A DNA stretch of 44,658 nt, taken from NCBI GenBank assembly GCA_051892935.1, contig JBJFGS010000036.1, positions 68,408 to 113,065 of the forward strand, written 5' to 3'. The DNA comes from Candidatus Coprovivens sp. GTDB taxonomy: Bacteria; Bacillota_I; Bacilli_A; RF39; UBA660. This document shows, piece by piece, positions 1-44,658 of the stretch (positions are counted from its first letter, which is position 1; each line of letters opens with the position of its first letter). The notes below the pieces were generated by a model. The model had not been told where the DNA came from. It was given only the letters and a program-made list of their open reading frames with translations, and made no database searches. Position numbers and translations under genes: made by a program.

Positions 1-485
1 CAGGAGCACTTGCAACATTATTAGAAGTATTAACTACAACATCTTTAGTACTTTCATTTTTATTTATTTCATTACTAGTAATGGAATTACTATTTACTGA
101 AGAATTAGTATTAGTTATAACTTTATTAACAGGTTCTTTATTTTCAACAGATTGCTCACTTTTTACTTGAACATTAGATATTACTACCTTATTTTCTACC
201 TTTTTATTCTCAGGAATTTGACTAACACCAGTAGTTTCCTTATTACTATTAGATGAAACAACCTTAGTTTGAGCATCCTCCACCTTAACAGGAGCACTTG
301 CAACATTATTAGAAGTATTAACTACAACATCTTTAGTACTTTCTTTTTTATTTATCTCATTACTAGTAATAGAATTATTATTTACTGAAGAATTAGTATT
401 AGTTATAACTTTATTAACAGGTTCTTTCTTTTCAACAGATTGTTCATTTTTCGCTTGAACATTAGATGTTACTACTTTATTCTCC
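1..485. repeat. Intragenic direct repeat, period 288 bp (96 aa)
   Basis: caggagcacttgcaacattattagaag at 1 and 289; about 1-197 is near-identical to about 289-485. Confidence 0.9.
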
Positions 486-2566
486 TCTATTTTATTTTCA
501 GCTGTATTAACAGTTTTCTTTTCTTCATTGTTTACAACAGACTCATTAATAATAACAACATCTTTATTACTTAGATTACTATTTTCAACATTTTTAACAT
601 CAGTATTACTATCATTTGGAATACTAGCCAAAGCACCAGCATCTATAACTGAACTAACAACAGGACTTACATTAGAAGCAACTGATTGAGATTGATTAAA
701 AGTAACAACATTACTTAACTTACTAGTTAAAGCATATTTGCAAAAAGTAGTTTTATAACTCATCTTAATATCATCAACAATAGATAAATTCTCAACTACA
801 TTAGGTATAGTATAATATTTTGCAACAATCGTTTTATTAGGATCAACATTAATAATAATATCTGAAATATCAATCAACAATTCAAAGTTAACCATTTCTT
901 TAATATACATTTCCAAAGAACCACCCTTAGTATATATATCACCAACATCAAAATAATATGGAGAATACAATACAGGTGTTCCCTCCTTTAATAAAGTAAT
1001 ACCTATCATCTTTTTAGTATCTTTAACCGTCGAAATCAAACCTTGTAAATCATTTGTAGTTACTACATACTTTTTGTTTCCCAATTCATCAACTTTATTA
1101 ACAGAAATATACATGTTAATATCTCCGCTTAAAACCATCTTTTCATTTACTACTTTCAACAAAGATAATCCTTTTACCAAAGAAGAAATAAACGATTCAA
1201 ATGTCGTAAAATCAAAAGATGCAAACAAAGAATTTTTTAATTTTTGATTTACTGGATCTTCGATTCTTTTCTTAACAATTTCATAACATTCAGTTTTTAT
1301 TTTAGACAAACCTTTAATCCCATTTATTGCTTTCATCACACTCTTTATAGGAATAGTATCAAAATTATCAAGATTTAATATAGTATCACATAATATTCTA
1401 TATTTAGGATTATTATACAAAACTAACATAGATTGTTCTGCAGCACTTAATTTATCTCTATATTGTATAGATAAACTAACAGCAATTTCATTTAATGGAG
1501 TCTTATATTTACTTATAACATCAAAGCTCGCCCCAGTAGCATATTTAATTGCTAAATCCTCATAATTACTATTTTGAACAGCTTCTCTTAAATAATCAGA
1601 AGTATATAAAGTATCAATCTTATCAAAATAAGAATATTTTCTATTAACAGCATCAATCTGCTGCGAGATAAATTCATTAGAAATAGTAGTACTCTCACTC
1701 TTACAAACACGATTAATCTTTCTAAACTTACTCATTAAATCTGTACCAAATAAAGGCTTCAATTCATCATTAAGTGTTCTCATCAATGTTAATTTTTGAT
1801 CAACAACCTTCATTTCATTACGAATATCATTTTCTTCTTTTTGAGCTTCATAATACTTTGTATTCAATTCAAGACTTAAACACAATTCCCAAATTTCTTT
1901 TAAGAAAGTCAAAGCTTCCTCATAACTAGGTCTTTGAGTAATATATAAGTTATACTTATCTTTAATAGATACTTCCATCATTTCATTAATACCACTATCA
2001 GCTATTTCAGGAAGTAATTTAAGCACTCTCTCAACTTTATTTTTATTATACTTATCAACTTCTATTTGTAAATCATAATACTTATGTCTCAAAGAATTTT
2101 TTAATTTTATTATATTCTTTAAATATTGTAACTGCCTATTCTTAATCTCATTATATAAAAGAAGCAAATCACCACATTCATAGATTACTTTCGAAACAGG
2201 ATCCATATTTACTCTCATAGCTTCCCTAGAATCAAAAGCATCTATATCAAACATTTCACCTTCAACCATAATTTTTTCATTACGTAAAAACATTACTTTA
2301 GGATTTATTGATTCGTAATTGTCAAGAATCATTCTAACATGATGTAATTTGCCATTAACTTGAACCCAATTATACATTTTTAAAAAATCTTCGAATTCAG
2401 CAGCATTATTAAATATTTTAATTCTTTCAAGTAACCCAAACTCTTCATCTACATAAGTATAACAAATACCTATAGTATCTCCATCTTGGTAAATATAAGG
2501 ATGCACTTGTATTGAGGTATATCCATATTTATTCAATAATTCCAATGCCGTATCAAAATCTAGCAT
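1..2566 (-). CDS. Large hypothetical protein (>850 aa, 3' end runs off window) with Asn/Val/Ser/Lys-rich repeat C-terminal region
   Basis: Not in ORF track. ATG at 2566 preceded by GGGAGGGTG RBS; I read an open frame MLDFDTALELLNKYGYTSIQVHPY... through to ...NTSNNVASAP at the window edge. Confidence 0.85.
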   Translation of the reverse strand, partial: MLDFDTALELLNKYGYTSIQVHPYIYQDGDTIGICYTYVDEEFGLLERIKIFNNAAEFEDFLKMYNWVQVNGKLHHVRMILDNYESINPKVMFLRNEKIMVEGEMFDIDAFDSREAMRVNMDPVSKVIYECGDLLLLYNEIKNRQLQYLKNIIKLKNSLRHKYYDLQIEVDKYNKNKVERVLKLLPEIADSGINEMMEVSIKDKYNLYITQRPSYEEALTFLKEIWELCLSLELNTKYYEAQKEENDIRNEMKVVDQKLTLMRTLNDELKPLFGTDLMSKFRKINRVCKSESTTISNEFISQQIDAVNRKYSYFDKIDTLYTSDYLREAVQNSNYEDLAIKYATGASFDVISKYKTPLNEIAVSLSIQYRDKLSAAEQSMLVLYNNPKYRILCDTILNLDNFDTIPIKSVMKAINGIKGLSKIKTECYEIVKKRIEDPVNQKLKNSLFASFDFTTFESFISSLVKGLSLLKVVNEKMVLSGDINMYISVNKVDELGNKKYVVTTNDLQGLISTVKDTKKMIGITLLKEGTPVLYSPYYFDVGDIYTKGGSLEMYIKEMVNFELLIDISDIIINVDPNKTIVAKYYTIPNVVENLSIVDDIKMSYKTTFCKYALTSKLSNVVTFNQSQSVASNVSPVVSSVIDAGALASIPNDSNTDVKNVENSNLSNKDVVIINESVVNNEEKKTVNTAENKIEENKVVTSNVQAKNEQSVEKKEPVNKVITNTNSSVNNNSITSNEINKKESTKDVVVNTSNNVASAPVKVEDAQTKVVSSNSNKETTGVSQIPENKKVENKVVISNVQVKSEQSVENKEPVNKVITNTNSSVNSNSITSNEINKNESTKDVVVNTSNNVASAP

Positions 2567-2682
2567 AATACACCCTCCCTATTATCAAAAATATTATATC
2601 ACATAAAATAATATAAAAACATATTTTATTGATAAAAATATTACCATTGTTGTATAATTAAACTACAGAAAAGAGGTCTAAA

Positions 2683-3327
2683 ATGGAAATAAAAATAAAA
2701 TCATATTCTTCTCAATCTTCACTATTAAGTTCAATTCTATTTTTTATTCTAGGAGCAATCTTATTTACTAGTGCAGATAAAGTTATCTCAACAATATCAA
2801 TAATAATAGGAATAATACTTGCAACAAGCAGCGTTATTTCATTTGTAGTTTATTTCGTACAACCAAAAGAATTTGCATCTAAAAGTTTATTAGTATTAGG
2901 AATAATAACATTATTACTTTCAATAATATTCATATTCTTCTCTAATATAGTAGAACAATTTATTAGATTTATAGTAGGTGCATGGATATTATTTACTGGT
3001 ATAATCAGATTAATAAATGTTCTTTCAATGAAAAAAACTAATAATAAATTTATATCATTATTAATAGTATCCATATTACTAATAATGGTAGGAGTTTATA
3101 CAATTCTAATTGGTGATGTTATATTATCAACTATTGGTATAATAATGATGATATACGCAGCTATCGAAATAATAGGATACATCCTATATAGCAAAGATAC
3201 AATTGAGTCAGAAGAACCTGGTGCAACTACTCTTATAATTCCTGAAGAAAATGAAGAAAAACAAAATAATAAAAGCAACACGAAAATAAAAGATGTTAAA
3301 GAAAAAAAAAGTAAAACAAAAAAATAG
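2683..3327 (+). CDS. HdeD/DUF308-family membrane protein
   Basis: Six hydrophobic segments with the repeated G-I-I..G / GAWILFTGII pattern; charged C-terminal tail. Confidence 0.7.
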   Translation: MEIKIKSYSSQSSLLSSILFFILGAILFTSADKVISTISIIIGIILATSSVISFVVYFVQPKEFASKSLLVLGIITLLLSIIFIFFSNIVEQFIRFIVGAWILFTGIIRLINVLSMKKTNNKFISLLIVSILLIMVGVYTILIGDVILSTIGIIMMIYAAIEIIGYILYSKDTIESEEPGATTLIIPEENEEKQNNKSNTKIKDVKEKKSKTKK

Positions 3328-3352
3328 TAGTTTTTCAAATAACTACTATTTT
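3321..3352. terminator. Bidirectional intrinsic terminator
   Basis: aaaatagtagtt-N8-aactactatttt between convergent genes. Confidence 0.75.
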
Positions 3353-3942
3353 TTAATCCATTGATAATCTTCCATTAAATTTTTCTTATAATATCCTGAA
3401 CTATCAATCATATTATTAACATCTTTTTGAGCTTGTTCAATAACTCCCCTATAAGAATTTAAATTTAATACCTCTCCATTTTTAGTCTTACATTCACCAA
3501 AAGTATCTAAAACATTATCTCCCAGTTCACAATTATACTCTTTATTCTTATATCCAGCAAAAGCCTCAGAAGTAGTTGAAAAAGAAATAGAGTTTTCTTT
3601 TTGCAAAGAATGACTCATAATCAAAAAATAACTATCAGTTTTAACTAAATATTCAAAACCATCATCATATCTAGTAAAAACATATGAAGTTCCATTATTC
3701 TCTTTACGACATTTTCCACCTGATTTATGGATCATGTCACAAACGAAACCTCTTTCATATAAGTATTGTTTTAGATAAGCATAATTAACATTAGATTCCG
3801 TATTAGAAGACTGAGAAGTAACAAGAACAAAAATCAAAACAACAGCAACAATAGCAACTAAAACATAAATTATTTTCTCATATAGCTCAAGTCGTCTAGC
3901 TCTACCATAAAAAACACTAACCTTATTATTCTTATCACTCAT
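3346..3942 (-). CDS. Hypothetical membrane-anchored extracellular protein
   Basis: Single N-terminal TM helix then a polar Cys-containing domain; AGGAG RBS. Confidence 0.7.
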   Translation of the reverse strand: MSDKNNKVSVFYGRARRLELYEKIIYVLVAIVAVVLIFVLVTSQSSNTESNVNYAYLKQYLYERGFVCDMIHKSGGKCRKENNGTSYVFTRYDDGFEYLVKTDSYFLIMSHSLQKENSISFSTTSEAFAGYKNKEYNCELGDNVLDTFGECKTKNGEVLNLNSYRGVIEQAQKDVNNMIDSSGYYKKNLMEDYQWIKK

Positions 3943-4023
3943 AAAGCCATCTCCTATTTATTCTATTATCAATATAATACCACAAATTATCTAATTAAAA
4001 AAAGAGTATTTACATACTCATTA

Positions 4024-4704
4024 TTAAATCTTAATATCTTCATTGATAAATATATCATCCATCAACAATTCATGAATTTCTTCTTCTTCATTATTTAAAT
4101 ATACTTCTTCTATTCTATCTACACGACACTTTTCAGATAATAATATAGCACTCATTTTCAAAACTGCAGATTCAACATCATCATTTGTAACTACATAATT
4201 ATACTTAGTTACATTATTGATCTCTTGATATGCAGTTTTAAAACGACTTAAAACTTTCTCTTTACTTTCAGTACCACGACCAACCAAACGTTTTTTTAAT
4301 TCTTTCATACTAGGTGGCATTATAAAAATACAAATAGCTTCTGGAACTATTTCTTTTACTTTCAAAGCCCCCTGTACTTCAATTTCTAATATTACATCTA
4401 TACCTCTTGTTAATTTTTCTTCAATATGTTCTTTAGGAGTTCCATAGTAATTACCATTATATTCAGCATATTCCAAAAATTCATCTTTTTTTATTTTTTC
4501 TTCAAATTCCTCCCTACTAATAAAGAAATATGATTCATTAGGAATATCTCCAGGCCTAGGTTCCCTTGATGTACATGATATACTTAACCAAGCTTCATTA
4601 TAACTTTTTAAAAATTCTTGAATAACAGTACCTTTTCCACATCCAGATGGACCACTAACAACTATTAAAGAACCACGCTCTCTTTGTTTAATAATTTTAC
4701 TCAT
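4024..4704 (-). CDS. gmk: Guanylate kinase
   Basis: SGPSGCGKGT P-loop, SCTSREPRPG, YYGTP and LEIEVQGA motifs. Confidence 0.97.
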   Translation of the reverse strand: MSKIIKQRERGSLIVVSGPSGCGKGTVIQEFLKSYNEAWLSISCTSREPRPGDIPNESYFFISREEFEEKIKKDEFLEYAEYNGNYYGTPKEHIEEKLTRGIDVILEIEVQGALKVKEIVPEAICIFIMPPSMKELKKRLVGRGTESKEKVLSRFKTAYQEINNVTKYNYVVTNDDVESAVLKMSAILLSEKCRVDRIEEVYLNNEEEEIHELLMDDIFINEDIKI

Positions 4705-4781
4705 AGCAAACCTCTTTTCATATATTAAACGTATTATAATACATTTTTTAAATAATACTAGCTAAAATTGCTTATAACAGT

Positions 4782-5165
4782 CTATTTATTAAAATTATAA
4801 TTCCATAATCCAAGTTGACCATTAACTTCTTCAGATATATCTAACTTAGTAACTTTTCCTAATTTCCATGCATAGCCTTCTCTATCTTTAGATCCATAGA
4901 CATTATTATCTAAAGACTTTATTTTTTTGTTAAAATCATCATCTATTTCAATACAATCTTCTAATACGACCTTACATAGTATTTTCTTTTTAGGAAATTC
5001 TATTCCATAGTCTTTAACTTTCTCTAAATATTCTTTATCAACTCCACAGCCCGCATGAATTAATATTTCACCTCTATAATTAGTTTTCCAACTACGAAAT
5101 TCATATACTTTATAACCATTTGCAACTAAACTAGCCCATGGTTGTTTAAGAGTTAATACTTTCAT
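4782..5165 (-). CDS. ASCH domain protein
   Basis: LTLKQPWASLV..G.K.YEFRSW.T.YRG.ILIHAG and C-terminal GQLGLW. Confidence 0.9.
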   Translation of the reverse strand: MKVLTLKQPWASLVANGYKVYEFRSWKTNYRGEILIHAGCGVDKEYLEKVKDYGIEFPKKKILCKVVLEDCIEIDDDFNKKIKSLDNNVYGSKDREGYAWKLGKVTKLDISEEVNGQLGLWNYNFNK

Positions 5166-5657
5166 TTAATCCTCCACTATATCCATAAAATCAATAGGAA
5201 TAACATTACCAACATCATTTGGATTAACTTCTATGAAATATCCTATTTTTCCACCACTAAAAATTATTTTATCATACAAAAGAGCTGTTTCATCTATTAT
5301 AGTTTTAAAAACTTTTTTCATTCCAATAGGACTACATCCACCATGTACATAACCAGTAATCTTAAGTAAATCTTTCATTGGAAGCATTTCAATATTTTTT
5401 TCACCAACAGATGCAGCAGCTTTTCTTAAAGATAGTTTTTTAGATACAGGTACAACAAAAACATAATATTCCCTACTCTTACTAATAGTAACTAAAGTTT
5501 TAAAAGTACTATCAATATTTGCCCCTAGCATATTAGCACAAGCAACACCATCTAAAGCTTCTTTAATATTTAAAGTTAATTCTTTATAATTAATGCCACA
5601 AACATCAAGTTTTCTCATCGCATTAGTTTTTACATCTTTAGCCATAAACAACCTCAC
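5166..5657 (-). CDS. ybaK: Cys-tRNA(Pro) deacylase YbaK/EbsC
   Basis: KTNAMRKLD, FKTLV and TGYVHGGCSPIGMKK motifs; start may be the second Met. Confidence 0.93.
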   Translation of the reverse strand: MRLFMAKDVKTNAMRKLDVCGINYKELTLNIKEALDGVACANMLGANIDSTFKTLVTISKSREYYVFVVPVSKKLSLRKAAASVGEKNIEMLPMKDLLKITGYVHGGCSPIGMKKVFKTIIDETALLYDKIIFSGGKIGYFIEVNPNDVGNVIPIDFMDIVED

Positions 5658-5755
5658 TATTTAAAATTAACATTACAACAATTTTAAACCAAAATTATCT
5701 TCATAACAATAAAAAAACCTCTAAGTTTACTTAAAATAAACTATAAAGGATTCAT

Positions 5756-5965
5756 TTATATATCTTTAATTGATACAACATTCTTAGCTTTATACCCATC
5801 ACTTGTTTTGACTAAATCATATTCAACAAACTCGCCTCTAATTAAAGATTTATGAGTATTATCATCAATAATTGCTGAATAATGAACAAATACATCAACA
5901 TTATCCTTATATTCAATAAAACCAAAACCTTTCCGATCATTAAACCATTTAACTACGCTTCTCAC
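5756..5965 (-). CDS. Cold-shock domain protein
   Basis: VKWFNDRKGFGFI (RNP1) and DVFVHYSAI (RNP2); start reassigned to GTG at 5965 behind AGGAGG. Confidence 0.93.
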   Translation of the reverse strand: MRSVVKWFNDRKGFGFIEYKDNVDVFVHYSAIIDDNTHKSLIRGEFVEYDLVKTSDGYKAKNVVSIKDI

Positions 5966-6049
5966 TTTAATCCTCCTAAACATATACTTTTTAGTTACAA
6001 CTTCTAACTACTTATATATACTAACAAAAATAAAAGAAAAAAACGTGTA

Positions 6050-6115
6050 AAATTTATGTATGATAAATGTATGAAAAATTTATAGAAAATGCATGATAAA
6101 TGTATAAAAACATTA
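6050..6115. repeat. Imperfect 11-bp tandem array
   Basis: Units tgataaatgta (6061), tgaaaaattta, tagaaaatgca, tgataaatgta (6094), taaaaacatta, plus a weaker unit at 6050. Confidence 0.7.
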
Positions 6116-6136
6116 CAAATTAAAATATAGCAAATA

Positions 6137-6442
6137 TCATTTGCTATATTTACTATCCTGTTCTTCTTCCCATTTAGAGCGTTTTCTTTTTGGCAAAATA
6201 ACACTATTTTTTTGTGTTTCATCATATAATACCTTCAACTCTTTAATATACTTATTAACTGTATCAACAGAAATATTAAACTCATGAGCCTGACGTGCAA
6301 TATCCCAACTTGCAAATCGTGTACGTAAAATTCCCTCTAATATTCTCGCTTTTTCATCTCCAAGTTCAATTCTATCATTTAATCCACTTTCTTCTAAAAA
6401 AGTTTCTAAAATAATTTTAGTCCAAGGTACTTGATGAGCCAT
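6137..6442 (-). CDS. Small HTH DNA-binding protein (sigma region 4/LuxR-like)
   Basis: WDIARQAHEFNISVDTVNKYIKELK fits a helix-turn-helix pattern. Confidence 0.65.
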   Translation of the reverse strand: MAHQVPWTKIILETFLEESGLNDRIELGDEKARILEGILRTRFASWDIARQAHEFNISVDTVNKYIKELKVLYDETQKNSVILPKRKRSKWEEEQDSKYSK

Positions 6443-6562
6443 AAAAACACTTCCAATCTTAATTAATAATATACCATTATTTTTTACAATTTTGATACAA
6501 AAAAATCAATTTTTTTATCAAAATTATTTATAGCACAATAAAAAAATCATATATTTTATTAT

Positions 6563-6591
6563 AAAAAAAGATAATAGCAACGCTATTATCT
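6563..6591 (-). terminator. htpG terminator
   Basis: agataatagc-aac-gctattatct hairpin with U-tract on the minus strand. Confidence 0.8.
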
Positions 6592-8476
6592 ATTTACTCA
6601 TCATATCACAAATTAAATTAGTCAATTCAGTAGGATTATCAATACTTAATCCTTCAATCAATCTTGCTTGATTATAAAGTATCTTCGTATAATCTGCTAG
6701 TTTATCTCTATCATTATCATATAAATCCTTAAGTTTATTGGCAATAGGATGATTTTCATTTATTTCAAGAACTATATCTGCTTTTATATCTTCTGAAGAT
6801 GGCATTGATTTTAAAATCTTTTCCATCTCTAAAGATATATTTCCCTCAGTACTTAGACATACAGGATGGTTCTTAAGTTTATTTGTGTATTTAATATCTT
6901 TTATTTCAGGCAAAGCCTCTTTCATAGCACTAAACATTTCTTTAGCATCTTCATTACGTTTATTCAAAGCTTCTTTTTCTTCAGGAGTATCTAGAGTAAC
7001 ATCTTCAGATGCTACATTAGCAAATTTCTTACCTTCATAATCCATTAAAGCTTGAATAGTAAATTCATCGACATAATCAACTAAATACAATACCTCGTAA
7101 TCATTTTCCTTAAATCTCTCTACATTAGGTAGTAAATCAATTTTATCCAAACTTTCTCCAGAGGCATAATAAATCTTTTCTTGACCTTCTTTCATATTTT
7201 CAACATATTCTTTTAAAGTAATACGTTTCTTTTCTTTACTACTATAAAATAGCAATAAATCTTTTAAAGCATCCTTATTCATACCATAAGAACTATATAT
7301 TCCATATTTCAATTGCATTCCAAAAGCTTCAAAGAACTTTTCGTAATTAATTCTATCCTCATTAAGCATTTCTTCTAAAGTGCTTTTTATTTTCTTTTCC
7401 AAGCTTTTGGCAATTAACTTCAATTGTCTATCTTGTTGTAACATCTCTCTAGATAGATTTAACGAAATATCTTCACTATCAACTAAACCTTTAACGAAGC
7501 TAAAATAATCAGGTAATAAGTCACTACATTTATCCATAATTAATACACCATTAGAATATAATTGTAACCCTTTTTCATATTCTTTTGTGTAATAATCATA
7601 AGGTGCATGTGAAGGAATAAACATTAATGTATTATAAGAAACTTGACCTTCTACACTACTATGTATAACCTTAGAAGGAGCATCAAAATCATAGAACTTA
7701 TCAGCATAGAAAGAATTATACTCCTCTTGTGTAACTTCATCAGCATTCTTCTTCCATATTGGAATCATACTATTTAAAGTTTTATCCTCCAAAACCTTCT
7801 CAGTATCATTTTCATCTTCAGCATCATCTTTTAATTTTTCTTCTTCTTTTTTCATTACAATAGGATATTTTACATAATCTGAATATTTTTTAATAATACC
7901 TTCTATTCTTCTTTCTTCTAAATATTCATCATAATTATCATTATCAGTATTATCCTTAAGCACTAAAGTAATCTCAGTACCAACACTTTCCTTAGTAGTT
8001 TTAGTAATTTCATATCCATCAGCTCCATCACTAACCCATAAATATGCATCTTCACTACCATAAGCCTTACTCAATACTCTAATTTCCTTAGCAACCATAA
8101 AAGCAGAATAAAAACCTACTCCAAATTGACCTATAATATTTATATCTTTTTGCTTTTCATTCATTTCTTTAAACAAAGAAGATCCACTCTTAGCAATAAT
8201 ACCAAGATTCTCATCTAATTCCTGTTCAGTCATACCTATTCCATTATCAGTAATAGTAATAGTTCTATCCAACTTGTCTAAATCAATTCTAATACAAAAA
8301 TCATCTTTATCAACTTCAACTTTATCATCAGTTAATGATTTATAATACAATTTATCAATCGCATCACTAGCATTAGAAACTAATTCCCTTAAAAATATAT
8401 CTTTATTTGTATAAACTGAATTAATCATTAAATCTAATATTTTTTTAGATTCTGTTTTAAATTGTTTTTTCTTCAT
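6590..8476 (-). CDS. htpG: Chaperone HtpG (Hsp90)
   Basis: FLRELVSNASDA, DNGIGM and IGQFGVGFYSAF motifs; 628 aa. Confidence 0.98.
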   Translation of the reverse strand: MKKKQFKTESKKILDLMINSVYTNKDIFLRELVSNASDAIDKLYYKSLTDDKVEVDKDDFCIRIDLDKLDRTITITDNGIGMTEQELDENLGIIAKSGSSLFKEMNEKQKDINIIGQFGVGFYSAFMVAKEIRVLSKAYGSEDAYLWVSDGADGYEITKTTKESVGTEITLVLKDNTDNDNYDEYLEERRIEGIIKKYSDYVKYPIVMKKEEEKLKDDAEDENDTEKVLEDKTLNSMIPIWKKNADEVTQEEYNSFYADKFYDFDAPSKVIHSSVEGQVSYNTLMFIPSHAPYDYYTKEYEKGLQLYSNGVLIMDKCSDLLPDYFSFVKGLVDSEDISLNLSREMLQQDRQLKLIAKSLEKKIKSTLEEMLNEDRINYEKFFEAFGMQLKYGIYSSYGMNKDALKDLLLFYSSKEKKRITLKEYVENMKEGQEKIYYASGESLDKIDLLPNVERFKENDYEVLYLVDYVDEFTIQALMDYEGKKFANVASEDVTLDTPEEKEALNKRNEDAKEMFSAMKEALPEIKDIKYTNKLKNHPVCLSTEGNISLEMEKILKSMPSSEDIKADIVLEINENHPIANKLKDLYDNDRDKLADYTKILYNQARLIEGLSIDNPTELTNLICDMMSK

Positions 8477-8512
8477 CTATCTCATCTTTCTTTCTTTTTT
8501 TAATACATTTCA

Positions 8513-8556
8513 AGCATAGCACTAATTCATTAGCACTGTCAACACATAAGTGCCAA
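8513..8556 (-). promoter_or_regulatory. CIRCE (HrcA operator) overlapping the sigmaA promoter of htpG
   Basis: TTAGCACTG-N9-AAGTGCCAA at 8530-8556 versus consensus TTAGCACTC-N9-GAGTGCTAA; minus-strand TTGACA (8542-8537) and extended -10 TGcTATGCT. Confidence 0.8.
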
Positions 8557-8586
8557 TTTTTAATTATTCTTAATAACTAGCATAAT

Positions 8587-8615
8587 TTGACATTTAATCT
8601 ATCTTTTTATATAAT
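8587..8615 (+). promoter_or_regulatory. Consensus sigmaA promoter
   Basis: TTGACA-17 nt-TATAAT upstream of the gene at 8640. Confidence 0.8.
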
Positions 8616-8639
8616 TTCAACTTGTAAGGAGGGCAAAAC

Positions 8640-9038
8640 ATGACATATGAAGAATTATTACAATTAACTAATATAGAAGTTTTTATAACATCAGATTATA
8701 AATCATTTGTTTTTACAGTAGAAACATATGATGAAGAACTTGATGATACAAATATAAAATATTATAAAGTAACAAAAAGAGAAAATGGATGCCCTACAAT
8801 TGAAAAATTAAACAATACAATCGAATTAATCCTAAGTAATAAAATAATATCACCAAATACACCATATTCACTTCAACCACAACTTATAAAACTAGATAAA
8901 AACAAAGACCAAACAGCAATAAGAGAATTTATTCAACTAATTACAAGAATAGAAAAAGGTGGGTTAAATCATAAAAAAAATACTCCAAATTTTTTAACAC
9001 CACACCATACAGAAATGAAATTATTAAAAGCAAAATAA
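8640..9038 (+). CDS. Hypothetical protein
   Basis: AAGGAGG RBS, own promoter and terminator; no family recognised. Confidence 0.75.
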   Translation: MTYEELLQLTNIEVFITSDYKSFVFTVETYDEELDDTNIKYYKVTKRENGCPTIEKLNNTIELILSNKIISPNTPYSLQPQLIKLDKNKDQTAIREFIQLITRIEKGGLNHKKNTPNFLTPHHTEMKLLKAK

Positions 9039-9072
9039 AAGACCAAATAATAACTTAATTATTTGGTCTTTT
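9037..9072. terminator. Bidirectional terminator
   Basis: aaaagaccaaataat-N6-attatttggtctttt. Confidence 0.8.
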
Positions 9073-10735
9073 TTTGTTCAATATCTTCCAGATCTTCTAT
9101 TCTAGTTCTTAATCTATTACTAATTATTACATACTCGTTATCTATATTTAATATATTAGCTATATTAAATATGTTTTCCTTCGGATCATAAAAATAATAT
9201 GTATCATCATAGGAATCATCCCCAACAATATGAAAAATCATAGCATACTTATCTTTCTCCTTATGCTTAATAGCATAAGTTTGAATTCTATTTTGAACAA
9301 CACTATATCTTTCATCATAGCCTTCGTCTAATATACTATTTTCCTTATTTAATTCTGGAAACATTCTATCCAATATCATCTTTAAAACAACAATCTGTTC
9401 ACTATAATCCATTTTATTAAAATCAGTTAAAGAACCATTACAAGAAAATATACAACGAAATAAAGTTCTAAATTTATGGGCAATATACTTACTAGATACA
9501 ACGCCATCTTTAATTGCATTTTCCAAAACAAAATCTTTTTTTATAAAATGAAGAGATAATGAATTTAGTAAAGTAGAAAAATTCTTTTGAGGACCAATAT
9601 ATAAAACCATATTTGCTAACACATTAGTTTTATCTAAAATTAATAAAACATTACTATAATCACTTTCATCATACATAGGTTGAATAGCTTTTTTCATTTT
9701 CCTAGACCATTTTGTATAATTAAAATCTCCTTCTATATACAAATCATCATCATTTTTAGAAACAAAGCCATATAAATAACGTTGCATTTGAATACATACA
9801 TCTTTAACCCAATCATCGTAATTCCAATTAGGACTATCATAATATGTTTCGATAAATATTTTATATCCAATTATCTTTTCTATTTTACGATGAACAAATC
9901 TACATAATATTTTTAACCAATCAAACCATTCTTCTTTAGATATTGTATTAAGTTTAGTATCAATCAATGAAATAGTCTTATTATTCGATTTAAACTCTGT
10001 AATCCTATTATAAAACTTAGTACTTTGCAATTCCAATTCATAATACAGATTATTGTTTTTTAATGATGAATTAAGCATCATCAAAGCAGCATCCCCATAA
10101 TTATAATGCCAATCTTTAGAAGGTCGATACTCTTCATCATATTTATATTGATTTCTTATATATCCAATATTTAAATCTATATCTCTTAATTCTTTATCAG
10201 TTAATACAGTATGATGAATTTCTTTACCACAATAAACTTGAATCTCTTCTCCAGACTTAGTATGCTTTTTATAAGGAATATTAGTAGCAAAATGCCTCGT
10301 TTGCATCCCCATCTGAATATATGGTAAATCTGAAGCCAAAGTTAAAAAATAAGCTTTACCTTCATCGTAAACAGCTAAAAACCAATGATTAATAATAACT
10401 GTTTTATCAGCATGTTCATAATTAATTACATTATTATTAGACTTTATTAATTTTGAAGTAATTCCTAATTCATCATATATCCTTTGTAATATATATGCAG
10501 CAGAACGACATATTACTTTAAGGTCCCCACTACTCTTATTATCCAAATATACTTTTTCTATCTCTTCAACAGACATATTTTTTTCAAACAGTTTATCATC
10601 AACTGAAAAGAAAAAATCTGTATCTTTTTGTAATAACTTACCAATAGATAAATAAACAAATCTAATCTTATATATAGTAGGCCAACTCGGATTAACTTTA
10701 TTCACAACTTCTTTTATAGCATCATTTATTGTCAT
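9059..10735 (-). CDS. Hypothetical protein with putative transglutaminase/papain-like N-terminal domain
   Basis: VICRSAAYILQRIYDELGI...NHWFLAVY...ASDL gives a Cys-His-Asp order typical of that fold. Confidence 0.55.
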   Translation of the reverse strand: MTINDAIKEVVNKVNPSWPTIYKIRFVYLSIGKLLQKDTDFFFSVDDKLFEKNMSVEEIEKVYLDNKSSGDLKVICRSAAYILQRIYDELGITSKLIKSNNNVINYEHADKTVIINHWFLAVYDEGKAYFLTLASDLPYIQMGMQTRHFATNIPYKKHTKSGEEIQVYCGKEIHHTVLTDKELRDIDLNIGYIRNQYKYDEEYRPSKDWHYNYGDAALMMLNSSLKNNNLYYELELQSTKFYNRITEFKSNNKTISLIDTKLNTISKEEWFDWLKILCRFVHRKIEKIIGYKIFIETYYDSPNWNYDDWVKDVCIQMQRYLYGFVSKNDDDLYIEGDFNYTKWSRKMKKAIQPMYDESDYSNVLLILDKTNVLANMVLYIGPQKNFSTLLNSLSLHFIKKDFVLENAIKDGVVSSKYIAHKFRTLFRCIFSCNGSLTDFNKMDYSEQIVVLKMILDRMFPELNKENSILDEGYDERYSVVQNRIQTYAIKHKEKDKYAMIFHIVGDDSYDDTYYFYDPKENIFNIANILNIDNEYVIISNRLRTRIEDLEDIEQKKTK

Positions 10736-10795
10736 ATAATCACAACCTATATTTAATACTAGTATAACAAAAAAAGATGTATAATAACATCCTTT

Positions 10796-11944
10796 TTAAA
10801 AAGCAATTCTAAACAACTCGACAAAATCATCATAAGAAGTTTCTCTAGGATTTCCACCAGTACAAGGATCTTCTAATGCTTTCTTCGCTAACATTGGAAT
10901 ATCATCTTCTTTTCCACCAATATCACTAATATGTTGAGGAATATTTAATCTAATTGCTAAATCTCTAACTGCTGAAGCAACCTTCTTTACTGCTTCCTCA
11001 TCAGATAAACCATTCATATCAAGTCCAAATGCTTTTCCCATATCTCTAAACCTATCAGGACATACTTCTCCATTATATTCTAAAATATATGGTAATAACA
11101 AAGCATTTGCTACACCATGAGGTGTATCATAAACTGCACCCAATTGATGAGCCATTGAATGAACAATACCTAAACCAACATTACTAAATCCCATACCAGC
11201 AACATATTGCGCTAAAGCCATCTTATCCATCGCATCTTGATTTTTATTTACTGCACTCTCTAGATTTTTATATATTAGTTCCATTGCTTTTAAAGCAAAC
11301 ATATCAGACATCTCCCATGCCCCCTTGGTAATATAACATTCCATAGCATGAGTAAGAGCATCTAACCCTGTTGCAGCAGCAGTAGCAACAGGCATTCCTG
11401 CCATCAATTCAGTATCAATAATAGATAACACTGGTATATCATTAGGATCTACACAAACTAATTTAACAACCGCATCTTCATCAGTAATAACATAATTGAT
11501 AGTAACTTCAGCAGCTGTCCCAGCAGTTGTAGGAAGTGCAATTATAGGTAAACAACGTTCCTTAGTATCTGCAACCCCAACCAAACTTTTTATATCTTTA
11601 AATTCAGGATTATTAACTACTATAGCAATAGCCTTAGCCGCATCGATAACCGAACCTCCACCAACAGCTATAACATAATCACAATGATATTTTCTAGCAA
11701 TTTTTAATCCTTTCTTTACATTTGATATAGTTGGATTAGGTTTTACATCACTAAACAAATCATATACAATATTATTTTCATTTAAAAGTGTTAATACCTT
11801 ATCTGCAACCCCTACATTCAATAAAGTTTCATCAGTAACAACTAAAGCTCTTTTAAACTTTCTTTTTTTAATCTCATCAATAATAACTTCTCTAGCTCCC
11901 CATCCAAAATAAGATGTCTCATTAAAAATCATTCTATTAGCCAT
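10796..11944 (-). CDS. fucO: Lactaldehyde reductase / iron-containing alcohol dehydrogenase
   Basis: MANRMIFNETSYFG N-terminus, GGGSVID, PTTAGTAAEVT, DALTHAME and HSMAHQLGAVYDTPHG. Confidence 0.9.
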   Translation of the reverse strand: MANRMIFNETSYFGWGAREVIIDEIKKRKFKRALVVTDETLLNVGVADKVLTLLNENNIVYDLFSDVKPNPTISNVKKGLKIARKYHCDYVIAVGGGSVIDAAKAIAIVVNNPEFKDIKSLVGVADTKERCLPIIALPTTAGTAAEVTINYVITDEDAVVKLVCVDPNDIPVLSIIDTELMAGMPVATAAATGLDALTHAMECYITKGAWEMSDMFALKAMELIYKNLESAVNKNQDAMDKMALAQYVAGMGFSNVGLGIVHSMAHQLGAVYDTPHGVANALLLPYILEYNGEVCPDRFRDMGKAFGLDMNGLSDEEAVKKVASAVRDLAIRLNIPQHISDIGGKEDDIPMLAKKALEDPCTGGNPRETSYDDFVELFRIAF

Positions 11945-12069
11945 TACAAGCCCTCCTATTCTTAATCATTATATCATAAAATTCAAAAAGCTATAGTTTT
12001 TTTTAATAAACATAGTGTTGTTTTTTTCATCAATATATATTATAATAATTATAGGTAAAAGGTGGTAAT

Positions 12070-12618
12070 ATGGATAAAAGAATAATAAATACAAAGAAAA
12101 AATTAACTAATTCTTTATTAGAATTATTACAACAAAAAAAAATTAAAGACATAACAGTATTAGAACTATGTAAATTAGCAAACATTAATCGAACAACATT
12201 CTATAAATACTATAAAGATGTTGATGACTTAGTATTAAGTATAGAAGAATCATTAATATCAGAATTAGAAAAAAACATAGTCGATATCAAAAGAAATTAT
12301 TTAATATCATTTACAAGTAAAATAATAGAAACAATAGCATCTCATAAAGAAATATATACTAGAATACTTGGTGAAAATGGTGATCACACTTTCTTAAATA
12401 GAATACTAAATCTAGTATACGATCAAAGTCTTACAGAATGGCAAAAATTATTAAGAAAAGCAACTAACGAAGATTTAGAAAAAATATATAGTTTTATTGT
12501 AGATGGTACAATAGGAATAGTTAATGAATGGATAAAAAATAATTGCCAAGAAGAACCAAACAATGTTGCAATATTTATAAACAAAATATGCATGAGTGGT
12601 TTAAGCAGTTTTATCTAA
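12070..12618 (+). CDS. TetR/AcrR-family regulator
   Basis: DKRIINTKK...ITVLELCKLANINRTTFYKYY; divergent from fucO. Confidence 0.92.
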   Translation: MDKRIINTKKKLTNSLLELLQQKKIKDITVLELCKLANINRTTFYKYYKDVDDLVLSIEESLISELEKNIVDIKRNYLISFTSKIIETIASHKEIYTRILGENGDHTFLNRILNLVYDQSLTEWQKLLRKATNEDLEKIYSFIVDGTIGIVNEWIKNNCQEEPNNVAIFINKICMSGLSSFI

Positions 12619-12620
12619 TA

Positions 12621-12649
12621 AAAAAGCGTTTCACAATCGAAACGTTTTT
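12621..12649. terminator. Bidirectional terminator
   Basis: aaaaagcgtttc-N6-gaaacgttttt. Confidence 0.7.
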
Positions 12650-13416
12650 TATAAAACAATCATCATAATAGTTAATAATAAAAAGAAAATAATTGTTGGT
12701 ATAAATATAAGTAATAATACTTTATTAAAAGTTATACTAAAAATTCTTATTCTATTATATCCCAAAGAATAATATAACTTATTATTCTTTTTTTCATCTA
12801 TAATAACATTTACAATTGAAATTAAAAATAATAAAATAAACAAAAACAATAAAATTCTAATAATAATATTAAAAATATAAATAAAATTTTTATAATTATT
12901 ACTATCAATATTCACTTCGTAAACAATTGGTTCAACTTTATAACTATTTTTAATAAAATTAGATGTCTTTTCTGCATCAAACCAGTTTTCTAAACTAATA
13001 AAATAATAATACTCTTTAACATTATTGTTTAAAAAATCATATAAAGAATTATTTTGCACAATATTAAATTCACTCATTATTGTATATTGAATTGTATATT
13101 TGCCAATTGTACATTTAACTCTTTCTCCAGAATCATTTCTAATGATTGGTGTATTATCTACAATAAAAACTTCTGTCAAATCACTATAACAATTAGCATA
13201 TAAAGCCTTATTATAACTTTTTACATTTTGTTCATTACTTAAATCAATTTCTTTTTCTGTAATAAAATAAATAAACGACTTACTATAAGCTTCATTGCCT
13301 TTAGCTATTATACATTCTTTCGCTATAAGTAAAAAAAAGAATAATATACTAAATGATATAAAAATCCATAAATAAATTTTAGTAACTTTCCTTTTTAAAA
13401 AAACTCTATAAATCAT
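12649..13416 (-). CDS. ABC transporter permease (FtsX-like, short)
   Basis: N-terminal TM, extracellular loop, LYYSLGY motif and C-terminal TMs; in operon with the ATPase. Confidence 0.7.
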   Translation of the reverse strand: MIYRVFLKRKVTKIYLWIFISFSILFFFLLIAKECIIAKGNEAYSKSFIYFITEKEIDLSNEQNVKSYNKALYANCYSDLTEVFIVDNTPIIRNDSGERVKCTIGKYTIQYTIMSEFNIVQNNSLYDFLNNNVKEYYYFISLENWFDAEKTSNFIKNSYKVEPIVYEVNIDSNNYKNFIYIFNIIIRILLFLFILLFLISIVNVIIDEKKNNKLYYSLGYNRIRIFSITFNKVLLLIFIPTIIFFLLLTIMMIVL

Positions 13417-13427
13417 AAAATCACCAT

Positions 13428-14687
13428 TTATTTCATCGCTAACAACTCTTGTATACTATAATTAAAAATCTTTTTAAAGCTTGATTTTATAATCAAATAA
13501 ATTATGAATATAAATAGAATCAATAAAACTGCTATTAAAACATAAGGAACATCTAAAATAACATTATTATATGTTATTTCAGCCCAAAAAGTATAAGTTA
13601 AAAAGTTTAACGCTACAAAATATATTAATAATGATATAATATAGCAAATAACAATTAAAATCGTATTTTCTTTAAAATTTAATAATATAATATCTTTTTC
13701 ATCATAACCAATTGCTTTTAAAATTCCTATATTATTTAATCTACTCATATTCTTCTTTGATATAAAACTATATAAAATATTTAAGGTCAAAATAATAACA
13801 ACAATCCCAATAACTATAGGAATTATTAACAACATATTCATAAAAGTAAAATCTGTATAAGAATAAGGATAATATTCAATATTCATTCTTTTTAATTCAT
13901 CTAAGACAGAGAAAATATTGTCTTTTGAATCGATTACTACAAAATAATCATAATATTTACTATATTCTTTTTCAATTAAATTACCCTTTTCATCATAGCT
14001 ACCAACCCATCCAGCATATTTAGATGATATTTCGTTATATGTTTCCATATCTGTATAACAAGTATTAGCAGTTTCCATATATTTATTTTCATAAGACCCA
14101 ACAATTTTTAAAGTAATACTTTTTCCATCTAAATCTTCATTAGAAGAAATAACTTCAATCTCTTTTCCTATAAATTTGCTACTTGGAATAAACAAATTTC
14201 TGTACATTCGATCATCAAATTCATGAGGATAAAATGTATCTGAACAAACTAATTCATATTTATTTTCTAAATTAGTTCCTTTTTTTATTTTTATATCATC
14301 TTTATTAAGTAAAACTTTTAAATATAATATTCCTTCTTCACTCTCTATATCAAATGTCGATACTTCAGTTCTACTCCCAAAATAATACTTTTCATTCACT
14401 ATCGATTCAACATGTTCAAGATTCTTTATCATCCCAATTTGTTCTTCAGTAAATTCAACATCTCTTAATGTATGATTAATATCATCATCAATTACTTCAT
14501 GAATTATCTTATAAGTTCTTCCATCAGCTAAATTTGATATTCTATTTTTATTATTTACACTAAATTGAACAATAGTTAAACAAGTAATTAAAATCAAAAA
14601 TATAATCGTTAATACGATTAACAAAACAATATTTTTCTTTTCGAACAATCTATTTCTAATAATGAAAAATTGGTCTTTAAAACTCAT
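13428..14687 (-). CDS. ABC transporter permease (MacB/FtsX family)
   Basis: TM plus large extracellular domain plus IGILKAIGY and three more TMs. Confidence 0.88.
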   Translation of the reverse strand: MSFKDQFFIIRNRLFEKKNIVLLIVLTIIFLILITCLTIVQFSVNNKNRISNLADGRTYKIIHEVIDDDINHTLRDVEFTEEQIGMIKNLEHVESIVNEKYYFGSRTEVSTFDIESEEGILYLKVLLNKDDIKIKKGTNLENKYELVCSDTFYPHEFDDRMYRNLFIPSSKFIGKEIEVISSNEDLDGKSITLKIVGSYENKYMETANTCYTDMETYNEISSKYAGWVGSYDEKGNLIEKEYSKYYDYFVVIDSKDNIFSVLDELKRMNIEYYPYSYTDFTFMNMLLIIPIVIGIVVIILTLNILYSFISKKNMSRLNNIGILKAIGYDEKDIILLNFKENTILIVICYIISLLIYFVALNFLTYTFWAEITYNNVILDVPYVLIAVLLILFIFIIYLIIKSSFKKIFNYSIQELLAMK

Positions 14688-15358
14688 TATTGCACCAACT
14701 TTCCATTGTTCAATTCAATAAGAATATCAGCATAATTTTTAATTTCATTACTATGTGAAACGACTATCACACATTTACCTTCCTTAGATAATTCCTTTAA
14801 GTAATTAAATATCATTTTTTCATTTTTCTCATCTAAATCCCCAGTTGGTTCATCAGCTAGAATAATTGATGGATTATTTGCTAAAGCTCGAGCTATACAA
14901 ACTCTTTGCTTTTCCCCACCAGATAATTCTTTTGGTAAATGATTTTTCCTTTCTACTAAATTGAATTTCTTTAATAAATCTTCAGCTATCTTCTCTCTAT
15001 TCATTTTATCAATTTCTTTATTAATTAACATTGGTAAAATAACATTATCTAAAGCACTCATATATTCATCTAAGTAAAATTCTTGAAAGACAAAACCAAT
15101 TTCTTTCATTCTAATCTTAGAAGCTTCTATATCATTTAAATCTTTAATACTTTTTTCATTCAGTAAGAATTCTCCTAAATCAAATTTATTCATTAACCCA
15201 AGAATACTAATTAAAGTTGACTTGCCACTACCAGAAGGTCCCATTATCGCATAAAACTTTCCCTTATCAAAAGTAAAATTAATATCAATCAAAGCTGTAA
15301 CTTCTTCATTCCCTTTTCTATATGTTTTACTAATTCCCTTTAATTCAATAACTGCCAT
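14687..15358 (-). CDS. ABC transporter ATP-binding protein (LolD/MacB-like)
   Basis: GPSGSGKST, LSGGEKQR and LADEPTG. Confidence 0.96.
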   Translation of the reverse strand: MAVIELKGISKTYRKGNEEVTALIDINFTFDKGKFYAIMGPSGSGKSTLISILGLMNKFDLGEFLLNEKSIKDLNDIEASKIRMKEIGFVFQEFYLDEYMSALDNVILPMLINKEIDKMNREKIAEDLLKKFNLVERKNHLPKELSGGEKQRVCIARALANNPSIILADEPTGDLDEKNEKMIFNYLKELSKEGKCVIVVSHSNEIKNYADILIELNNGKLVQ

Positions 15359-15449
15359 ATATTATTCCTACTTTCTATATTTCATAAATCAAATATAAAT
15401 ATAAAAATAGCTGCTATGAAACAACCAATAATTCATGACAGCTATTTCA

Positions 15450-15875
15450 TTAATTATTTGTTCCTATTGAGAATGTTGTTGTTAATCCAGAATAATTTCC
15501 AGATGTATCAGGGGCATATAATTGTAATTCTCCTTTATAGTATGCATTAGACATGTTTCCATAAGAAACTACTATATTTGTACCTTTATATGTACTTCTC
15601 ATCACTCTATCATATTCATTATAAAATCCAAAAATGTTTTTCTTATAAAGAACAAATCTTAATGTTCCATCATAATACATCGTCGATGAACCACGTGAAG
15701 ATTTAAGATATATATCACCACTTATTTTGTTACCTGATTCAACCGAAATAACGGTTCCATCTCCCTTGAAAGTATAACTCATAGACGTTGCAGCTAAAAC
15801 AGTAGAAACAAACATGAGTAATACCATAAATATAAAAAAACTCAAAAACACCTTTCTACTATACCTTCTATACAT
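15450..15875 (-). CDS. Small secreted beta-rich protein
   Basis: Basic N-terminus, hydrophobic core and VLA-A cleavage site; Ser/Thr/Gly/Tyr-rich mature part. Confidence 0.75.
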   Translation of the reverse strand: MYRRYSRKVFLSFFIFMVLLMFVSTVLAATSMSYTFKGDGTVISVESGNKISGDIYLKSSRGSSTMYYDGTLRFVLYKKNIFGFYNEYDRVMRSTYKGTNIVVSYGNMSNAYYKGELQLYAPDTSGNYSGLTTTFSIGTNN

Positions 15876-15949
15876 AAAAATCCTCTTTTCTACTCACACT
15901 TTATCAAATAAACAAAATAACTTATAATTATCCTGTCTACTATGAGCAT

Positions 15950-16822
15950 TGTACCTTAATAAGAAATAATAAAAATTCTTAAATTGTTTATTAAGTCATA
16001 AGTTTCTTCAATCTATTCTTTTTTTAATAATACCTATCTTATTTACTATCTTTAAAAAAATTATATTTATTATAAGTATATCTTATATGTATCAGTTACA
16101 AAACTATTAATACTTTCAAGTTCTATTAATGACTTATTATTCAAAAGAAATTACTTTCACTAAAATGTTTATACTCAGTTATTAAATTATATATGATTCC
16201 TTTTTTTAAAAAAACAGAAATAGATAGTAACAATTATTACATTAACTTTTTTATCAATTACAACATAATATAAATGATATTTTCCGGCTTTATATAAAAT
16301 CTCAAATCTCCATATTATCAACATTTTTATTTTCTAAAAATTATAAATAATTGCTTATGATATCATCTGCTTTATCCAAAACTACAGTTGAAATTTCATC
16401 ATCACTCAATATTGCCCCAACTAATCCCTCATATTCACTAGAATTATGTAGGGTATAAAGATAATTAAGATAATTACTAAATAAAATAACTCCAAGAATC
16501 ATCATAATCATTAAATAATATTAAAAAACAATTTTTTTATCGATAACAATTTCATATTATAACCAATTATATTATACCATAGGAAAACTAATATAAACAT
16601 ATATAAACTTTTAAAATAAAAGTAGTCATACAAACACTGAAAACAGTTATATCAGTACACTTTTTATTTATCAAATACAATAATTATACCAATTCCAATA
16701 ATCAATAAATGTATAACAATTATAGCAAAATGCACTTTTCATACAAAGATAAATGGCCTAAATTATTTAAAAAACATAATTGTATTTAATATAATTACAA
16801 TCAAAAAGTTAGTCTTCATCAT
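15950..16822 (-). pseudogene. Decayed membrane-protein gene(s)
   Basis: No intact ORF, but protein-like fragments broken by stops and frameshifts (KVHFAIIVIHLLIIGIGII; MMILGVILFSNYLNYLYTLHNSSEYEGLVGAILSDDEISTVVLDKADDIISNYL). Boundaries approximate. Confidence 0.4.
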
Positions 16823-16827
16823 TATCT

Positions 16828-17505
16828 TCAGGCTAACTTGTTTATTTCTAAAGTCCATTCCTTTCTTTGACAATTTTCATTATCAATCTCATAATAACTA
16901 ACTACCAAATTACCATTATTATCTATATATAAATCATATCCATCTTTTTTAATATTCATCATAGTATAAGATATATCTTCACTAACAATACCATTTTCTA
17001 ATTTTTCTAGCAATTCTTCTTCAGTTATTTTAAAACTTTCTAATATCAAATTATTATTTAAAACTTTACCATTATCTAAAGAAATATTATAAAAATTAAC
17101 ATTTTCTTCCCCTACTATTCCATCTACATACGCATAATATTTTTGTAAAACTGATAAATATTTATCAGTTTTATAATATTCATAACTAATTATATTACCT
17201 TGACTTATTTCACTATTATATATTTCCATATTTTGATAGCTTTTAGTAACAAAACTTTTTAACTCTAAATTAACGTTATCTATATCATCACCTTTAATAT
17301 TAATTACTAATATATCAAGTGAATAATCATTTCCGTCCAATTTTAATTCTTGATATTTTTGTAAGTGAACATAATCTTTACTATCATCTATTTTCTCTAC
17401 CACAAAAGTTTCAGTATTAGTACTTTTTTTCTCTTCTTGATTATTTTTATTTTGACAACCAACCAAAAGAATTAATAACAAAATAAATAGTACTATCTTT
17501 TTCAT
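16828..17505 (-). CDS. Lipoprotein, unknown function
   Basis: MKKIVLFILLLILLVGC lipobox. Confidence 0.85.
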   Translation of the reverse strand: MKKIVLFILLLILLVGCQNKNNQEEKKSTNTETFVVEKIDDSKDYVHLQKYQELKLDGNDYSLDILVINIKGDDIDNVNLELKSFVTKSYQNMEIYNSEISQGNIISYEYYKTDKYLSVLQKYYAYVDGIVGEENVNFYNISLDNGKVLNNNLILESFKITEEELLEKLENGIVSEDISYTMMNIKKDGYDLYIDNNGNLVVSYYEIDNENCQRKEWTLEINKLA

Positions 17506-17529
17506 AACATCACCATTAAATAAATTATA

Positions 17530-18740
17530 TCACGTATAATACTGAGTAGTAAATTGATGAAGTTACAATTATCTTTTTACAAGTATAATAATTTTAATCA
17601 TATATGAGTAAAAATATACGCTTGAGTTTAGGGAAATTTAACAATGGTCTTAAATATCCATTTCTATGACGCCTAGCTCTTTTTTTGCTATCTTTGTTTT
17701 AAAATGTGATGATTATTTATTTAATATTATTAACATGCGCAAAGAAGATTACAAAGCACCAAAAACTCAATCATAACTATAAAGGGACAGTGCCTATATA
17801 CAATAGTTTAGACATTGATGTGACTAAATCTAAAGTATGGTTACTTTAATTAGTTCTTACGGTGAAGCTATAATTGAACAAAATTAAACTAATTATTCTA
17901 TTAATGAATTAACCTATTTGATAAATAGGATTAGTAAGCTAAAATTAGAAAACATATCTGTAATAATAAAATACATGAGTATTTATAATCGAACAACAGA
18001 AAAATTCTTTTTAATAAGCCACTTTAAATTAATTGTCATAATATGAGTTTTAGGAAAAAATGATAAACAAGAACTTTTTTATATAGTTAATCTTATCTAC
18101 ACAAATAAATTCAAACAATACATTACCCAAAGTTAGTCATATTTAAATCAGAACGACTCATCTAGTCAATATTTTGCACTAGATGAGTTAAATCGATACA
18201 AGAATCTAATTTATTTATGTTTTACATAATATGAATTAGTATTTAAAAAGAATGCAATATATAGCAAAACAGTATTATTGTTTATAAAAAAATCCGCATA
18301 CAAGCATTATATCAAATATCACGATTGATTGCTTACAAATTTTTCTAAAAAGAATAATTTCAAAAAATTGAAATTTAAACCAATCAAAAATAAAACAGTA
18401 TGAAATCTCACCATATCCATCTATTGATAAGAACGATGAATTAGTTTCTAATATATTACAAAAAACAAAAAGACAGACTAATTAACGCCTATCATGAACA
18501 AATTAAAATAATCAAATATAAATTAATTGAGTTAGGAAAAAAATCTAATTATTTTATTCCAATTAATTCAATATTTGTTATTGAAAAAGTTATCTCATCA
18601 ATTATAACTGCCGAACTCGGAAATACTAATAGATTTAATAATATTAAAAATTGACCACATATTTTATATTAAATTTATCGACAAAAGAATCTGATAAGTC
18701 AGTTAATATTTATGAACCAATTTCTAAATCTTAAAAAATA
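17530..18740 (+). mobile_element. IS110-family relic including upstream non-coding end (boundaries approximate, 3' truncated)
   Basis: Pseudogene above plus about 260 nt of ORF-poor upstream sequence with complementary segments. Confidence 0.55.
17796..18740 (+). pseudogene. Decayed IS110-family transposase/recombinase
   Basis: Manual translation across frameshifts: SLDIDVTKSK..MVTLISSYGEAIIE (GIDVxK), VIIKYMSIYNRTTEKFF (MESTxxY), KNDKQE (KTDKxD), SIFVIEKVISSIITAELGNTNRFNN (SIPGIG..AEIGD..RF), STKESDKSVNIYEPISKS (QSG..ISK). Motif order matches IS110. Confidence 0.75.
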
Positions 18741-18808
18741 GAAATTTCATTTTTTTCAGTAAATCTATAATACATAAAAATTAATAATGACGAAACTTAG
18801 AATAACAT

Positions 18809-18831
18809 AAAAAACAGACATTGTCTGTTTA
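18809..18831 (-). terminator. Terminator of the small basic ORF
   Basis: aaacagaca-t-tgtctgttt hairpin followed by a U-run on the minus strand. Confidence 0.7.
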
Positions 18832-18930
18832 TTTACTAGCTTTCTTTGCTACTAATTTAACTTTAACACCTTTAACACGGCTATATTTCTTTTTAACACC
18901 TTCAGGTAGATTTGTTTTAATAGTTCTCAT
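18829..18930 (-). CDS. 33-aa basic small protein MRTIKTNLPEGVKKKYSRVKGVKVKLVAKKASK
   Basis: Below the ORF-track cutoff; GAGGAGGTG RBS, extended -10 TGtTATAAT upstream, terminator at the stop. Confidence 0.75.
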   Translation of the reverse strand: MRTIKTNLPEGVKKKYSRVKGVKVKLVAKKASK

Positions 18931-18995
18931 AGTGCACCTCCTCGTTTAATAACTAATCAATTATAACACGTATTATACAAAAAATACATTAAAAT

Positions 18996-19322
18996 TCAAG
19001 TTAAAAAATATTTAACAACAGAAAATGATATTGAAATAAAAACTATTACTATCAATAAATAATAAAATGTTGATGAATAATTCTTAACTTTCTTTCTAGT
19101 ATCTCTTATCATATAAATAAAAAAAATTGTCAAAAAACCAAAAATCAACCCACTAAAAAATTCATTAATAGTATCTATTAGAAAAAAAGGATAAATAATC
19201 AAAAAAAAGACAATATATATTAAAGAAAACAAATAAAACTTACCAAAAGCAACTTTAACAACATCAGGAACAGATTTATACATTTCCTTAAGAAAATTTT
19301 TTTTATTTATTTGTCTCTTCAT
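18996..19322 (-). CDS. Small membrane protein (3 TM)
   Basis: Three hydrophobic segments; overlaps the upstream gene. Confidence 0.7.
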   Translation of the reverse strand: MKRQINKKNFLKEMYKSVPDVVKVAFGKFYLFSLIYIVFFLIIYPFFLIDTINEFFSGLIFGFLTIFFIYMIRDTRKKVKNYSSTFYYLLIVIVFISISFSVVKYFLT

Positions 19323-19560
19323 AAGCTTTTCTCACTGCTTTAGCCAATTGATCAGCACAAGAAGTTCCTCTCATTCCACATTGATTTCCTAAAAGAGTAC
19401 TTTCTATGTAATCAACACTCTTACCATCTAATAATTTAGATATTGCATTTAAATTCCCCGGACAACCTCCCTTAAACTTAATATCACTTATAATATCACC
19501 ATCTATTTTAAATGATATCTCAAGAGAACAAGTACCACTAGTTCTATATTTATACTCCAT
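19303..19560 (-). CDS. TSCPD-domain protein (TIGR03905-like)
   Basis: GTCS..I.F, F.GGCPGNL.AISKL and CG.RGTSCADQLAKA; start reassigned to MEYKY behind GAAGGTGA. Confidence 0.88.
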   Translation of the reverse strand: MEYKYRTSGTCSLEISFKIDGDIISDIKFKGGCPGNLNAISKLLDGKSVDYIESTLLGNQCGMRGTSCADQLAKAVRKAYEETNK

Positions 19561-19647
19561 AATAATCACCTTCATTTAAGATTATAACATTATTCATCAA
19601 AATATCAAAATATCATGTTATAATAACTTTCAAGAAAGAGGAATAAT

Positions 19648-21705
19648 ATGTTAATAAAATCAACAGCAATTCAACGATTATTAAGAGAAAACCCTATGTT
19701 AAAAGAAAGAAGATTCGGTCTTCCTTACGTTGGAGCAAGACTAGATAAAGAAGAATTTAATCCTACAGTTCAAGAAATTACAGATGCAATTGACTTTTAT
19801 GGATATAAAGTACGCGATGAAGATATTGTAAAGAAAAAAGACATAAACTTAGGTGATGGAAATCCTTTAAAATACGAGCCATTTCCACCAGCTATTGAAG
19901 AAATGATAAAATCACTTAGTTCTGGAGATATGTATAAATACCCATACACAGAAGGTGATGACAATATAAGAAAAGAATTATTAAAATACATAGAACAAGA
20001 AGGATTTATCAATACAGAACCATACGATTATGAAGACATTGATGAAAAAGGACTATCTATTCATAATATTACTTTTCTACCATCTACCTCAATTACATTT
20101 AATATTATAATAAATATTATTTCTAAACCAGGTGATGTAATATTAATACCAGGACCAAATTATGGACTATTTACAATAAGAGCAGAAAGAGCTGGGGCTG
20201 AAGTTGAAATTCTTCCACTATCAAAAGAAGATAATTTCCTTGTAAACCCCGAAAAATTAGCTAATACAATTGATGAAATAAATAATAGTCTTCAAAGAGT
20301 ATATAACCGTCGTCATGGCTATGTTCCAAGAGTAGTAGCTTTTTTAAATACCAATCCTAGTAATCCTACAGGTAAAGTCATGGGTGAAAAAGAAATAGAT
20401 TTATTAACACAAATTAGTCAAATATGCTTAGAAAGAGGTGTATTTGTAATTGATGATATGGTATATCGAGATATTACTTACGACAAAAATAACATAGCTA
20501 AACCAATTGCAACAATACCAGGAATGTTTAGGAATACTATAACACTATTTGGATTATCTAAAAGTTATGGTATGGCAAGTCTTCGAGCTGGATTTCTAAT
20601 AGCAGATGAAATTATTATAAGAGAAGTAATAAATCGTATATTCCAAGAAATGGATTCATCTCCTGACATAGTAGGAAGAGCTCTAATGGGAGCATTCAAC
20701 ACAAGTGAAAAACGTAATATCGAATACAATAAATATTTCACAAAACTAAGAGATTTGTATCAAAATAAATATTTTATACTTAAAGCCCTAGTTGAAGGAA
20801 TAGATTCTATTCAAAATAAAAAACAAAAAGAAAAAATTATCAAAACAGTTGAAGAATATACATCAAAAACAGAATCTACTAAACTGCTAAAAGGACTACC
20901 TTACACAAAATTTCCTGAAAATTTAGAACCAGATGCCGGTTTTTTTGCAATTCTAGACTTCACAGAGCTAAAAGAAAAAACATATAAAGGTAAAACAATA
21001 AAAACTGAAAAAGACTTACTAGAATTTTTCTACAAAACGAATAGATTGCGTTTCTTAATTGGTCAATCATTCTCATGGCCATATCCTAAAGAGCTAGTAG
21101 GAAGAATAACATATGCTCTTGAAGATAAAGAACTTATAGAAGCATTAGCCTTAATAAACAATTCATTACAACAACTAGTGATAGAAAACTCATATCAAAT
21201 AAGACTTAATCGTATAGAAGATCAAGAAGAAATGGCCAAAATTAAAGTAGATAGTTGGCAAGAAACATACAAAAATATTATAGATCAAAACTATTTAAAA
21301 GAACTTAACTACCAAGAACAAACAGAAAAATATATTGCCAGCTTTAACGAGTACAAAAATTCTGTTCTAGTAGCTGAAGACATAAATAGTCATAAAATAT
21401 TAGGATATGCATGTTTCTCAACAGATATAAACGAATATGCTGACTCTGAACTAGTTAGCATATACTTAGATAAAAAATATCTAAAAAAAGGTATAGGTTC
21501 ATCACTTTTTAGAGAAGTAGCAAAAGAACTAAAAAAATATAATAAAAAAACAATGATAACATGGTGTTTAAAAGACAATAAAACAGCAATAAGCTTTTAT
21601 GAAAAATTAGGCGGACTAAAAAAATTTGATAAAATGGCCAAAATTGGAAACAAAATATATCAAGAATATGGATATATTTTCAGCATTGATGACATTACAA
21701 AATAA
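19648..21705 (+). CDS. PLP-dependent class I/II aminotransferase fused to a C-terminal GNAT acetyltransferase
   Basis: NPSNPTG, DDMVY and SKSYGMASLRAG (PLP lysine); C-terminal GIGSSLF and N.TAISFYEKLG. Confidence 0.88.
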   Translation: MLIKSTAIQRLLRENPMLKERRFGLPYVGARLDKEEFNPTVQEITDAIDFYGYKVRDEDIVKKKDINLGDGNPLKYEPFPPAIEEMIKSLSSGDMYKYPYTEGDDNIRKELLKYIEQEGFINTEPYDYEDIDEKGLSIHNITFLPSTSITFNIIINIISKPGDVILIPGPNYGLFTIRAERAGAEVEILPLSKEDNFLVNPEKLANTIDEINNSLQRVYNRRHGYVPRVVAFLNTNPSNPTGKVMGEKEIDLLTQISQICLERGVFVIDDMVYRDITYDKNNIAKPIATIPGMFRNTITLFGLSKSYGMASLRAGFLIADEIIIREVINRIFQEMDSSPDIVGRALMGAFNTSEKRNIEYNKYFTKLRDLYQNKYFILKALVEGIDSIQNKKQKEKIIKTVEEYTSKTESTKLLKGLPYTKFPENLEPDAGFFAILDFTELKEKTYKGKTIKTEKDLLEFFYKTNRLRFLIGQSFSWPYPKELVGRITYALEDKELIEALALINNSLQQLVIENSYQIRLNRIEDQEEMAKIKVDSWQETYKNIIDQNYLKELNYQEQTEKYIASFNEYKNSVLVAEDINSHKILGYACFSTDINEYADSELVSIYLDKKYLKKGIGSSLFREVAKELKKYNKKTMITWCLKDNKTAISFYEKLGGLKKFDKMAKIGNKIYQEYGYIFSIDDITK

Positions 21706-21734
21706 AGACAAATAGATTCCTATTTGTCTTTATT
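21701..21734. terminator. Bidirectional terminator
   Basis: aataaagacaaatag-attc-ctatttgtctttatt. Confidence 0.8.
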
Positions 21735-21793
21735 AAATTATTAACTCATTTTTAATTAAAAAATAATATTAATACCAAAGATAATTATTTATT

Positions 21794-22054
21794 CTATTGA
21801 TTATTCATAACACTTACAATAGTATCTAAAAAATTTTCAATATCCCGCATAGATTCATGACTAGAACGAACCTTTTTAGCATATTGACCAAAAGATTGCT
21901 CGTATTTTTCTGCATAATCACCTTGAAAAGATGAATTTAATGAATCCATTGATTTTATGATACTATCCAAATTATCTATACAATCCTTATTAATTTTCTC
22001 CATTTCTTGTTTCCATGAAGCCATTGCATCAGTATCAACATAAACATTAGCCAT
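21794..22054 (-). CDS. WXG100/ESAT-6-like protein
   Basis: 86 aa, VYVDTDAM N-terminus, two amphipathic helices with central SSFQGDYA. Confidence 0.7.
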   Translation of the reverse strand: MANVYVDTDAMASWKQEMEKINKDCIDNLDSIIKSMDSLNSSFQGDYAEKYEQSFGQYAKKVRSSHESMRDIENFLDTIVSVMNNQ

Positions 22055-23048
22055 TCATAACAGCCTCCTTACCTATTGGATTAGCAAAAATTGTTCCACC
22101 ACGACTATTTTTAAATTCACTTAAAGATAAAGTTCTAGTTCCCCAATCCGTTTGAGCTACTGCAAAACTATCTGAAGTACCATTGTAATTACCATCTTGT
22201 ATTACTATCTTATCATTAGCTTCATCTACTTCAATTACTATTCCCACATGTCCATATTGTTCATTTAAACCAGTTGAAAACACAGCACCAGCTACAGGAG
22301 TATCAGATTGATAAAATTTATCTCCATGAGCTTTTATCAACTGCGATACGCAACCATTTCCATTTGTCGTAAAGCCAGGACTATACCCATATATCTCATA
22401 AAACCTTCCCCAAGCAAACCATGTACATTGCCCAACATTACTATAAGCATAAGGATTTTTACCAATCCACGCATCAGTCTCCGCAAAATTAGGATTTCTA
22501 TTCTCATCATTAATAATACCAGAAGAAACAGAAACAACAAATTTACTCATATCAAAACCACTATCAATTTTACCAAAATAATCATTAGCATTATTAAATA
22601 TATCCGCAGTACTAACAACTTGAGTTGCAGATATTATAGAATACTGCTGACTATAGGTATCAGTAATACTATTCAATTTATTATTAATTTCTAATTTTAA
22701 ACTATCCTTACTTGTTACATTAGAAGATATTAAGCCGCTTAATCTTTCATATTCATTAGAATAATTACTAGCATCTTTATCCAATAAAGATCTTTCTCTA
22801 GTATACTTATCAATATTATCAACAGCAATATCATATTCATCTATTTTAGATAATACCTCTATCATACTATTCAATAGTTTAATTTGTGAATTTAACGCAG
22901 TATTTGAATTTTTAATATTACTACTTTGTTTATCACATGCATTACCTTGCCACAAAGAAGCTAAATCTAATTCAGATATATATTCATTTAACTGAGTTAA
23001 ATAGCTAATTTTATTACTAATTTGAGTACCATAACTAGAATAAGCCAT
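22047..23048 (-). CDS. WXG-like helical N-terminus plus CHAP peptidoglycan hydrolase
   Basis: LWQG in the N-terminal hairpin; C-terminal GQCTWFAWGR, GHVGIV and IQDGNY; no signal peptide. Confidence 0.85.
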   Translation of the reverse strand: MAYSSYGTQISNKISYLTQLNEYISELDLASLWQGNACDKQSSNIKNSNTALNSQIKLLNSMIEVLSKIDEYDIAVDNIDKYTRERSLLDKDASNYSNEYERLSGLISSNVTSKDSLKLEINNKLNSITDTYSQQYSIISATQVVSTADIFNNANDYFGKIDSGFDMSKFVVSVSSGIINDENRNPNFAETDAWIGKNPYAYSNVGQCTWFAWGRFYEIYGYSPGFTTNGNGCVSQLIKAHGDKFYQSDTPVAGAVFSTGLNEQYGHVGIVIEVDEANDKIVIQDGNYNGTSDSFAVAQTDWGTRTLSLSEFKNSRGGTIFANPIGKEAVMNG

Positions 23049-23063
23049 ATTATCACCTTCTTA

Positions 23064-23354
23064 CTATGAATAATTCGTTTCATGTTCAACAATATTTTCA
23101 GACTTTTTAATCAAACATTGAACATAATTTTCTAAACCAGAAACAAAATTATTATATGAAGATATATATCCCTTTGCTGTATTTATATATGATGTTTTAA
23201 CATCATCATCAAGCCAAGAACTAGAACCATCCATGGAATTAACTAGTTTTTCTAACGCTTTAACATTTTCTTTATATAAAGATATAGTGTCTTTAACGTC
23301 ATTTACTATTACATTTATTCCATCTTCATCATGTAAAAAAACATCACTTGCCAT
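23064..23354 (-). CDS. WXG100-like protein
   Basis: About 96 aa helical hairpin with central SSSWLD; start reassigned to MASD behind AGGAG. Confidence 0.6.
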   Translation of the reverse strand: MASDVFLHDEDGINVIVNDVKDTISLYKENVKALEKLVNSMDGSSSWLDDDVKTSYINTAKGYISSYNNFVSGLENYVQCLIKKSENIVEHETNYS

Positions 23355-23369
23355 TTTACACACTCCTAT

Positions 23370-24476
23370 CTACAAAGTAGTAACTTCACTTTTAGAATTA
23401 TTCGAACTATCACTTTCATCCATTTTAGCTGCATCAGTTTTAATTAATTCAAAAAAGTTACCTTTATTTACAATTTTTGTAATATTTTGATTCCATTCAG
23501 GGTGACATGTAGAAGTCCCAGGATTAACATGCATCGGACTACCATACCAAGAACTTTTATCTACTACAAATTCAACAACACAGTGTCCATTATTATGTCC
23601 CCATTCCGTACATCCGGCATCACTTTGACTCTTTATATCACCTATTACACATTTTATAACAGTTCCATCTTCTTGATAAACATCTATAAAATCACCAACA
23701 TTACCAAATGTTGTAGTAGTAGCAACAACATATCTATCTCCTATTTTAGCAAATCCTTCTTCATCAAAATTCATTCCAGCAGCTTCACGTAATCTATATT
23801 GTCTAGAAGAAACAGACGTAATACATTGCCACCCCATATATGAATGAACACTACCTAAACCTTCAGGTAAAGTAACAGTAACACCTTCAATATCCTCTAA
23901 ATACTTTTCAATACCTTCATAATTATATACTCCTCCAGCAGGAACATTATAATCAGCACTAGTTAAAGAACTGGATGAAAAATTATTATTATATACGGTT
24001 GTTCCACTAGGACCGGTACTATAAGAATAAGTATAGTTACCAGAAGAAGAACCAGAATAATTACTATAAGAACCAGAAGATGACAATGAAGTTGCAGTCG
24101 CACCTGCAGTTGACCAAGTTACTTTTTCAGTAGAAGTTTGAGCAGCTGTTGTTAAAGTATCAACGGAAGTATTTGGAACTTCAACATCAGATTCATCTTG
24201 AGTCAAATTTTCACTATCAATCTCCATAATACATTTTACATATGTATTCATATTTTGGGAAACATGTTCTAAATCAGTATACACATTTCCAATACTATCA
24301 GCAATTATGTTAGCCTTTTCAACTAATGAAGAAAAATCTTTATGACTAGGAATAGATTTTAAAGATTCTTCGACAGATGATATAGAATCACTTGTATCAG
24401 ATACTTTAGATATCAATTCAGTAGTTAAAGATTCCAATTGACTCTTATTAACTTTTATTACACTCATTACATTCAC
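23370..24476 (-). CDS. Helical WXG-like N-terminus, Ser/Thr-rich linker and putative 3D/double-psi-barrel-like cell-wall-active domain
   Basis: IKVNKSQLESL start; linker; C-terminal DRYVVATTTTFGNVGDFIDV..DG..IKCVIGDIK. The C-terminal fold call is inference. Confidence 0.55.
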   Translation of the reverse strand: MNVMSVIKVNKSQLESLTTELISKVSDTSDSISSVEESLKSIPSHKDFSSLVEKANIIADSIGNVYTDLEHVSQNMNTYVKCIMEIDSENLTQDESDVEVPNTSVDTLTTAAQTSTEKVTWSTAGATATSLSSSGSYSNYSGSSSGNYTYSYSTGPSGTTVYNNNFSSSSLTSADYNVPAGGVYNYEGIEKYLEDIEGVTVTLPEGLGSVHSYMGWQCITSVSSRQYRLREAAGMNFDEEGFAKIGDRYVVATTTTFGNVGDFIDVYQEDGTVIKCVIGDIKSQSDAGCTEWGHNNGHCVVEFVVDKSSWYGSPMHVNPGTSTCHPEWNQNITKIVNKGNFFELIKTDAAKMDESDSSNNSKSEVTTL

Positions 24477-24573
24477 CTACACTACTCTAATTATAACATA
24501 ACAATCAATTACATTTAAAAAAAATAACAAGAATCAAAAACTTGTTACTTATTTTTATAATTTATTATATATT

Positions 24574-25161
24574 TTAATTATTTTGATTATTTATATCATT
24601 ATTTGAACTTGATTGAATAACATTGTTACTTGATTGTATAGTTTGTGGATAAACATCAACATTACTATACAATCCATTAGATTGTTCAAATACTTGAGTA
24701 TCTAAAATTTTTTGCTTTTTTCCATTTTTAATACTAGACACCATAATAAATATTCCTGCCAAAGTAAACATAACAGCAATTAATGGTAAAAAAATATTAG
24801 TACTATCGGATGCCCAAATAGCATCTTGTGGATTACTAGGGTTATACTTAATTGAAACTTCTGTCCCTATACTCTTTGGCATACTTGAATATACATTTGA
24901 GACTTTCTGATAAGTTTGTCCATCTACTTCATACTCAACAACAATAGCTTGTAATCCCTCATCATCAGATACATAATCAACAACTTTTGAAGTAATCTCA
25001 ACAAAAGTTTTATTCTTTTCACTATAAGTTTTAATAGTTAAAAAAGAAAAATATAACAATGCAATACCAACAACGAAAAAAATCAATCCAAACAAAACTC
25101 CATGCCAAGGTTTCATTTGCTTAGGTTTAACATTACTACCAGTTGAAAGATTTACATTCAT
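24574..25161 (-). CDS. DUF3592-like membrane protein
   Basis: TM, then IVVEYEVDGQTY...IGTEVSIKYNPSNP, then TM; start reassigned behind AAGGAGGTG. Confidence 0.8.
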   Translation of the reverse strand: MNVNLSTGSNVKPKQMKPWHGVLFGLIFFVVGIALLYFSFLTIKTYSEKNKTFVEITSKVVDYVSDDEGLQAIVVEYEVDGQTYQKVSNVYSSMPKSIGTEVSIKYNPSNPQDAIWASDSTNIFLPLIAVMFTLAGIFIMVSSIKNGKKQKILDTQVFEQSNGLYSNVDVYPQTIQSSNNVIQSSSNNDINNQNN

Positions 25162-25299
25162 AAAGCACCTCCTTTTCAAAAAATATGGATTCAATCTTAA
25201 AACTATAAAACAATTAAGAAAGCTTCCTTCTATTATGTAATTATATCATACATAATTATAATTTAATAATATGTAATATTTAAAAAACAATTATATTAA

Positions 25300-26247
25300 T
25301 TAATCACATACAGCATTAGCAAATTCAAGACATAACCCAATAATATATTCTTTCCTCTTAAGTTCATTTAACCAATCATTTGGTAGATCCATATAATAAA
25401 TACCACACAAACCACCAACTAAAGCCGCTATAGTGTCAGTATCATTACCAAGTTTTATTGCATTAATAACACAATTTTTATAGTTATCCTTACTCATAAA
25501 AACCCACATAACAGCTTCTAAAGTATCAACAACAAATCCTAAACCACTTACATCTTCACTATCTAACAAAGTAATATCATCATCAATTAATCTCTTATAA
25601 TAACTTCTAGTATCTTTATCAAACATACTATAATCATAACTTCTTATATATAAATAAGCTACTTCTTTACTACTGCCTTTTAGTAACTGAATAACAAACA
25701 ATACATATATAAAACAACCCATAACGCTTATATTATGACTATGTGTTAACGAAGATATATCTTTAACTAAATTAAACACTTCACTTTCACTAAGATTTCT
25801 ATAATAACAATAACAAGCAATAGGTAATATTCTCATTAAACTACCATTCCCATTGTCTTTAAATTCTCCTTGACCACAATTAATAGGATTCTTATATTGC
25901 TCAAACTCATCCCTATATCTATAACACTTTAAGGCATTTAATGTTGTTCTACCTATCCCAAAAGTATAACCATTAATATTAAAATCTTTTTTATCAGCCC
26001 ACAACATAAAATTATCCATAATACTTTTATAACTAATAATACCTTTATTATCTATTATAGATTTCATAGTTGCTATAACCATACTACTATCATCAGACCA
26101 AGTCCCTTTTGCTACATTATGTGAACCATTGCCTATCATATCAACAGTACCTATGTATTCTCTTTTTTTAAACTCATAAGGTACACCTACCGCATCACCT
26201 AATATAAAACCTAAAATACCATTTTTTATAGATTCTTCTTTATTCAT
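25300..26247 (-). CDS. ADP-ribosylglycohydrolase (DraG/ARH family)
   Basis: GDAVGVPYEF, GTWSDDSS, GNGSLMRILP, LTH and GNDTDTIAALVG; start reassigned to MNKEES. Confidence 0.93.
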   Translation of the reverse strand: MNKEESIKNGILGFILGDAVGVPYEFKKREYIGTVDMIGNGSHNVAKGTWSDDSSMVIATMKSIIDNKGIISYKSIMDNFMLWADKKDFNINGYTFGIGRTTLNALKCYRYRDEFEQYKNPINCGQGEFKDNGNGSLMRILPIACYCYYRNLSESEVFNLVKDISSLTHSHNISVMGCFIYVLFVIQLLKGSSKEVAYLYIRSYDYSMFDKDTRSYYKRLIDDDITLLDSEDVSGLGFVVDTLEAVMWVFMSKDNYKNCVINAIKLGNDTDTIAALVGGLCGIYYMDLPNDWLNELKRKEYIIGLCLEFANAVCD

Positions 26248-26519
26248 AGTTACACCTACTTCATTTATCCACAATATTTTACGCAAAAACACGGCAAATA
26301 AAAAAATCAAAAATTATATAAAATACCATACTTCTTTCTTATACAGAAGTATAACATATATATTACATTATTTTTTCACTCCTTTTTTAAGCAACAAAAA
26401 AATCGTGAAATCCATTATAGAATCACGATTTATTATATGTTTAACTCCAAAAAGTTAGAGTAAATTCACATATGGCACGATTTTAAAGGCAATTCCCAAT
26501 TTTTATTTTTACAGCTTTC

Positions 26520-27275
26520 TTATTTGTTTCTATTATATTTCATTGCAGCTGTAGGAAAATCTTTTTTTGTATCTAAAAGAGTTCCATTTAATTTTTGATT
26601 ATACATTTCATTTGCGAATGCTCTAATGGCATTAACTATTTTATCTGCTATTTCTCTACTGATAGCATATCTTTTACACTCTTCATCTGTAATATTAACA
26701 GATTTCAGATGAAATTCAAAGAAAATATCGGCTAAATCTTTTCCTTCTTCTATTTTCTTTACAACAAACGAATGATTTCTTAATTCCGGAATAATTCTTG
26801 GATCATCCATATCAATGTTTTTTTCACTTTGGTATTTTATAAAAGTAGTAGATGAGTGAACTCTATCTATCATATTAACTATTTTAGATTCAATATCAAC
26901 TCTATTTTCATAATTATTCAATATTGTTCTGAGATCTAATACATTATCAAATCTATTAGATAAATAATCAATAGCTAAATTTGTTACCCGTCTTATTTCA
27001 TCATCAGAAACTCCTTCAAATTTAGTTATGTCTCCAGTAATTGCTTCTGGCAAATCATGACACATTATGTAATCATTAATTTTATTATAATCTATATTAT
27101 CAGGAAAATATTTTTTTAAAATTCTTGCAATCAATAGCAAATCTAATATATGATTTTTAACATCTTCAAGTCTTTTACGTTCTATTTGCCAAAGTAAAGG
27201 ACCTGTTCTTTCTGTATCCCCTAATATATCAAAGACCATAAATAATTTTACATCTTTAGCAAAACTATATTCCAT
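26520..27275 (-). CDS. HD-domain phosphohydrolase (YfbR-like)
   Basis: RTG..W...EDVKNH, CHDLPEAITGDI and distal D. Confidence 0.82.
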   Translation of the reverse strand: MEYSFAKDVKLFMVFDILGDTERTGPLLWQIERKRLEDVKNHILDLLLIARILKKYFPDNIDYNKINDYIMCHDLPEAITGDITKFEGVSDDEIRRVTNLAIDYLSNRFDNVLDLRTILNNYENRVDIESKIVNMIDRVHSSTTFIKYQSEKNIDMDDPRIIPELRNHSFVVKKIEEGKDLADIFFEFHLKSVNITDEECKRYAISREIADKIVNAIRAFANEMYNQKLNGTLLDTKKDFPTAAMKYNRNK

Positions 27276-27300
27276 TTTTTTTCTTCTCTCTAATTAAAAT

Positions 27301-27330
27301 ATAAAACTTGATACTTTCGTACCAAGTTTA
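27301..27330 (-). terminator. tRNA-Trp terminator
   Basis: Minus strand aaacttggtac-gaaa-gtatcaagtttt. Confidence 0.7.
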
Positions 27331-27364
27331 TCTTAACGAACACATTGGTTCGACTAAATCTTAA

Positions 27365-27438
27365 TGGCAGGGGTAGCAGGAGTTGAACCCACATCAGCGG
27401 TTTTGGAGACCGTTATTCTACCATTGAACTATACCCCT
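27365..27438 (-). tRNA. tRNA-Trp (CCA)
   Basis: Reverse complement AGGGGTATAGTTCAATGGTAGAATAACGGTCTCCAAAACCGCTGATGTGGGTTCAACTCCTGCTACCCCTGCCA; anticodon CCA, encoded 3' CCA. Confidence 0.97.
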
Positions 27439-27551
27439 AAAAAAGTAAGCAATTTCATTATATCACAATTTTATTTTTGTGCAAGTTTTTTTAGCTATAT
27501 AGTCTTTAATAATAAGATAAAAATGTTATAATGTACTTGAGGATGATTTAT

Positions 27552-28553
27552 ATGCAAATATTAGAAACTTTATCAAATACAATACTAAATAAAATGGAAT
27601 TATATAGATTAGCTCTTATTATAAAATATATAATCAACATACTATTTATAGTAGTACCAATTATTATAATTATACTAAGTATAATAGATATATCTAAAAC
27701 CATTTTCAAACCATATAACTTTAAAGATAATATAAAAAAACCAGTAAATAGAATAATAGCTGGATTAGCATTATTTCTTTTACCAACTGTTATTCAATAT
27801 TGTTTTTCATTAATTGACACTTATGATAATTCAAAAATACTTTCTTACTATAATGAAGCTAGTATAGAAAAAATAAACACCTTAAAAGAAAAATACAAAA
27901 TACAAAAAAAAGCTGAAGATGCTAAAAAAGAAGCAGAAAATAAAGAATTATATTTAAAACAAGAAGAAGAAATTAGAAAAAGAAATGAACAGCTAGAACA
28001 AATAAGAGAAGCACTAAAAAATGAATATGGAGAATCAAGTGGAAGTTATAATGGTGATTCAGTATCAAGTGGAACTTATGGCAGTGTAAAATTTGAAAAT
28101 GGAGTATTTTATATTCCAAATCAACGAGCTACAAGTGATGCAGACATTCCAAAACAAGCTGGACAATATGGTTTAAATCCAGTTTTTTGGGAAAGACTAA
28201 GTGCTTTAATATCAGATGCCAAAGCTAACGGATACAACATTACTGTAACAAGTGGATGGAGATCTTATTCAAGTCAAAGAAGTCTTTGGGATAACTCAAA
28301 CCGCCCATGCAGTGAAAGAAACAAATGGGTTGCATGTCCTGGAGGATCAAGACATGGATTTGGCATTGCAGCAGATCTGAGCTTTAATGGTACTAGTTGT
28401 AGTGGTAACTGGGATTGTAATAAAGCTGCAGCTTGGGCTCATGCTAACGCAAGCAACTATGGCTTAACTTTCAGAATGTCTTGGGAACCATGGCACATAG
28501 AACCAGATCAAATAAGCGGAGGAAGCTTTGGAAGTTGTACCGCAACTTGTTAG
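27552..28553 (+). CDS. Membrane-anchored M15B (VanY-like) D,D-carboxypeptidase/endopeptidase with two-TM N-terminus and coiled-coil stalk
   Basis: SGWRS..Q, SRHGFGIAAD and EPWH zinc-peptidase motifs. Confidence 0.88.
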   Translation: MQILETLSNTILNKMELYRLALIIKYIINILFIVVPIIIIILSIIDISKTIFKPYNFKDNIKKPVNRIIAGLALFLLPTVIQYCFSLIDTYDNSKILSYYNEASIEKINTLKEKYKIQKKAEDAKKEAENKELYLKQEEEIRKRNEQLEQIREALKNEYGESSGSYNGDSVSSGTYGSVKFENGVFYIPNQRATSDADIPKQAGQYGLNPVFWERLSALISDAKANGYNITVTSGWRSYSSQRSLWDNSNRPCSERNKWVACPGGSRHGFGIAADLSFNGTSCSGNWDCNKAAAWAHANASNYGLTFRMSWEPWHIEPDQISGGSFGSCTATC

Positions 28554-28563
28554 GAGTGATAAT

Positions 28564-29217
28564 ATGAAAAAAGTTTTATTATTGTTAATAACTTTAGTTT
28601 TATTAACAGGTTGTACTGCAACATATAATATAAATATTAAAGACGAAACAATAGAAGATTCTATAAAGATATATACAGATAGCAAAAATGTTCAAAGTGC
28701 TGACAAAAAAACTATAACTCAATTCTCAGAAAAATTAGGTGAATGGGAAAGAGGATACGAATACTACAAAAGAGAGCTATACACAGCAGATAAAATAACA
28801 GGATACAATTATACGTACACTTTTAATTACGAAGAATATGATGCAATGAGTCAATTAAGAAAATGTTACAAAGACTTTAAAATCACTAACGAAAATAATA
28901 ATATAACACTAAGTACTAGCAATGAATTCTTATGTAAAACATATTATGAAGAAATAGACAAAATAGAAATTAACATTTCAAGTGAATATAAAATAACAGA
29001 ATCTAATGCCGATATAAAAGAAAACAATATTCATACTTGGAACATAAATAAAAATAACTATAAAAATAAACCAATAATAATAAAAATAAACAAAAATACT
29101 GAAAGTAAAAAAGAAGAAAAAAAGAAAAAAAATAACAACACATTCCAATTATTAATAACTATACTATTTTTCACATTAGTTCTTATTCTAATAATTAGAA
29201 AAAAGAAAAATAAATAA
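28564..29217 (+). CDS. Lipoprotein with C-terminal TM anchor
   Basis: MKKVLLLLITLVLLTGC lipobox behind AGGAG; C-terminal hydrophobic helix plus basic tail. Confidence 0.82.
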   Translation: MKKVLLLLITLVLLTGCTATYNINIKDETIEDSIKIYTDSKNVQSADKKTITQFSEKLGEWERGYEYYKRELYTADKITGYNYTYTFNYEEYDAMSQLRKCYKDFKITNENNNITLSTSNEFLCKTYYEEIDKIEINISSEYKITESNADIKENNIHTWNINKNNYKNKPIIIKINKNTESKKEEKKKKNNNTFQLLITILFFTLVLILIIRKKKNK

Positions 29218-29234
29218 TTGCTAGGAGTGATACT

Positions 29235-31241
29235 ATGATAAATAATAATCAATCAAATTTATTTGATAACATCGATTGGGATAATTTTGGCTGGAATGAT
29301 ATAAATTGGTCAACAGACACTTCAATACAAAATGATAATACAAATGTAGATATAGAATACTTATTTAATCATAGTTCAAAAAATGAATTTTCAGAATTTC
29401 TTACAAACGATTATAATGGTAAAATAAAACAATTATTAAGCACTGAAGGTATAGAAATTGCCAATAATTCCCCTATGTTTTCAGAAAGAATTAACTACAT
29501 ATTAACATTTTCAAAATATAAAGAAGATATTGTAAGCAATCCACAAATAATCAAGTTAATGTTCAAAGATATGGGAGCATACTATGCAAATCTGCGACAA
29601 TTAAGCGTTGAAACATCTTTAATTATATTTAATCAAGCCCTAGAAACAAACAATGATATGTTAATAAGACAACTATTTGAATATTTAAATCCAAAAACCC
29701 AAGAAATTGCCCTAAATAAATTAACTTTCCACTCCAATATATTAGCTTACCTAATAAGTAACTCAAGTCCATCAATAGTAAATAAAATAATCAATAATCA
29801 AATGATAAATCTAGCAAATCCCAACATAAATTATAGACAACTTTTTGAGCACGCCAAAGAATTACAAGGAAAAGCAAAAGAAGCAAAAAATACAAATGGT
29901 ACATCCATAGAAACAATAGCAATAAATCCGAGACTACTAACTAAAGAAGTAGCTAAAAATATATTTGAAAAGTACGATATATTCCAAGTTAGAAGAATAA
30001 TAAACGATGCAACATACTGCACAGACTCAAATATCTTAAATGAATACATTAAAAAACAAGAAGATTTAATTATAAGTTCAGCAAGTGAAGAAAAACTAGT
30101 TTCTCCATATAAAGAAATATTCGATTTATTAAAACAAATTACAATATATGAAGAAAATAAAGAATATGAAAAAGCAGATAACTGTCAAAAACAATTGCGT
30201 AACATATTAAATAATCAAATACCAAAATATGAAGAACAAACAATAAGAGAATGTTTAAGAAAAGACACTAAAACACTATTACAAGAGTTAGAAAAACTAA
30301 GTAACTTTAAAATAGCTAATATAATAATAGATTACCATTTTGAAGAAAACTTCCATAATGTAATGATTGATATAGAAGAACTACTAAATCTATATTATTC
30401 TGGAAATATAGACTTACCTGAAGAAAAACTATATTTATATCAAGATATAAGAAATATTGATTATTTAACAAGAGAACAACAAATTGAATTACATGAAAAA
30501 TTAAAAAACATAAATATAATAGAAATGTTTTATGATGATATGTCATACGCAAGAAAAATCGTAAGACAAGCTATTAAAGATTCGGCTCTTACAAAAGAAG
30601 AACTACTTCAATATAAAGATGAAGAATTATCAGAAGAATATGGTGTAGATGTCTATAGTATTCAAAACAATCCATTCTTTGCTATAGTAAAATCTGGTAA
30701 ACACAGTGATGATTATCTTCCAACCGGTCACTCCTATTCACTAGTTGGTAATGGAGGAATTGCAACGTGGCAAGATACTAATAACTACGTTTATGATTCA
30801 GAAGATTTAAATCCAGATCAAATAATTCATCTATATCCTTATGATTCATTTACACTAGCCAAACCAAACTCTCTAAATTCATCTCCAACCACAAGAATTA
30901 ACGTCCTAATGATGCCAGACGAATTAGTAGAATATGACTATAGTTACAATGAAATATTAATATTAGAAAAAGGCTCTAAAAAAACAGACATAGATGAATC
31001 AATACCTAAATTAAAAAGAATTGCTAAATATTGTGTAGACAAAATAACAGAACAAGATATAAAAGAAGCCCAAATTCAAGGAATTGGAATACTTCTAATA
31101 AATTCAAAAGAATGTACAAAATCTGACAATAAAGAAAGAGGACTCTATCGTCATAGACTAAAACCATTCGAAAATCAAGGAGAAATAGTAGATTACTTCG
31201 ATAGTGACTATCATCCAGAAAGATACGAAGTCAAAAGATAA
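29235..31241 (+). CDS. Large hypothetical protein, helical N-region, possibly ART-like C-terminal domain
   Basis: AGGAG RBS, terminator after the stop; C-terminal HSYSLV and SYNEILI motifs. Confidence 0.7.
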   Translation: MINNNQSNLFDNIDWDNFGWNDINWSTDTSIQNDNTNVDIEYLFNHSSKNEFSEFLTNDYNGKIKQLLSTEGIEIANNSPMFSERINYILTFSKYKEDIVSNPQIIKLMFKDMGAYYANLRQLSVETSLIIFNQALETNNDMLIRQLFEYLNPKTQEIALNKLTFHSNILAYLISNSSPSIVNKIINNQMINLANPNINYRQLFEHAKELQGKAKEAKNTNGTSIETIAINPRLLTKEVAKNIFEKYDIFQVRRIINDATYCTDSNILNEYIKKQEDLIISSASEEKLVSPYKEIFDLLKQITIYEENKEYEKADNCQKQLRNILNNQIPKYEEQTIRECLRKDTKTLLQELEKLSNFKIANIIIDYHFEENFHNVMIDIEELLNLYYSGNIDLPEEKLYLYQDIRNIDYLTREQQIELHEKLKNINIIEMFYDDMSYARKIVRQAIKDSALTKEELLQYKDEELSEEYGVDVYSIQNNPFFAIVKSGKHSDDYLPTGHSYSLVGNGGIATWQDTNNYVYDSEDLNPDQIIHLYPYDSFTLAKPNSLNSSPTTRINVLMMPDELVEYDYSYNEILILEKGSKKTDIDESIPKLKRIAKYCVDKITEQDIKEAQIQGIGILLINSKECTKSDNKERGLYRHRLKPFENQGEIVDYFDSDYHPERYEVKR

Positions 31242-31268
31242 AACAAAGTTAAACTTTGTTTTTTTGTA

Positions 31269-31294
31269 ACAAAAAATATATATTAACATAAGTT
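31269..31294 (+). promoter_or_regulatory. Putative sigmaK/sigmaE-type mother-cell promoter
   Basis: AC-N16-CATAAGTT upstream of cwlJ; short motif in AT-rich DNA. Confidence 0.4.
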
Positions 31295-31310
31295 ACTATA
31301 GGTGAATTAC

Positions 31311-31733
31311 ATGATAATAAAATATAATACAAAAGAACTAGATTTATTAGCGAGAATAATGCGTGCAGAAGCGCTTAATGAAGGAAACCTTGGAATGCTA
31401 ATGGTCGGAAACGTTGTTATAAATAGAGCTTTAGCTTCATGTTTAACATTTACAGATATTAGAACAATAACAGAAGCAATATATCAACCAAACCAATTTG
31501 TAGGAACAAAAAGCTCTTTATTTCAATCAGCTGCAACAACAACAGAAAAAAATCTAGCTAAAAGAGTCATAAATGGTGAATACTATCATCCAGCTACACA
31601 CTCATTATGGTTCTATGCTCCAGGAGAAAACAAAGACTGTAAATCTACCTGGTATGATCAACAACTATCTGGAAAATATAAAAATCACTGTTTTTACGAA
31701 CCAGAAAAAGGAGTTTGTAAAGAATTATATTAA
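31311..31733 (+). CDS. cwlJ: Spore cortex-lytic enzyme CwlJ (Hydrolase_2)
   Basis: LLARIMRAEA..EG..GMLMVGNV.INR, IYQPNQF, SLWF, HCFY.P...C...Y; matches recalled B. subtilis CwlJ along its length. Confidence 0.88.
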   Translation: MIIKYNTKELDLLARIMRAEALNEGNLGMLMVGNVVINRALASCLTFTDIRTITEAIYQPNQFVGTKSSLFQSAATTTEKNLAKRVINGEYYHPATHSLWFYAPGENKDCKSTWYDQQLSGKYKNHCFYEPEKGVCKELY

Positions 31734-31767
31734 TTATGTTATAATAAAACAAAGTAGGAATGATAAA

Positions 31768-32736
31768 ATGACATATGCAAGCTATATAAATATACTAAAG
31801 TCTAAAAGCGAACAAATAAACAAACTAAAAAATAACATATCAAAAATAGACTTAGAAAATATTTGGAAAGGAACCGCAAGTAACAAGCAAAAAAATCAAT
31901 TATCAACTATCCAAAAAGAAATAGAAGCACAACTAACCCAATTATCTAACATAAATGAAGCAATGAAAAAAATAGATGATTATGATATAACAGAAGAAGA
32001 AATAAAAAATTACAAAAATCAATTAAATTCCTTAGATAGTGATGATAAAAACTATCTAAAACAGAAAGAAGAAATTCAAGAAAAAATAAACAACTTAATT
32101 AAAGAAAAAGAACAATTAAAAATAAATATAGAAAACAAACTTTTTTCAATAAACAAATCATATCAATCACAAATAACACAAATTAAAAATATAGAAATAG
32201 TAAAAACTTTTAATCTACTAAAAGATGCAGAAAATAATTTTAAAGATTTAAATTTCAATATTATTGCATCACAAAATTCAGATAAAGAAAAATCATCAAA
32301 TTCTGGAACAATAACAATAGAAAACATAGGTACACCATATGAAAAAGAACCTACTCCAGGAAAATCAGCACAAAAACTACATGTATATCATGATAATACC
32401 AGATTATATGATGATGCTTATATAACAATTAAAAAAGGTGAAACAATAAGGTTAAACATGAACTTAACAGAGAATTGCGGAGAAGTTAAACTACTAAAAA
32501 GAACTTCTGCTGATGGGGAAGAAAACTGGAAACAATACTTTTCCGCTCACTCAGAACCATTTGTTAATAGAGATGACTCATCAACATTTATTGCAACAAA
32601 TAATTATGATTGGGTTATAACAGGAAATAAAGCAACAAAAGGATATATAACTCTTTCTCAAACATCATCTCATAGTACAAATAATGGAAACAACTATAAA
32701 AGTATGTATAGAATTCACATTAAAGTAGTTGAATAA
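31768..32736 (+). CDS. WXG-like helical N-terminus plus unknown beta-rich C-terminal domain (paralogue of 22047-23048)
   Basis: Start reassigned to MTYASY behind AGGA; IWKG motif; N-terminal ~140 aa aligns by eye with the CHAP protein. Confidence 0.78.
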   Translation: MTYASYINILKSKSEQINKLKNNISKIDLENIWKGTASNKQKNQLSTIQKEIEAQLTQLSNINEAMKKIDDYDITEEEIKNYKNQLNSLDSDDKNYLKQKEEIQEKINNLIKEKEQLKINIENKLFSINKSYQSQITQIKNIEIVKTFNLLKDAENNFKDLNFNIIASQNSDKEKSSNSGTITIENIGTPYEKEPTPGKSAQKLHVYHDNTRLYDDAYITIKKGETIRLNMNLTENCGEVKLLKRTSADGEENWKQYFSAHSEPFVNRDDSSTFIATNNYDWVITGNKATKGYITLSQTSSHSTNNGNNYKSMYRIHIKVVE

Positions 32737-32744
32737 AAAAAATA

Positions 32745-33575
32745 CTAATTATTAGTATCTTTCTTTTTATATCTAAATAATACAGAAGGCCTATGTCCTG
32801 CACCAGTCTTTACGAATTCAGTTTTTTCTACTTTATCAGCAATTATTCTTCTAAAAGCAGGATCCAACAATTTTTTGTTTAAAATAACTTCATAAACTTG
32901 TTGTAAATCACCTAAAGCAAACAATTCAGGCATCATATTAAAAACAACATCTGTATAACTTATTTTATTCTTCAGTCTTTCAATTCCAGACCATATAACT
33001 AAAGGGTGATCAAATGCCAAATTATCGTTTTCAATTATATCAAATTTATATCTATCAGTGGTCAATTCCTTTAAAGTTTTTCTAATTCTAAACTTTATAG
33101 TGTCAATTCCATTATCTAATACAACTAAAACCTCATTATTTTCTTCAAAATAACTTATATTAAACCAAGAAGCATTAACACTAAGTTTATCATTTAATCT
33201 ATTCTTATCAACTAATGCCATATAAGAAGTAGAAACAATTCTCATACGAGGATCTCTATCAACTGCACCAAAAGTATATAATTGTTCTAAATAAATATCA
33301 TGTAAATTAGTTTCACGAGCAAGTATTCTACGAGGACAATCTTCTAAATCCTCATTAACATCTAAGAATCCACCAGGTAAGCACCATTTATCTTTAAAAG
33401 GATAATCATCTCTTTTAACTAGTAATACACTCATATATTTCTTGCTAGACTTCCTATAATTAGCAACTTCTTCATCACTAATACTCAATATTAAAATATC
33501 AGTTGTTAACGAAATTCTTTCATACTTATTTGGATTATAATCCTTTAAAAACTCCTCTTCACTTTTATACATCAT
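32745..33575 (-). CDS. nrtR: NrtR-family regulator (Nudix plus winged HTH)
   Basis: WCLPGGF, LEQLYTFG..DRDPR, LAFDH, LQQVYEVIL...FRR and GHRPSVLF. Confidence 0.9.
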   Translation of the reverse strand: MMYKSEEEFLKDYNPNKYERISLTTDILILSISDEEVANYRKSSKKYMSVLLVKRDDYPFKDKWCLPGGFLDVNEDLEDCPRRILARETNLHDIYLEQLYTFGAVDRDPRMRIVSTSYMALVDKNRLNDKLSVNASWFNISYFEENNEVLVVLDNGIDTIKFRIRKTLKELTTDRYKFDIIENDNLAFDHPLVIWSGIERLKNKISYTDVVFNMMPELFALGDLQQVYEVILNKKLLDPAFRRIIADKVEKTEFVKTGAGHRPSVLFRYKKKDTNN

Positions 33576-33653
33576 ATTAATAACACCTCAGCATTATTAT
33601 ATCATAAAGTATATCTTATAAAAATATGGTATACTCAATTTAGGAGGAAAAAC

Positions 33654-34202
33654 ATGAAAATAGCAATAGATATAGATGATACACTTACTAATACAAAACA
33701 GCAACAAATAAAACTATGGAAAGAATACTATAATAACAGCCCTCACAAAGATTATTCAGAAAAACTTCCTCAAAATATTAATGAATGGGGAGAAAAATAT
33801 ATTGAAGACTTTTGGGATACTTATCGAGAATTATTATCATTTCACTCTTCATATAAAGATAACGTATCAGAAGTAATAGATAAACTATTACAAGATGGTC
33901 ATCAACTATATATTGTTACTTCTAGACCACAATATAAATACGATAACTTAATATCAAAAATCAAAAAAGCATTAAAAGATAACAAAATACATATTGATAA
34001 TATATACACAGATATATACGATAAAGGAAAATTTTGTAAAGATAATAATTTCGATTTACTAATAGATGATGATATTAAACATATAAAAAGTGCTCAAAAA
34101 AATGGTATAAAAACAATCCTATTTAACGAATATAAAAACTATAATGGAGTACAAGCAACAACATGGAAAGAAGTTTATAAAAAAATAAAAATGCTTAAAT
34201 AA
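33654..34202 (+). CDS. HAD-superfamily 5'-nucleotidase-like (NT5C type)
   Basis: IAIDIDDTL, IVTSR and K...LLIDDD motifs. Confidence 0.85.
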   Translation: MKIAIDIDDTLTNTKQQQIKLWKEYYNNSPHKDYSEKLPQNINEWGEKYIEDFWDTYRELLSFHSSYKDNVSEVIDKLLQDGHQLYIVTSRPQYKYDNLISKIKKALKDNKIHIDNIYTDIYDKGKFCKDNNFDLLIDDDIKHIKSAQKNGIKTILFNEYKNYNGVQATTWKEVYKKIKMLK

Positions 34203-34207
34203 CATTT

Positions 34208-35203
34208 TTATTTTTTTGTATGCATAGATTCTCCTTTAATCTTCTCAACATACTCTCTTATATATTCAATTGGTCCTTGAATTAAATGATTTTCATTAAG
34301 AATTTTAACTACTATTTCAGTTGGGCATTCCTTTATCATAGTATCAACAAGCTCACTATTACGTATTTCTAAAAATCTATTTTTTTCAATATTATCATTT
34401 AAATTTTTTTGTAATATCTTATTCTTGAACTCCAAGCAATATTTCTCAGCCCTTAATTTAACCACTTCACTATAATTCATATCAACACTAGGATTATATA
34501 TAATTACACCATCGATAGTTGAAACATAGCAATCTGGAAACATTTTTACAATTAATTCAACAAATCCATTACGTTCTAACAGCTGATTTCCCAATACAAT
34601 ACCACAAAACATATTACTTGGAACACCATATAAAATTGAAGACATAATCTCAGCATTACCAGGTAAACCTGCTACATTAACAAAATTTCTTGTTAACTTA
34701 GATTCATTAGTATCATTCCTATAACAATCATACTTAAAAAGTTTCTCTGCCTCTACTCTTGGTTCAATAACAAAAGCTAAAGCACTAGAGCCCCTTATAC
34801 CATTACCAAAAGGACACCTTCCATCAACATAAGTAAAACCATCATTATATTCTTTCATACTCATATCTCTTGAAACTCTATGAAAGTCAGCACAATAATA
34901 AGTTTCACCATCTTCTGATATACCAATTGCCTGACCTGTAAGTATTCCGGATTTACTAATACTTTCTAACTTATCAATATTACGTATACTACTTACACCA
35001 TGAATAATAGTTCCTTCTTTAAGCAAAACTCTTCCATCCTCAGATACCTCTAAAGAAATAGGATATAATTCTTTTTCTTTTAACTCATTATATCTATTTA
35101 TTTGATCAATTAATATTCTTTCTTGTTCAAAATCTAGTGGAACCTCAAGCAAAAAACCTTCCGGTATCTTAGTAACCTTTTCCATAATATCACCTACTAT
35201 CAT
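34208..35203 (-). CDS. Hypothetical protein with possible ADP-ribosyltransferase-like fold
   Basis: IIHG....L.SISKSGIL start-of-domain pattern; C-terminal coiled coil. Confidence 0.55.
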   Translation of the reverse strand: MIVGDIMEKVTKIPEGFLLEVPLDFEQERILIDQINRYNELKEKELYPISLEVSEDGRVLLKEGTIIHGVSSIRNIDKLESISKSGILTGQAIGISEDGETYYCADFHRVSRDMSMKEYNDGFTYVDGRCPFGNGIRGSSALAFVIEPRVEAEKLFKYDCYRNDTNESKLTRNFVNVAGLPGNAEIMSSILYGVPSNMFCGIVLGNQLLERNGFVELIVKMFPDCYVSTIDGVIIYNPSVDMNYSEVVKLRAEKYCLEFKNKILQKNLNDNIEKNRFLEIRNSELVDTMIKECPTEIVVKILNENHLIQGPIEYIREYVEKIKGESMHTKK

Positions 35204-35233
35204 TCTAGCAAAAAAGAAAAAACAATACTAGCA

Positions 35234-36961
35234 TTATTCTTCTTTTTCTAATTCTCGATAATTAACCTTACCTATCATAGTTTTTGGTAAACTCTCTCTA
35301 AATACAAACTCTTTAGGTATCATATAAAAAGCCAAATTTTTCTCACAATATTCTTTTATTTCTTTTTTAAAAGAATTATCAACTTTAACACCGTTTTTTA
35401 CCACTATAAAAGCCTTTGGTACTTGAACTTTATAAGGATGAGGTATTCCTATCACTCCACAATTAACAATATCAGGATGAGTCATTAAAACATCTTCTAT
35501 ATGAGATGGATATACATTATAACCAGATACAATAAGCATTCTCTTTAATCTTTGTACATAGTATAAAATACCATCTTCAGTTACATATCCCAAATCTCCA
35601 GTTTTAACCCATATTTTACCATTAGAATCAACCTCTAACGTATCATTTGTTTCTTTTTCATTATCCAAATAACCTGTCATAACAACAGGACCTGAAATCA
35701 TAATTTCTCCCACTTCAAGAGGAGCAACTTCCTCCCTAGTTTCAATACTAACTATCTTCATATCATTTCCCGGTAATGGAATACCTATTGCACCAGGTAA
35801 AGAAGACCCCATAACACCTGCTACAGTAGGTCCTGTAGTTTCAGTCATTCCATAACCTTGTATTATTTCCGAATCACACCCATGACTTTTTAAAAACTTA
35901 TTTATCATTGTATTTTTAGATTCTGTTAAACAATCTCCACCACATATTAAATATTTAACATAAGATAAATCCATTCTATCCATATATTTATTAGTTAATA
36001 ACGCTTCATATAATGTAGGAACTCCTGCTACAATAGTAGGATGATATTTAGAAAACAATTTATCGAACCTTTTTGCATCAAATTGTGGAATCAAAATATC
36101 AGCTGCACCTAAACACAATACAGAATGAACACAAACACATAACCCAAAACAATGAAATAAAGGTAAAATTGTTAACATTGTATCTCCTACTCCAATTTTA
36201 GGAAAAACAATTGCAGCCTGTTTAGCTAAAGCATTAAGATTACCATTAGTTAAGACAATATTCTTAGGTGTACCTGTAGTACCTCCACTATGTAATATTG
36301 CAGCAGGTTGATCTTTAGTAGTTTTTACTAAGACTTTTTGATCAAAATGTTCACCTTTCATCATAAAATCATTCCAATACATAAAGTATTCAGACTTTTT
36401 AGGTGTTTCAACTTTTCTACCTTGAGTTATATAATAACCAAATCTCATTACTGGGGGCATTGAATCACCAGGTGATACAATAATTGTCTTATATACATTA
36501 GTATCTTCAATAATCTTTACAACTTTCTTACAACTAACATTTATAGCTATTAACATAACACTATTAGTACTATTTAATGAAAACTTAATTTCCTCCTCAG
36601 CAGATAAAGGATGAACCATATTAGCAATAGCACCTATCTTATTAACAGCATAAAATGATATAACTGCTTCTGGAGTATTAGCCATTAATATAGTTACTAC
36701 ATCACCAGGTCTAATTCCCTGGCTACGTAAAGCTTTTGCACATAAATTAATCTCACCAAAAAAATACTTAAAATTCATTTTATTATTAAAATAATTTATT
36801 GCTAAACTATTCATATTATTCTTATTGCATTCCCTTAAATATTCATAACAAGACATATTAGGTACCACAATATCCCTTTCACTCTTATCATAATACTTAT
36901 CCCATGGATGTTTATACTTAATTTTATTAATTGTTTTCTTAACTTGATCCATTATTTTCAT
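35234..36961 (-). CDS. Long-chain acyl-CoA ligase / AMP-binding enzyme
   Basis: HSGGTTGTPK, QGYGMTE, TGDLG and PKTMIGK. Confidence 0.92.
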   Translation of the reverse strand: MKIMDQVKKTINKIKYKHPWDKYYDKSERDIVVPNMSCYEYLRECNKNNMNSLAINYFNNKMNFKYFFGEINLCAKALRSQGIRPGDVVTILMANTPEAVISFYAVNKIGAIANMVHPLSAEEEIKFSLNSTNSVMLIAINVSCKKVVKIIEDTNVYKTIIVSPGDSMPPVMRFGYYITQGRKVETPKKSEYFMYWNDFMMKGEHFDQKVLVKTTKDQPAAILHSGGTTGTPKNIVLTNGNLNALAKQAAIVFPKIGVGDTMLTILPLFHCFGLCVCVHSVLCLGAADILIPQFDAKRFDKLFSKYHPTIVAGVPTLYEALLTNKYMDRMDLSYVKYLICGGDCLTESKNTMINKFLKSHGCDSEIIQGYGMTETTGPTVAGVMGSSLPGAIGIPLPGNDMKIVSIETREEVAPLEVGEIMISGPVVMTGYLDNEKETNDTLEVDSNGKIWVKTGDLGYVTEDGILYYVQRLKRMLIVSGYNVYPSHIEDVLMTHPDIVNCGVIGIPHPYKVQVPKAFIVVKNGVKVDNSFKKEIKEYCEKNLAFYMIPKEFVFRESLPKTMIGKVNYRELEKEE

Positions 36962-37004
36962 AATATTCCTCCTCTATTATTAAAGATTATTAATAGATTT
37001 TAAA

Positions 37005-37130
37005 AATTATTAAACATTTGTTGAATAACTTTCACTTGTATTATATAATTAATATACAATCTACATCAATAATCAATAGTATTATGATTTGCTAATTATT
37101 AAACACTAATCATAAATATGTTTAACAATT
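37005..37130. promoter_or_regulatory. Candidate TetR operators
   Basis: AATTATTAAACA at 37005 and 37094, with inverted TGTTTAACAATT at 37119. Confidence 0.45.
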
Positions 37131-37175
37131 ATTCATACTGCTATATTATTAATATATTCTTGAAGGAGGAATATT

Positions 37176-37739
37176 ATGGACAGAAGAATAAAATATACAA
37201 AAAAAACAATAAAAGATACATTTATAAAACTATTATCTGAAAAAGACATAAAAAAAATTACAGTGAGTGAAATATGTAAAAAGTCAGATATAAATAGAGC
37301 AACATTCTATCGCTATTACATAGATGTATATGATTTATTAGATAAAATACAAGAAGAATTTATAAATGAACTTAAAACACCATACTTAGAAAATCCAACA
37401 AGAGTAAGTACTGTTGGTGCTTTTTCTAAAGAAATATTAAACGTCTTTATTGCTAACAAAGAATTAGTAAAAATTCTATTTAACACTAATAATAATATCT
37501 ATTTTCTAAATGATGTATTAGAAGTCGCCTATGGAATGTGTAAGACCAAATGGTTATCAGATAAACCAACTCTAACAGAAGATGAAATCAACTATGCTGC
37601 AACATTTATTTTTAATGGAGCTTTAGGCGTAGTAAACTTCTGGGTAAAAAATGATTTTGATAAAGATATTGATGAAGTAGCTAATGCAATTGAACAATTA
37701 GGTTACTTTGGAACAAAAAGATTTATCTACAAAAAATAA
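37176..37739 (+). CDS. TetR/AcrR-family regulator
   Basis: DRRIKYTKK...ITVSEICKKSDINRATFYRYY; divergent from the acyl-CoA ligase. Confidence 0.92.
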   Translation: MDRRIKYTKKTIKDTFIKLLSEKDIKKITVSEICKKSDINRATFYRYYIDVYDLLDKIQEEFINELKTPYLENPTRVSTVGAFSKEILNVFIANKELVKILFNTNNNIYFLNDVLEVAYGMCKTKWLSDKPTLTEDEINYAATFIFNGALGVVNFWVKNDFDKDIDEVANAIEQLGYFGTKRFIYKK

Positions 37740-37764
37740 GAACTCAAAAAGTTCTTATTTTTAT

Positions 37765-38574
37765 TTAATTACTTAATATTTTATTATTAATAACTTTTAT
37801 AAAATGAAAATCATTCATACGTAAACATTTAATAGATTTACCATCTAGCTTAGTCTCAACTTTTATAACATTATTCATCAACTTATTAACACCGTCAACT
37901 TGAATAAACAAGTCTTTATAATCATCTTTAGGTACCAAAGTAATTACCCTATTTCCAGGTACTATTACACTATTAACTAATGTCTTATAAACTTTATTAT
38001 TTAAAGGAGCAATTGGAGTAATAGTTAATATACTCAAAGTATTATAAATAATACTTCCCCCAAAACTCATATTATAAGCAGTACTTCCAGTACTAGTACT
38101 TATAAGTAATCCATCTCCAGAAAAATCTTCAAGTAATTCATCATCAACATATACTGGAACTTTTAAAGAATTAAATTCTTTATTCCTTACCACTATTTCA
38201 TTTAAGCTATCATAGTAATATATTTTATCTTCAGTTATTATCTTTGTTTCTTGAATACCTATTTCTTCTACCTTATACTCACCACAATTAAGCCTTTTAA
38301 CAAAATCAGAAGTATCTTTAATATCAATCTCCTGTAAGAAACCTAAAGTACCACTATTAACACCAATATAATAAATATTTTGATTAAATTTAGTTTCTTT
38401 AACCATTCTTAAGAAAGATCCATCACCACCAATAGATATAGCCAAATCAAATGCTCCTTTTGTTACTATTTTAAATCCATATTTAATCAGTTCTAACTCC
38501 AAATCTTTTGCGACAATATTAGATTGTTCATTATCATTAACGAATAATTTTATTTTATTAATTTTTCTCCCCAT
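37765..38574 (-). CDS. nadK: NAD kinase
   Basis: GGDGSFL, GTLGFL, LNE and GDGLLISTSTGSTAYNMS.GG. Confidence 0.95.
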   Translation of the reverse strand: MGRKINKIKLFVNDNEQSNIVAKDLELELIKYGFKIVTKGAFDLAISIGGDGSFLRMVKETKFNQNIYYIGVNSGTLGFLQEIDIKDTSDFVKRLNCGEYKVEEIGIQETKIITEDKIYYYDSLNEIVVRNKEFNSLKVPVYVDDELLEDFSGDGLLISTSTGSTAYNMSFGGSIIYNTLSILTITPIAPLNNKVYKTLVNSVIVPGNRVITLVPKDDYKDLFIQVDGVNKLMNNVIKVETKLDGKSIKCLRMNDFHFIKVINNKILSN

Positions 38575-39038
38575 AATAGTTCACCCAACAATTCAATAAT
38601 TCTATCTATAATAACTATCTTATTTTGTTTTCTAGTTTTCTTATCTACATTAATAACCATATCATAATATTTTTCTTTATAATAAATACTAACAAATACT
38701 TGATTATCTTTACCATAATTATTATTTACATCAGCTCTATTTAACTTACCAGTTATTCCTACTCCAAAATCAGAATTAGCAAACTTAGAAATATTAAGCG
38801 CCATTTCATGAGCAGTTTCAATACTATATACACTATATTCATTAATTATATCAGCAGAAACTCCCATTTTTATCTTATATTGATTAGAATATGTAACAGC
38901 ACTAAATTTAAGTACTTCAGAAGCACCCTCTATTGAAGTTATAGCATCAGCTACACCTCCACCGGTACAAGATTCCATTGTAGCTATTGTTTCTCCTCTT
39001 TTTATTAATTCTAAAACTATCTTTTTAAATGTTTTCAT
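38550..39038 (-). CDS. cinA: CinA C-terminal domain protein (PncC-type NMN deamidase)
   Basis: IATMESCTGG, GAS, VTYSN..K and GVGITG; lacks the MocF domain. Confidence 0.85.
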   Translation of the reverse strand: MKTFKKIVLELIKRGETIATMESCTGGGVADAITSIEGASEVLKFSAVTYSNQYKIKMGVSADIINEYSVYSIETAHEMALNISKFANSDFGVGITGKLNRADVNNNYGKDNQVFVSIYYKEKYYDMVINVDKKTRKQNKIVIIDRIIELLGELLWGEKLIK

Positions 39039-39080
39039 ATTATTCTCCGTTCCTTCTAAATAACTATTATACCCACTATT

Positions 39081-39995
39081 CTATTTATATAAAAGCTTTT
39101 TCCCAAAACCAGCAGTTACTTTATTATCCGATGTATAAACTAACTGTGTAGTATAAGGACATTCACAATCCTTAACCATTCTTGCATAAAACTCTACCAT
39201 CTTATCATTATTAGTTAAATAAACACCATCTACGCACTCACAATACTCTCCGCTATAAAAGTGATGCCCTAAATAAAAACTATCATCCAAATGACTAAAA
39301 ATATCATTAAAATTAATAAAGTGTTCTTTAGAATAATGATTACACTTCATCAAAGATACAAAACCATTCTTATATACACCAACATTCCCAACATAATCAA
39401 GCATTCTCTTAATATCATATAAATCATCTATATAATCTTTCATAACTAAAGTATTAATATTTATAATACGTTTATCATCTAATCCTTCTTGCAAAAACAC
39501 TATATCTTCTGTACTAGCAACATCCCTACTACCAAAGATTTGATAATTAATCTCATCATCATAATGATGTCTAGATATGTGGATAGATTCTAACTTATTA
39601 ACACATTCCATATTAAGAAACTCTCTTAAATTATAACCATTAGTACTAATAGCTACCTCTAAACTAGAATCAATACTATATATTATATTTAATAATAAAT
39701 TAACCTTACTAGGATCAATCATCGGTTCTCCACCAGTAATACTAATACCATGTAATACATTCTTATAGAGTAAATACCTAATAACAAACTCTAACTTTTT
39801 AAAATCAATATTTCCAAAATCTCTAGATTCTTTATTAGCACAAAACATACAATTAGCACTACATCCATCAGTTAACTTTATATAAAGTCTCAAAGATGGC
39901 TTTACTATCATAGTTTTACTTATATCTGTACTACACAAAGTATCTCTTACAATAATATCTTGGCCAAACAAATTGATAGTTTTCATAATTAACAA
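39081..39995 (-). CDS. Radical SAM protein
   Basis: CSANCMFC (CxxxCxxC), ITGGEP, STNG; additional C-terminal CEC motifs. Confidence 0.92.
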   Translation of the reverse strand: MLIMKTINLFGQDIIVRDTLCSTDISKTMIVKPSLRLYIKLTDGCSANCMFCANKESRDFGNIDFKKLEFVIRYLLYKNVLHGISITGGEPMIDPSKVNLLLNIIYSIDSSLEVAISTNGYNLREFLNMECVNKLESIHISRHHYDDEINYQIFGSRDVASTEDIVFLQEGLDDKRIININTLVMKDYIDDLYDIKRMLDYVGNVGVYKNGFVSLMKCNHYSKEHFINFNDIFSHLDDSFYLGHHFYSGEYCECVDGVYLTNNDKMVEFYARMVKDCECPYTTQLVYTSDNKVTAGFGKKLLYK

Positions 39996-40372
39996 CTCCT
40001 ATAACTTGGACTACAACCTCCACAACTTGATGATGTATCCCTTTGATAATGTTTATAATGTTTATCATCATATGCTGTTTGTCTTGTTTTTCCTAACTTT
40101 CTTACAGTATCTTTCTCTTCTTCTCTACCTTGTAAAATCATTGTAACATCAATATCTCCCAATTTATTTTTCAAAGCCATTAATTCATCAAGACAATCAA
40201 CTATAATATCTATATCATCTAAAGTAACACTACTAACCATTTTTGTAAGTTCTAAATAATCTTTAAACTTTATAATATTTTGTTTAATCAAATCTTTATC
40301 ATCATCTTTACTTTGATTTATTATTCTATTAATAAACTCTAATACATCTCCATATAAAAACATATTATTCAC
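39989..40372 (-). CDS. Hypothetical protein with Ser/Cys/Gly-rich C-terminal tail
   Basis: Ends HYKHYQRDTSSSCGGCSPSYRSC; overlaps or abuts both nadR and the radical SAM gene. Confidence 0.8.
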   Translation of the reverse strand: MNNMFLYGDVLEFINRIINQSKDDDKDLIKQNIIKFKDYLELTKMVSSVTLDDIDIIVDCLDELMALKNKLGDIDVTMILQGREEEKDTVRKLGKTRQTAYDDKHYKHYQRDTSSSCGGCSPSYRSC

Positions 40373-41378
40373 CTCTAATTAGCTCTAAAATTTTCTTTTT
40401 ACTACCTTCATATCTCTTTTGATAATCTCCACTAATAGTTACATATTCAATTCCATTTTTATCTAATAAAGCTTTTAAATCTAAATTATTCTTTTCTCTA
40501 ATACTTTGTTCCCCATAAGTTCTAGTGCCATCTTGTACCCATTCTACATCTGGTTCTAAGAAGATATACAAATCATAATTATTAAATACACTAATACCTT
40601 CAGCTATATTAGCAAAAACTTGATTAATAGGATCATCATCTTTAAAACCCAAATTATAATAATATAGTGTTATTAAAGAATCTGTATCAATTATCATTAC
40701 TTTATTAGCATAAGTTAATGCTTCTTTTTCAAGCTGTTTATGTTTAAATAAGATTTCAAAATAATGATATTTTTGCATATTATCTATTCCACCAGCTTCA
40801 TCACATATATATCTACCAGCTTCTTCTACATAAGTAGTATTAAAATACAAAGCTAAATTTCTCACCAAAGTAGATTTTCCACAACTCTCAGTACCAACAA
40901 TACATACTTTTTTTATATAATACCTTTGAACTATATTTGGTAAATAATCATAGTACTTATACGGATTACTTCTTATCTCAGTTGAAGATATATTAACAAT
41001 ATCTCTAGAAAAATAAACTATTTCAGACTCTGGATACAACATTTCCCAAATATTCTTTCCTTTATAATCATCTCCAGAAAATACTACATCTATTTTTTCA
41101 CCAATCGCTTTTTTTACATCTTTAGCCCCATTCTCCCAATCATAAGTATCTTTTGAACTATTATTATCAAATATTTCTATTACTTCAACATTATCCATGT
41201 GACTAGTAACTTCCTTTAACCACATTAGTCTTTCCCTATGATCTATTTCTTTTGAATCATTAGTAACACTAAGTATCACAAATAACTTTTTACATTGATT
41301 AGCAGACATAATAATATCATTTACATGACCCAAATGTAATGGATTAAAACTCCCTCCATACATTCCTACTCCATACAT
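40365..41378 (-). CDS. nadR: NadR-type NMN adenylyltransferase / nicotinamide riboside kinase (no HTH)
   Basis: GGSFNPLHLGH, ISSTEIR, GTESCGKST and WVQDGTR. Confidence 0.92.
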   Translation of the reverse strand: MYGVGMYGGSFNPLHLGHVNDIIMSANQCKKLFVILSVTNDSKEIDHRERLMWLKEVTSHMDNVEVIEIFDNNSSKDTYDWENGAKDVKKAIGEKIDVVFSGDDYKGKNIWEMLYPESEIVYFSRDIVNISSTEIRSNPYKYYDYLPNIVQRYYIKKVCIVGTESCGKSTLVRNLALYFNTTYVEEAGRYICDEAGGIDNMQKYHYFEILFKHKQLEKEALTYANKVMIIDTDSLITLYYYNLGFKDDDPINQVFANIAEGISVFNNYDLYIFLEPDVEWVQDGTRTYGEQSIREKNNLDLKALLDKNGIEYVTISGDYQKRYEGSKKKILELIRGE

Positions 41379-41379
41379 A

Positions 41380-42051
41380 CTAATTCTCCTTTGCTATTTT
41401 AGTCCAATTATAATAACCATAGAAAGCATTTATTAAATAAACAGCCCACATAGTTACCATTATAAAATCTCCAACTAATAACCACATTACAACAGTTATT
41501 ACATCTATAATAATCCATAATAACCATTGTTCCCTATATCTCATCATCATTAAAGCATTTGCAACTATACTAATTATAGTAGAAGCACTATCAAGTAACG
41601 TTCCATTACCACCAAGCATATCAAGAATAAATTTATACCCAAATATTCCAATAGTAATAACTACTAAGAAAATAATACTTTGTCTTATATTTAGTTTTTT
41701 ACCCTCAACACCATTAGTATCTTTATTAGTATGTTTATTCCATAAATAATAGCCTATAAATTGTGAAGGCAAATAATATAAAGCATTTAACATAACTTCA
41801 CCATAGTACCTATTTATCCAAGCTATAATAATATATCCAATTATATTTAATAATCCCCATATATATTGACTCTTCTTACCTTTTGCGCATAATACTACAC
41901 AAATTATTCCACATATAGCAGCTATACCATCAATTAATAAGTACCATATACTAACACCTTCACTAATAATAGAAAAATATATTGTAAATCCAATTACCGA
42001 TCCTATCATTATCCATTCAAATAAACTAAATTTCTCTAAAATTTTTCTCAT
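41380..42051 (-). CDS. pnuC: Nicotinamide riboside transporter PnuC
   Basis: Multi-TM; LDS..T, RYREQW.LWI..D and GYYNW. Confidence 0.92.
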   Translation of the reverse strand: MRKILEKFSLFEWIMIGSVIGFTIYFSIISEGVSIWYLLIDGIAAICGIICVVLCAKGKKSQYIWGLLNIIGYIIIAWINRYYGEVMLNALYYLPSQFIGYYLWNKHTNKDTNGVEGKKLNIRQSIIFLVVITIGIFGYKFILDMLGGNGTLLDSASTIISIVANALMMMRYREQWLLWIIIDVITVVMWLLVGDFIMVTMWAVYLINAFYGYYNWTKIAKEN

Positions 42052-42062
42052 CTCATAAACTC

Positions 42063-42644
42063 CTATTCATATAATTTATTTCTTTTTATATAATCTAAAA
42101 CATCTTTATCAATTAAATCTAATACACTATCCTTATTTTGTATTTTATTTCTAATATCAGTAGAAGATATATCTCTTTGTTCAATATCAGTTAAAACAAT
42201 GTTATCTTTATATACTTTAAACTTATCTAATAATTCATTAATATCTTCACCTTTTCTTTTAATAACAAGTATCTTATAATTACTTAATATCTCCTCACCA
42301 TTCATCCATTTATCCATATAACTTAAATTATCTGTTCCACATATGAAATATATTTCATCATCAGGATTTATCTTTTTAAAATAATTTAAAGTTTGATATG
42401 TATAAACAACTTTACTCTTCATTTCATAATCACTTACATCCAAATTGTTATTATTATTAACAATAATCTGTAACATTTCCAATCTATTTATATCCGGTAA
42501 TAAATTATTTTTATATTTATACTTACTTCCAGTAGGAACAAAAACAATTTTATCAACATAATGTTTATTAATTAAATCTAAACAAATACTTATATGCATT
42601 TTATGTGGTGGATTAAAGCTTCCTCCAAATATACCAATTCTCAT
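42063..42644 (-). CDS. nadD: Nicotinate-nucleotide adenylyltransferase
   Basis: IGIFGGSFNPPH..H, YTYQTL, FICG.D and ISSTDIR. Confidence 0.92.
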   Translation of the reverse strand: MRIGIFGGSFNPPHKMHISICLDLINKHYVDKIVFVPTGSKYKYKNNLLPDINRLEMLQIIVNNNNNLDVSDYEMKSKVVYTYQTLNYFKKINPDDEIYFICGTDNLSYMDKWMNGEEILSNYKILVIKRKGEDINELLDKFKVYKDNIVLTDIEQRDISSTDIRNKIQNKDSVLDLIDKDVLDYIKRNKLYE

Positions 42645-42658
42645 AATATTGCCTCTTC

Positions 42659-42683
42659 TGTTATTAATATTTTGTTAATAAGT
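42659..42683. promoter_or_regulatory. Palindromic operator copy 1 (candidate NrtR box)
   Basis: TGTTATTAA-tattttg-TTAATAAGT immediately upstream of nadD. Confidence 0.65.
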
Positions 42684-42695
42684 AATGTATAAAAA

Positions 42696-43112
42696 TTAAT
42701 AACCCTGTGGTACTTTATTCAATGTTTGATTCTTCTTTTTTTCAATATTAATAGTAATTCCCTTAAAAAATGCACTTTTTACTTCATGTTCATTCATTCC
42801 ATAACCTTCCCATCTACTATTAAGTCCATCATTTAAAGTAACATCAGTAACTCTAAGATCATATAAATTAAATAATGATATTAGAATCGTTTTTAGTTCA
42901 TCTTCTGTGATTGTCTGTTTTACTTCCTTTTTCATACCCATTATTTCAATAATTTCTGAAACAGTTATAGTAGTAACACACCCTTCTTCATCTCTCCAAC
43001 CTGTATATCCTTTTTTAGCATTAATAGAAGCTTTAACTTCTCTACTTTCTAACCTTTTATAATATTCTTCAATTAGTTTAGTTGTTTCTTCCTTAGTAAA
43101 ATCAATTTTCAT
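42696..43112 (-). CDS. Hypothetical protein, first gene of the NAD operon
   Basis: AGGAGG RBS; flanked by operator copies. Confidence 0.8.
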   Translation of the reverse strand: MKIDFTKEETTKLIEEYYKRLESREVKASINAKKGYTGWRDEEGCVTTITVSEIIEIMGMKKEVKQTITEDELKTILISLFNLYDLRVTDVTLNDGLNSRWEGYGMNEHEVKSAFFKGITINIEKKKNQTLNKVPQGY

Positions 43113-43128
43113 AACAATCCTCCTAATA

Positions 43129-43153
43129 TGTTATTTTCATTTTGTTAATAACA
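43129..43153. promoter_or_regulatory. Palindromic operator copy 2
   Basis: TGTTATTTT-cattttg-TTAATAACA. Confidence 0.6.
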
Positions 43154-43182
43154 CATATTATTTTTTTAAGAACATGTATTTC

Positions 43183-43226
43183 GTTCTTGTTATTAACATT
43201 ATATTAATAACAAGAACATTTGTCAA
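43183..43226 (-). promoter_or_regulatory. Consensus sigmaA promoter overlapped by operator copy 3
   Basis: Minus-strand TTGACA (43226-43221)-17-TATAAT (43203-43198); GTTCTTGTTATTAA-N7-TTAATAACAAGAAC is centred on the -10. Confidence 0.8.
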
Positions 43227-43272
43227 TATAAAATTACAAAAAAAAACATATATTATAAAATATATGTTAAAA

Positions 43273-43584
43273 CTAACTATATAAGTTTTGACTAGCATCA
43301 GCTTCTAATGATTGAGCAGTATCTTGAGTTGATTTGCTAGCACTAGCAATAGTATCAGCAAAATTTTGAACCAACGAAATGTAAGCTTCAAATCTTTGCT
43401 TCTTTAGATCCTCAAAAGTAGCTTCAAAAGTATCAGCAGCCGTACCAACAAAATCACCATTCATAATTAAAGTACGAACTACATTAGCAAAGTTTTCTAA
43501 ATCACTTTCCATGTTATTACGTCCGTTAACTATTTCTGTAACAGCATCACCAACACTACTAAATTTAATATTTGTATTAGCCAT
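43273..43584 (-). CDS. WXG100/ESAT-6-like protein
   Basis: About 103 aa helical hairpin, central GDFVGTAADTF; start reassigned to MANTNIK. Confidence 0.75.
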   Translation of the reverse strand: MANTNIKFSSVGDAVTEIVNGRNNMESDLENFANVVRTLIMNGDFVGTAADTFEATFEDLKKQRFEAYISLVQNFADTIASASKSTQDTAQSLEADASQNLYS

Positions 43585-43888
43585 TATTAGCACCACCTAC
43601 TCTAGTAATAATATCTTCTTCGTTTTCTTCTACTTTAGAAGCAGCTCTTGCACAATAATCTGCATACCCACAAATAGCATTATACATAGCCTCTAAATTT
43701 GGCCTTTGTTCAAATATTCTATTCGCAATAACAGTTGCTGCTGGACTTGTCCACTCACTTCCAACAAGTGTATCAACTACTAAAAACATTTTTTCATATT
43801 CACTTTTAAATGATTCTGCAGTCTGTCTAATTTTATTAGAACCATCACTTAAAGCACCTGTACGAGCTCCAAAAATATCTCCTGACAT
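43577..43888 (-). CDS. WXG100/ESAT-6-like protein
   Basis: About 103 aa, central SEWTSPAA, C-terminal YADY..AA..VEENEE; GGGAGG RBS; overlaps the next gene. Confidence 0.75.
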   Translation of the reverse strand: MSGDIFGARTGALSDGSNKIRQTAESFKSEYEKMFLVVDTLVGSEWTSPAATVIANRIFEQRPNLEAMYNAICGYADYCARAASKVEENEEDIITRVGGANNG

Positions 43889-43983
43889 TAATCTCATCCT
43901 CCCATATATTTCCTAATTAAAGTATATCAATTATTTTTTTATTTTCCAACAAAAATGTCAAATATTTAACATTAATAAACATT

Positions 43984-44571
43984 TTATTTAATTGTTACTA
44001 TTTCTCCAACAAGACCTTTATAAGAGTCAACATCCGCAGATCCTGATGTTAATTTTCCATAAGCAGAACTATCTGCTCCTGGCAATCCCTCTAATAATTC
44101 CATTAACTTTTTATATTTCTTTGCTTTTTCTTCAGCCGCATCCCTCTGTGATATCAAAGAACTTAAACTTGTTGTCTCTGTTTTAGAATCATAAGAATTA
44201 ATTCGACTATTTAAATTGTCAACACTTTGTTTAGCACTTTCATATTCTGCCTTAAAAGTATCATAATCATCGGTATCCAATTTACTCTCACCTTCCATAT
44301 AATCAGATAAAGATCTATTAGACTCCTTTATAGCATTTATTAAATTATCAGCAGCAGATATTCTATGATTCATTAATATTGAATAATTATTTAATTGCTT
44401 TCTAATAGCATCAAAAGAATCCCCTATTAAAACTTCTTGCGATGAAGAAATAAAGTCCTGAATAGCTCTTATTACAGCTTGAGCATCCTCTTTATCTTTC
44501 ATCAAATTATTTACTCCCACCGAACTATTTGCTGCTTCTAAATCTGACTTATTAACTAACATCATAACCAC
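43984..44571 (-). CDS. LXG-like helical protein
   Basis: All-helical; EVLIGDSFDAIR (LxG) at the hairpin turn. Confidence 0.6.
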   Translation of the reverse strand: MVMMLVNKSDLEAANSSVGVNNLMKDKEDAQAVIRAIQDFISSSQEVLIGDSFDAIRKQLNNYSILMNHRISAADNLINAIKESNRSLSDYMEGESKLDTDDYDTFKAEYESAKQSVDNLNSRINSYDSKTETTSLSSLISQRDAAEEKAKKYKKLMELLEGLPGADSSAYGKLTSGSADVDSYKGLVGEIVTIK

Positions 44572-44658
44572 CTTCCTTATTTACTTCTATTATACCTTCT
44601 ATCTTTTCACATTGTAAAACAAAATCTGTAGTTGTCATATTACTATAAGAAGTTTCTT

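What the first reader, a model, noticed from the sequence alone, without database searches (positions are those of the whole stretch)
21794..24476. Type VII-like operon of alternating cell-wall-hydrolase carriers and WXG100 partners
Seen: four tightly coupled genes in the order long (368 aa), short (96), long (333), short (86). Both long proteins lack signal peptides and have helical-hairpin N-termini joined by linkers to C-terminal domains, one a clear CHAP. Both short proteins are WXG100-sized with degenerate motifs (WLD, FQG). No immunity gene lies inside the operon. Established: T7SSb effectors export as complexes with small helical partners and are usually followed by immunity genes. Inference: a variant T7SS cargo system delivering peptidoglycan hydrolases, either against neighbouring or host bacteria or for self wall remodelling. 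This is my best candidate for an undescribed system.
Basis: partly seen in the sequence, partly recalled or inferred. Interest (0 to 1): 0.85.

Follow-up and report, generated by a model that had tools for sequence, protein, structure and literature searches.

The report
Wall-cutting enzymes with WXG100-like partner proteins
An uncultured gut bacterium carries a conserved four-gene operon in which two cell-wall-cutting enzymes without ordinary export signals each begin with a helical domain related to the small ESAT-6-like protein encoded right after it, which suggests export by a type VII-like route that could not be checked here.

Summary
Four tightly packed minus-strand genes (24467..21794) form one operon: gA (365 aa), gB (96 aa), gC (333 aa) and gD (86 aa). 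None has a signal peptide or membrane segment.

gC is an N-terminal three-helix domain with an invariant W-x-G, followed by a CHAP domain. gA is an N-terminal helical hairpin, a disordered linker and a very conserved domain with no Pfam family ("domain X"). Domain X is 48% identical to part of a phage "tail lysin" and has a weak DPBB-like fold. gD is a WXG100 protein by Pfam. gB is related to gA's own hairpin (hhalign 91%) and scores below threshold for YwqH-like and WXG100.

The gene order recurs in all three other loci that hold all four genes, all from RF39-type uncultured gut Bacilli. It sits at a chromosomal site, with no conserved immunity gene.

My best reading is two cargo-plus-partner pairs for type VII-like export of wall hydrolases, probably acting on the producer's own wall. 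The pairing and the export ATPase (EssC) were not tested: the complex predictor was unavailable, and no EssC lies within the DNA I could see. The payloads are conserved rather than polymorphic. I rate this a new variant of a known kind.

The parts
24490..24519 (-). Promoter-like site TTTAAA-18-TATAAT with TG extension, just upstream of gA
   Evidence: It matches a consensus only: the region holds 28 such sites against 28.2 expected, so this is weak evidence. A low-GC hairpin plus T-run after the upstream gene is visible.
23370..24467 (-). gA, 365 aa (368 aa if GTG 24476 is used): helical hairpin, disordered S/T/N-rich linker, then domain X
   Evidence: ORF, RBS; family of 45 aligned sequences; AF2, mean pLDDT 74.3; no signal peptide or TM.
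24210..24467 (-). gA N-terminal helical hairpin (residues 1-86; helices 8-37 and 48-85)
   Evidence: AF2 pLDDT is about 90. Foldseek finds EsxA/WXG100 structures (3zbh, 3o9o, 2vrz) at TM(target) 0.62-0.66, but with E 0.06-0.3. It is homologous to gB (hhalign 91%, E 9.8e-7; local HMM E 5e-6 to 2e-4).
23418..23990 (-). gA domain X (residues ~160-350): conserved beta-rich domain, putative peptidoglycan-cleaving or peptidoglycan-binding module
   Evidence: No Pfam family in 45 of 45 members. Mean identity to the window protein is 79% across 44 relatives. It is 48% identical to residues of the annotated 'tail lysin' of Eggerthella phage LE1-1 (E 2e-35). In relatives it is fused to CHAP, Hydrolase_2 or Phage_lysozyme2. 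The weak Foldseek matches are DPBB folds, including expansin (E 0.037) and MltA (E 0.35).
23064..23354 (-). gB, 96 aa, WXG100/YwqH-like small helical protein with invariant W47-x-D49 and F6-x-x-x-[D/E]10
   Evidence: 12 sequences; motif in 12 of 12; 11 of 12 members hit Pfam YwqH-like, best E 1.9e-4; 3 of 12 hit WXG100, best E 1.6e-4; the matches whose scores were printed are below the cut-offs; homology to the gA N-terminus.
22047..23048 (-). gC, 333 aa: W-x-G three-helix N-domain, linker, then CHAP amidase/endopeptidase domain
   Evidence: (AF2, mean pLDDT 82.6).
22644..23048 (-). gC N-domain (residues 1-135; helices 3-25, 36-87, 96-131) with invariant W33-x-G35 in the first turn
   Evidence: invariant in 49 of 49; Pfam WXG100 E 0.029 here; 4 of the 120 listed relatives carry precomputed PF06013; relation to gD.
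22074..22478 (-). gC CHAP domain (residues ~191-325) with invariant C208 and H267
   Evidence: Pfam CHAP E 1.6e-12. Best Foldseek matches are the phage phi812 hub CHAP (9eum, E 4e-5), the phage Andhra tail tip (8ej5, E 5e-4) and PcsB (4cgk, E 1.7e-3).
21794..22054 (-). gD, 86 aa, WXG100-family protein with F43-Q44-G45 in place of W-x-G; its start overlaps the gC stop by 8 nt
   Evidence: Pfam WXG100 29.2 bits against a cut-off of 27.3. The NCBIfam WXG100_ESAT6 match is below its cut-off (27.4 against 44.85). Orthologues in L001, L003 and L004 score 28.1, 26.0 and 29.4 bits. Alignment A4.
21704..21731 (.). 12-bp-stem hairpin followed by a T-run, between gD and the convergent aminotransferase-GNAT gene; probable two-way terminator
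   Evidence: Read directly from the sequence. The automatic terminator scan missed it because the stem has few G-C pairs.

Best explanation
The operon encodes two cargo-plus-partner pairs for a type VII-like (WXG100/EssC-type) export route.

Shown here:
- gA and gC are wall-hydrolase-type proteins without Sec signals.
- Each begins with a helical domain that is a paralogue of the small helical protein encoded directly after it (gA with gB, gC with gD).
- gD is a WXG100-family member, and gC carries an invariant W-x-G.
- The four genes are co-transcribed by their layout and conserved as a block.

Inferred:
- Each long protein's N-domain packs with its small partner into an EsxA/EsxB-like helical bundle. 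That bundle is the export signal recognised by an FtsK/SpoIIIE-type ATPase encoded elsewhere in the genome.
- Outside the membrane, the CHAP domain cuts peptide stems or cross-links. Domain X, which has a weak DPBB-like fold and is phage-tail-lysin-like, cuts or grips the glycan strands. This is the same two-activity combination that phage tails and conjugative machines use to open peptidoglycan locally.

There is no immunity gene, the payloads are far more conserved than the targeting domains, and the locus is a fixed chromosomal site. For these reasons I lean towards action on the producer's own wall (autolysin-like remodelling, or opening the wall for envelope machines, by analogy with EssH) rather than attack on neighbours. 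I put export by a T7SS-like route at about 0.55. Given export, I put self-directed against antagonistic action at roughly 60:40.
For: - Operon anatomy.
- No signal peptide or TM segment in any of the four proteins.
- gD passes the Pfam WXG100 cut-off (29.2 against 27.3). Of the three orthologues scanned, two pass and one is just below (28.1, 29.4 and 26.0 bits).
- gC has W33-x-G35 invariant in 49 of 49 sequences. A profile of its N-domain finds gD orthologues (3 hits at E 9e-4 to 3e-3 among 3267 ORFs). hhalign places gD's FQG on gC's WQG, though with only 16% probability.
- gB and the gA N-terminus are homologous: hhalign 91%, E 9.8e-7, and reciprocal local HMM hits.
- 11 of 12 gB-family members hit YwqH-like and 3 of 12 hit WXG100, with the matches whose scores were printed below the cut-offs. 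ywqH is the first gene of the B. subtilis LXG-toxin ywqJ operon (PMC8321402, passages).
- The gA hairpin superposes on EsxA structures (weak E-values).
- The gC N-domain family is small: 15 cluster representatives at E<=1e-3 among 1.84 billion. Where a C-terminal domain is recognisable it is a wall hydrolase: CHAP, NlpC/P60 or Hydrolase_2.
- The four-gene order is conserved in L001, L003 and L004, and partly in L002.
- The same window holds a third protein with the gC-type W-x-G domain, a separate WXG100-like gene pair and an LXG-like protein. The organism is therefore rich in T7SS-type substrates.
- Catalytic domains are much more conserved than targeting domains (71% against 35% for gC, 79% against 42% for gA), and no conserved immunity gene is present. 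Both points favour a conserved self-directed role.
- The common ancestor of RF39, RFN20 and ML615J-28 is predicted to have lost most lyt/cwl endopeptidases, while most RF39 species are predicted to keep a wall (PMC10868615, passages).
Against: - No FtsK/SpoIIIE (EssC) gene, and no Pfam match to any other secretion-machine family, appears among the 48 window ORFs scanned or the 34 flanking ORFs of L001, L003 and L004. The genomes themselves could not be searched.
- Pair formation was not tested.
- gA's N-terminus lacks W-x-G, and only 2 of 45 family members touch Pfam WXG100, at E about 0.07.
- gB has W-x-D, and gD has F-x-G.
- No conserved [YFW]xxx[DE] motif sits at the C-terminal end of either small protein. 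The only such motif, in gB, lies at residues 6-10, whereas in Lap1 it lies near the end of helix 2 (PMC9600955, passages).
- The hhalign links gD-gC (16%) and gB-gD (5%) are weak.
- All Foldseek matches of the gA model have E > 0.001, and any helical hairpin resembles EsxA.
- The partners lie downstream of the cargo, whereas Lap/Tap partners lie upstream.
- Domain X has no demonstrated activity. 'Tail lysin' is only a depositor's label.
Confidence: 0.5

Rival explanations
1. The pairs are antibacterial type VII effectors. They are exported as above but degrade the walls of competing bacteria, or release muropeptides from them. The producer is protected by its own wall chemistry or by an immunity gene located elsewhere.
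For: - Known T7SSb and T7SSa large substrates are mostly antibacterial toxins with small helical partners (PMC10765036 passages; PMC11217815 section 15; PMC13444075 abstract and sections 6 and 12, including an envelope glycan hydrolase, with NlpC/P60 among commonly predicted payloads).
- Both catalytic domains most resemble enzymes that attack walls from outside: phage hub and tail-tip CHAP domains and a phage tail lysin.
- RF39 genomes are predicted to lack some precursor steps and may need scavenged muropeptides (PMC10868615, passages).
Against: - No immunity candidate is conserved next to the cassette. The downstream gene differs between loci: none in the window, a zinc-ribbon protein in L001, a DHH-family protein in L003 and L004.
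- The payloads are not polymorphic (71% and 79% mean identity against 35% and 42% for the targeting domains).
- The cassette occupies a fixed chromosomal site beside housekeeping genes.
Confidence: 0.2
2. The proteins are not type VII substrates. They are PcsB/CwlO-like or sporulation-type wall hydrolases whose helical N-domains regulate or localise the enzyme. The small proteins would act as inhibitors or chaperones. The enzymes would reach the wall without a dedicated secretion system, for example from the mother cell during sporulation or germination, or on cell lysis.
For: - The architecture of a coiled coil plus CHAP resembles PcsB: the profile match to 4cgk_A has E 9.8e-4 and spans helical and CHAP parts, and Foldseek gives E 1.7e-3.
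- No EssC was seen.
- RF39 is predicted to form spores (PMC10868615, passages).
- In the window, the third protein with this N-domain follows a 143-aa SleB/CwlJ-type Hydrolase_2 gene that also lacks a signal peptide.
- From my own recall, not from a call: CwlJ and CwlC of B. subtilis work without signal peptides.
Against: - PcsB and CwlO have Sec signal peptides; these proteins have none.
- The Foldseek alignment to PcsB has an rmsd of 38 A.
- gD is a WXG100 family member by the curated cut-off, and the invariant W-x-G in gC has no role in the PcsB model.
- The ABC/FtsX-like pair in the window is about 7 kb away, and the ATPase scores below the cut-off of every NCBIfam equivalog listed, FtsE included.
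Confidence: 0.2
3. The cassette is a stranded fragment of a mobile element, either a phage tail-lysin module or the wall-hydrolase module of a conjugative type IV system, with no function of its own.
For: - The nearest CHAP relatives outside the family sit in conjugative T4SS clusters. Only L058 was scanned with Pfam: VirB4-like ATPase, VirD4 coupling protein, pilin-like proteins and a SpoIID+CHAP protein of 629 aa. L079, L040 and L026 show the same run of ORF sizes.
- Many hits combine Lysozyme_like with CHAP.
- Domain X occurs in a phage tail lysin.
Against: - No phage or conjugation genes flank the cassette in the window or in L001-L004.
- There is no match in 72,556 plasmids, and only 2 of 50,697 phage records match, over domain X alone.
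- No PHROG family matches gA, gB or gD.
- All four ORFs are intact, and the catalytic residues are invariant across species that are 46-76% identical.
Confidence: 0.05

Closest known systems
T7SSb LXG toxin modules with Lap1/Lap2 (or YwqH/YwqI-type) helical partners (Streptococcus intermedius Tel, B. subtilis YwqJ)
   Same: A large protein without a Sec signal has an N-terminal helical targeting domain and a C-terminal enzymatic domain. It is encoded next to small WXG100-like helical proteins. gB scores below threshold for the YwqH-like family in 11 of 12 members.
   Different: No Pfam LXG match was found. There is one partner per cargo, encoded downstream rather than upstream. There is no immunity gene. 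The C-terminal domains are conserved rather than polymorphic. The payloads are wall hydrolases, an activity absent from the list of LXG toxin activities in the 2023 review (PMC10765036, passages).
EsxA/EsxB-type WXG100 heterodimers
   Same: Adjacent paralogous helical hairpins of about 90-100 aa have a W-x-G-type turn. gD passes the Pfam cut-off, and the gA hairpin superposes on EsxA structures.
   Different: Here one member of each pair is fused to a 200-280-residue linker plus enzyme. The turn motifs are degenerate in three of the four members (none, W-x-D, F-x-G).
Mycobacterial Eat locus (EatA arabinanase, TapA1/TapA2 partners, EatI lipoprotein inhibitor; PMC13444075)
   Same: A T7SS-type helical N-domain carries an envelope polysaccharide hydrolase, with small helical partners. 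That paper lists NlpC/P60 among commonly predicted payloads.
   Different: The Eat locus belongs to Actinomycetota and ESX-4, has two upstream partners and has a dedicated secreted inhibitor. The cassette here has none of these.
EssH of Staphylococcus aureus (CHAP hydrolase needed for T7SSb assembly; PMC13059805 abstract, PMC10765036 passages)
   Same: A CHAP-domain wall hydrolase is functionally tied to type VII secretion, and its N-terminal domain is needed for function.
   Different: EssH is encoded divergently from esxA at the T7SS locus (PMC10765036 passages). By my recall it is exported by Sec with a signal peptide. gC has no signal peptide and is not next to apparatus genes.
PcsB / CwlO-type division hydrolases
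   Same: A helical (coiled-coil) N-domain is joined to a C-terminal CHAP or NlpC/P60 domain. Weak profile and fold matches to PcsB were found.
   Different: PcsB and CwlO are Sec-exported and FtsEX-controlled. They have no W-x-G and no WXG100 partner gene.
Wall hydrolases of Gram-positive conjugative T4SS and phage tail lysins
   Same: These hold the closest relatives of the CHAP domain and of domain X. They also combine a glycan-cleaving activity with a peptide-cleaving activity.
   Different: Those proteins are parts of mobile elements and carry both activities on one chain. Here the two activities are on separate chains, each with a WXG-type head, in a chromosomal operon.

Membership tests
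WXG100 (Pfam PF06013) | About 100 residues and a score at or above the curated cut-off | tested here: met
   gD: 86 aa, 29.2 bits against 27.3. gB does not meet it: the best family member reaches only E 1.6e-4, below the cut-off.
WXG100 (Pfam PF06013) | W-x-G motif in the turn between two helices | tested here: inconclusive
   It is met by the gC N-domain (W33-x-G35 in 49 of 49 sequences). gD has F-Q-G (5 of 5), gB has W-x-D (12 of 12), and gA has none.
WXG100 (Pfam PF06013) | Helix-turn-helix hairpin fold | tested here: inconclusive
   The gA N-terminus is modelled as a hairpin with pLDDT about 90 and matches EsxA structures at TM(target) 0.62-0.66, but with E 0.06-0.3.
Type VII secretion substrate | An EssC/EccC-type FtsK/SpoIIIE ATPase in the same genome | not testable with these tools
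   None is present in the window or in the flanks of L001, L003 and L004.
Type VII secretion substrate | Heterodimer or helical bundle with the partner protein | not tested
Only the homology of each cargo N-domain to its downstream partner supports this feature.
Type VII secretion substrate | C-terminal export-arm motif (YxxxD/E, or FxxxD near the end of helix 2 of the partner) | tested here: not met
   No conserved [YFW]xxx[DE] lies in gD or in the gA and gC N-domains. gB has F6xxx[DE]10, but at the N-terminus. The position in Lap1 is taken from PMC9600955 passages.
LXG polymorphic toxin module | LXG domain (Pfam PF04740) at the N-terminus | tested here: not met
   No LXG match at E<=0.1 for gA or gC, nor among the 25 most-matched of the 38 families that the 45 gA-family members hit. 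The accession number is recalled.
LXG polymorphic toxin module | Variable C-terminal toxin domain with an adjacent cognate immunity gene | tested here: not met
   The C-terminal domains are the most conserved parts. The downstream genes differ between loci and none is conserved.
CHAP (Pfam PF05257) | Domain score above the cut-off and a conserved Cys/His catalytic pair | tested here: met
   48.2 bits against 26. C208 and H267 are invariant in 49 of 49 sequences. Structural matches to CHAP domains are as good as E 4e-5.
DPBB / 3D-domain lytic transglycosylases (MltA, YuiC, RlpA, expansin-like) | Double-psi beta-barrel fold with a catalytic Asp | tested here: inconclusive
   No 3D or DPBB family appears among the 25 most-matched of the 38 Pfam families that the 45 members hit, and none matches the window protein. 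Foldseek matches to expansin, sugarwin, kiwellin, designed DPBBs and MltA all have E 0.04-0.4. Six Asp residues are invariant, but none was assigned a role.
PcsB/CwlO-type FtsEX-activated hydrolases | Sec signal peptide, plus a coiled-coil domain that docks on FtsX | tested here: not met
   There is no signal peptide. No FtsEX pair is adjacent, and the nearest ABC/FtsX-like pair is generic.

The most novel reading that the evidence does not exclude
In the wall-bearing but autolysin-poor RF39 lineage, a type VII-like route has become the dedicated export path for housekeeping wall hydrolases. A small W-x-G head-domain family carries only peptidoglycan hydrolases (CHAP, NlpC/P60, SleB-type, domain X). 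Each is paired with its own WXG100-like paralogue and needs no immunity gene. These enzymes would serve cell separation, wall opening for envelope machines or muropeptide scavenging, rather than warfare. Domain X would then be an undescribed family of peptidoglycan-cleaving enzymes shared with phage tails.
Probability: 0.25. Interest if true: 0.8.

Novelty: new variant of a known kind. Interest (0 to 1): 0.55.

Why it matters
Two recent reviews state that how type VII substrates cross the thick Gram-positive wall, of the producer or of the prey, is still open. They also state that CHAP proteins seen at some T7SS loci have no established link to secretion (PMC10765036 and PMC13492133, passages read).

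A conserved operon in which the wall hydrolases themselves carry WXG-type heads and have their own WXG100-like partners would be a direct, testable link between type VII export and wall cleavage.

It would also give a function to a conserved domain (domain X) that no Pfam model covers and that recurs in phage tail lysins and multi-domain hydrolases. And it would describe envelope biology in RF39, an uncultured gut order known only from metagenomes.

Tried and rejected
- Complex prediction for gA(1-92)+gB was unavailable. No pairing test was possible.
- The protein Atlas did not hold gB, the LXG-like protein or a stored gB homologue.

Searches that gave nothing useful:
- Profile searches of solved structures with gA, gB and gD gave only coiled-coil noise or EsxA/EsxB at E about 0.5.
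- The same was true for the three proteins of the right-hand WXG cluster.
- PHROGs gave nothing for gA, gB or gD.
- Plasmids gave nothing for gA.
- BLASTP between gA and gC, and between gA and the 387-aa ORF, gave nothing.
- The profile-guided genome scan returned mostly CHAP-only hits in conjugative elements (75 of 79 loci). It therefore gave only four informative loci.
- The automatic terminator scan found only one weak site, inside gA.

Readings rejected:
- Prophage lysis cassette: there is no holin, the small proteins have no membrane segment, and there are no phage neighbours.
- FtsEX-PcsB system: there is no signal peptide.

Literature:
- Searches found no paper describing WXG- or LXG-headed CHAP or DPBB hydrolases of Bacillota, nor type VII secretion in RF39.
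- I did not see supplementary tables, for example Supplementary Table 3 of PMC13444075 and the toxin-domain lists cited in PMC10765036. These could hold such architectures.
- PMC12116727, on a Sec-dependent bacteriolysin, proved irrelevant.


Full report
**What is there.** One search confirms four consecutive minus-strand ORFs at the stated coordinates. The DNA shows the following layout.
- A promoter-like site (TTTAAA-18-TATAAT with a TG extension, 24519..24490) follows a hairpin and T-run that ends the upstream gene.
- gA starts most probably at ATG 24467 (365 aa, AGGTGA upstream).
- gB runs from ATG 23354 (96 aa), gC from ATG 23048 (333 aa) and gD from ATG 22054 (86 aa). gD's start overlaps the gC stop by 8 nt and is preceded by AAGGAGG.
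- A 12-bp-stem hairpin with a T-run (21704..21731) lies between gD and the convergent aminotransferase-GNAT gene.
- The promoter match is weak evidence: 28 such sites were found against 28.2 expected.
- None of the four proteins has a hydrophobic stretch. The highest 19-residue Kyte-Doolittle mean is 0.94, against 2.7-3.3 for neighbouring membrane proteins. So none has a Sec signal peptide or membrane anchor.

**The two long proteins.**
- gC has a CHAP domain (Pfam E 1.6e-12, residues 202-287).
- In an alignment of 49 family members, C208 and H267 are invariant, and so are W33 and G35 in the N-terminal part.
  - The AlphaFold model (mean pLDDT 82.6) gives helices 3-25, 36-87 and 96-131, then a poorly ordered linker and the CHAP fold.
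  - Its best structural matches are the CHAP domain of the phage phi812 hub protein (E 4e-5), the tail tip of phage Andhra (E 5e-4), endolysins, and PcsB (E 1.7e-3, but with rmsd 38 A).
- gA has no Pfam or NCBIfam family.
  - Its model (mean pLDDT 74.3) is a helical hairpin (8-37, 48-85, pLDDT about 90), a disordered Ser/Thr/Asn-rich linker (87-158) and a beta-rich domain X (about 160-350, pLDDT about 90).
  - Domain X is very conserved. It is 79% identical on average to the window protein across 44 relatives, against 42% for the hairpin.
  - It is 48% identical to part of the annotated 'tail lysin' of Eggerthella phage LE1-1 (E 2e-35).
  - In relatives it is joined to a C-terminal CHAP or Hydrolase_2 domain, or to an N-terminal Phage_lysozyme2 domain.
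  - Foldseek matches of the whole model all have E > 0.001. They fall into two groups: double-psi beta-barrel proteins (expansin E 0.037, sugarwin, kiwellin, MltA) and WXG100 proteins (Geobacillus EsxA E 0.063, GBS1074, S. aureus EsxA; TM-score on the target 0.62-0.66).
  - I take domain X as a probable peptidoglycan-cleaving or peptidoglycan-binding module. Its activity is not shown.

**The two short proteins and their relation to the long ones.**
- gD passes the curated Pfam cut-off for WXG100 (29.2 against 27.3 bits). Its orthologues score 28.1, 26.0 and 29.4 bits. The NCBIfam WXG100 model stays below its own cut-off. Its turn reads F-Q-G in 5 of 5 sequences.
- gB has W-x-D in 12 of 12 sequences and an invariant F6-x-x-x-[D/E]10.
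  - 11 of 12 members hit Pfam YwqH-like (best E 1.9e-4) and 3 of 12 hit WXG100 (best E 1.6e-4); the matches whose scores were printed lie below the cut-offs.
  - ywqH is the first gene of the B. subtilis LXG-toxin operon ywqH-ywqL (PMC8321402, passages).
- The most telling result is that each long protein's head resembles the small protein encoded right after it.
  - hhalign aligns gB residues 6-90 with gA residues 4-90 at 91% probability, E 9.8e-7.
  - Local HMMs were run against 3267 ORFs from the window and all fetched loci. The gA-head profile finds gB orthologues (E 5e-6 to 2e-4). The gB profile finds gA orthologues (E 5e-5 and 0.004). The gC-head profile finds gD orthologues (E 9e-4 to 3e-3).
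  - hhalign of gD against gC is weak (16%, E 0.0016) but places FQG on WQG. gB against gD is not significant (5%).
  - This is the pattern of paralogous hairpin pairs such as EsxA/EsxB, with one member of each pair fused to an enzyme.

**Distribution and context.**
- The gC family has 478 database proteins at E<=0.001. Of the 120 listed, 90 cover at least 84% of the query, and 4 carry precomputed WXG100 plus CHAP. The remaining listed hits share only the CHAP domain, and many combine it with Lysozyme_like.
- The genome scan returned 79 loci. Only 4 (L001-L004) hold the W-x-G head; the other 75 are CHAP-only.
- L001, L003 and L004 keep the full order long-short-long-short. L002 is cut within gC but keeps gC-gD.
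- L004 is Candidatus Coprovivens excrementavium and L002 is a Coprovivens species. That genus is placed in order RF39, family CAG-1000 (PMC8035907, passage).
- The cassette sits beside the same aminotransferase-GNAT gene in the window, L003 and L004, and beside the same HD-domain gene in the window and L001. It is a fixed chromosomal site, not a mobile element.
- The gene after gD differs between loci: none in the window, a zinc-ribbon protein in L001, a DHH protein in L003 and L004. So no immunity gene is conserved.
- Twenty 'longest contig' lengths are shared between the gC and gA hit lists, which hints at wider linkage. This is indirect.
- A full phmmer search of 1.84 billion representatives with the gC head alone found only 15 proteins at E<=0.001. 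Their C-terminal parts are as follows.
  - CHAP in four (P0002, P0072, P0077, P0262).
  - NlpC/P60 with a weaker CHAP match in P0258.
  - Hydrolase_2 in P0259 (below the cut-off).
  - No match in the C-terminal part in four (P0252, P0254, P0255, P0257).
  - Five are short, 89-172 aa.
  - So, where a C-terminal domain is recognisable, this head carries wall hydrolases.
- The CHAP-only loci from Tenericutes-like genomes look like conjugative T4SS clusters. Only L058 was scanned with Pfam: a VirB4-like ATPase, a VirD4 coupling protein, a pilin-like protein and a 629-aa SpoIID+CHAP hydrolase. L079, L040 and L026 show the same run of ORF sizes.

**What could not be tested.**
- No FtsK/SpoIIIE ATPase, and no Pfam match to any other secretion-machine family, was found among the 48 window ORFs scanned or the 34 flanking ORFs of L001, L003 and L004.
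- The complex predictor was unavailable, so pairing rests on homology and gene order alone.
- The window does hold further type VII-style genes:
  - a third protein with the gC-type head (31768..32736; local HMM E 1.1e-32);
  - two overlapping WXG100-like genes (43273..43897);
  - a 195-aa helical protein with an L-x-G (43984..44571).
- That last cluster runs into the window's end, so apparatus genes may lie just beyond it.

**Mechanism.** I think the operon most likely encodes two cargo-partner pairs.
- Each head packs with its downstream paralogue into a helical bundle, which an EssC-type ATPase encoded elsewhere recognises.
- Once outside, CHAP cuts peptide stems or cross-links, and domain X cuts or binds glycan strands. 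This is the enzyme combination that phage tails and conjugative machines use to open peptidoglycan.
- The operon, the domains, the absence of Sec signals, the head-partner homology and the conservation are shown. Bundle formation, export and the enzyme activities are inferred.
- I lean towards a self-directed role, for four reasons.
  - There is no immunity gene.
  - The payloads are much more conserved than the heads (71% against 35% for gC, 79% against 42% for gA), the reverse of polymorphic toxins.
  - The site is a fixed chromosomal one.
  - A published reconstruction finds that the common ancestor of RF39, RFN20 and ML615J-28 lost most lyt/cwl endopeptidases, while most RF39 species are predicted to keep a wall (PMC10868615, passages).
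- The same paper predicts a need for scavenged muropeptides, which keeps an outward-directed role open.

**Comparison with what is known.**
- Known T7SSb cargo is made of LXG proteins with upstream Lap partners and downstream immunity genes. [quoted passage not shown]
- Reviews note CHAP proteins at some T7SS loci, with no established link to secretion. They note EssH of S. aureus as a dedicated CHAP hydrolase needed for assembly (PMC10765036 and PMC13492133 passages; PMC13059805 abstract).
- The 2012 catalogue of polymorphic toxins lists Tox-NlpC/P60 with T6SS, PVC and TcdB/TcaC export, not T7SS (PMC3482391, table passage).
- In 2026 a T7SS-secreted arabinanase with two small partners and a lipoprotein inhibitor was shown in mycobacteria. 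In that paper NlpC/P60 is among the commonly predicted payloads (PMC13444075, abstract and sections 6 and 12).
- The idea of type VII cargo that cleaves the envelope is therefore known.
- What is new here: the head family is apparently dedicated to peptidoglycan hydrolases; each cargo has one paralogous partner, encoded downstream; a probable glycan-directed enzyme and a peptide-directed enzyme sit in tandem; immunity and polymorphism are both absent; domain X has no Pfam family; and the lineage is RF39.
- My searches found no description of this. I did not see supplementary tables.

**Verdict.** I rate the finding a new variant of a known kind, of moderate interest, with two decisive tests outstanding: EssC in the carrier genomes and cognate pair formation.

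Noticed in passing
window 31768-32736 (+), with 31302-31733, 29235-31241, 28528-29217 and 27531-28553 upstream: A third protein (322 aa from M66 of ORF 31573..32736) has the same W-x-G head as gC (local HMM E 1.1e-32) and an unassigned beta-rich C-terminus. It follows a 143-aa SleB/CwlJ-type Hydrolase_2 gene without a signal peptide, a 668-aa protein with no family, a lipoprotein-like gene and a membrane-anchored VanY/LdcB-like carboxypeptidase. The N-terminal membrane part of that carboxypeptidase resembles pilin-like small proteins found beside the CHAP genes of L058, L079, L040, L026, L057 and L064; in L058 these lie in a conjugative T4SS cluster.
   Followed up: partly
window 42696-44571 (-): This is a second type VII-style cluster. 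It holds a 195-aa helical protein with L-I-G (Pfam DUF6847 E 3e-4, below the cut-off), two overlapping WXG100-like genes of 106 and 107 aa (NCBIfam ESAT6_2 E 2.3e-7; Pfam WXG100 24.4 bits, below 27.3) and a 138-aa gene. It runs into the window end, so secretion-apparatus genes could lie just beyond 44658.
   Followed up: partly
window 25300-26310 (-): An ADP-ribosylglycohydrolase (Pfam E 1.1e-56) lies two genes upstream of the operon. Its best NCBIfam match is the ADP-ribosylarginine hydrolase Tri1 model, far below the cut-off (139.6 against 490 bits). By my recall, Tri1 is an immunity protein against an ADP-ribosylating effector.
   Followed up: no
window 24574-25194 (-): A 206-aa two-membrane-segment DUF3592 protein lies directly upstream of the operon and is separated from it by a hairpin and a promoter-like site. 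In L001 the HD-domain gene directly precedes gA instead, so I did not count the DUF3592 gene as part of the cassette or as immunity.
   Followed up: partly
window 17506-18995: This 1490-bp stretch has 22.8% G+C. It has no ORF of 60 aa or more within it under code 11 or code 4, no Rfam family and no tRNA. It is unexplained.
   Followed up: partly
L058 2271-13992 (also L079, L040, L026): A conjugative T4SS cluster was found in the complete 1.26-Mb uncultured Bacilli genome behind L058: a pilin-like protein, a VirB4-like ATPase, a 629-aa SpoIID+CHAP hydrolase and a VirD4 coupling protein. L079, L040 and L026 show the same run of ORF sizes but were not scanned. These loci hold the nearest CHAP relatives outside the gC family.
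   Followed up: partly
window 27365-27438 (-): This is a tRNA-Trp gene with anticodon CCA. All genes in the window read open under code 11, so nothing points to TGA=Trp here.
   Followed up: yes

Follow-up and report, generated by a model that had tools for sequence, protein, structure and literature searches.

Genes and features at the locus

The window, a stretch of 44 658 nt from the genome of Candidatus Coprovivens sp. (GCA_051892935.1, contig JBJFGS010000036.1), contains a small gene and a radical SAM (rSAM) gene within a run of minus-strand genes ordered nadD–pnuC–nadR–(small gene and rSAM)–pncC–nadK (table 1). The neighbouring genes were assigned by Pfam and NCBIfam matches to NadD, PnuC, NadR, PncC and NAD kinase, which bears out the first-pass annotation in its placement of the pair inside an NAD operon. 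NadR comprises the Pfam CTP_transf_like and AAA_28 domains without an HTH domain, and the PncC gene lies directly downstream of the rSAM gene. Homologues of the 138-aa ORF (cluster 14) form the operon head in 10 related loci, while PncC (cluster 5) is present in 18 loci.

Table 1. Features of the NAD operon and its surroundings in the window.
Feature	Position	Strand	Basis
Sigma-70-like promoter and palindrome	43187..43226	-	promoter motif scan and palindrome match
138-aa ORF, first gene past the promoter	42696..43112	-	no Pfam or NCBIfam match
NadD nicotinate-nucleotide adenylyltransferase	42063..42644	-	TIGR00482, 161.7 bits (cut-off 112.45)
PnuC nicotinamide riboside transporter	41380..42051	-	TIGR01528, 147.2 bits (cut-off 42.45)
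NadR-type bifunctional NMN adenylyltransferase/ribosylnicotinamide kinase	40365..41378	-	NF005988, 206.9 bits (cut-off 201)
Small partner gene	39989..40363	-	ORF call, 124 aa from ATG 40363
Small partner ORF, alternative start	39989..40372	-	127 aa from GTG 40372
Radical SAM gene	39081..39986	-	ORF call, 301 aa from ATG 39986
Radical SAM ORF, alternative start	39081..39995	-	304 aa from TTG 39995
PncC/CinA-domain NMN amidohydrolase family protein	38550..39038	-	TIGR00199, 84.8 bits (cut-off 68.9); Pfam CinA
NAD kinase, end of the co-oriented run	37765..38574	-	Pfam NAD_kinase and NAD_kinase_C
NrtR-family regulator (Nudix and NrtR winged helix)	32745..33575	-	PF21906, 50.6 bits; PF00293, 42.4 bits

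The first-pass annotation had described a small Cys-ended ORF abutting the rSAM ORF, and this holds: the TAA of the small gene (39991–39989) is followed, after 2 nt, by the ATG of the rSAM gene (39986–39984). The sequence AGGAG sits 7 nt upstream of this ATG, placing the Shine–Dalgarno element within the small gene, and the nadR stop in turn precedes the ATG of the small gene by 1 nt. All six small-protein homologues in the alignment start at MFL, so ATG 40363 is the likely start of the small gene. Similarly, 15 of 15 aligned rSAM homologues start at a Met three residues into the longer ORF (MKT in the window), making ATG 39986 the likely rSAM start. Judged by this layout, the two genes are translationally coupled.

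A perfect sigma-70-like promoter (TTGACA-17-TATAAT, 12/12 matches) extends from 43226 to 43198, and its −10 box is overlapped by the palindrome TGTTATTAA-N7-TTAATAACA at 43187–43213. The palindrome is an exact match within the window, where 0.24 matches are expected by chance, and recurs as an exact match upstream of the operon in five related loci. The gene for an NrtR-family regulator lies approximately 4 kb beyond the last gene of the operon, past four unrelated ORFs. In the part of PMC2330246 cited here, NrtR sites are mostly 21-bp palindromes with a GT-N7-AC core and the motifs vary between lineages; the operon palindrome lacks this core. The NrtR control suggested in the first-pass annotation is thus a possibility for this operon. 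No terminator-like sites were found in 37000–43400, and an Rfam scan of 36900–43400 yielded no riboswitch, its sole match being a chance snoRNA (E 0.9).

Conservation of the gene pair

Co-occurrence of the rSAM gene with a Cys-ended partner had been set beforehand as the test capable of refuting a dedicated pair. A small co-oriented ORF with a C-terminal Cys was found in 56 of 62 related rSAM loci, 53 by profile and three by inspection (L029, L034 and L042). Of the six loci without a partner, five are cut by contig ends and one lacks it. All 57 partner-profile matches end in Cys, against a background of 10 in 719 other ORFs. The tree resolves into deeply separated clades. We conclude from these comparisons that the small gene and the rSAM gene are a conserved, co-inherited unit, and the test did not refute the idea. 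An adjacent dedicated small gene with a conserved C-terminal end, the criterion used for SPASM/twitch maturase systems, is thus a feature of this family as well. No specific Pfam or NCBIfam family exists for the pair, and literature searches, which covered papers outside subscription journals, returned no description of it.

The small partner protein

The 124-aa protein has the C-terminus ...SSSCGGCSPSYRSC, and the 127-aa form of the ORF ends HYKHYQRDTSSSCGGCSPSYRSC. In the AF2 model the protein is helical over residues 4–105, in agreement with the helical body noted previously, with pLDDT > 90 up to approximately residue 70 and a folded domain of about 80 aa; the Ser/Cys/Gly tail is modelled with low confidence (pLDDT approx. 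50). No Pfam, NCBIfam or PADLOC family was matched, the ESM Atlas gave no usable match and Foldseek against the PDB returned nothing at E ≤ 0.001 (best E 1.2).

Relatives of the small ORF amount to 265 cluster representatives (50%-cluster level, E ≤ 1e-3), and partners range from 86 to 202 aa across the family. The C-terminal Cys is the sole invariant column among 40 aligned partners. It is present in 135 of the 150 representatives listed out of the 265, and 126 of those 135 Cys-ended representatives carry an Arg at −1 to −3. Lachnospiraceae partners, of approximately 90 aa, end in GRC and have no Ser/Cys-rich core: their single Cys is the last residue, usually after Arg. Tails in the window's clade, on the other hand, contain repeated SSxCG units. 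Across the family, then, alignments indicate that the Ser/Cys/Gly tail is lineage-specific and not a conserved determinant. The first-pass annotation had proposed an undescribed RiPP-like or protein-modification pair, with a large leader and this tail as a short core, or else a metal/Fe-S partner; the conserved pairing and the leader-like body survive from that proposal, while the tail as a conserved determinant does not.

Known tail chemistries and carriers were considered and rejected. The sulfatase-type formylglycine motif is C-x-P-x-R; the C-S-P-S-Y-R of the tail differs from it, and the motif is absent in most family members. There is no YcaO-type gene for TOMM-like heterocyclization, and the small protein terminates in Cys, not in the Gly-Gly of a MoaD/ThiS-like carrier.

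The radical SAM enzyme

The enzyme belongs to the radical SAM superfamily, matching PF04055 at 47.7 bits against a Pfam gathering score of 29.5. Its cluster motif CX3CX2C corresponds to C42/C46/C49 when numbered from MKT (C45/C49/C52 in the 304-aa numbering). Beyond this SAM cluster site there are three further invariant Cys, C18, C249 and C251 (MKT numbering), and all six positions are Cys in 53 of 53 aligned rSAMs. Other conserved motifs are GGE, which is invariant, and IHISRHHY, while the only invariant or nearly invariant basic residues are R139, R269 and three His. Both of the additional C-terminal CEC motifs reported earlier are present (252–254 and 277–279, 304-aa numbering), but only the first is invariant family-wide, the second being specific to the window's clade.

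The AF2 model of the enzyme has a mean pLDDT of 93.8, and its nearest solved fold is MoaA (TM 0.64, 20% identity), which is also the best NCBIfam and PDB-sequence match (E 2e-8). The MoaA models nevertheless score far below cut-off (TIGR02666, 56.8 versus 284.05; TIGR02668, 45.7 versus 325.25; NF001199, 43.8 versus 231). The same applies to the activase models, with PflA and NrdG matched at E approximately 1e-10 (PFLA, 39.6 versus 231.75; NrdG2, 38.8 versus 131.15), to the viperin model NF038283 (34.1 bits versus 180; fold TM 0.5–0.6, up to 0.61) and to the twitch model NF033640 (25.4 versus 170). The best PADLOC match is pVip at 41.4 bits, a model supplied without a cut-off. Pfam assigns only PF04055 and PF13353, and no SPASM/twitch or RRE domain was detected by Pfam or NCBIfam. 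Weak matches were obtained to the peptide-modifying enzymes YydG/EpeE, HxsC, SuiB and SkfB. In the ESM Atlas the only matches were rSAM clusters without a name, under a taxon label rich in viruses, and Foldseek against BFVD gave only generic phage rSAMs. A search for longer, fused forms found one 914-aa protein, which is uninformative since it was seen once, on a 3.3-kb contig, and covers 42% of the query. The nearest folds, MoaA and viperin-like, use nucleotides rather than proteins, an observation that counts against a protein substrate.

The enzyme also resembles MoaA in the length of its rSAM core and in having a β-rich C-terminal part that bears Cys. The second cluster of MoaA has three Cys ligands and an open iron, and provides a model for the putative auxiliary site here. 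The present enzyme differs in that one of the extra Cys is N-terminal (C18), the protein ends in LLYK and no Moco genes are nearby; in every readable neighbourhood except that of one outlier locus it also has a Cys-ended partner. Prokaryotic viperins share the rSAM core, the fold match, the weak pVip match and conflict contexts, but their model is far from matched and the enzyme described here comes with a partner protein, which viperins are not known to need.

Predicted complex of enzyme and partner

The modelled complex passed its controls, with a median ipSAE of 0.83 versus 0.53 for the best control. Of 80 solved complexes 58 attain that mark, as do two of 110 mismatched pairs; our own alignments and the ligands riding in the model depart from the tool's calibration. 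A control with the enzyme replaced still gave 0.53. Between runs at least 57% of contacts agree, and the pLDDT of the partner does not fall below 72. Residues 6–42 of the partner contact enzyme residues 235–265, and residues 98–114 contact 17–20, 26, 110, 133–134 and 171–173, such that the helical body is placed on the C-terminal β-sheet of the enzyme and the tail is directed towards the barrel mouth beside C18. The model supports direct binding of the partner by the enzyme. As for insertion of the tail into the barrel, which the first-pass annotation had suggested checking, the modelled tail runs towards the barrel mouth; the last ten residues, including the Cys, lie outside the confident contacts, a point that counts against our best explanation.

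Association with NAD salvage and phages

NadR and/or PnuC were found within the fetched flanks of 31 of the 62 loci. By clade, the linkage is 16/18 for the window's clade and 15/29 for the Lachnospiraceae clade, where 14 of 29 loci have neither gene. In the HemN-like clade NadR or PnuC occurs in none of 14 loci, and any NAD gene in only two. In 18 loci of small-genome Bacilli the pair lies within the housekeeping NAD operon, while Butyrivibrio loci have it flanked by purF-like and purB-like genes. Peptidase genes are also found nearby: 21 loci have a DUF2201 metallopeptidase/VWA gene (cluster 6) and five have Zn_peptidase_2 genes in tandem (cluster 16). The Lachnospiraceae version of the locus also contains MoxR-like AAA and VWA genes. 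The NAD link is not universal, which counts against our best explanation of the pair, set out below.

Two of three huge phage genomes carry the pair beside NadR and/or PnuC. LR745206.1 has the order pnuC–nadR–small ORF–rSAM, as in the window, and LR756502.1 has nadR and pnuC downstream of the pair on the opposite strand. The phages that carry the pair beside these genes are 635–642 kb in size. The phage small ORFs fall short of E ≤ 1e-3 with the partner profile. The Dulem virus 40 and Erwinia phage matches are partial and distant (25.9–27.2% identity over 49–70% of the query). On gene neighbourhoods, the pair is recurrently tied to PnuC–NadR salvage across two deep bacterial clades and two of the three huge phages. 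The possible conflict response raised in the first-pass annotation gains no more than indirect support from the huge phages with the pair beside pnuC and nadR, and residence in a housekeeping NAD operon in 18 Bacilli loci argues against a dedicated defence role.

PnuC and NadR alone suffice to convert NR to NAD, so there is no missing step that calls for the pair. NAD salvage by this route is regarded as fully mapped, and no radical SAM enzyme is known to belong to it; in line with what had been stated earlier, our literature searches revealed no rSAM step in this salvage, and those on radical SAM together with PnuC and NadR led to a phage gene table and nothing describing the pair. The presence of the pair within the NAD operon of gut Bacilli and beside the same genes in Lachnospiraceae and phages points to an unrecognized NAD-linked reaction or cofactor.

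Possible function of the pair

The best explanation, for which we see the case as evenly balanced, is that the two genes encode a dedicated enzyme–substrate pair, a prediction whose chemistry we infer. Modification of the terminal Cys of the partner by the rSAM is the most likely reaction. The helical body of the partner would act as a leader or docking domain, while the flexible tail would deliver the terminal Arg-x-Cys to the active site. An auxiliary [4Fe-4S] cluster could be held by C18, C249 and C251, as judged from just these three Cys, and its open iron might bind the terminal Cys via the thiolate or carboxylate. The 5′-deoxyadenosyl radical would then take a hydrogen from this Cys to leave an oxidized, decarboxylated or desulfurized C-terminus, which may be kept on the protein or released by a peptidase. 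The SSxCG repeats in the window's clade could represent extra copies of the reactive unit. Such a system would represent a new substrate logic for rSAM enzymes, with a folded docking domain and one invariant C-terminal Cys.

Given the recurrent linkage to PnuC and NadR, the product or reaction of the pair probably serves NAD supply. A more ambitious version, which we offer tentatively and consider doubtful, is that the pair is the first case of radical SAM chemistry linked to NAD metabolism: through the terminal Cys it would build a pyridine-linked cofactor or metabolite that derives from a protein or peptide and possibly bears sulfur, or else convert an environmental pyridine riboside into a usable form. 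The pair would then be an accessory arm of PnuC–NadR salvage, carried by huge phages to keep NAD up during infection.

Some features of the pair would also fit an enzyme acting directly on a pyridine nucleoside or nucleotide (NR, NMN, NaMN, NAD or an environmental derivative imported by PnuC). The small protein would then be a helper or co-substrate: through its C-terminal Cys it would give a sulfur or hydrogen atom, or carry an intermediate covalently, like sacrificial Cys donors and carriers, and multi-Cys tails would permit several turnovers per protein. The nucleotide chemistry of the closest relatives (MoaA, viperin-like folds and pVip) favours this idea, as does the setting of the pair, with PnuC and NadR alongside in phages and in two clades of bacteria. 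The MoxR-like AAA and VWA genes of the Lachnospiraceae version fit too, since insertion of cofactors or metals is a frequent task of such pairs. We nevertheless think a nucleotide substrate unlikely: the few invariant basic residues offer little for a phosphate chain, every nucleotide-enzyme model falls far under its cut-off, the HemN-like clade is mostly without NAD genes, and the large conserved docking surface with an Arg by the Cys is no less compatible with a substrate role. We regard as much more improbable a divergent housekeeping enzyme of the MoaA or activase type, either a GTP cyclase or a glycyl-radical activase with a GrcA-like small protein. MoaA is the best match by three measures, the PflA and NrdG models are hit with good E-values and the 127-aa partner ORF equals E. 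coli GrcA in length (127 aa). Against this, the scores given above lie far below the MoaA, PFLA and NrdG2 cut-offs, and no Gly is conserved towards the C-terminus of the partner, where only the terminal Cys is invariant. Molybdopterin genes were absent among 51 neighbour-cluster representatives from the 62 loci and the scanned window ORFs, as were glycyl-radical enzyme genes among the scanned cluster representatives of these loci.

The gene order, precursor first and rSAM second, the repeated Cys-bearing units reminiscent of multi-core precursors and the weak matches to YydG/EpeE, HxsC, SuiB and SkfB could instead indicate a secreted RiPP or bacteriocin-like product, with cross-linking and export of the Ser/Cys-rich core of the precursor; the location in an NAD operon would then be incidental. 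A streptococcal rSAM-RiPP family whose precursor is named for a GRC motif does exist, with the C-terminal Cys in a thiolactone in the part of PMC13361665 cited here. Compared by description and not by sequence, it shares an rSAM-linked precursor and the motif, but consists of short Rgg-controlled peptides with a ThiF-like enzyme, in contrast to partners of 86–202 aa. Neither ThiF-like nor Rgg genes were found among the scanned neighbours of the 62 loci, and the window's operon has no exporter, immunity gene, leader peptidase or ThiF-like gene. The last Cys is the only conserved core residue, Lachnospiraceae forms are devoid of the Ser/Cys-rich core, the partner body is a folded domain, neither SPASM nor RRE was found, and 18 related loci retain the pair within the NAD operon, while phages carry it too. 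Taken together, these points make a secreted product very unlikely.

The enzyme–substrate reading has its closest parallels in PqqE/PqqA, MftC/MftA, SuiB, CteB, SkfB and YydG/EpeE, where an rSAM sits beside a small dedicated substrate with C-terminal reactive residues. Leader-like docking in the complex model and weak sequence and fold matches add to the likeness. Unlike these peptide maturases, the present enzyme has no detectable SPASM/twitch or PqqD-like RRE domain; its partner is a folded protein of 90–200 aa without a known fold, in which the last Cys is the only conserved core residue, and the two genes sit among those of primary NAD metabolism and occur in phages too. A further parallel, by description and not homology, is the 3-thiaglutamate/pearlin pathway, in which the C-terminal Cys of a scaffold peptide is reworked and then cut off (PMC9303977, PMC9016710). 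There, a tRNA-dependent ligase attaches the Cys and non-rSAM enzymes process it, whereas our pair combines an encoded Cys with an rSAM. Cultured strains carry the pair (Butyrivibrio proteoclasticus P6B7, Butyrivibrio sp. VCB2006 and Eubacterium ruminantium FB3002), which makes the question of what it does directly testable.

Gene layout of the pair

Eight genes in one orientation on the minus strand of the window form an NAD-related run that includes a small gene encoding a Cys-ended protein and a radical SAM (rSAM) gene. The first-pass annotation had described the rSAM gene as abutting the small gene inside an NAD operon, and this layout is seen in both the ORFs and the family scans, as is the C-terminal end reported for the small protein, HYKHYQRDTSSSCGGCSPSYRSC. 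All aligned homologues start three residues inside the longest ORFs (6 of 6 for the small protein and 15 of 15 for the rSAM), so the likely products are of 124 and 301 aa; enzyme residues are numbered here from the MKT start of the 301-aa form. The nadR stop lies 1 nt ahead of the ATG of the small gene, whose TAA is 2 nt ahead of the rSAM ATG with AGGAG 7 nt upstream of the latter, a spacing that has the layout of probable translational coupling. Neither terminator-like sites nor, by Rfam scan, Rfam elements were found within the eight-gene run. The 138-aa ORF is the first gene behind a perfect promoter, and 10 related loci likewise have a homologue of it (cluster 14) at the head of their NAD operon.

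Features of the NAD-related run and its surroundings (window coordinates)
Feature	Position	Strand	Basis or remark
DUF6847-like ORF	43984-44571	-	weak match
WXG100-like ORF, small	43577-43897	-	
WXG100-like ORF, small	43273-43596	-	
Promoter TTGACA-17-TATAAT	43226-43198	-	perfect; upstream of first ORF
Palindrome	43187-43213		exact match
ORF without known family, 138 aa	42696-43112	-	no Pfam / NCBIfam match
Second palindrome site	42658-42684		weaker
nadD	42063-42644	-	Pfam / NCBIfam scan
pnuC	41380-42051	-	Pfam / NCBIfam scan
nadR-type NMN adenylyltransferase / ribosylnicotinamide kinase	40365-41378	-	Pfam / NCBIfam scan
Small partner ORF (longest form)	39989-40372	-	ORF call; likely ATG 40363
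KHYxHY motif region	40050-40110		partner residues about 100-108
rSAM gene (longest form)	39081-39995	-	ORF call; likely ATG 39986
PncC/CinA-domain gene	38550-39038	-	Pfam / NCBIfam scan
NAD kinase gene	37765-38574	-	Pfam / NCBIfam scan
TetR-family gene	37176-37739	+	
Acyl-CoA-synthetase-like gene	35234-36961		
ORF without family, 331 aa	34208-35203		
HAD / 5'-nucleotidase-like gene	33654-34202	+	
NrtR gene	32745-33575		

Conservation of the pair

Relatives of the rSAM number at least 536 in the 90%-clustered protein set. A single-sequence search with the small protein found only seven relatives, and it therefore evolves fast. Scanning one genome per species gave 62 bacterial loci with rSAM relatives at 28-88% identity, and all their ORFs of 40 aa or more were scanned with a partner profile built from 40 partner sequences (alignment A4). 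The profile matched 57 ORFs in 53 of the 62 loci, and all 57 share the strand of the rSAM and end in Cys. Among the loci that it missed, L029 and L034 have a Ser/Cys-tailed, Cys-ended ORF just upstream, in L042 an ORF of 102 aa that ends RRRCGWC follows just downstream, and in L010, L026, L052, L055 and L060 a contig end falls at the expected position; the long-branch outlier L062 has no partner ORF in its neighbourhood. Cys-ended ORFs thus accompany rSAM homologues, for which the check proposed at the outset asked about Cys/Gly/Ser-tailed ORFs, in 56 of 57 readable neighbourhoods, against 10 of 719 other ORFs in the same loci that end in Cys, a control that still counts in a few unclustered family members. 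At E ≤ 1e-3 the profile picked up 265 cluster representatives (50% identity) in the whole library, 83 of them at E ≤ 1e-10. Among the 150 matches listed, Cys is the last residue in 135, of which 126 have Arg at -1 to -3, and the commonest endings are GRC (48), SRC (20) and RSC (10); of the 15 without a terminal Cys, six end RCG, RCR or GCR and several look fragmentary.

Enzyme, partner and predicted complex

The rSAM matches only Radical_SAM and Fer4_12 in Pfam, and specific NCBIfam models all score far under cut-off (best MoaA, 56.8 bits versus 284). A PDB profile search ranked MoaA first (E 2e-8), followed by viperin-like enzymes, YydG/EpeE and BlsE, and the AF2 model (mean pLDDT 93.8, pTM 0.90) is closest to the solved folds of MoaA (TM 0.64, 20% identity) and a fungal viperin-like enzyme (TM 0.61). 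Six cysteines are invariant among 53 sequences, C42/C46/C49 together with C18, C249 and C251; GGE, the IHISRHHY motif, N147, N178 and G293 are also invariant. The extra C-terminal CEC motifs noted initially divide: the first (C249/C251) is invariant but the second (C274/C276) is clade-specific, as is C215. MoaA carries an auxiliary cluster in which one iron is open, and because the three extra cysteines are invariant, the alignment suggests that C18, C249 and C251 could hold a cluster of the same kind.

In the partner, the C-terminal Cys is the only invariant column of A4; in the helical body, F10 and L37 come close to invariance. The Ser/Cys/Gly-rich tail first remarked on is real in the window's clade and a second clade, where it varies in length and is made of repeated SSxCG-type units, but is absent from the Lachnospiraceae clade, whose partner, of about 90 aa, has a charged helix and its single Cys as last residue. 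One Cys falls within the last 30 residues in 56 of 61 short representatives. The AF2 model is confident for the helical body, with pLDDT > 90 up to about residue 70, and of low confidence for the tail; Foldseek matched it to no solved structure at E ≤ 0.001. Most members of the window's clade have a KHYxHY motif ahead of the Ser/Cys tail, which is missing from the Lachnospiraceae and phage forms.

Both alignments were folded together with two 4Fe-4S clusters and SAM. Median ipSAE over three runs was 0.83, versus 0.53 for the best control; in the calibration, 58 of 80 solved complexes attain the ipSAE mark, as do 2 of 110 mismatched pairs, and custom alignments and ligands depart from this calibration. 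Contacts agreed between runs to at least 57%, and partner pLDDT was at least 72. In the best run, helices 1-2 of the partner (residues 6-42) lie on the β-sheet that bears C249 and C251 (enzyme residues 235-265), and tail residues 98-114 contact enzyme residues 17-20, 26, 110, 133-134 and 171-173, a region adjoining C18 and the IHISRHHY strand. As for the suggested insertion of the tail, the model thus supports docking and predicts tail contacts near C18, but does not place the terminal Cys, since the last ten residues are outside its confident contacts.

Three genomic architectures

Clade A, that of the window, comprises 18 loci from uncultured Bacilli and 'Tenericutes'-labelled MAGs, ordered nadD-pnuC-nadR-partner-rSAM-pncC-(nrtR)-nadK; prs, pncB, Nudix and nadE genes lie close by. 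Sixteen of these loci have both NadR and PnuC, and the remaining two are interrupted by contig ends. The 14 loci of group B (L018-L023, L025-L029, L032, L034 and L060) encode, besides the pair, a second rSAM that is HemN-like and about 430 aa long; STM4012 and HemW are its best models, both under cut-off. None of these loci has NadR or PnuC, two have other NAD genes nearby, and five have two Zn_peptidase_2 genes upstream. The HemN-like gene lies before or after the 300-aa rSAM, depending on the locus. Clade C (29 Lachnospiraceae/Clostridia loci) is ordered GRC-ended partner, a protein of about 320 aa that matches BspA-LRR weakly, rSAM, a DUF2201 metallopeptidase/VWA protein and a MoxR-like AAA protein; PnuC and/or NadR follow the module in 15 loci, and one further locus has NrtR only. 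Overall, NadR and/or PnuC lie within 6 kb in 31 of the 62 loci. L038, L043 and L046 encode the GRC-ended partner twice, in tandem. In the Butyrivibrio loci L042, L044 and L056 the module is flanked by purF-like and purB-like genes, and no NAD gene is in reach.

Huge phages encode the pair

When 50,697 phage records were searched by tblastn, the only full-length rSAM relatives (27-29% identity) came from four records of huge uncultured phages, of which three were examined because two are identical in length and coordinates. LR745206.1 (635 kb) has the gene order of the window: a TonB-receptor-like gene, pnuC, nadR, an 86-aa ORF ending GCGGGSYRRSSC, and the rSAM. LR756502.1 (642 kb) encodes a 129-aa ORF ending GGGYSTSRC and the rSAM, followed on the opposite strand by nadR and pnuC; in LR756501.1 (735 kb) a 165-aa ORF ending PSYSGC precedes the rSAM, and the 3 kb around the pair contain no NAD gene. 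The phage rSAMs retain C18, CX3CX2C and CxC. No phage small ORF matched the partner profile at E ≤ 1e-3, and their kinship to the partner rests on position and endings. In two of the huge phage loci (L063, 7810-9861, minus strand; L065, 1191-3173, plus strand) a 660-683-aa ORF, judged by eye from sequence to be TonB-dependent-receptor-like, adjoins pnuC; such a gene is unusual phage cargo.

Possible function of the pair

Conservation, coupling, invariant residues, a complex model that passes its controls and recurrent PnuC/NadR linkage fit a dedicated enzyme-substrate pair, in which a docking domain and flexible tail would bring the invariant terminal Cys to an rSAM with a probable second cluster. 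We infer that the radical chemistry takes place at this Cys, as we infer any product of the reaction. The main rival is that the substrate is a nucleotide and that the protein carries it or donates sulfur or hydrogen, for which the MoaA/viperin kinship of the enzyme and the NAD gene context both speak. A secreted RiPP is unlikely, because the window's operon contains neither an export nor an immunity gene, conservation is confined to one residue, and the pair occurs in a housekeeping operon and in phages. The streptococcal GRC rSAM-RiPP family shares its name-giving motif with the GRC-ended partners but is set apart by a different make-up (PMC13361665).

Neither Pfam nor NCBIfam holds a model specific to either protein, and no description of the pair was found in the literature outside subscription journals. 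We file the pair with systems of an rSAM plus a dedicated substrate, for which linkage to NAD salvage and occurrence in phages are unprecedented.

Regulation and neighbouring genes

A 14-bp perfect inverted repeat flanks the -10 box of the operon promoter on both sides. This palindrome, TGTTATTAA-N7-TTAATAACA, has an exact match at the promoter, against 0.24 matches expected by chance in the window, as well as a weaker second site, and is also exact upstream of the NAD operon in five clade-A loci. It lacks the GT-N7-AC core that PMC2330246 reports for most NrtR sites. The window encodes NrtR, which is separated from the operon, in the stretch 32745-37739 that begins with NrtR itself, by a TetR-family gene, an acyl-CoA-synthetase-like gene, a 331-aa ORF and a HAD / 5'-nucleotidase-like gene. 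Just upstream of the operon lie two small WXG100-like ORFs and a weak DUF6847-like ORF, a grouping that calls to mind a cluster of type VII secretion substrates.
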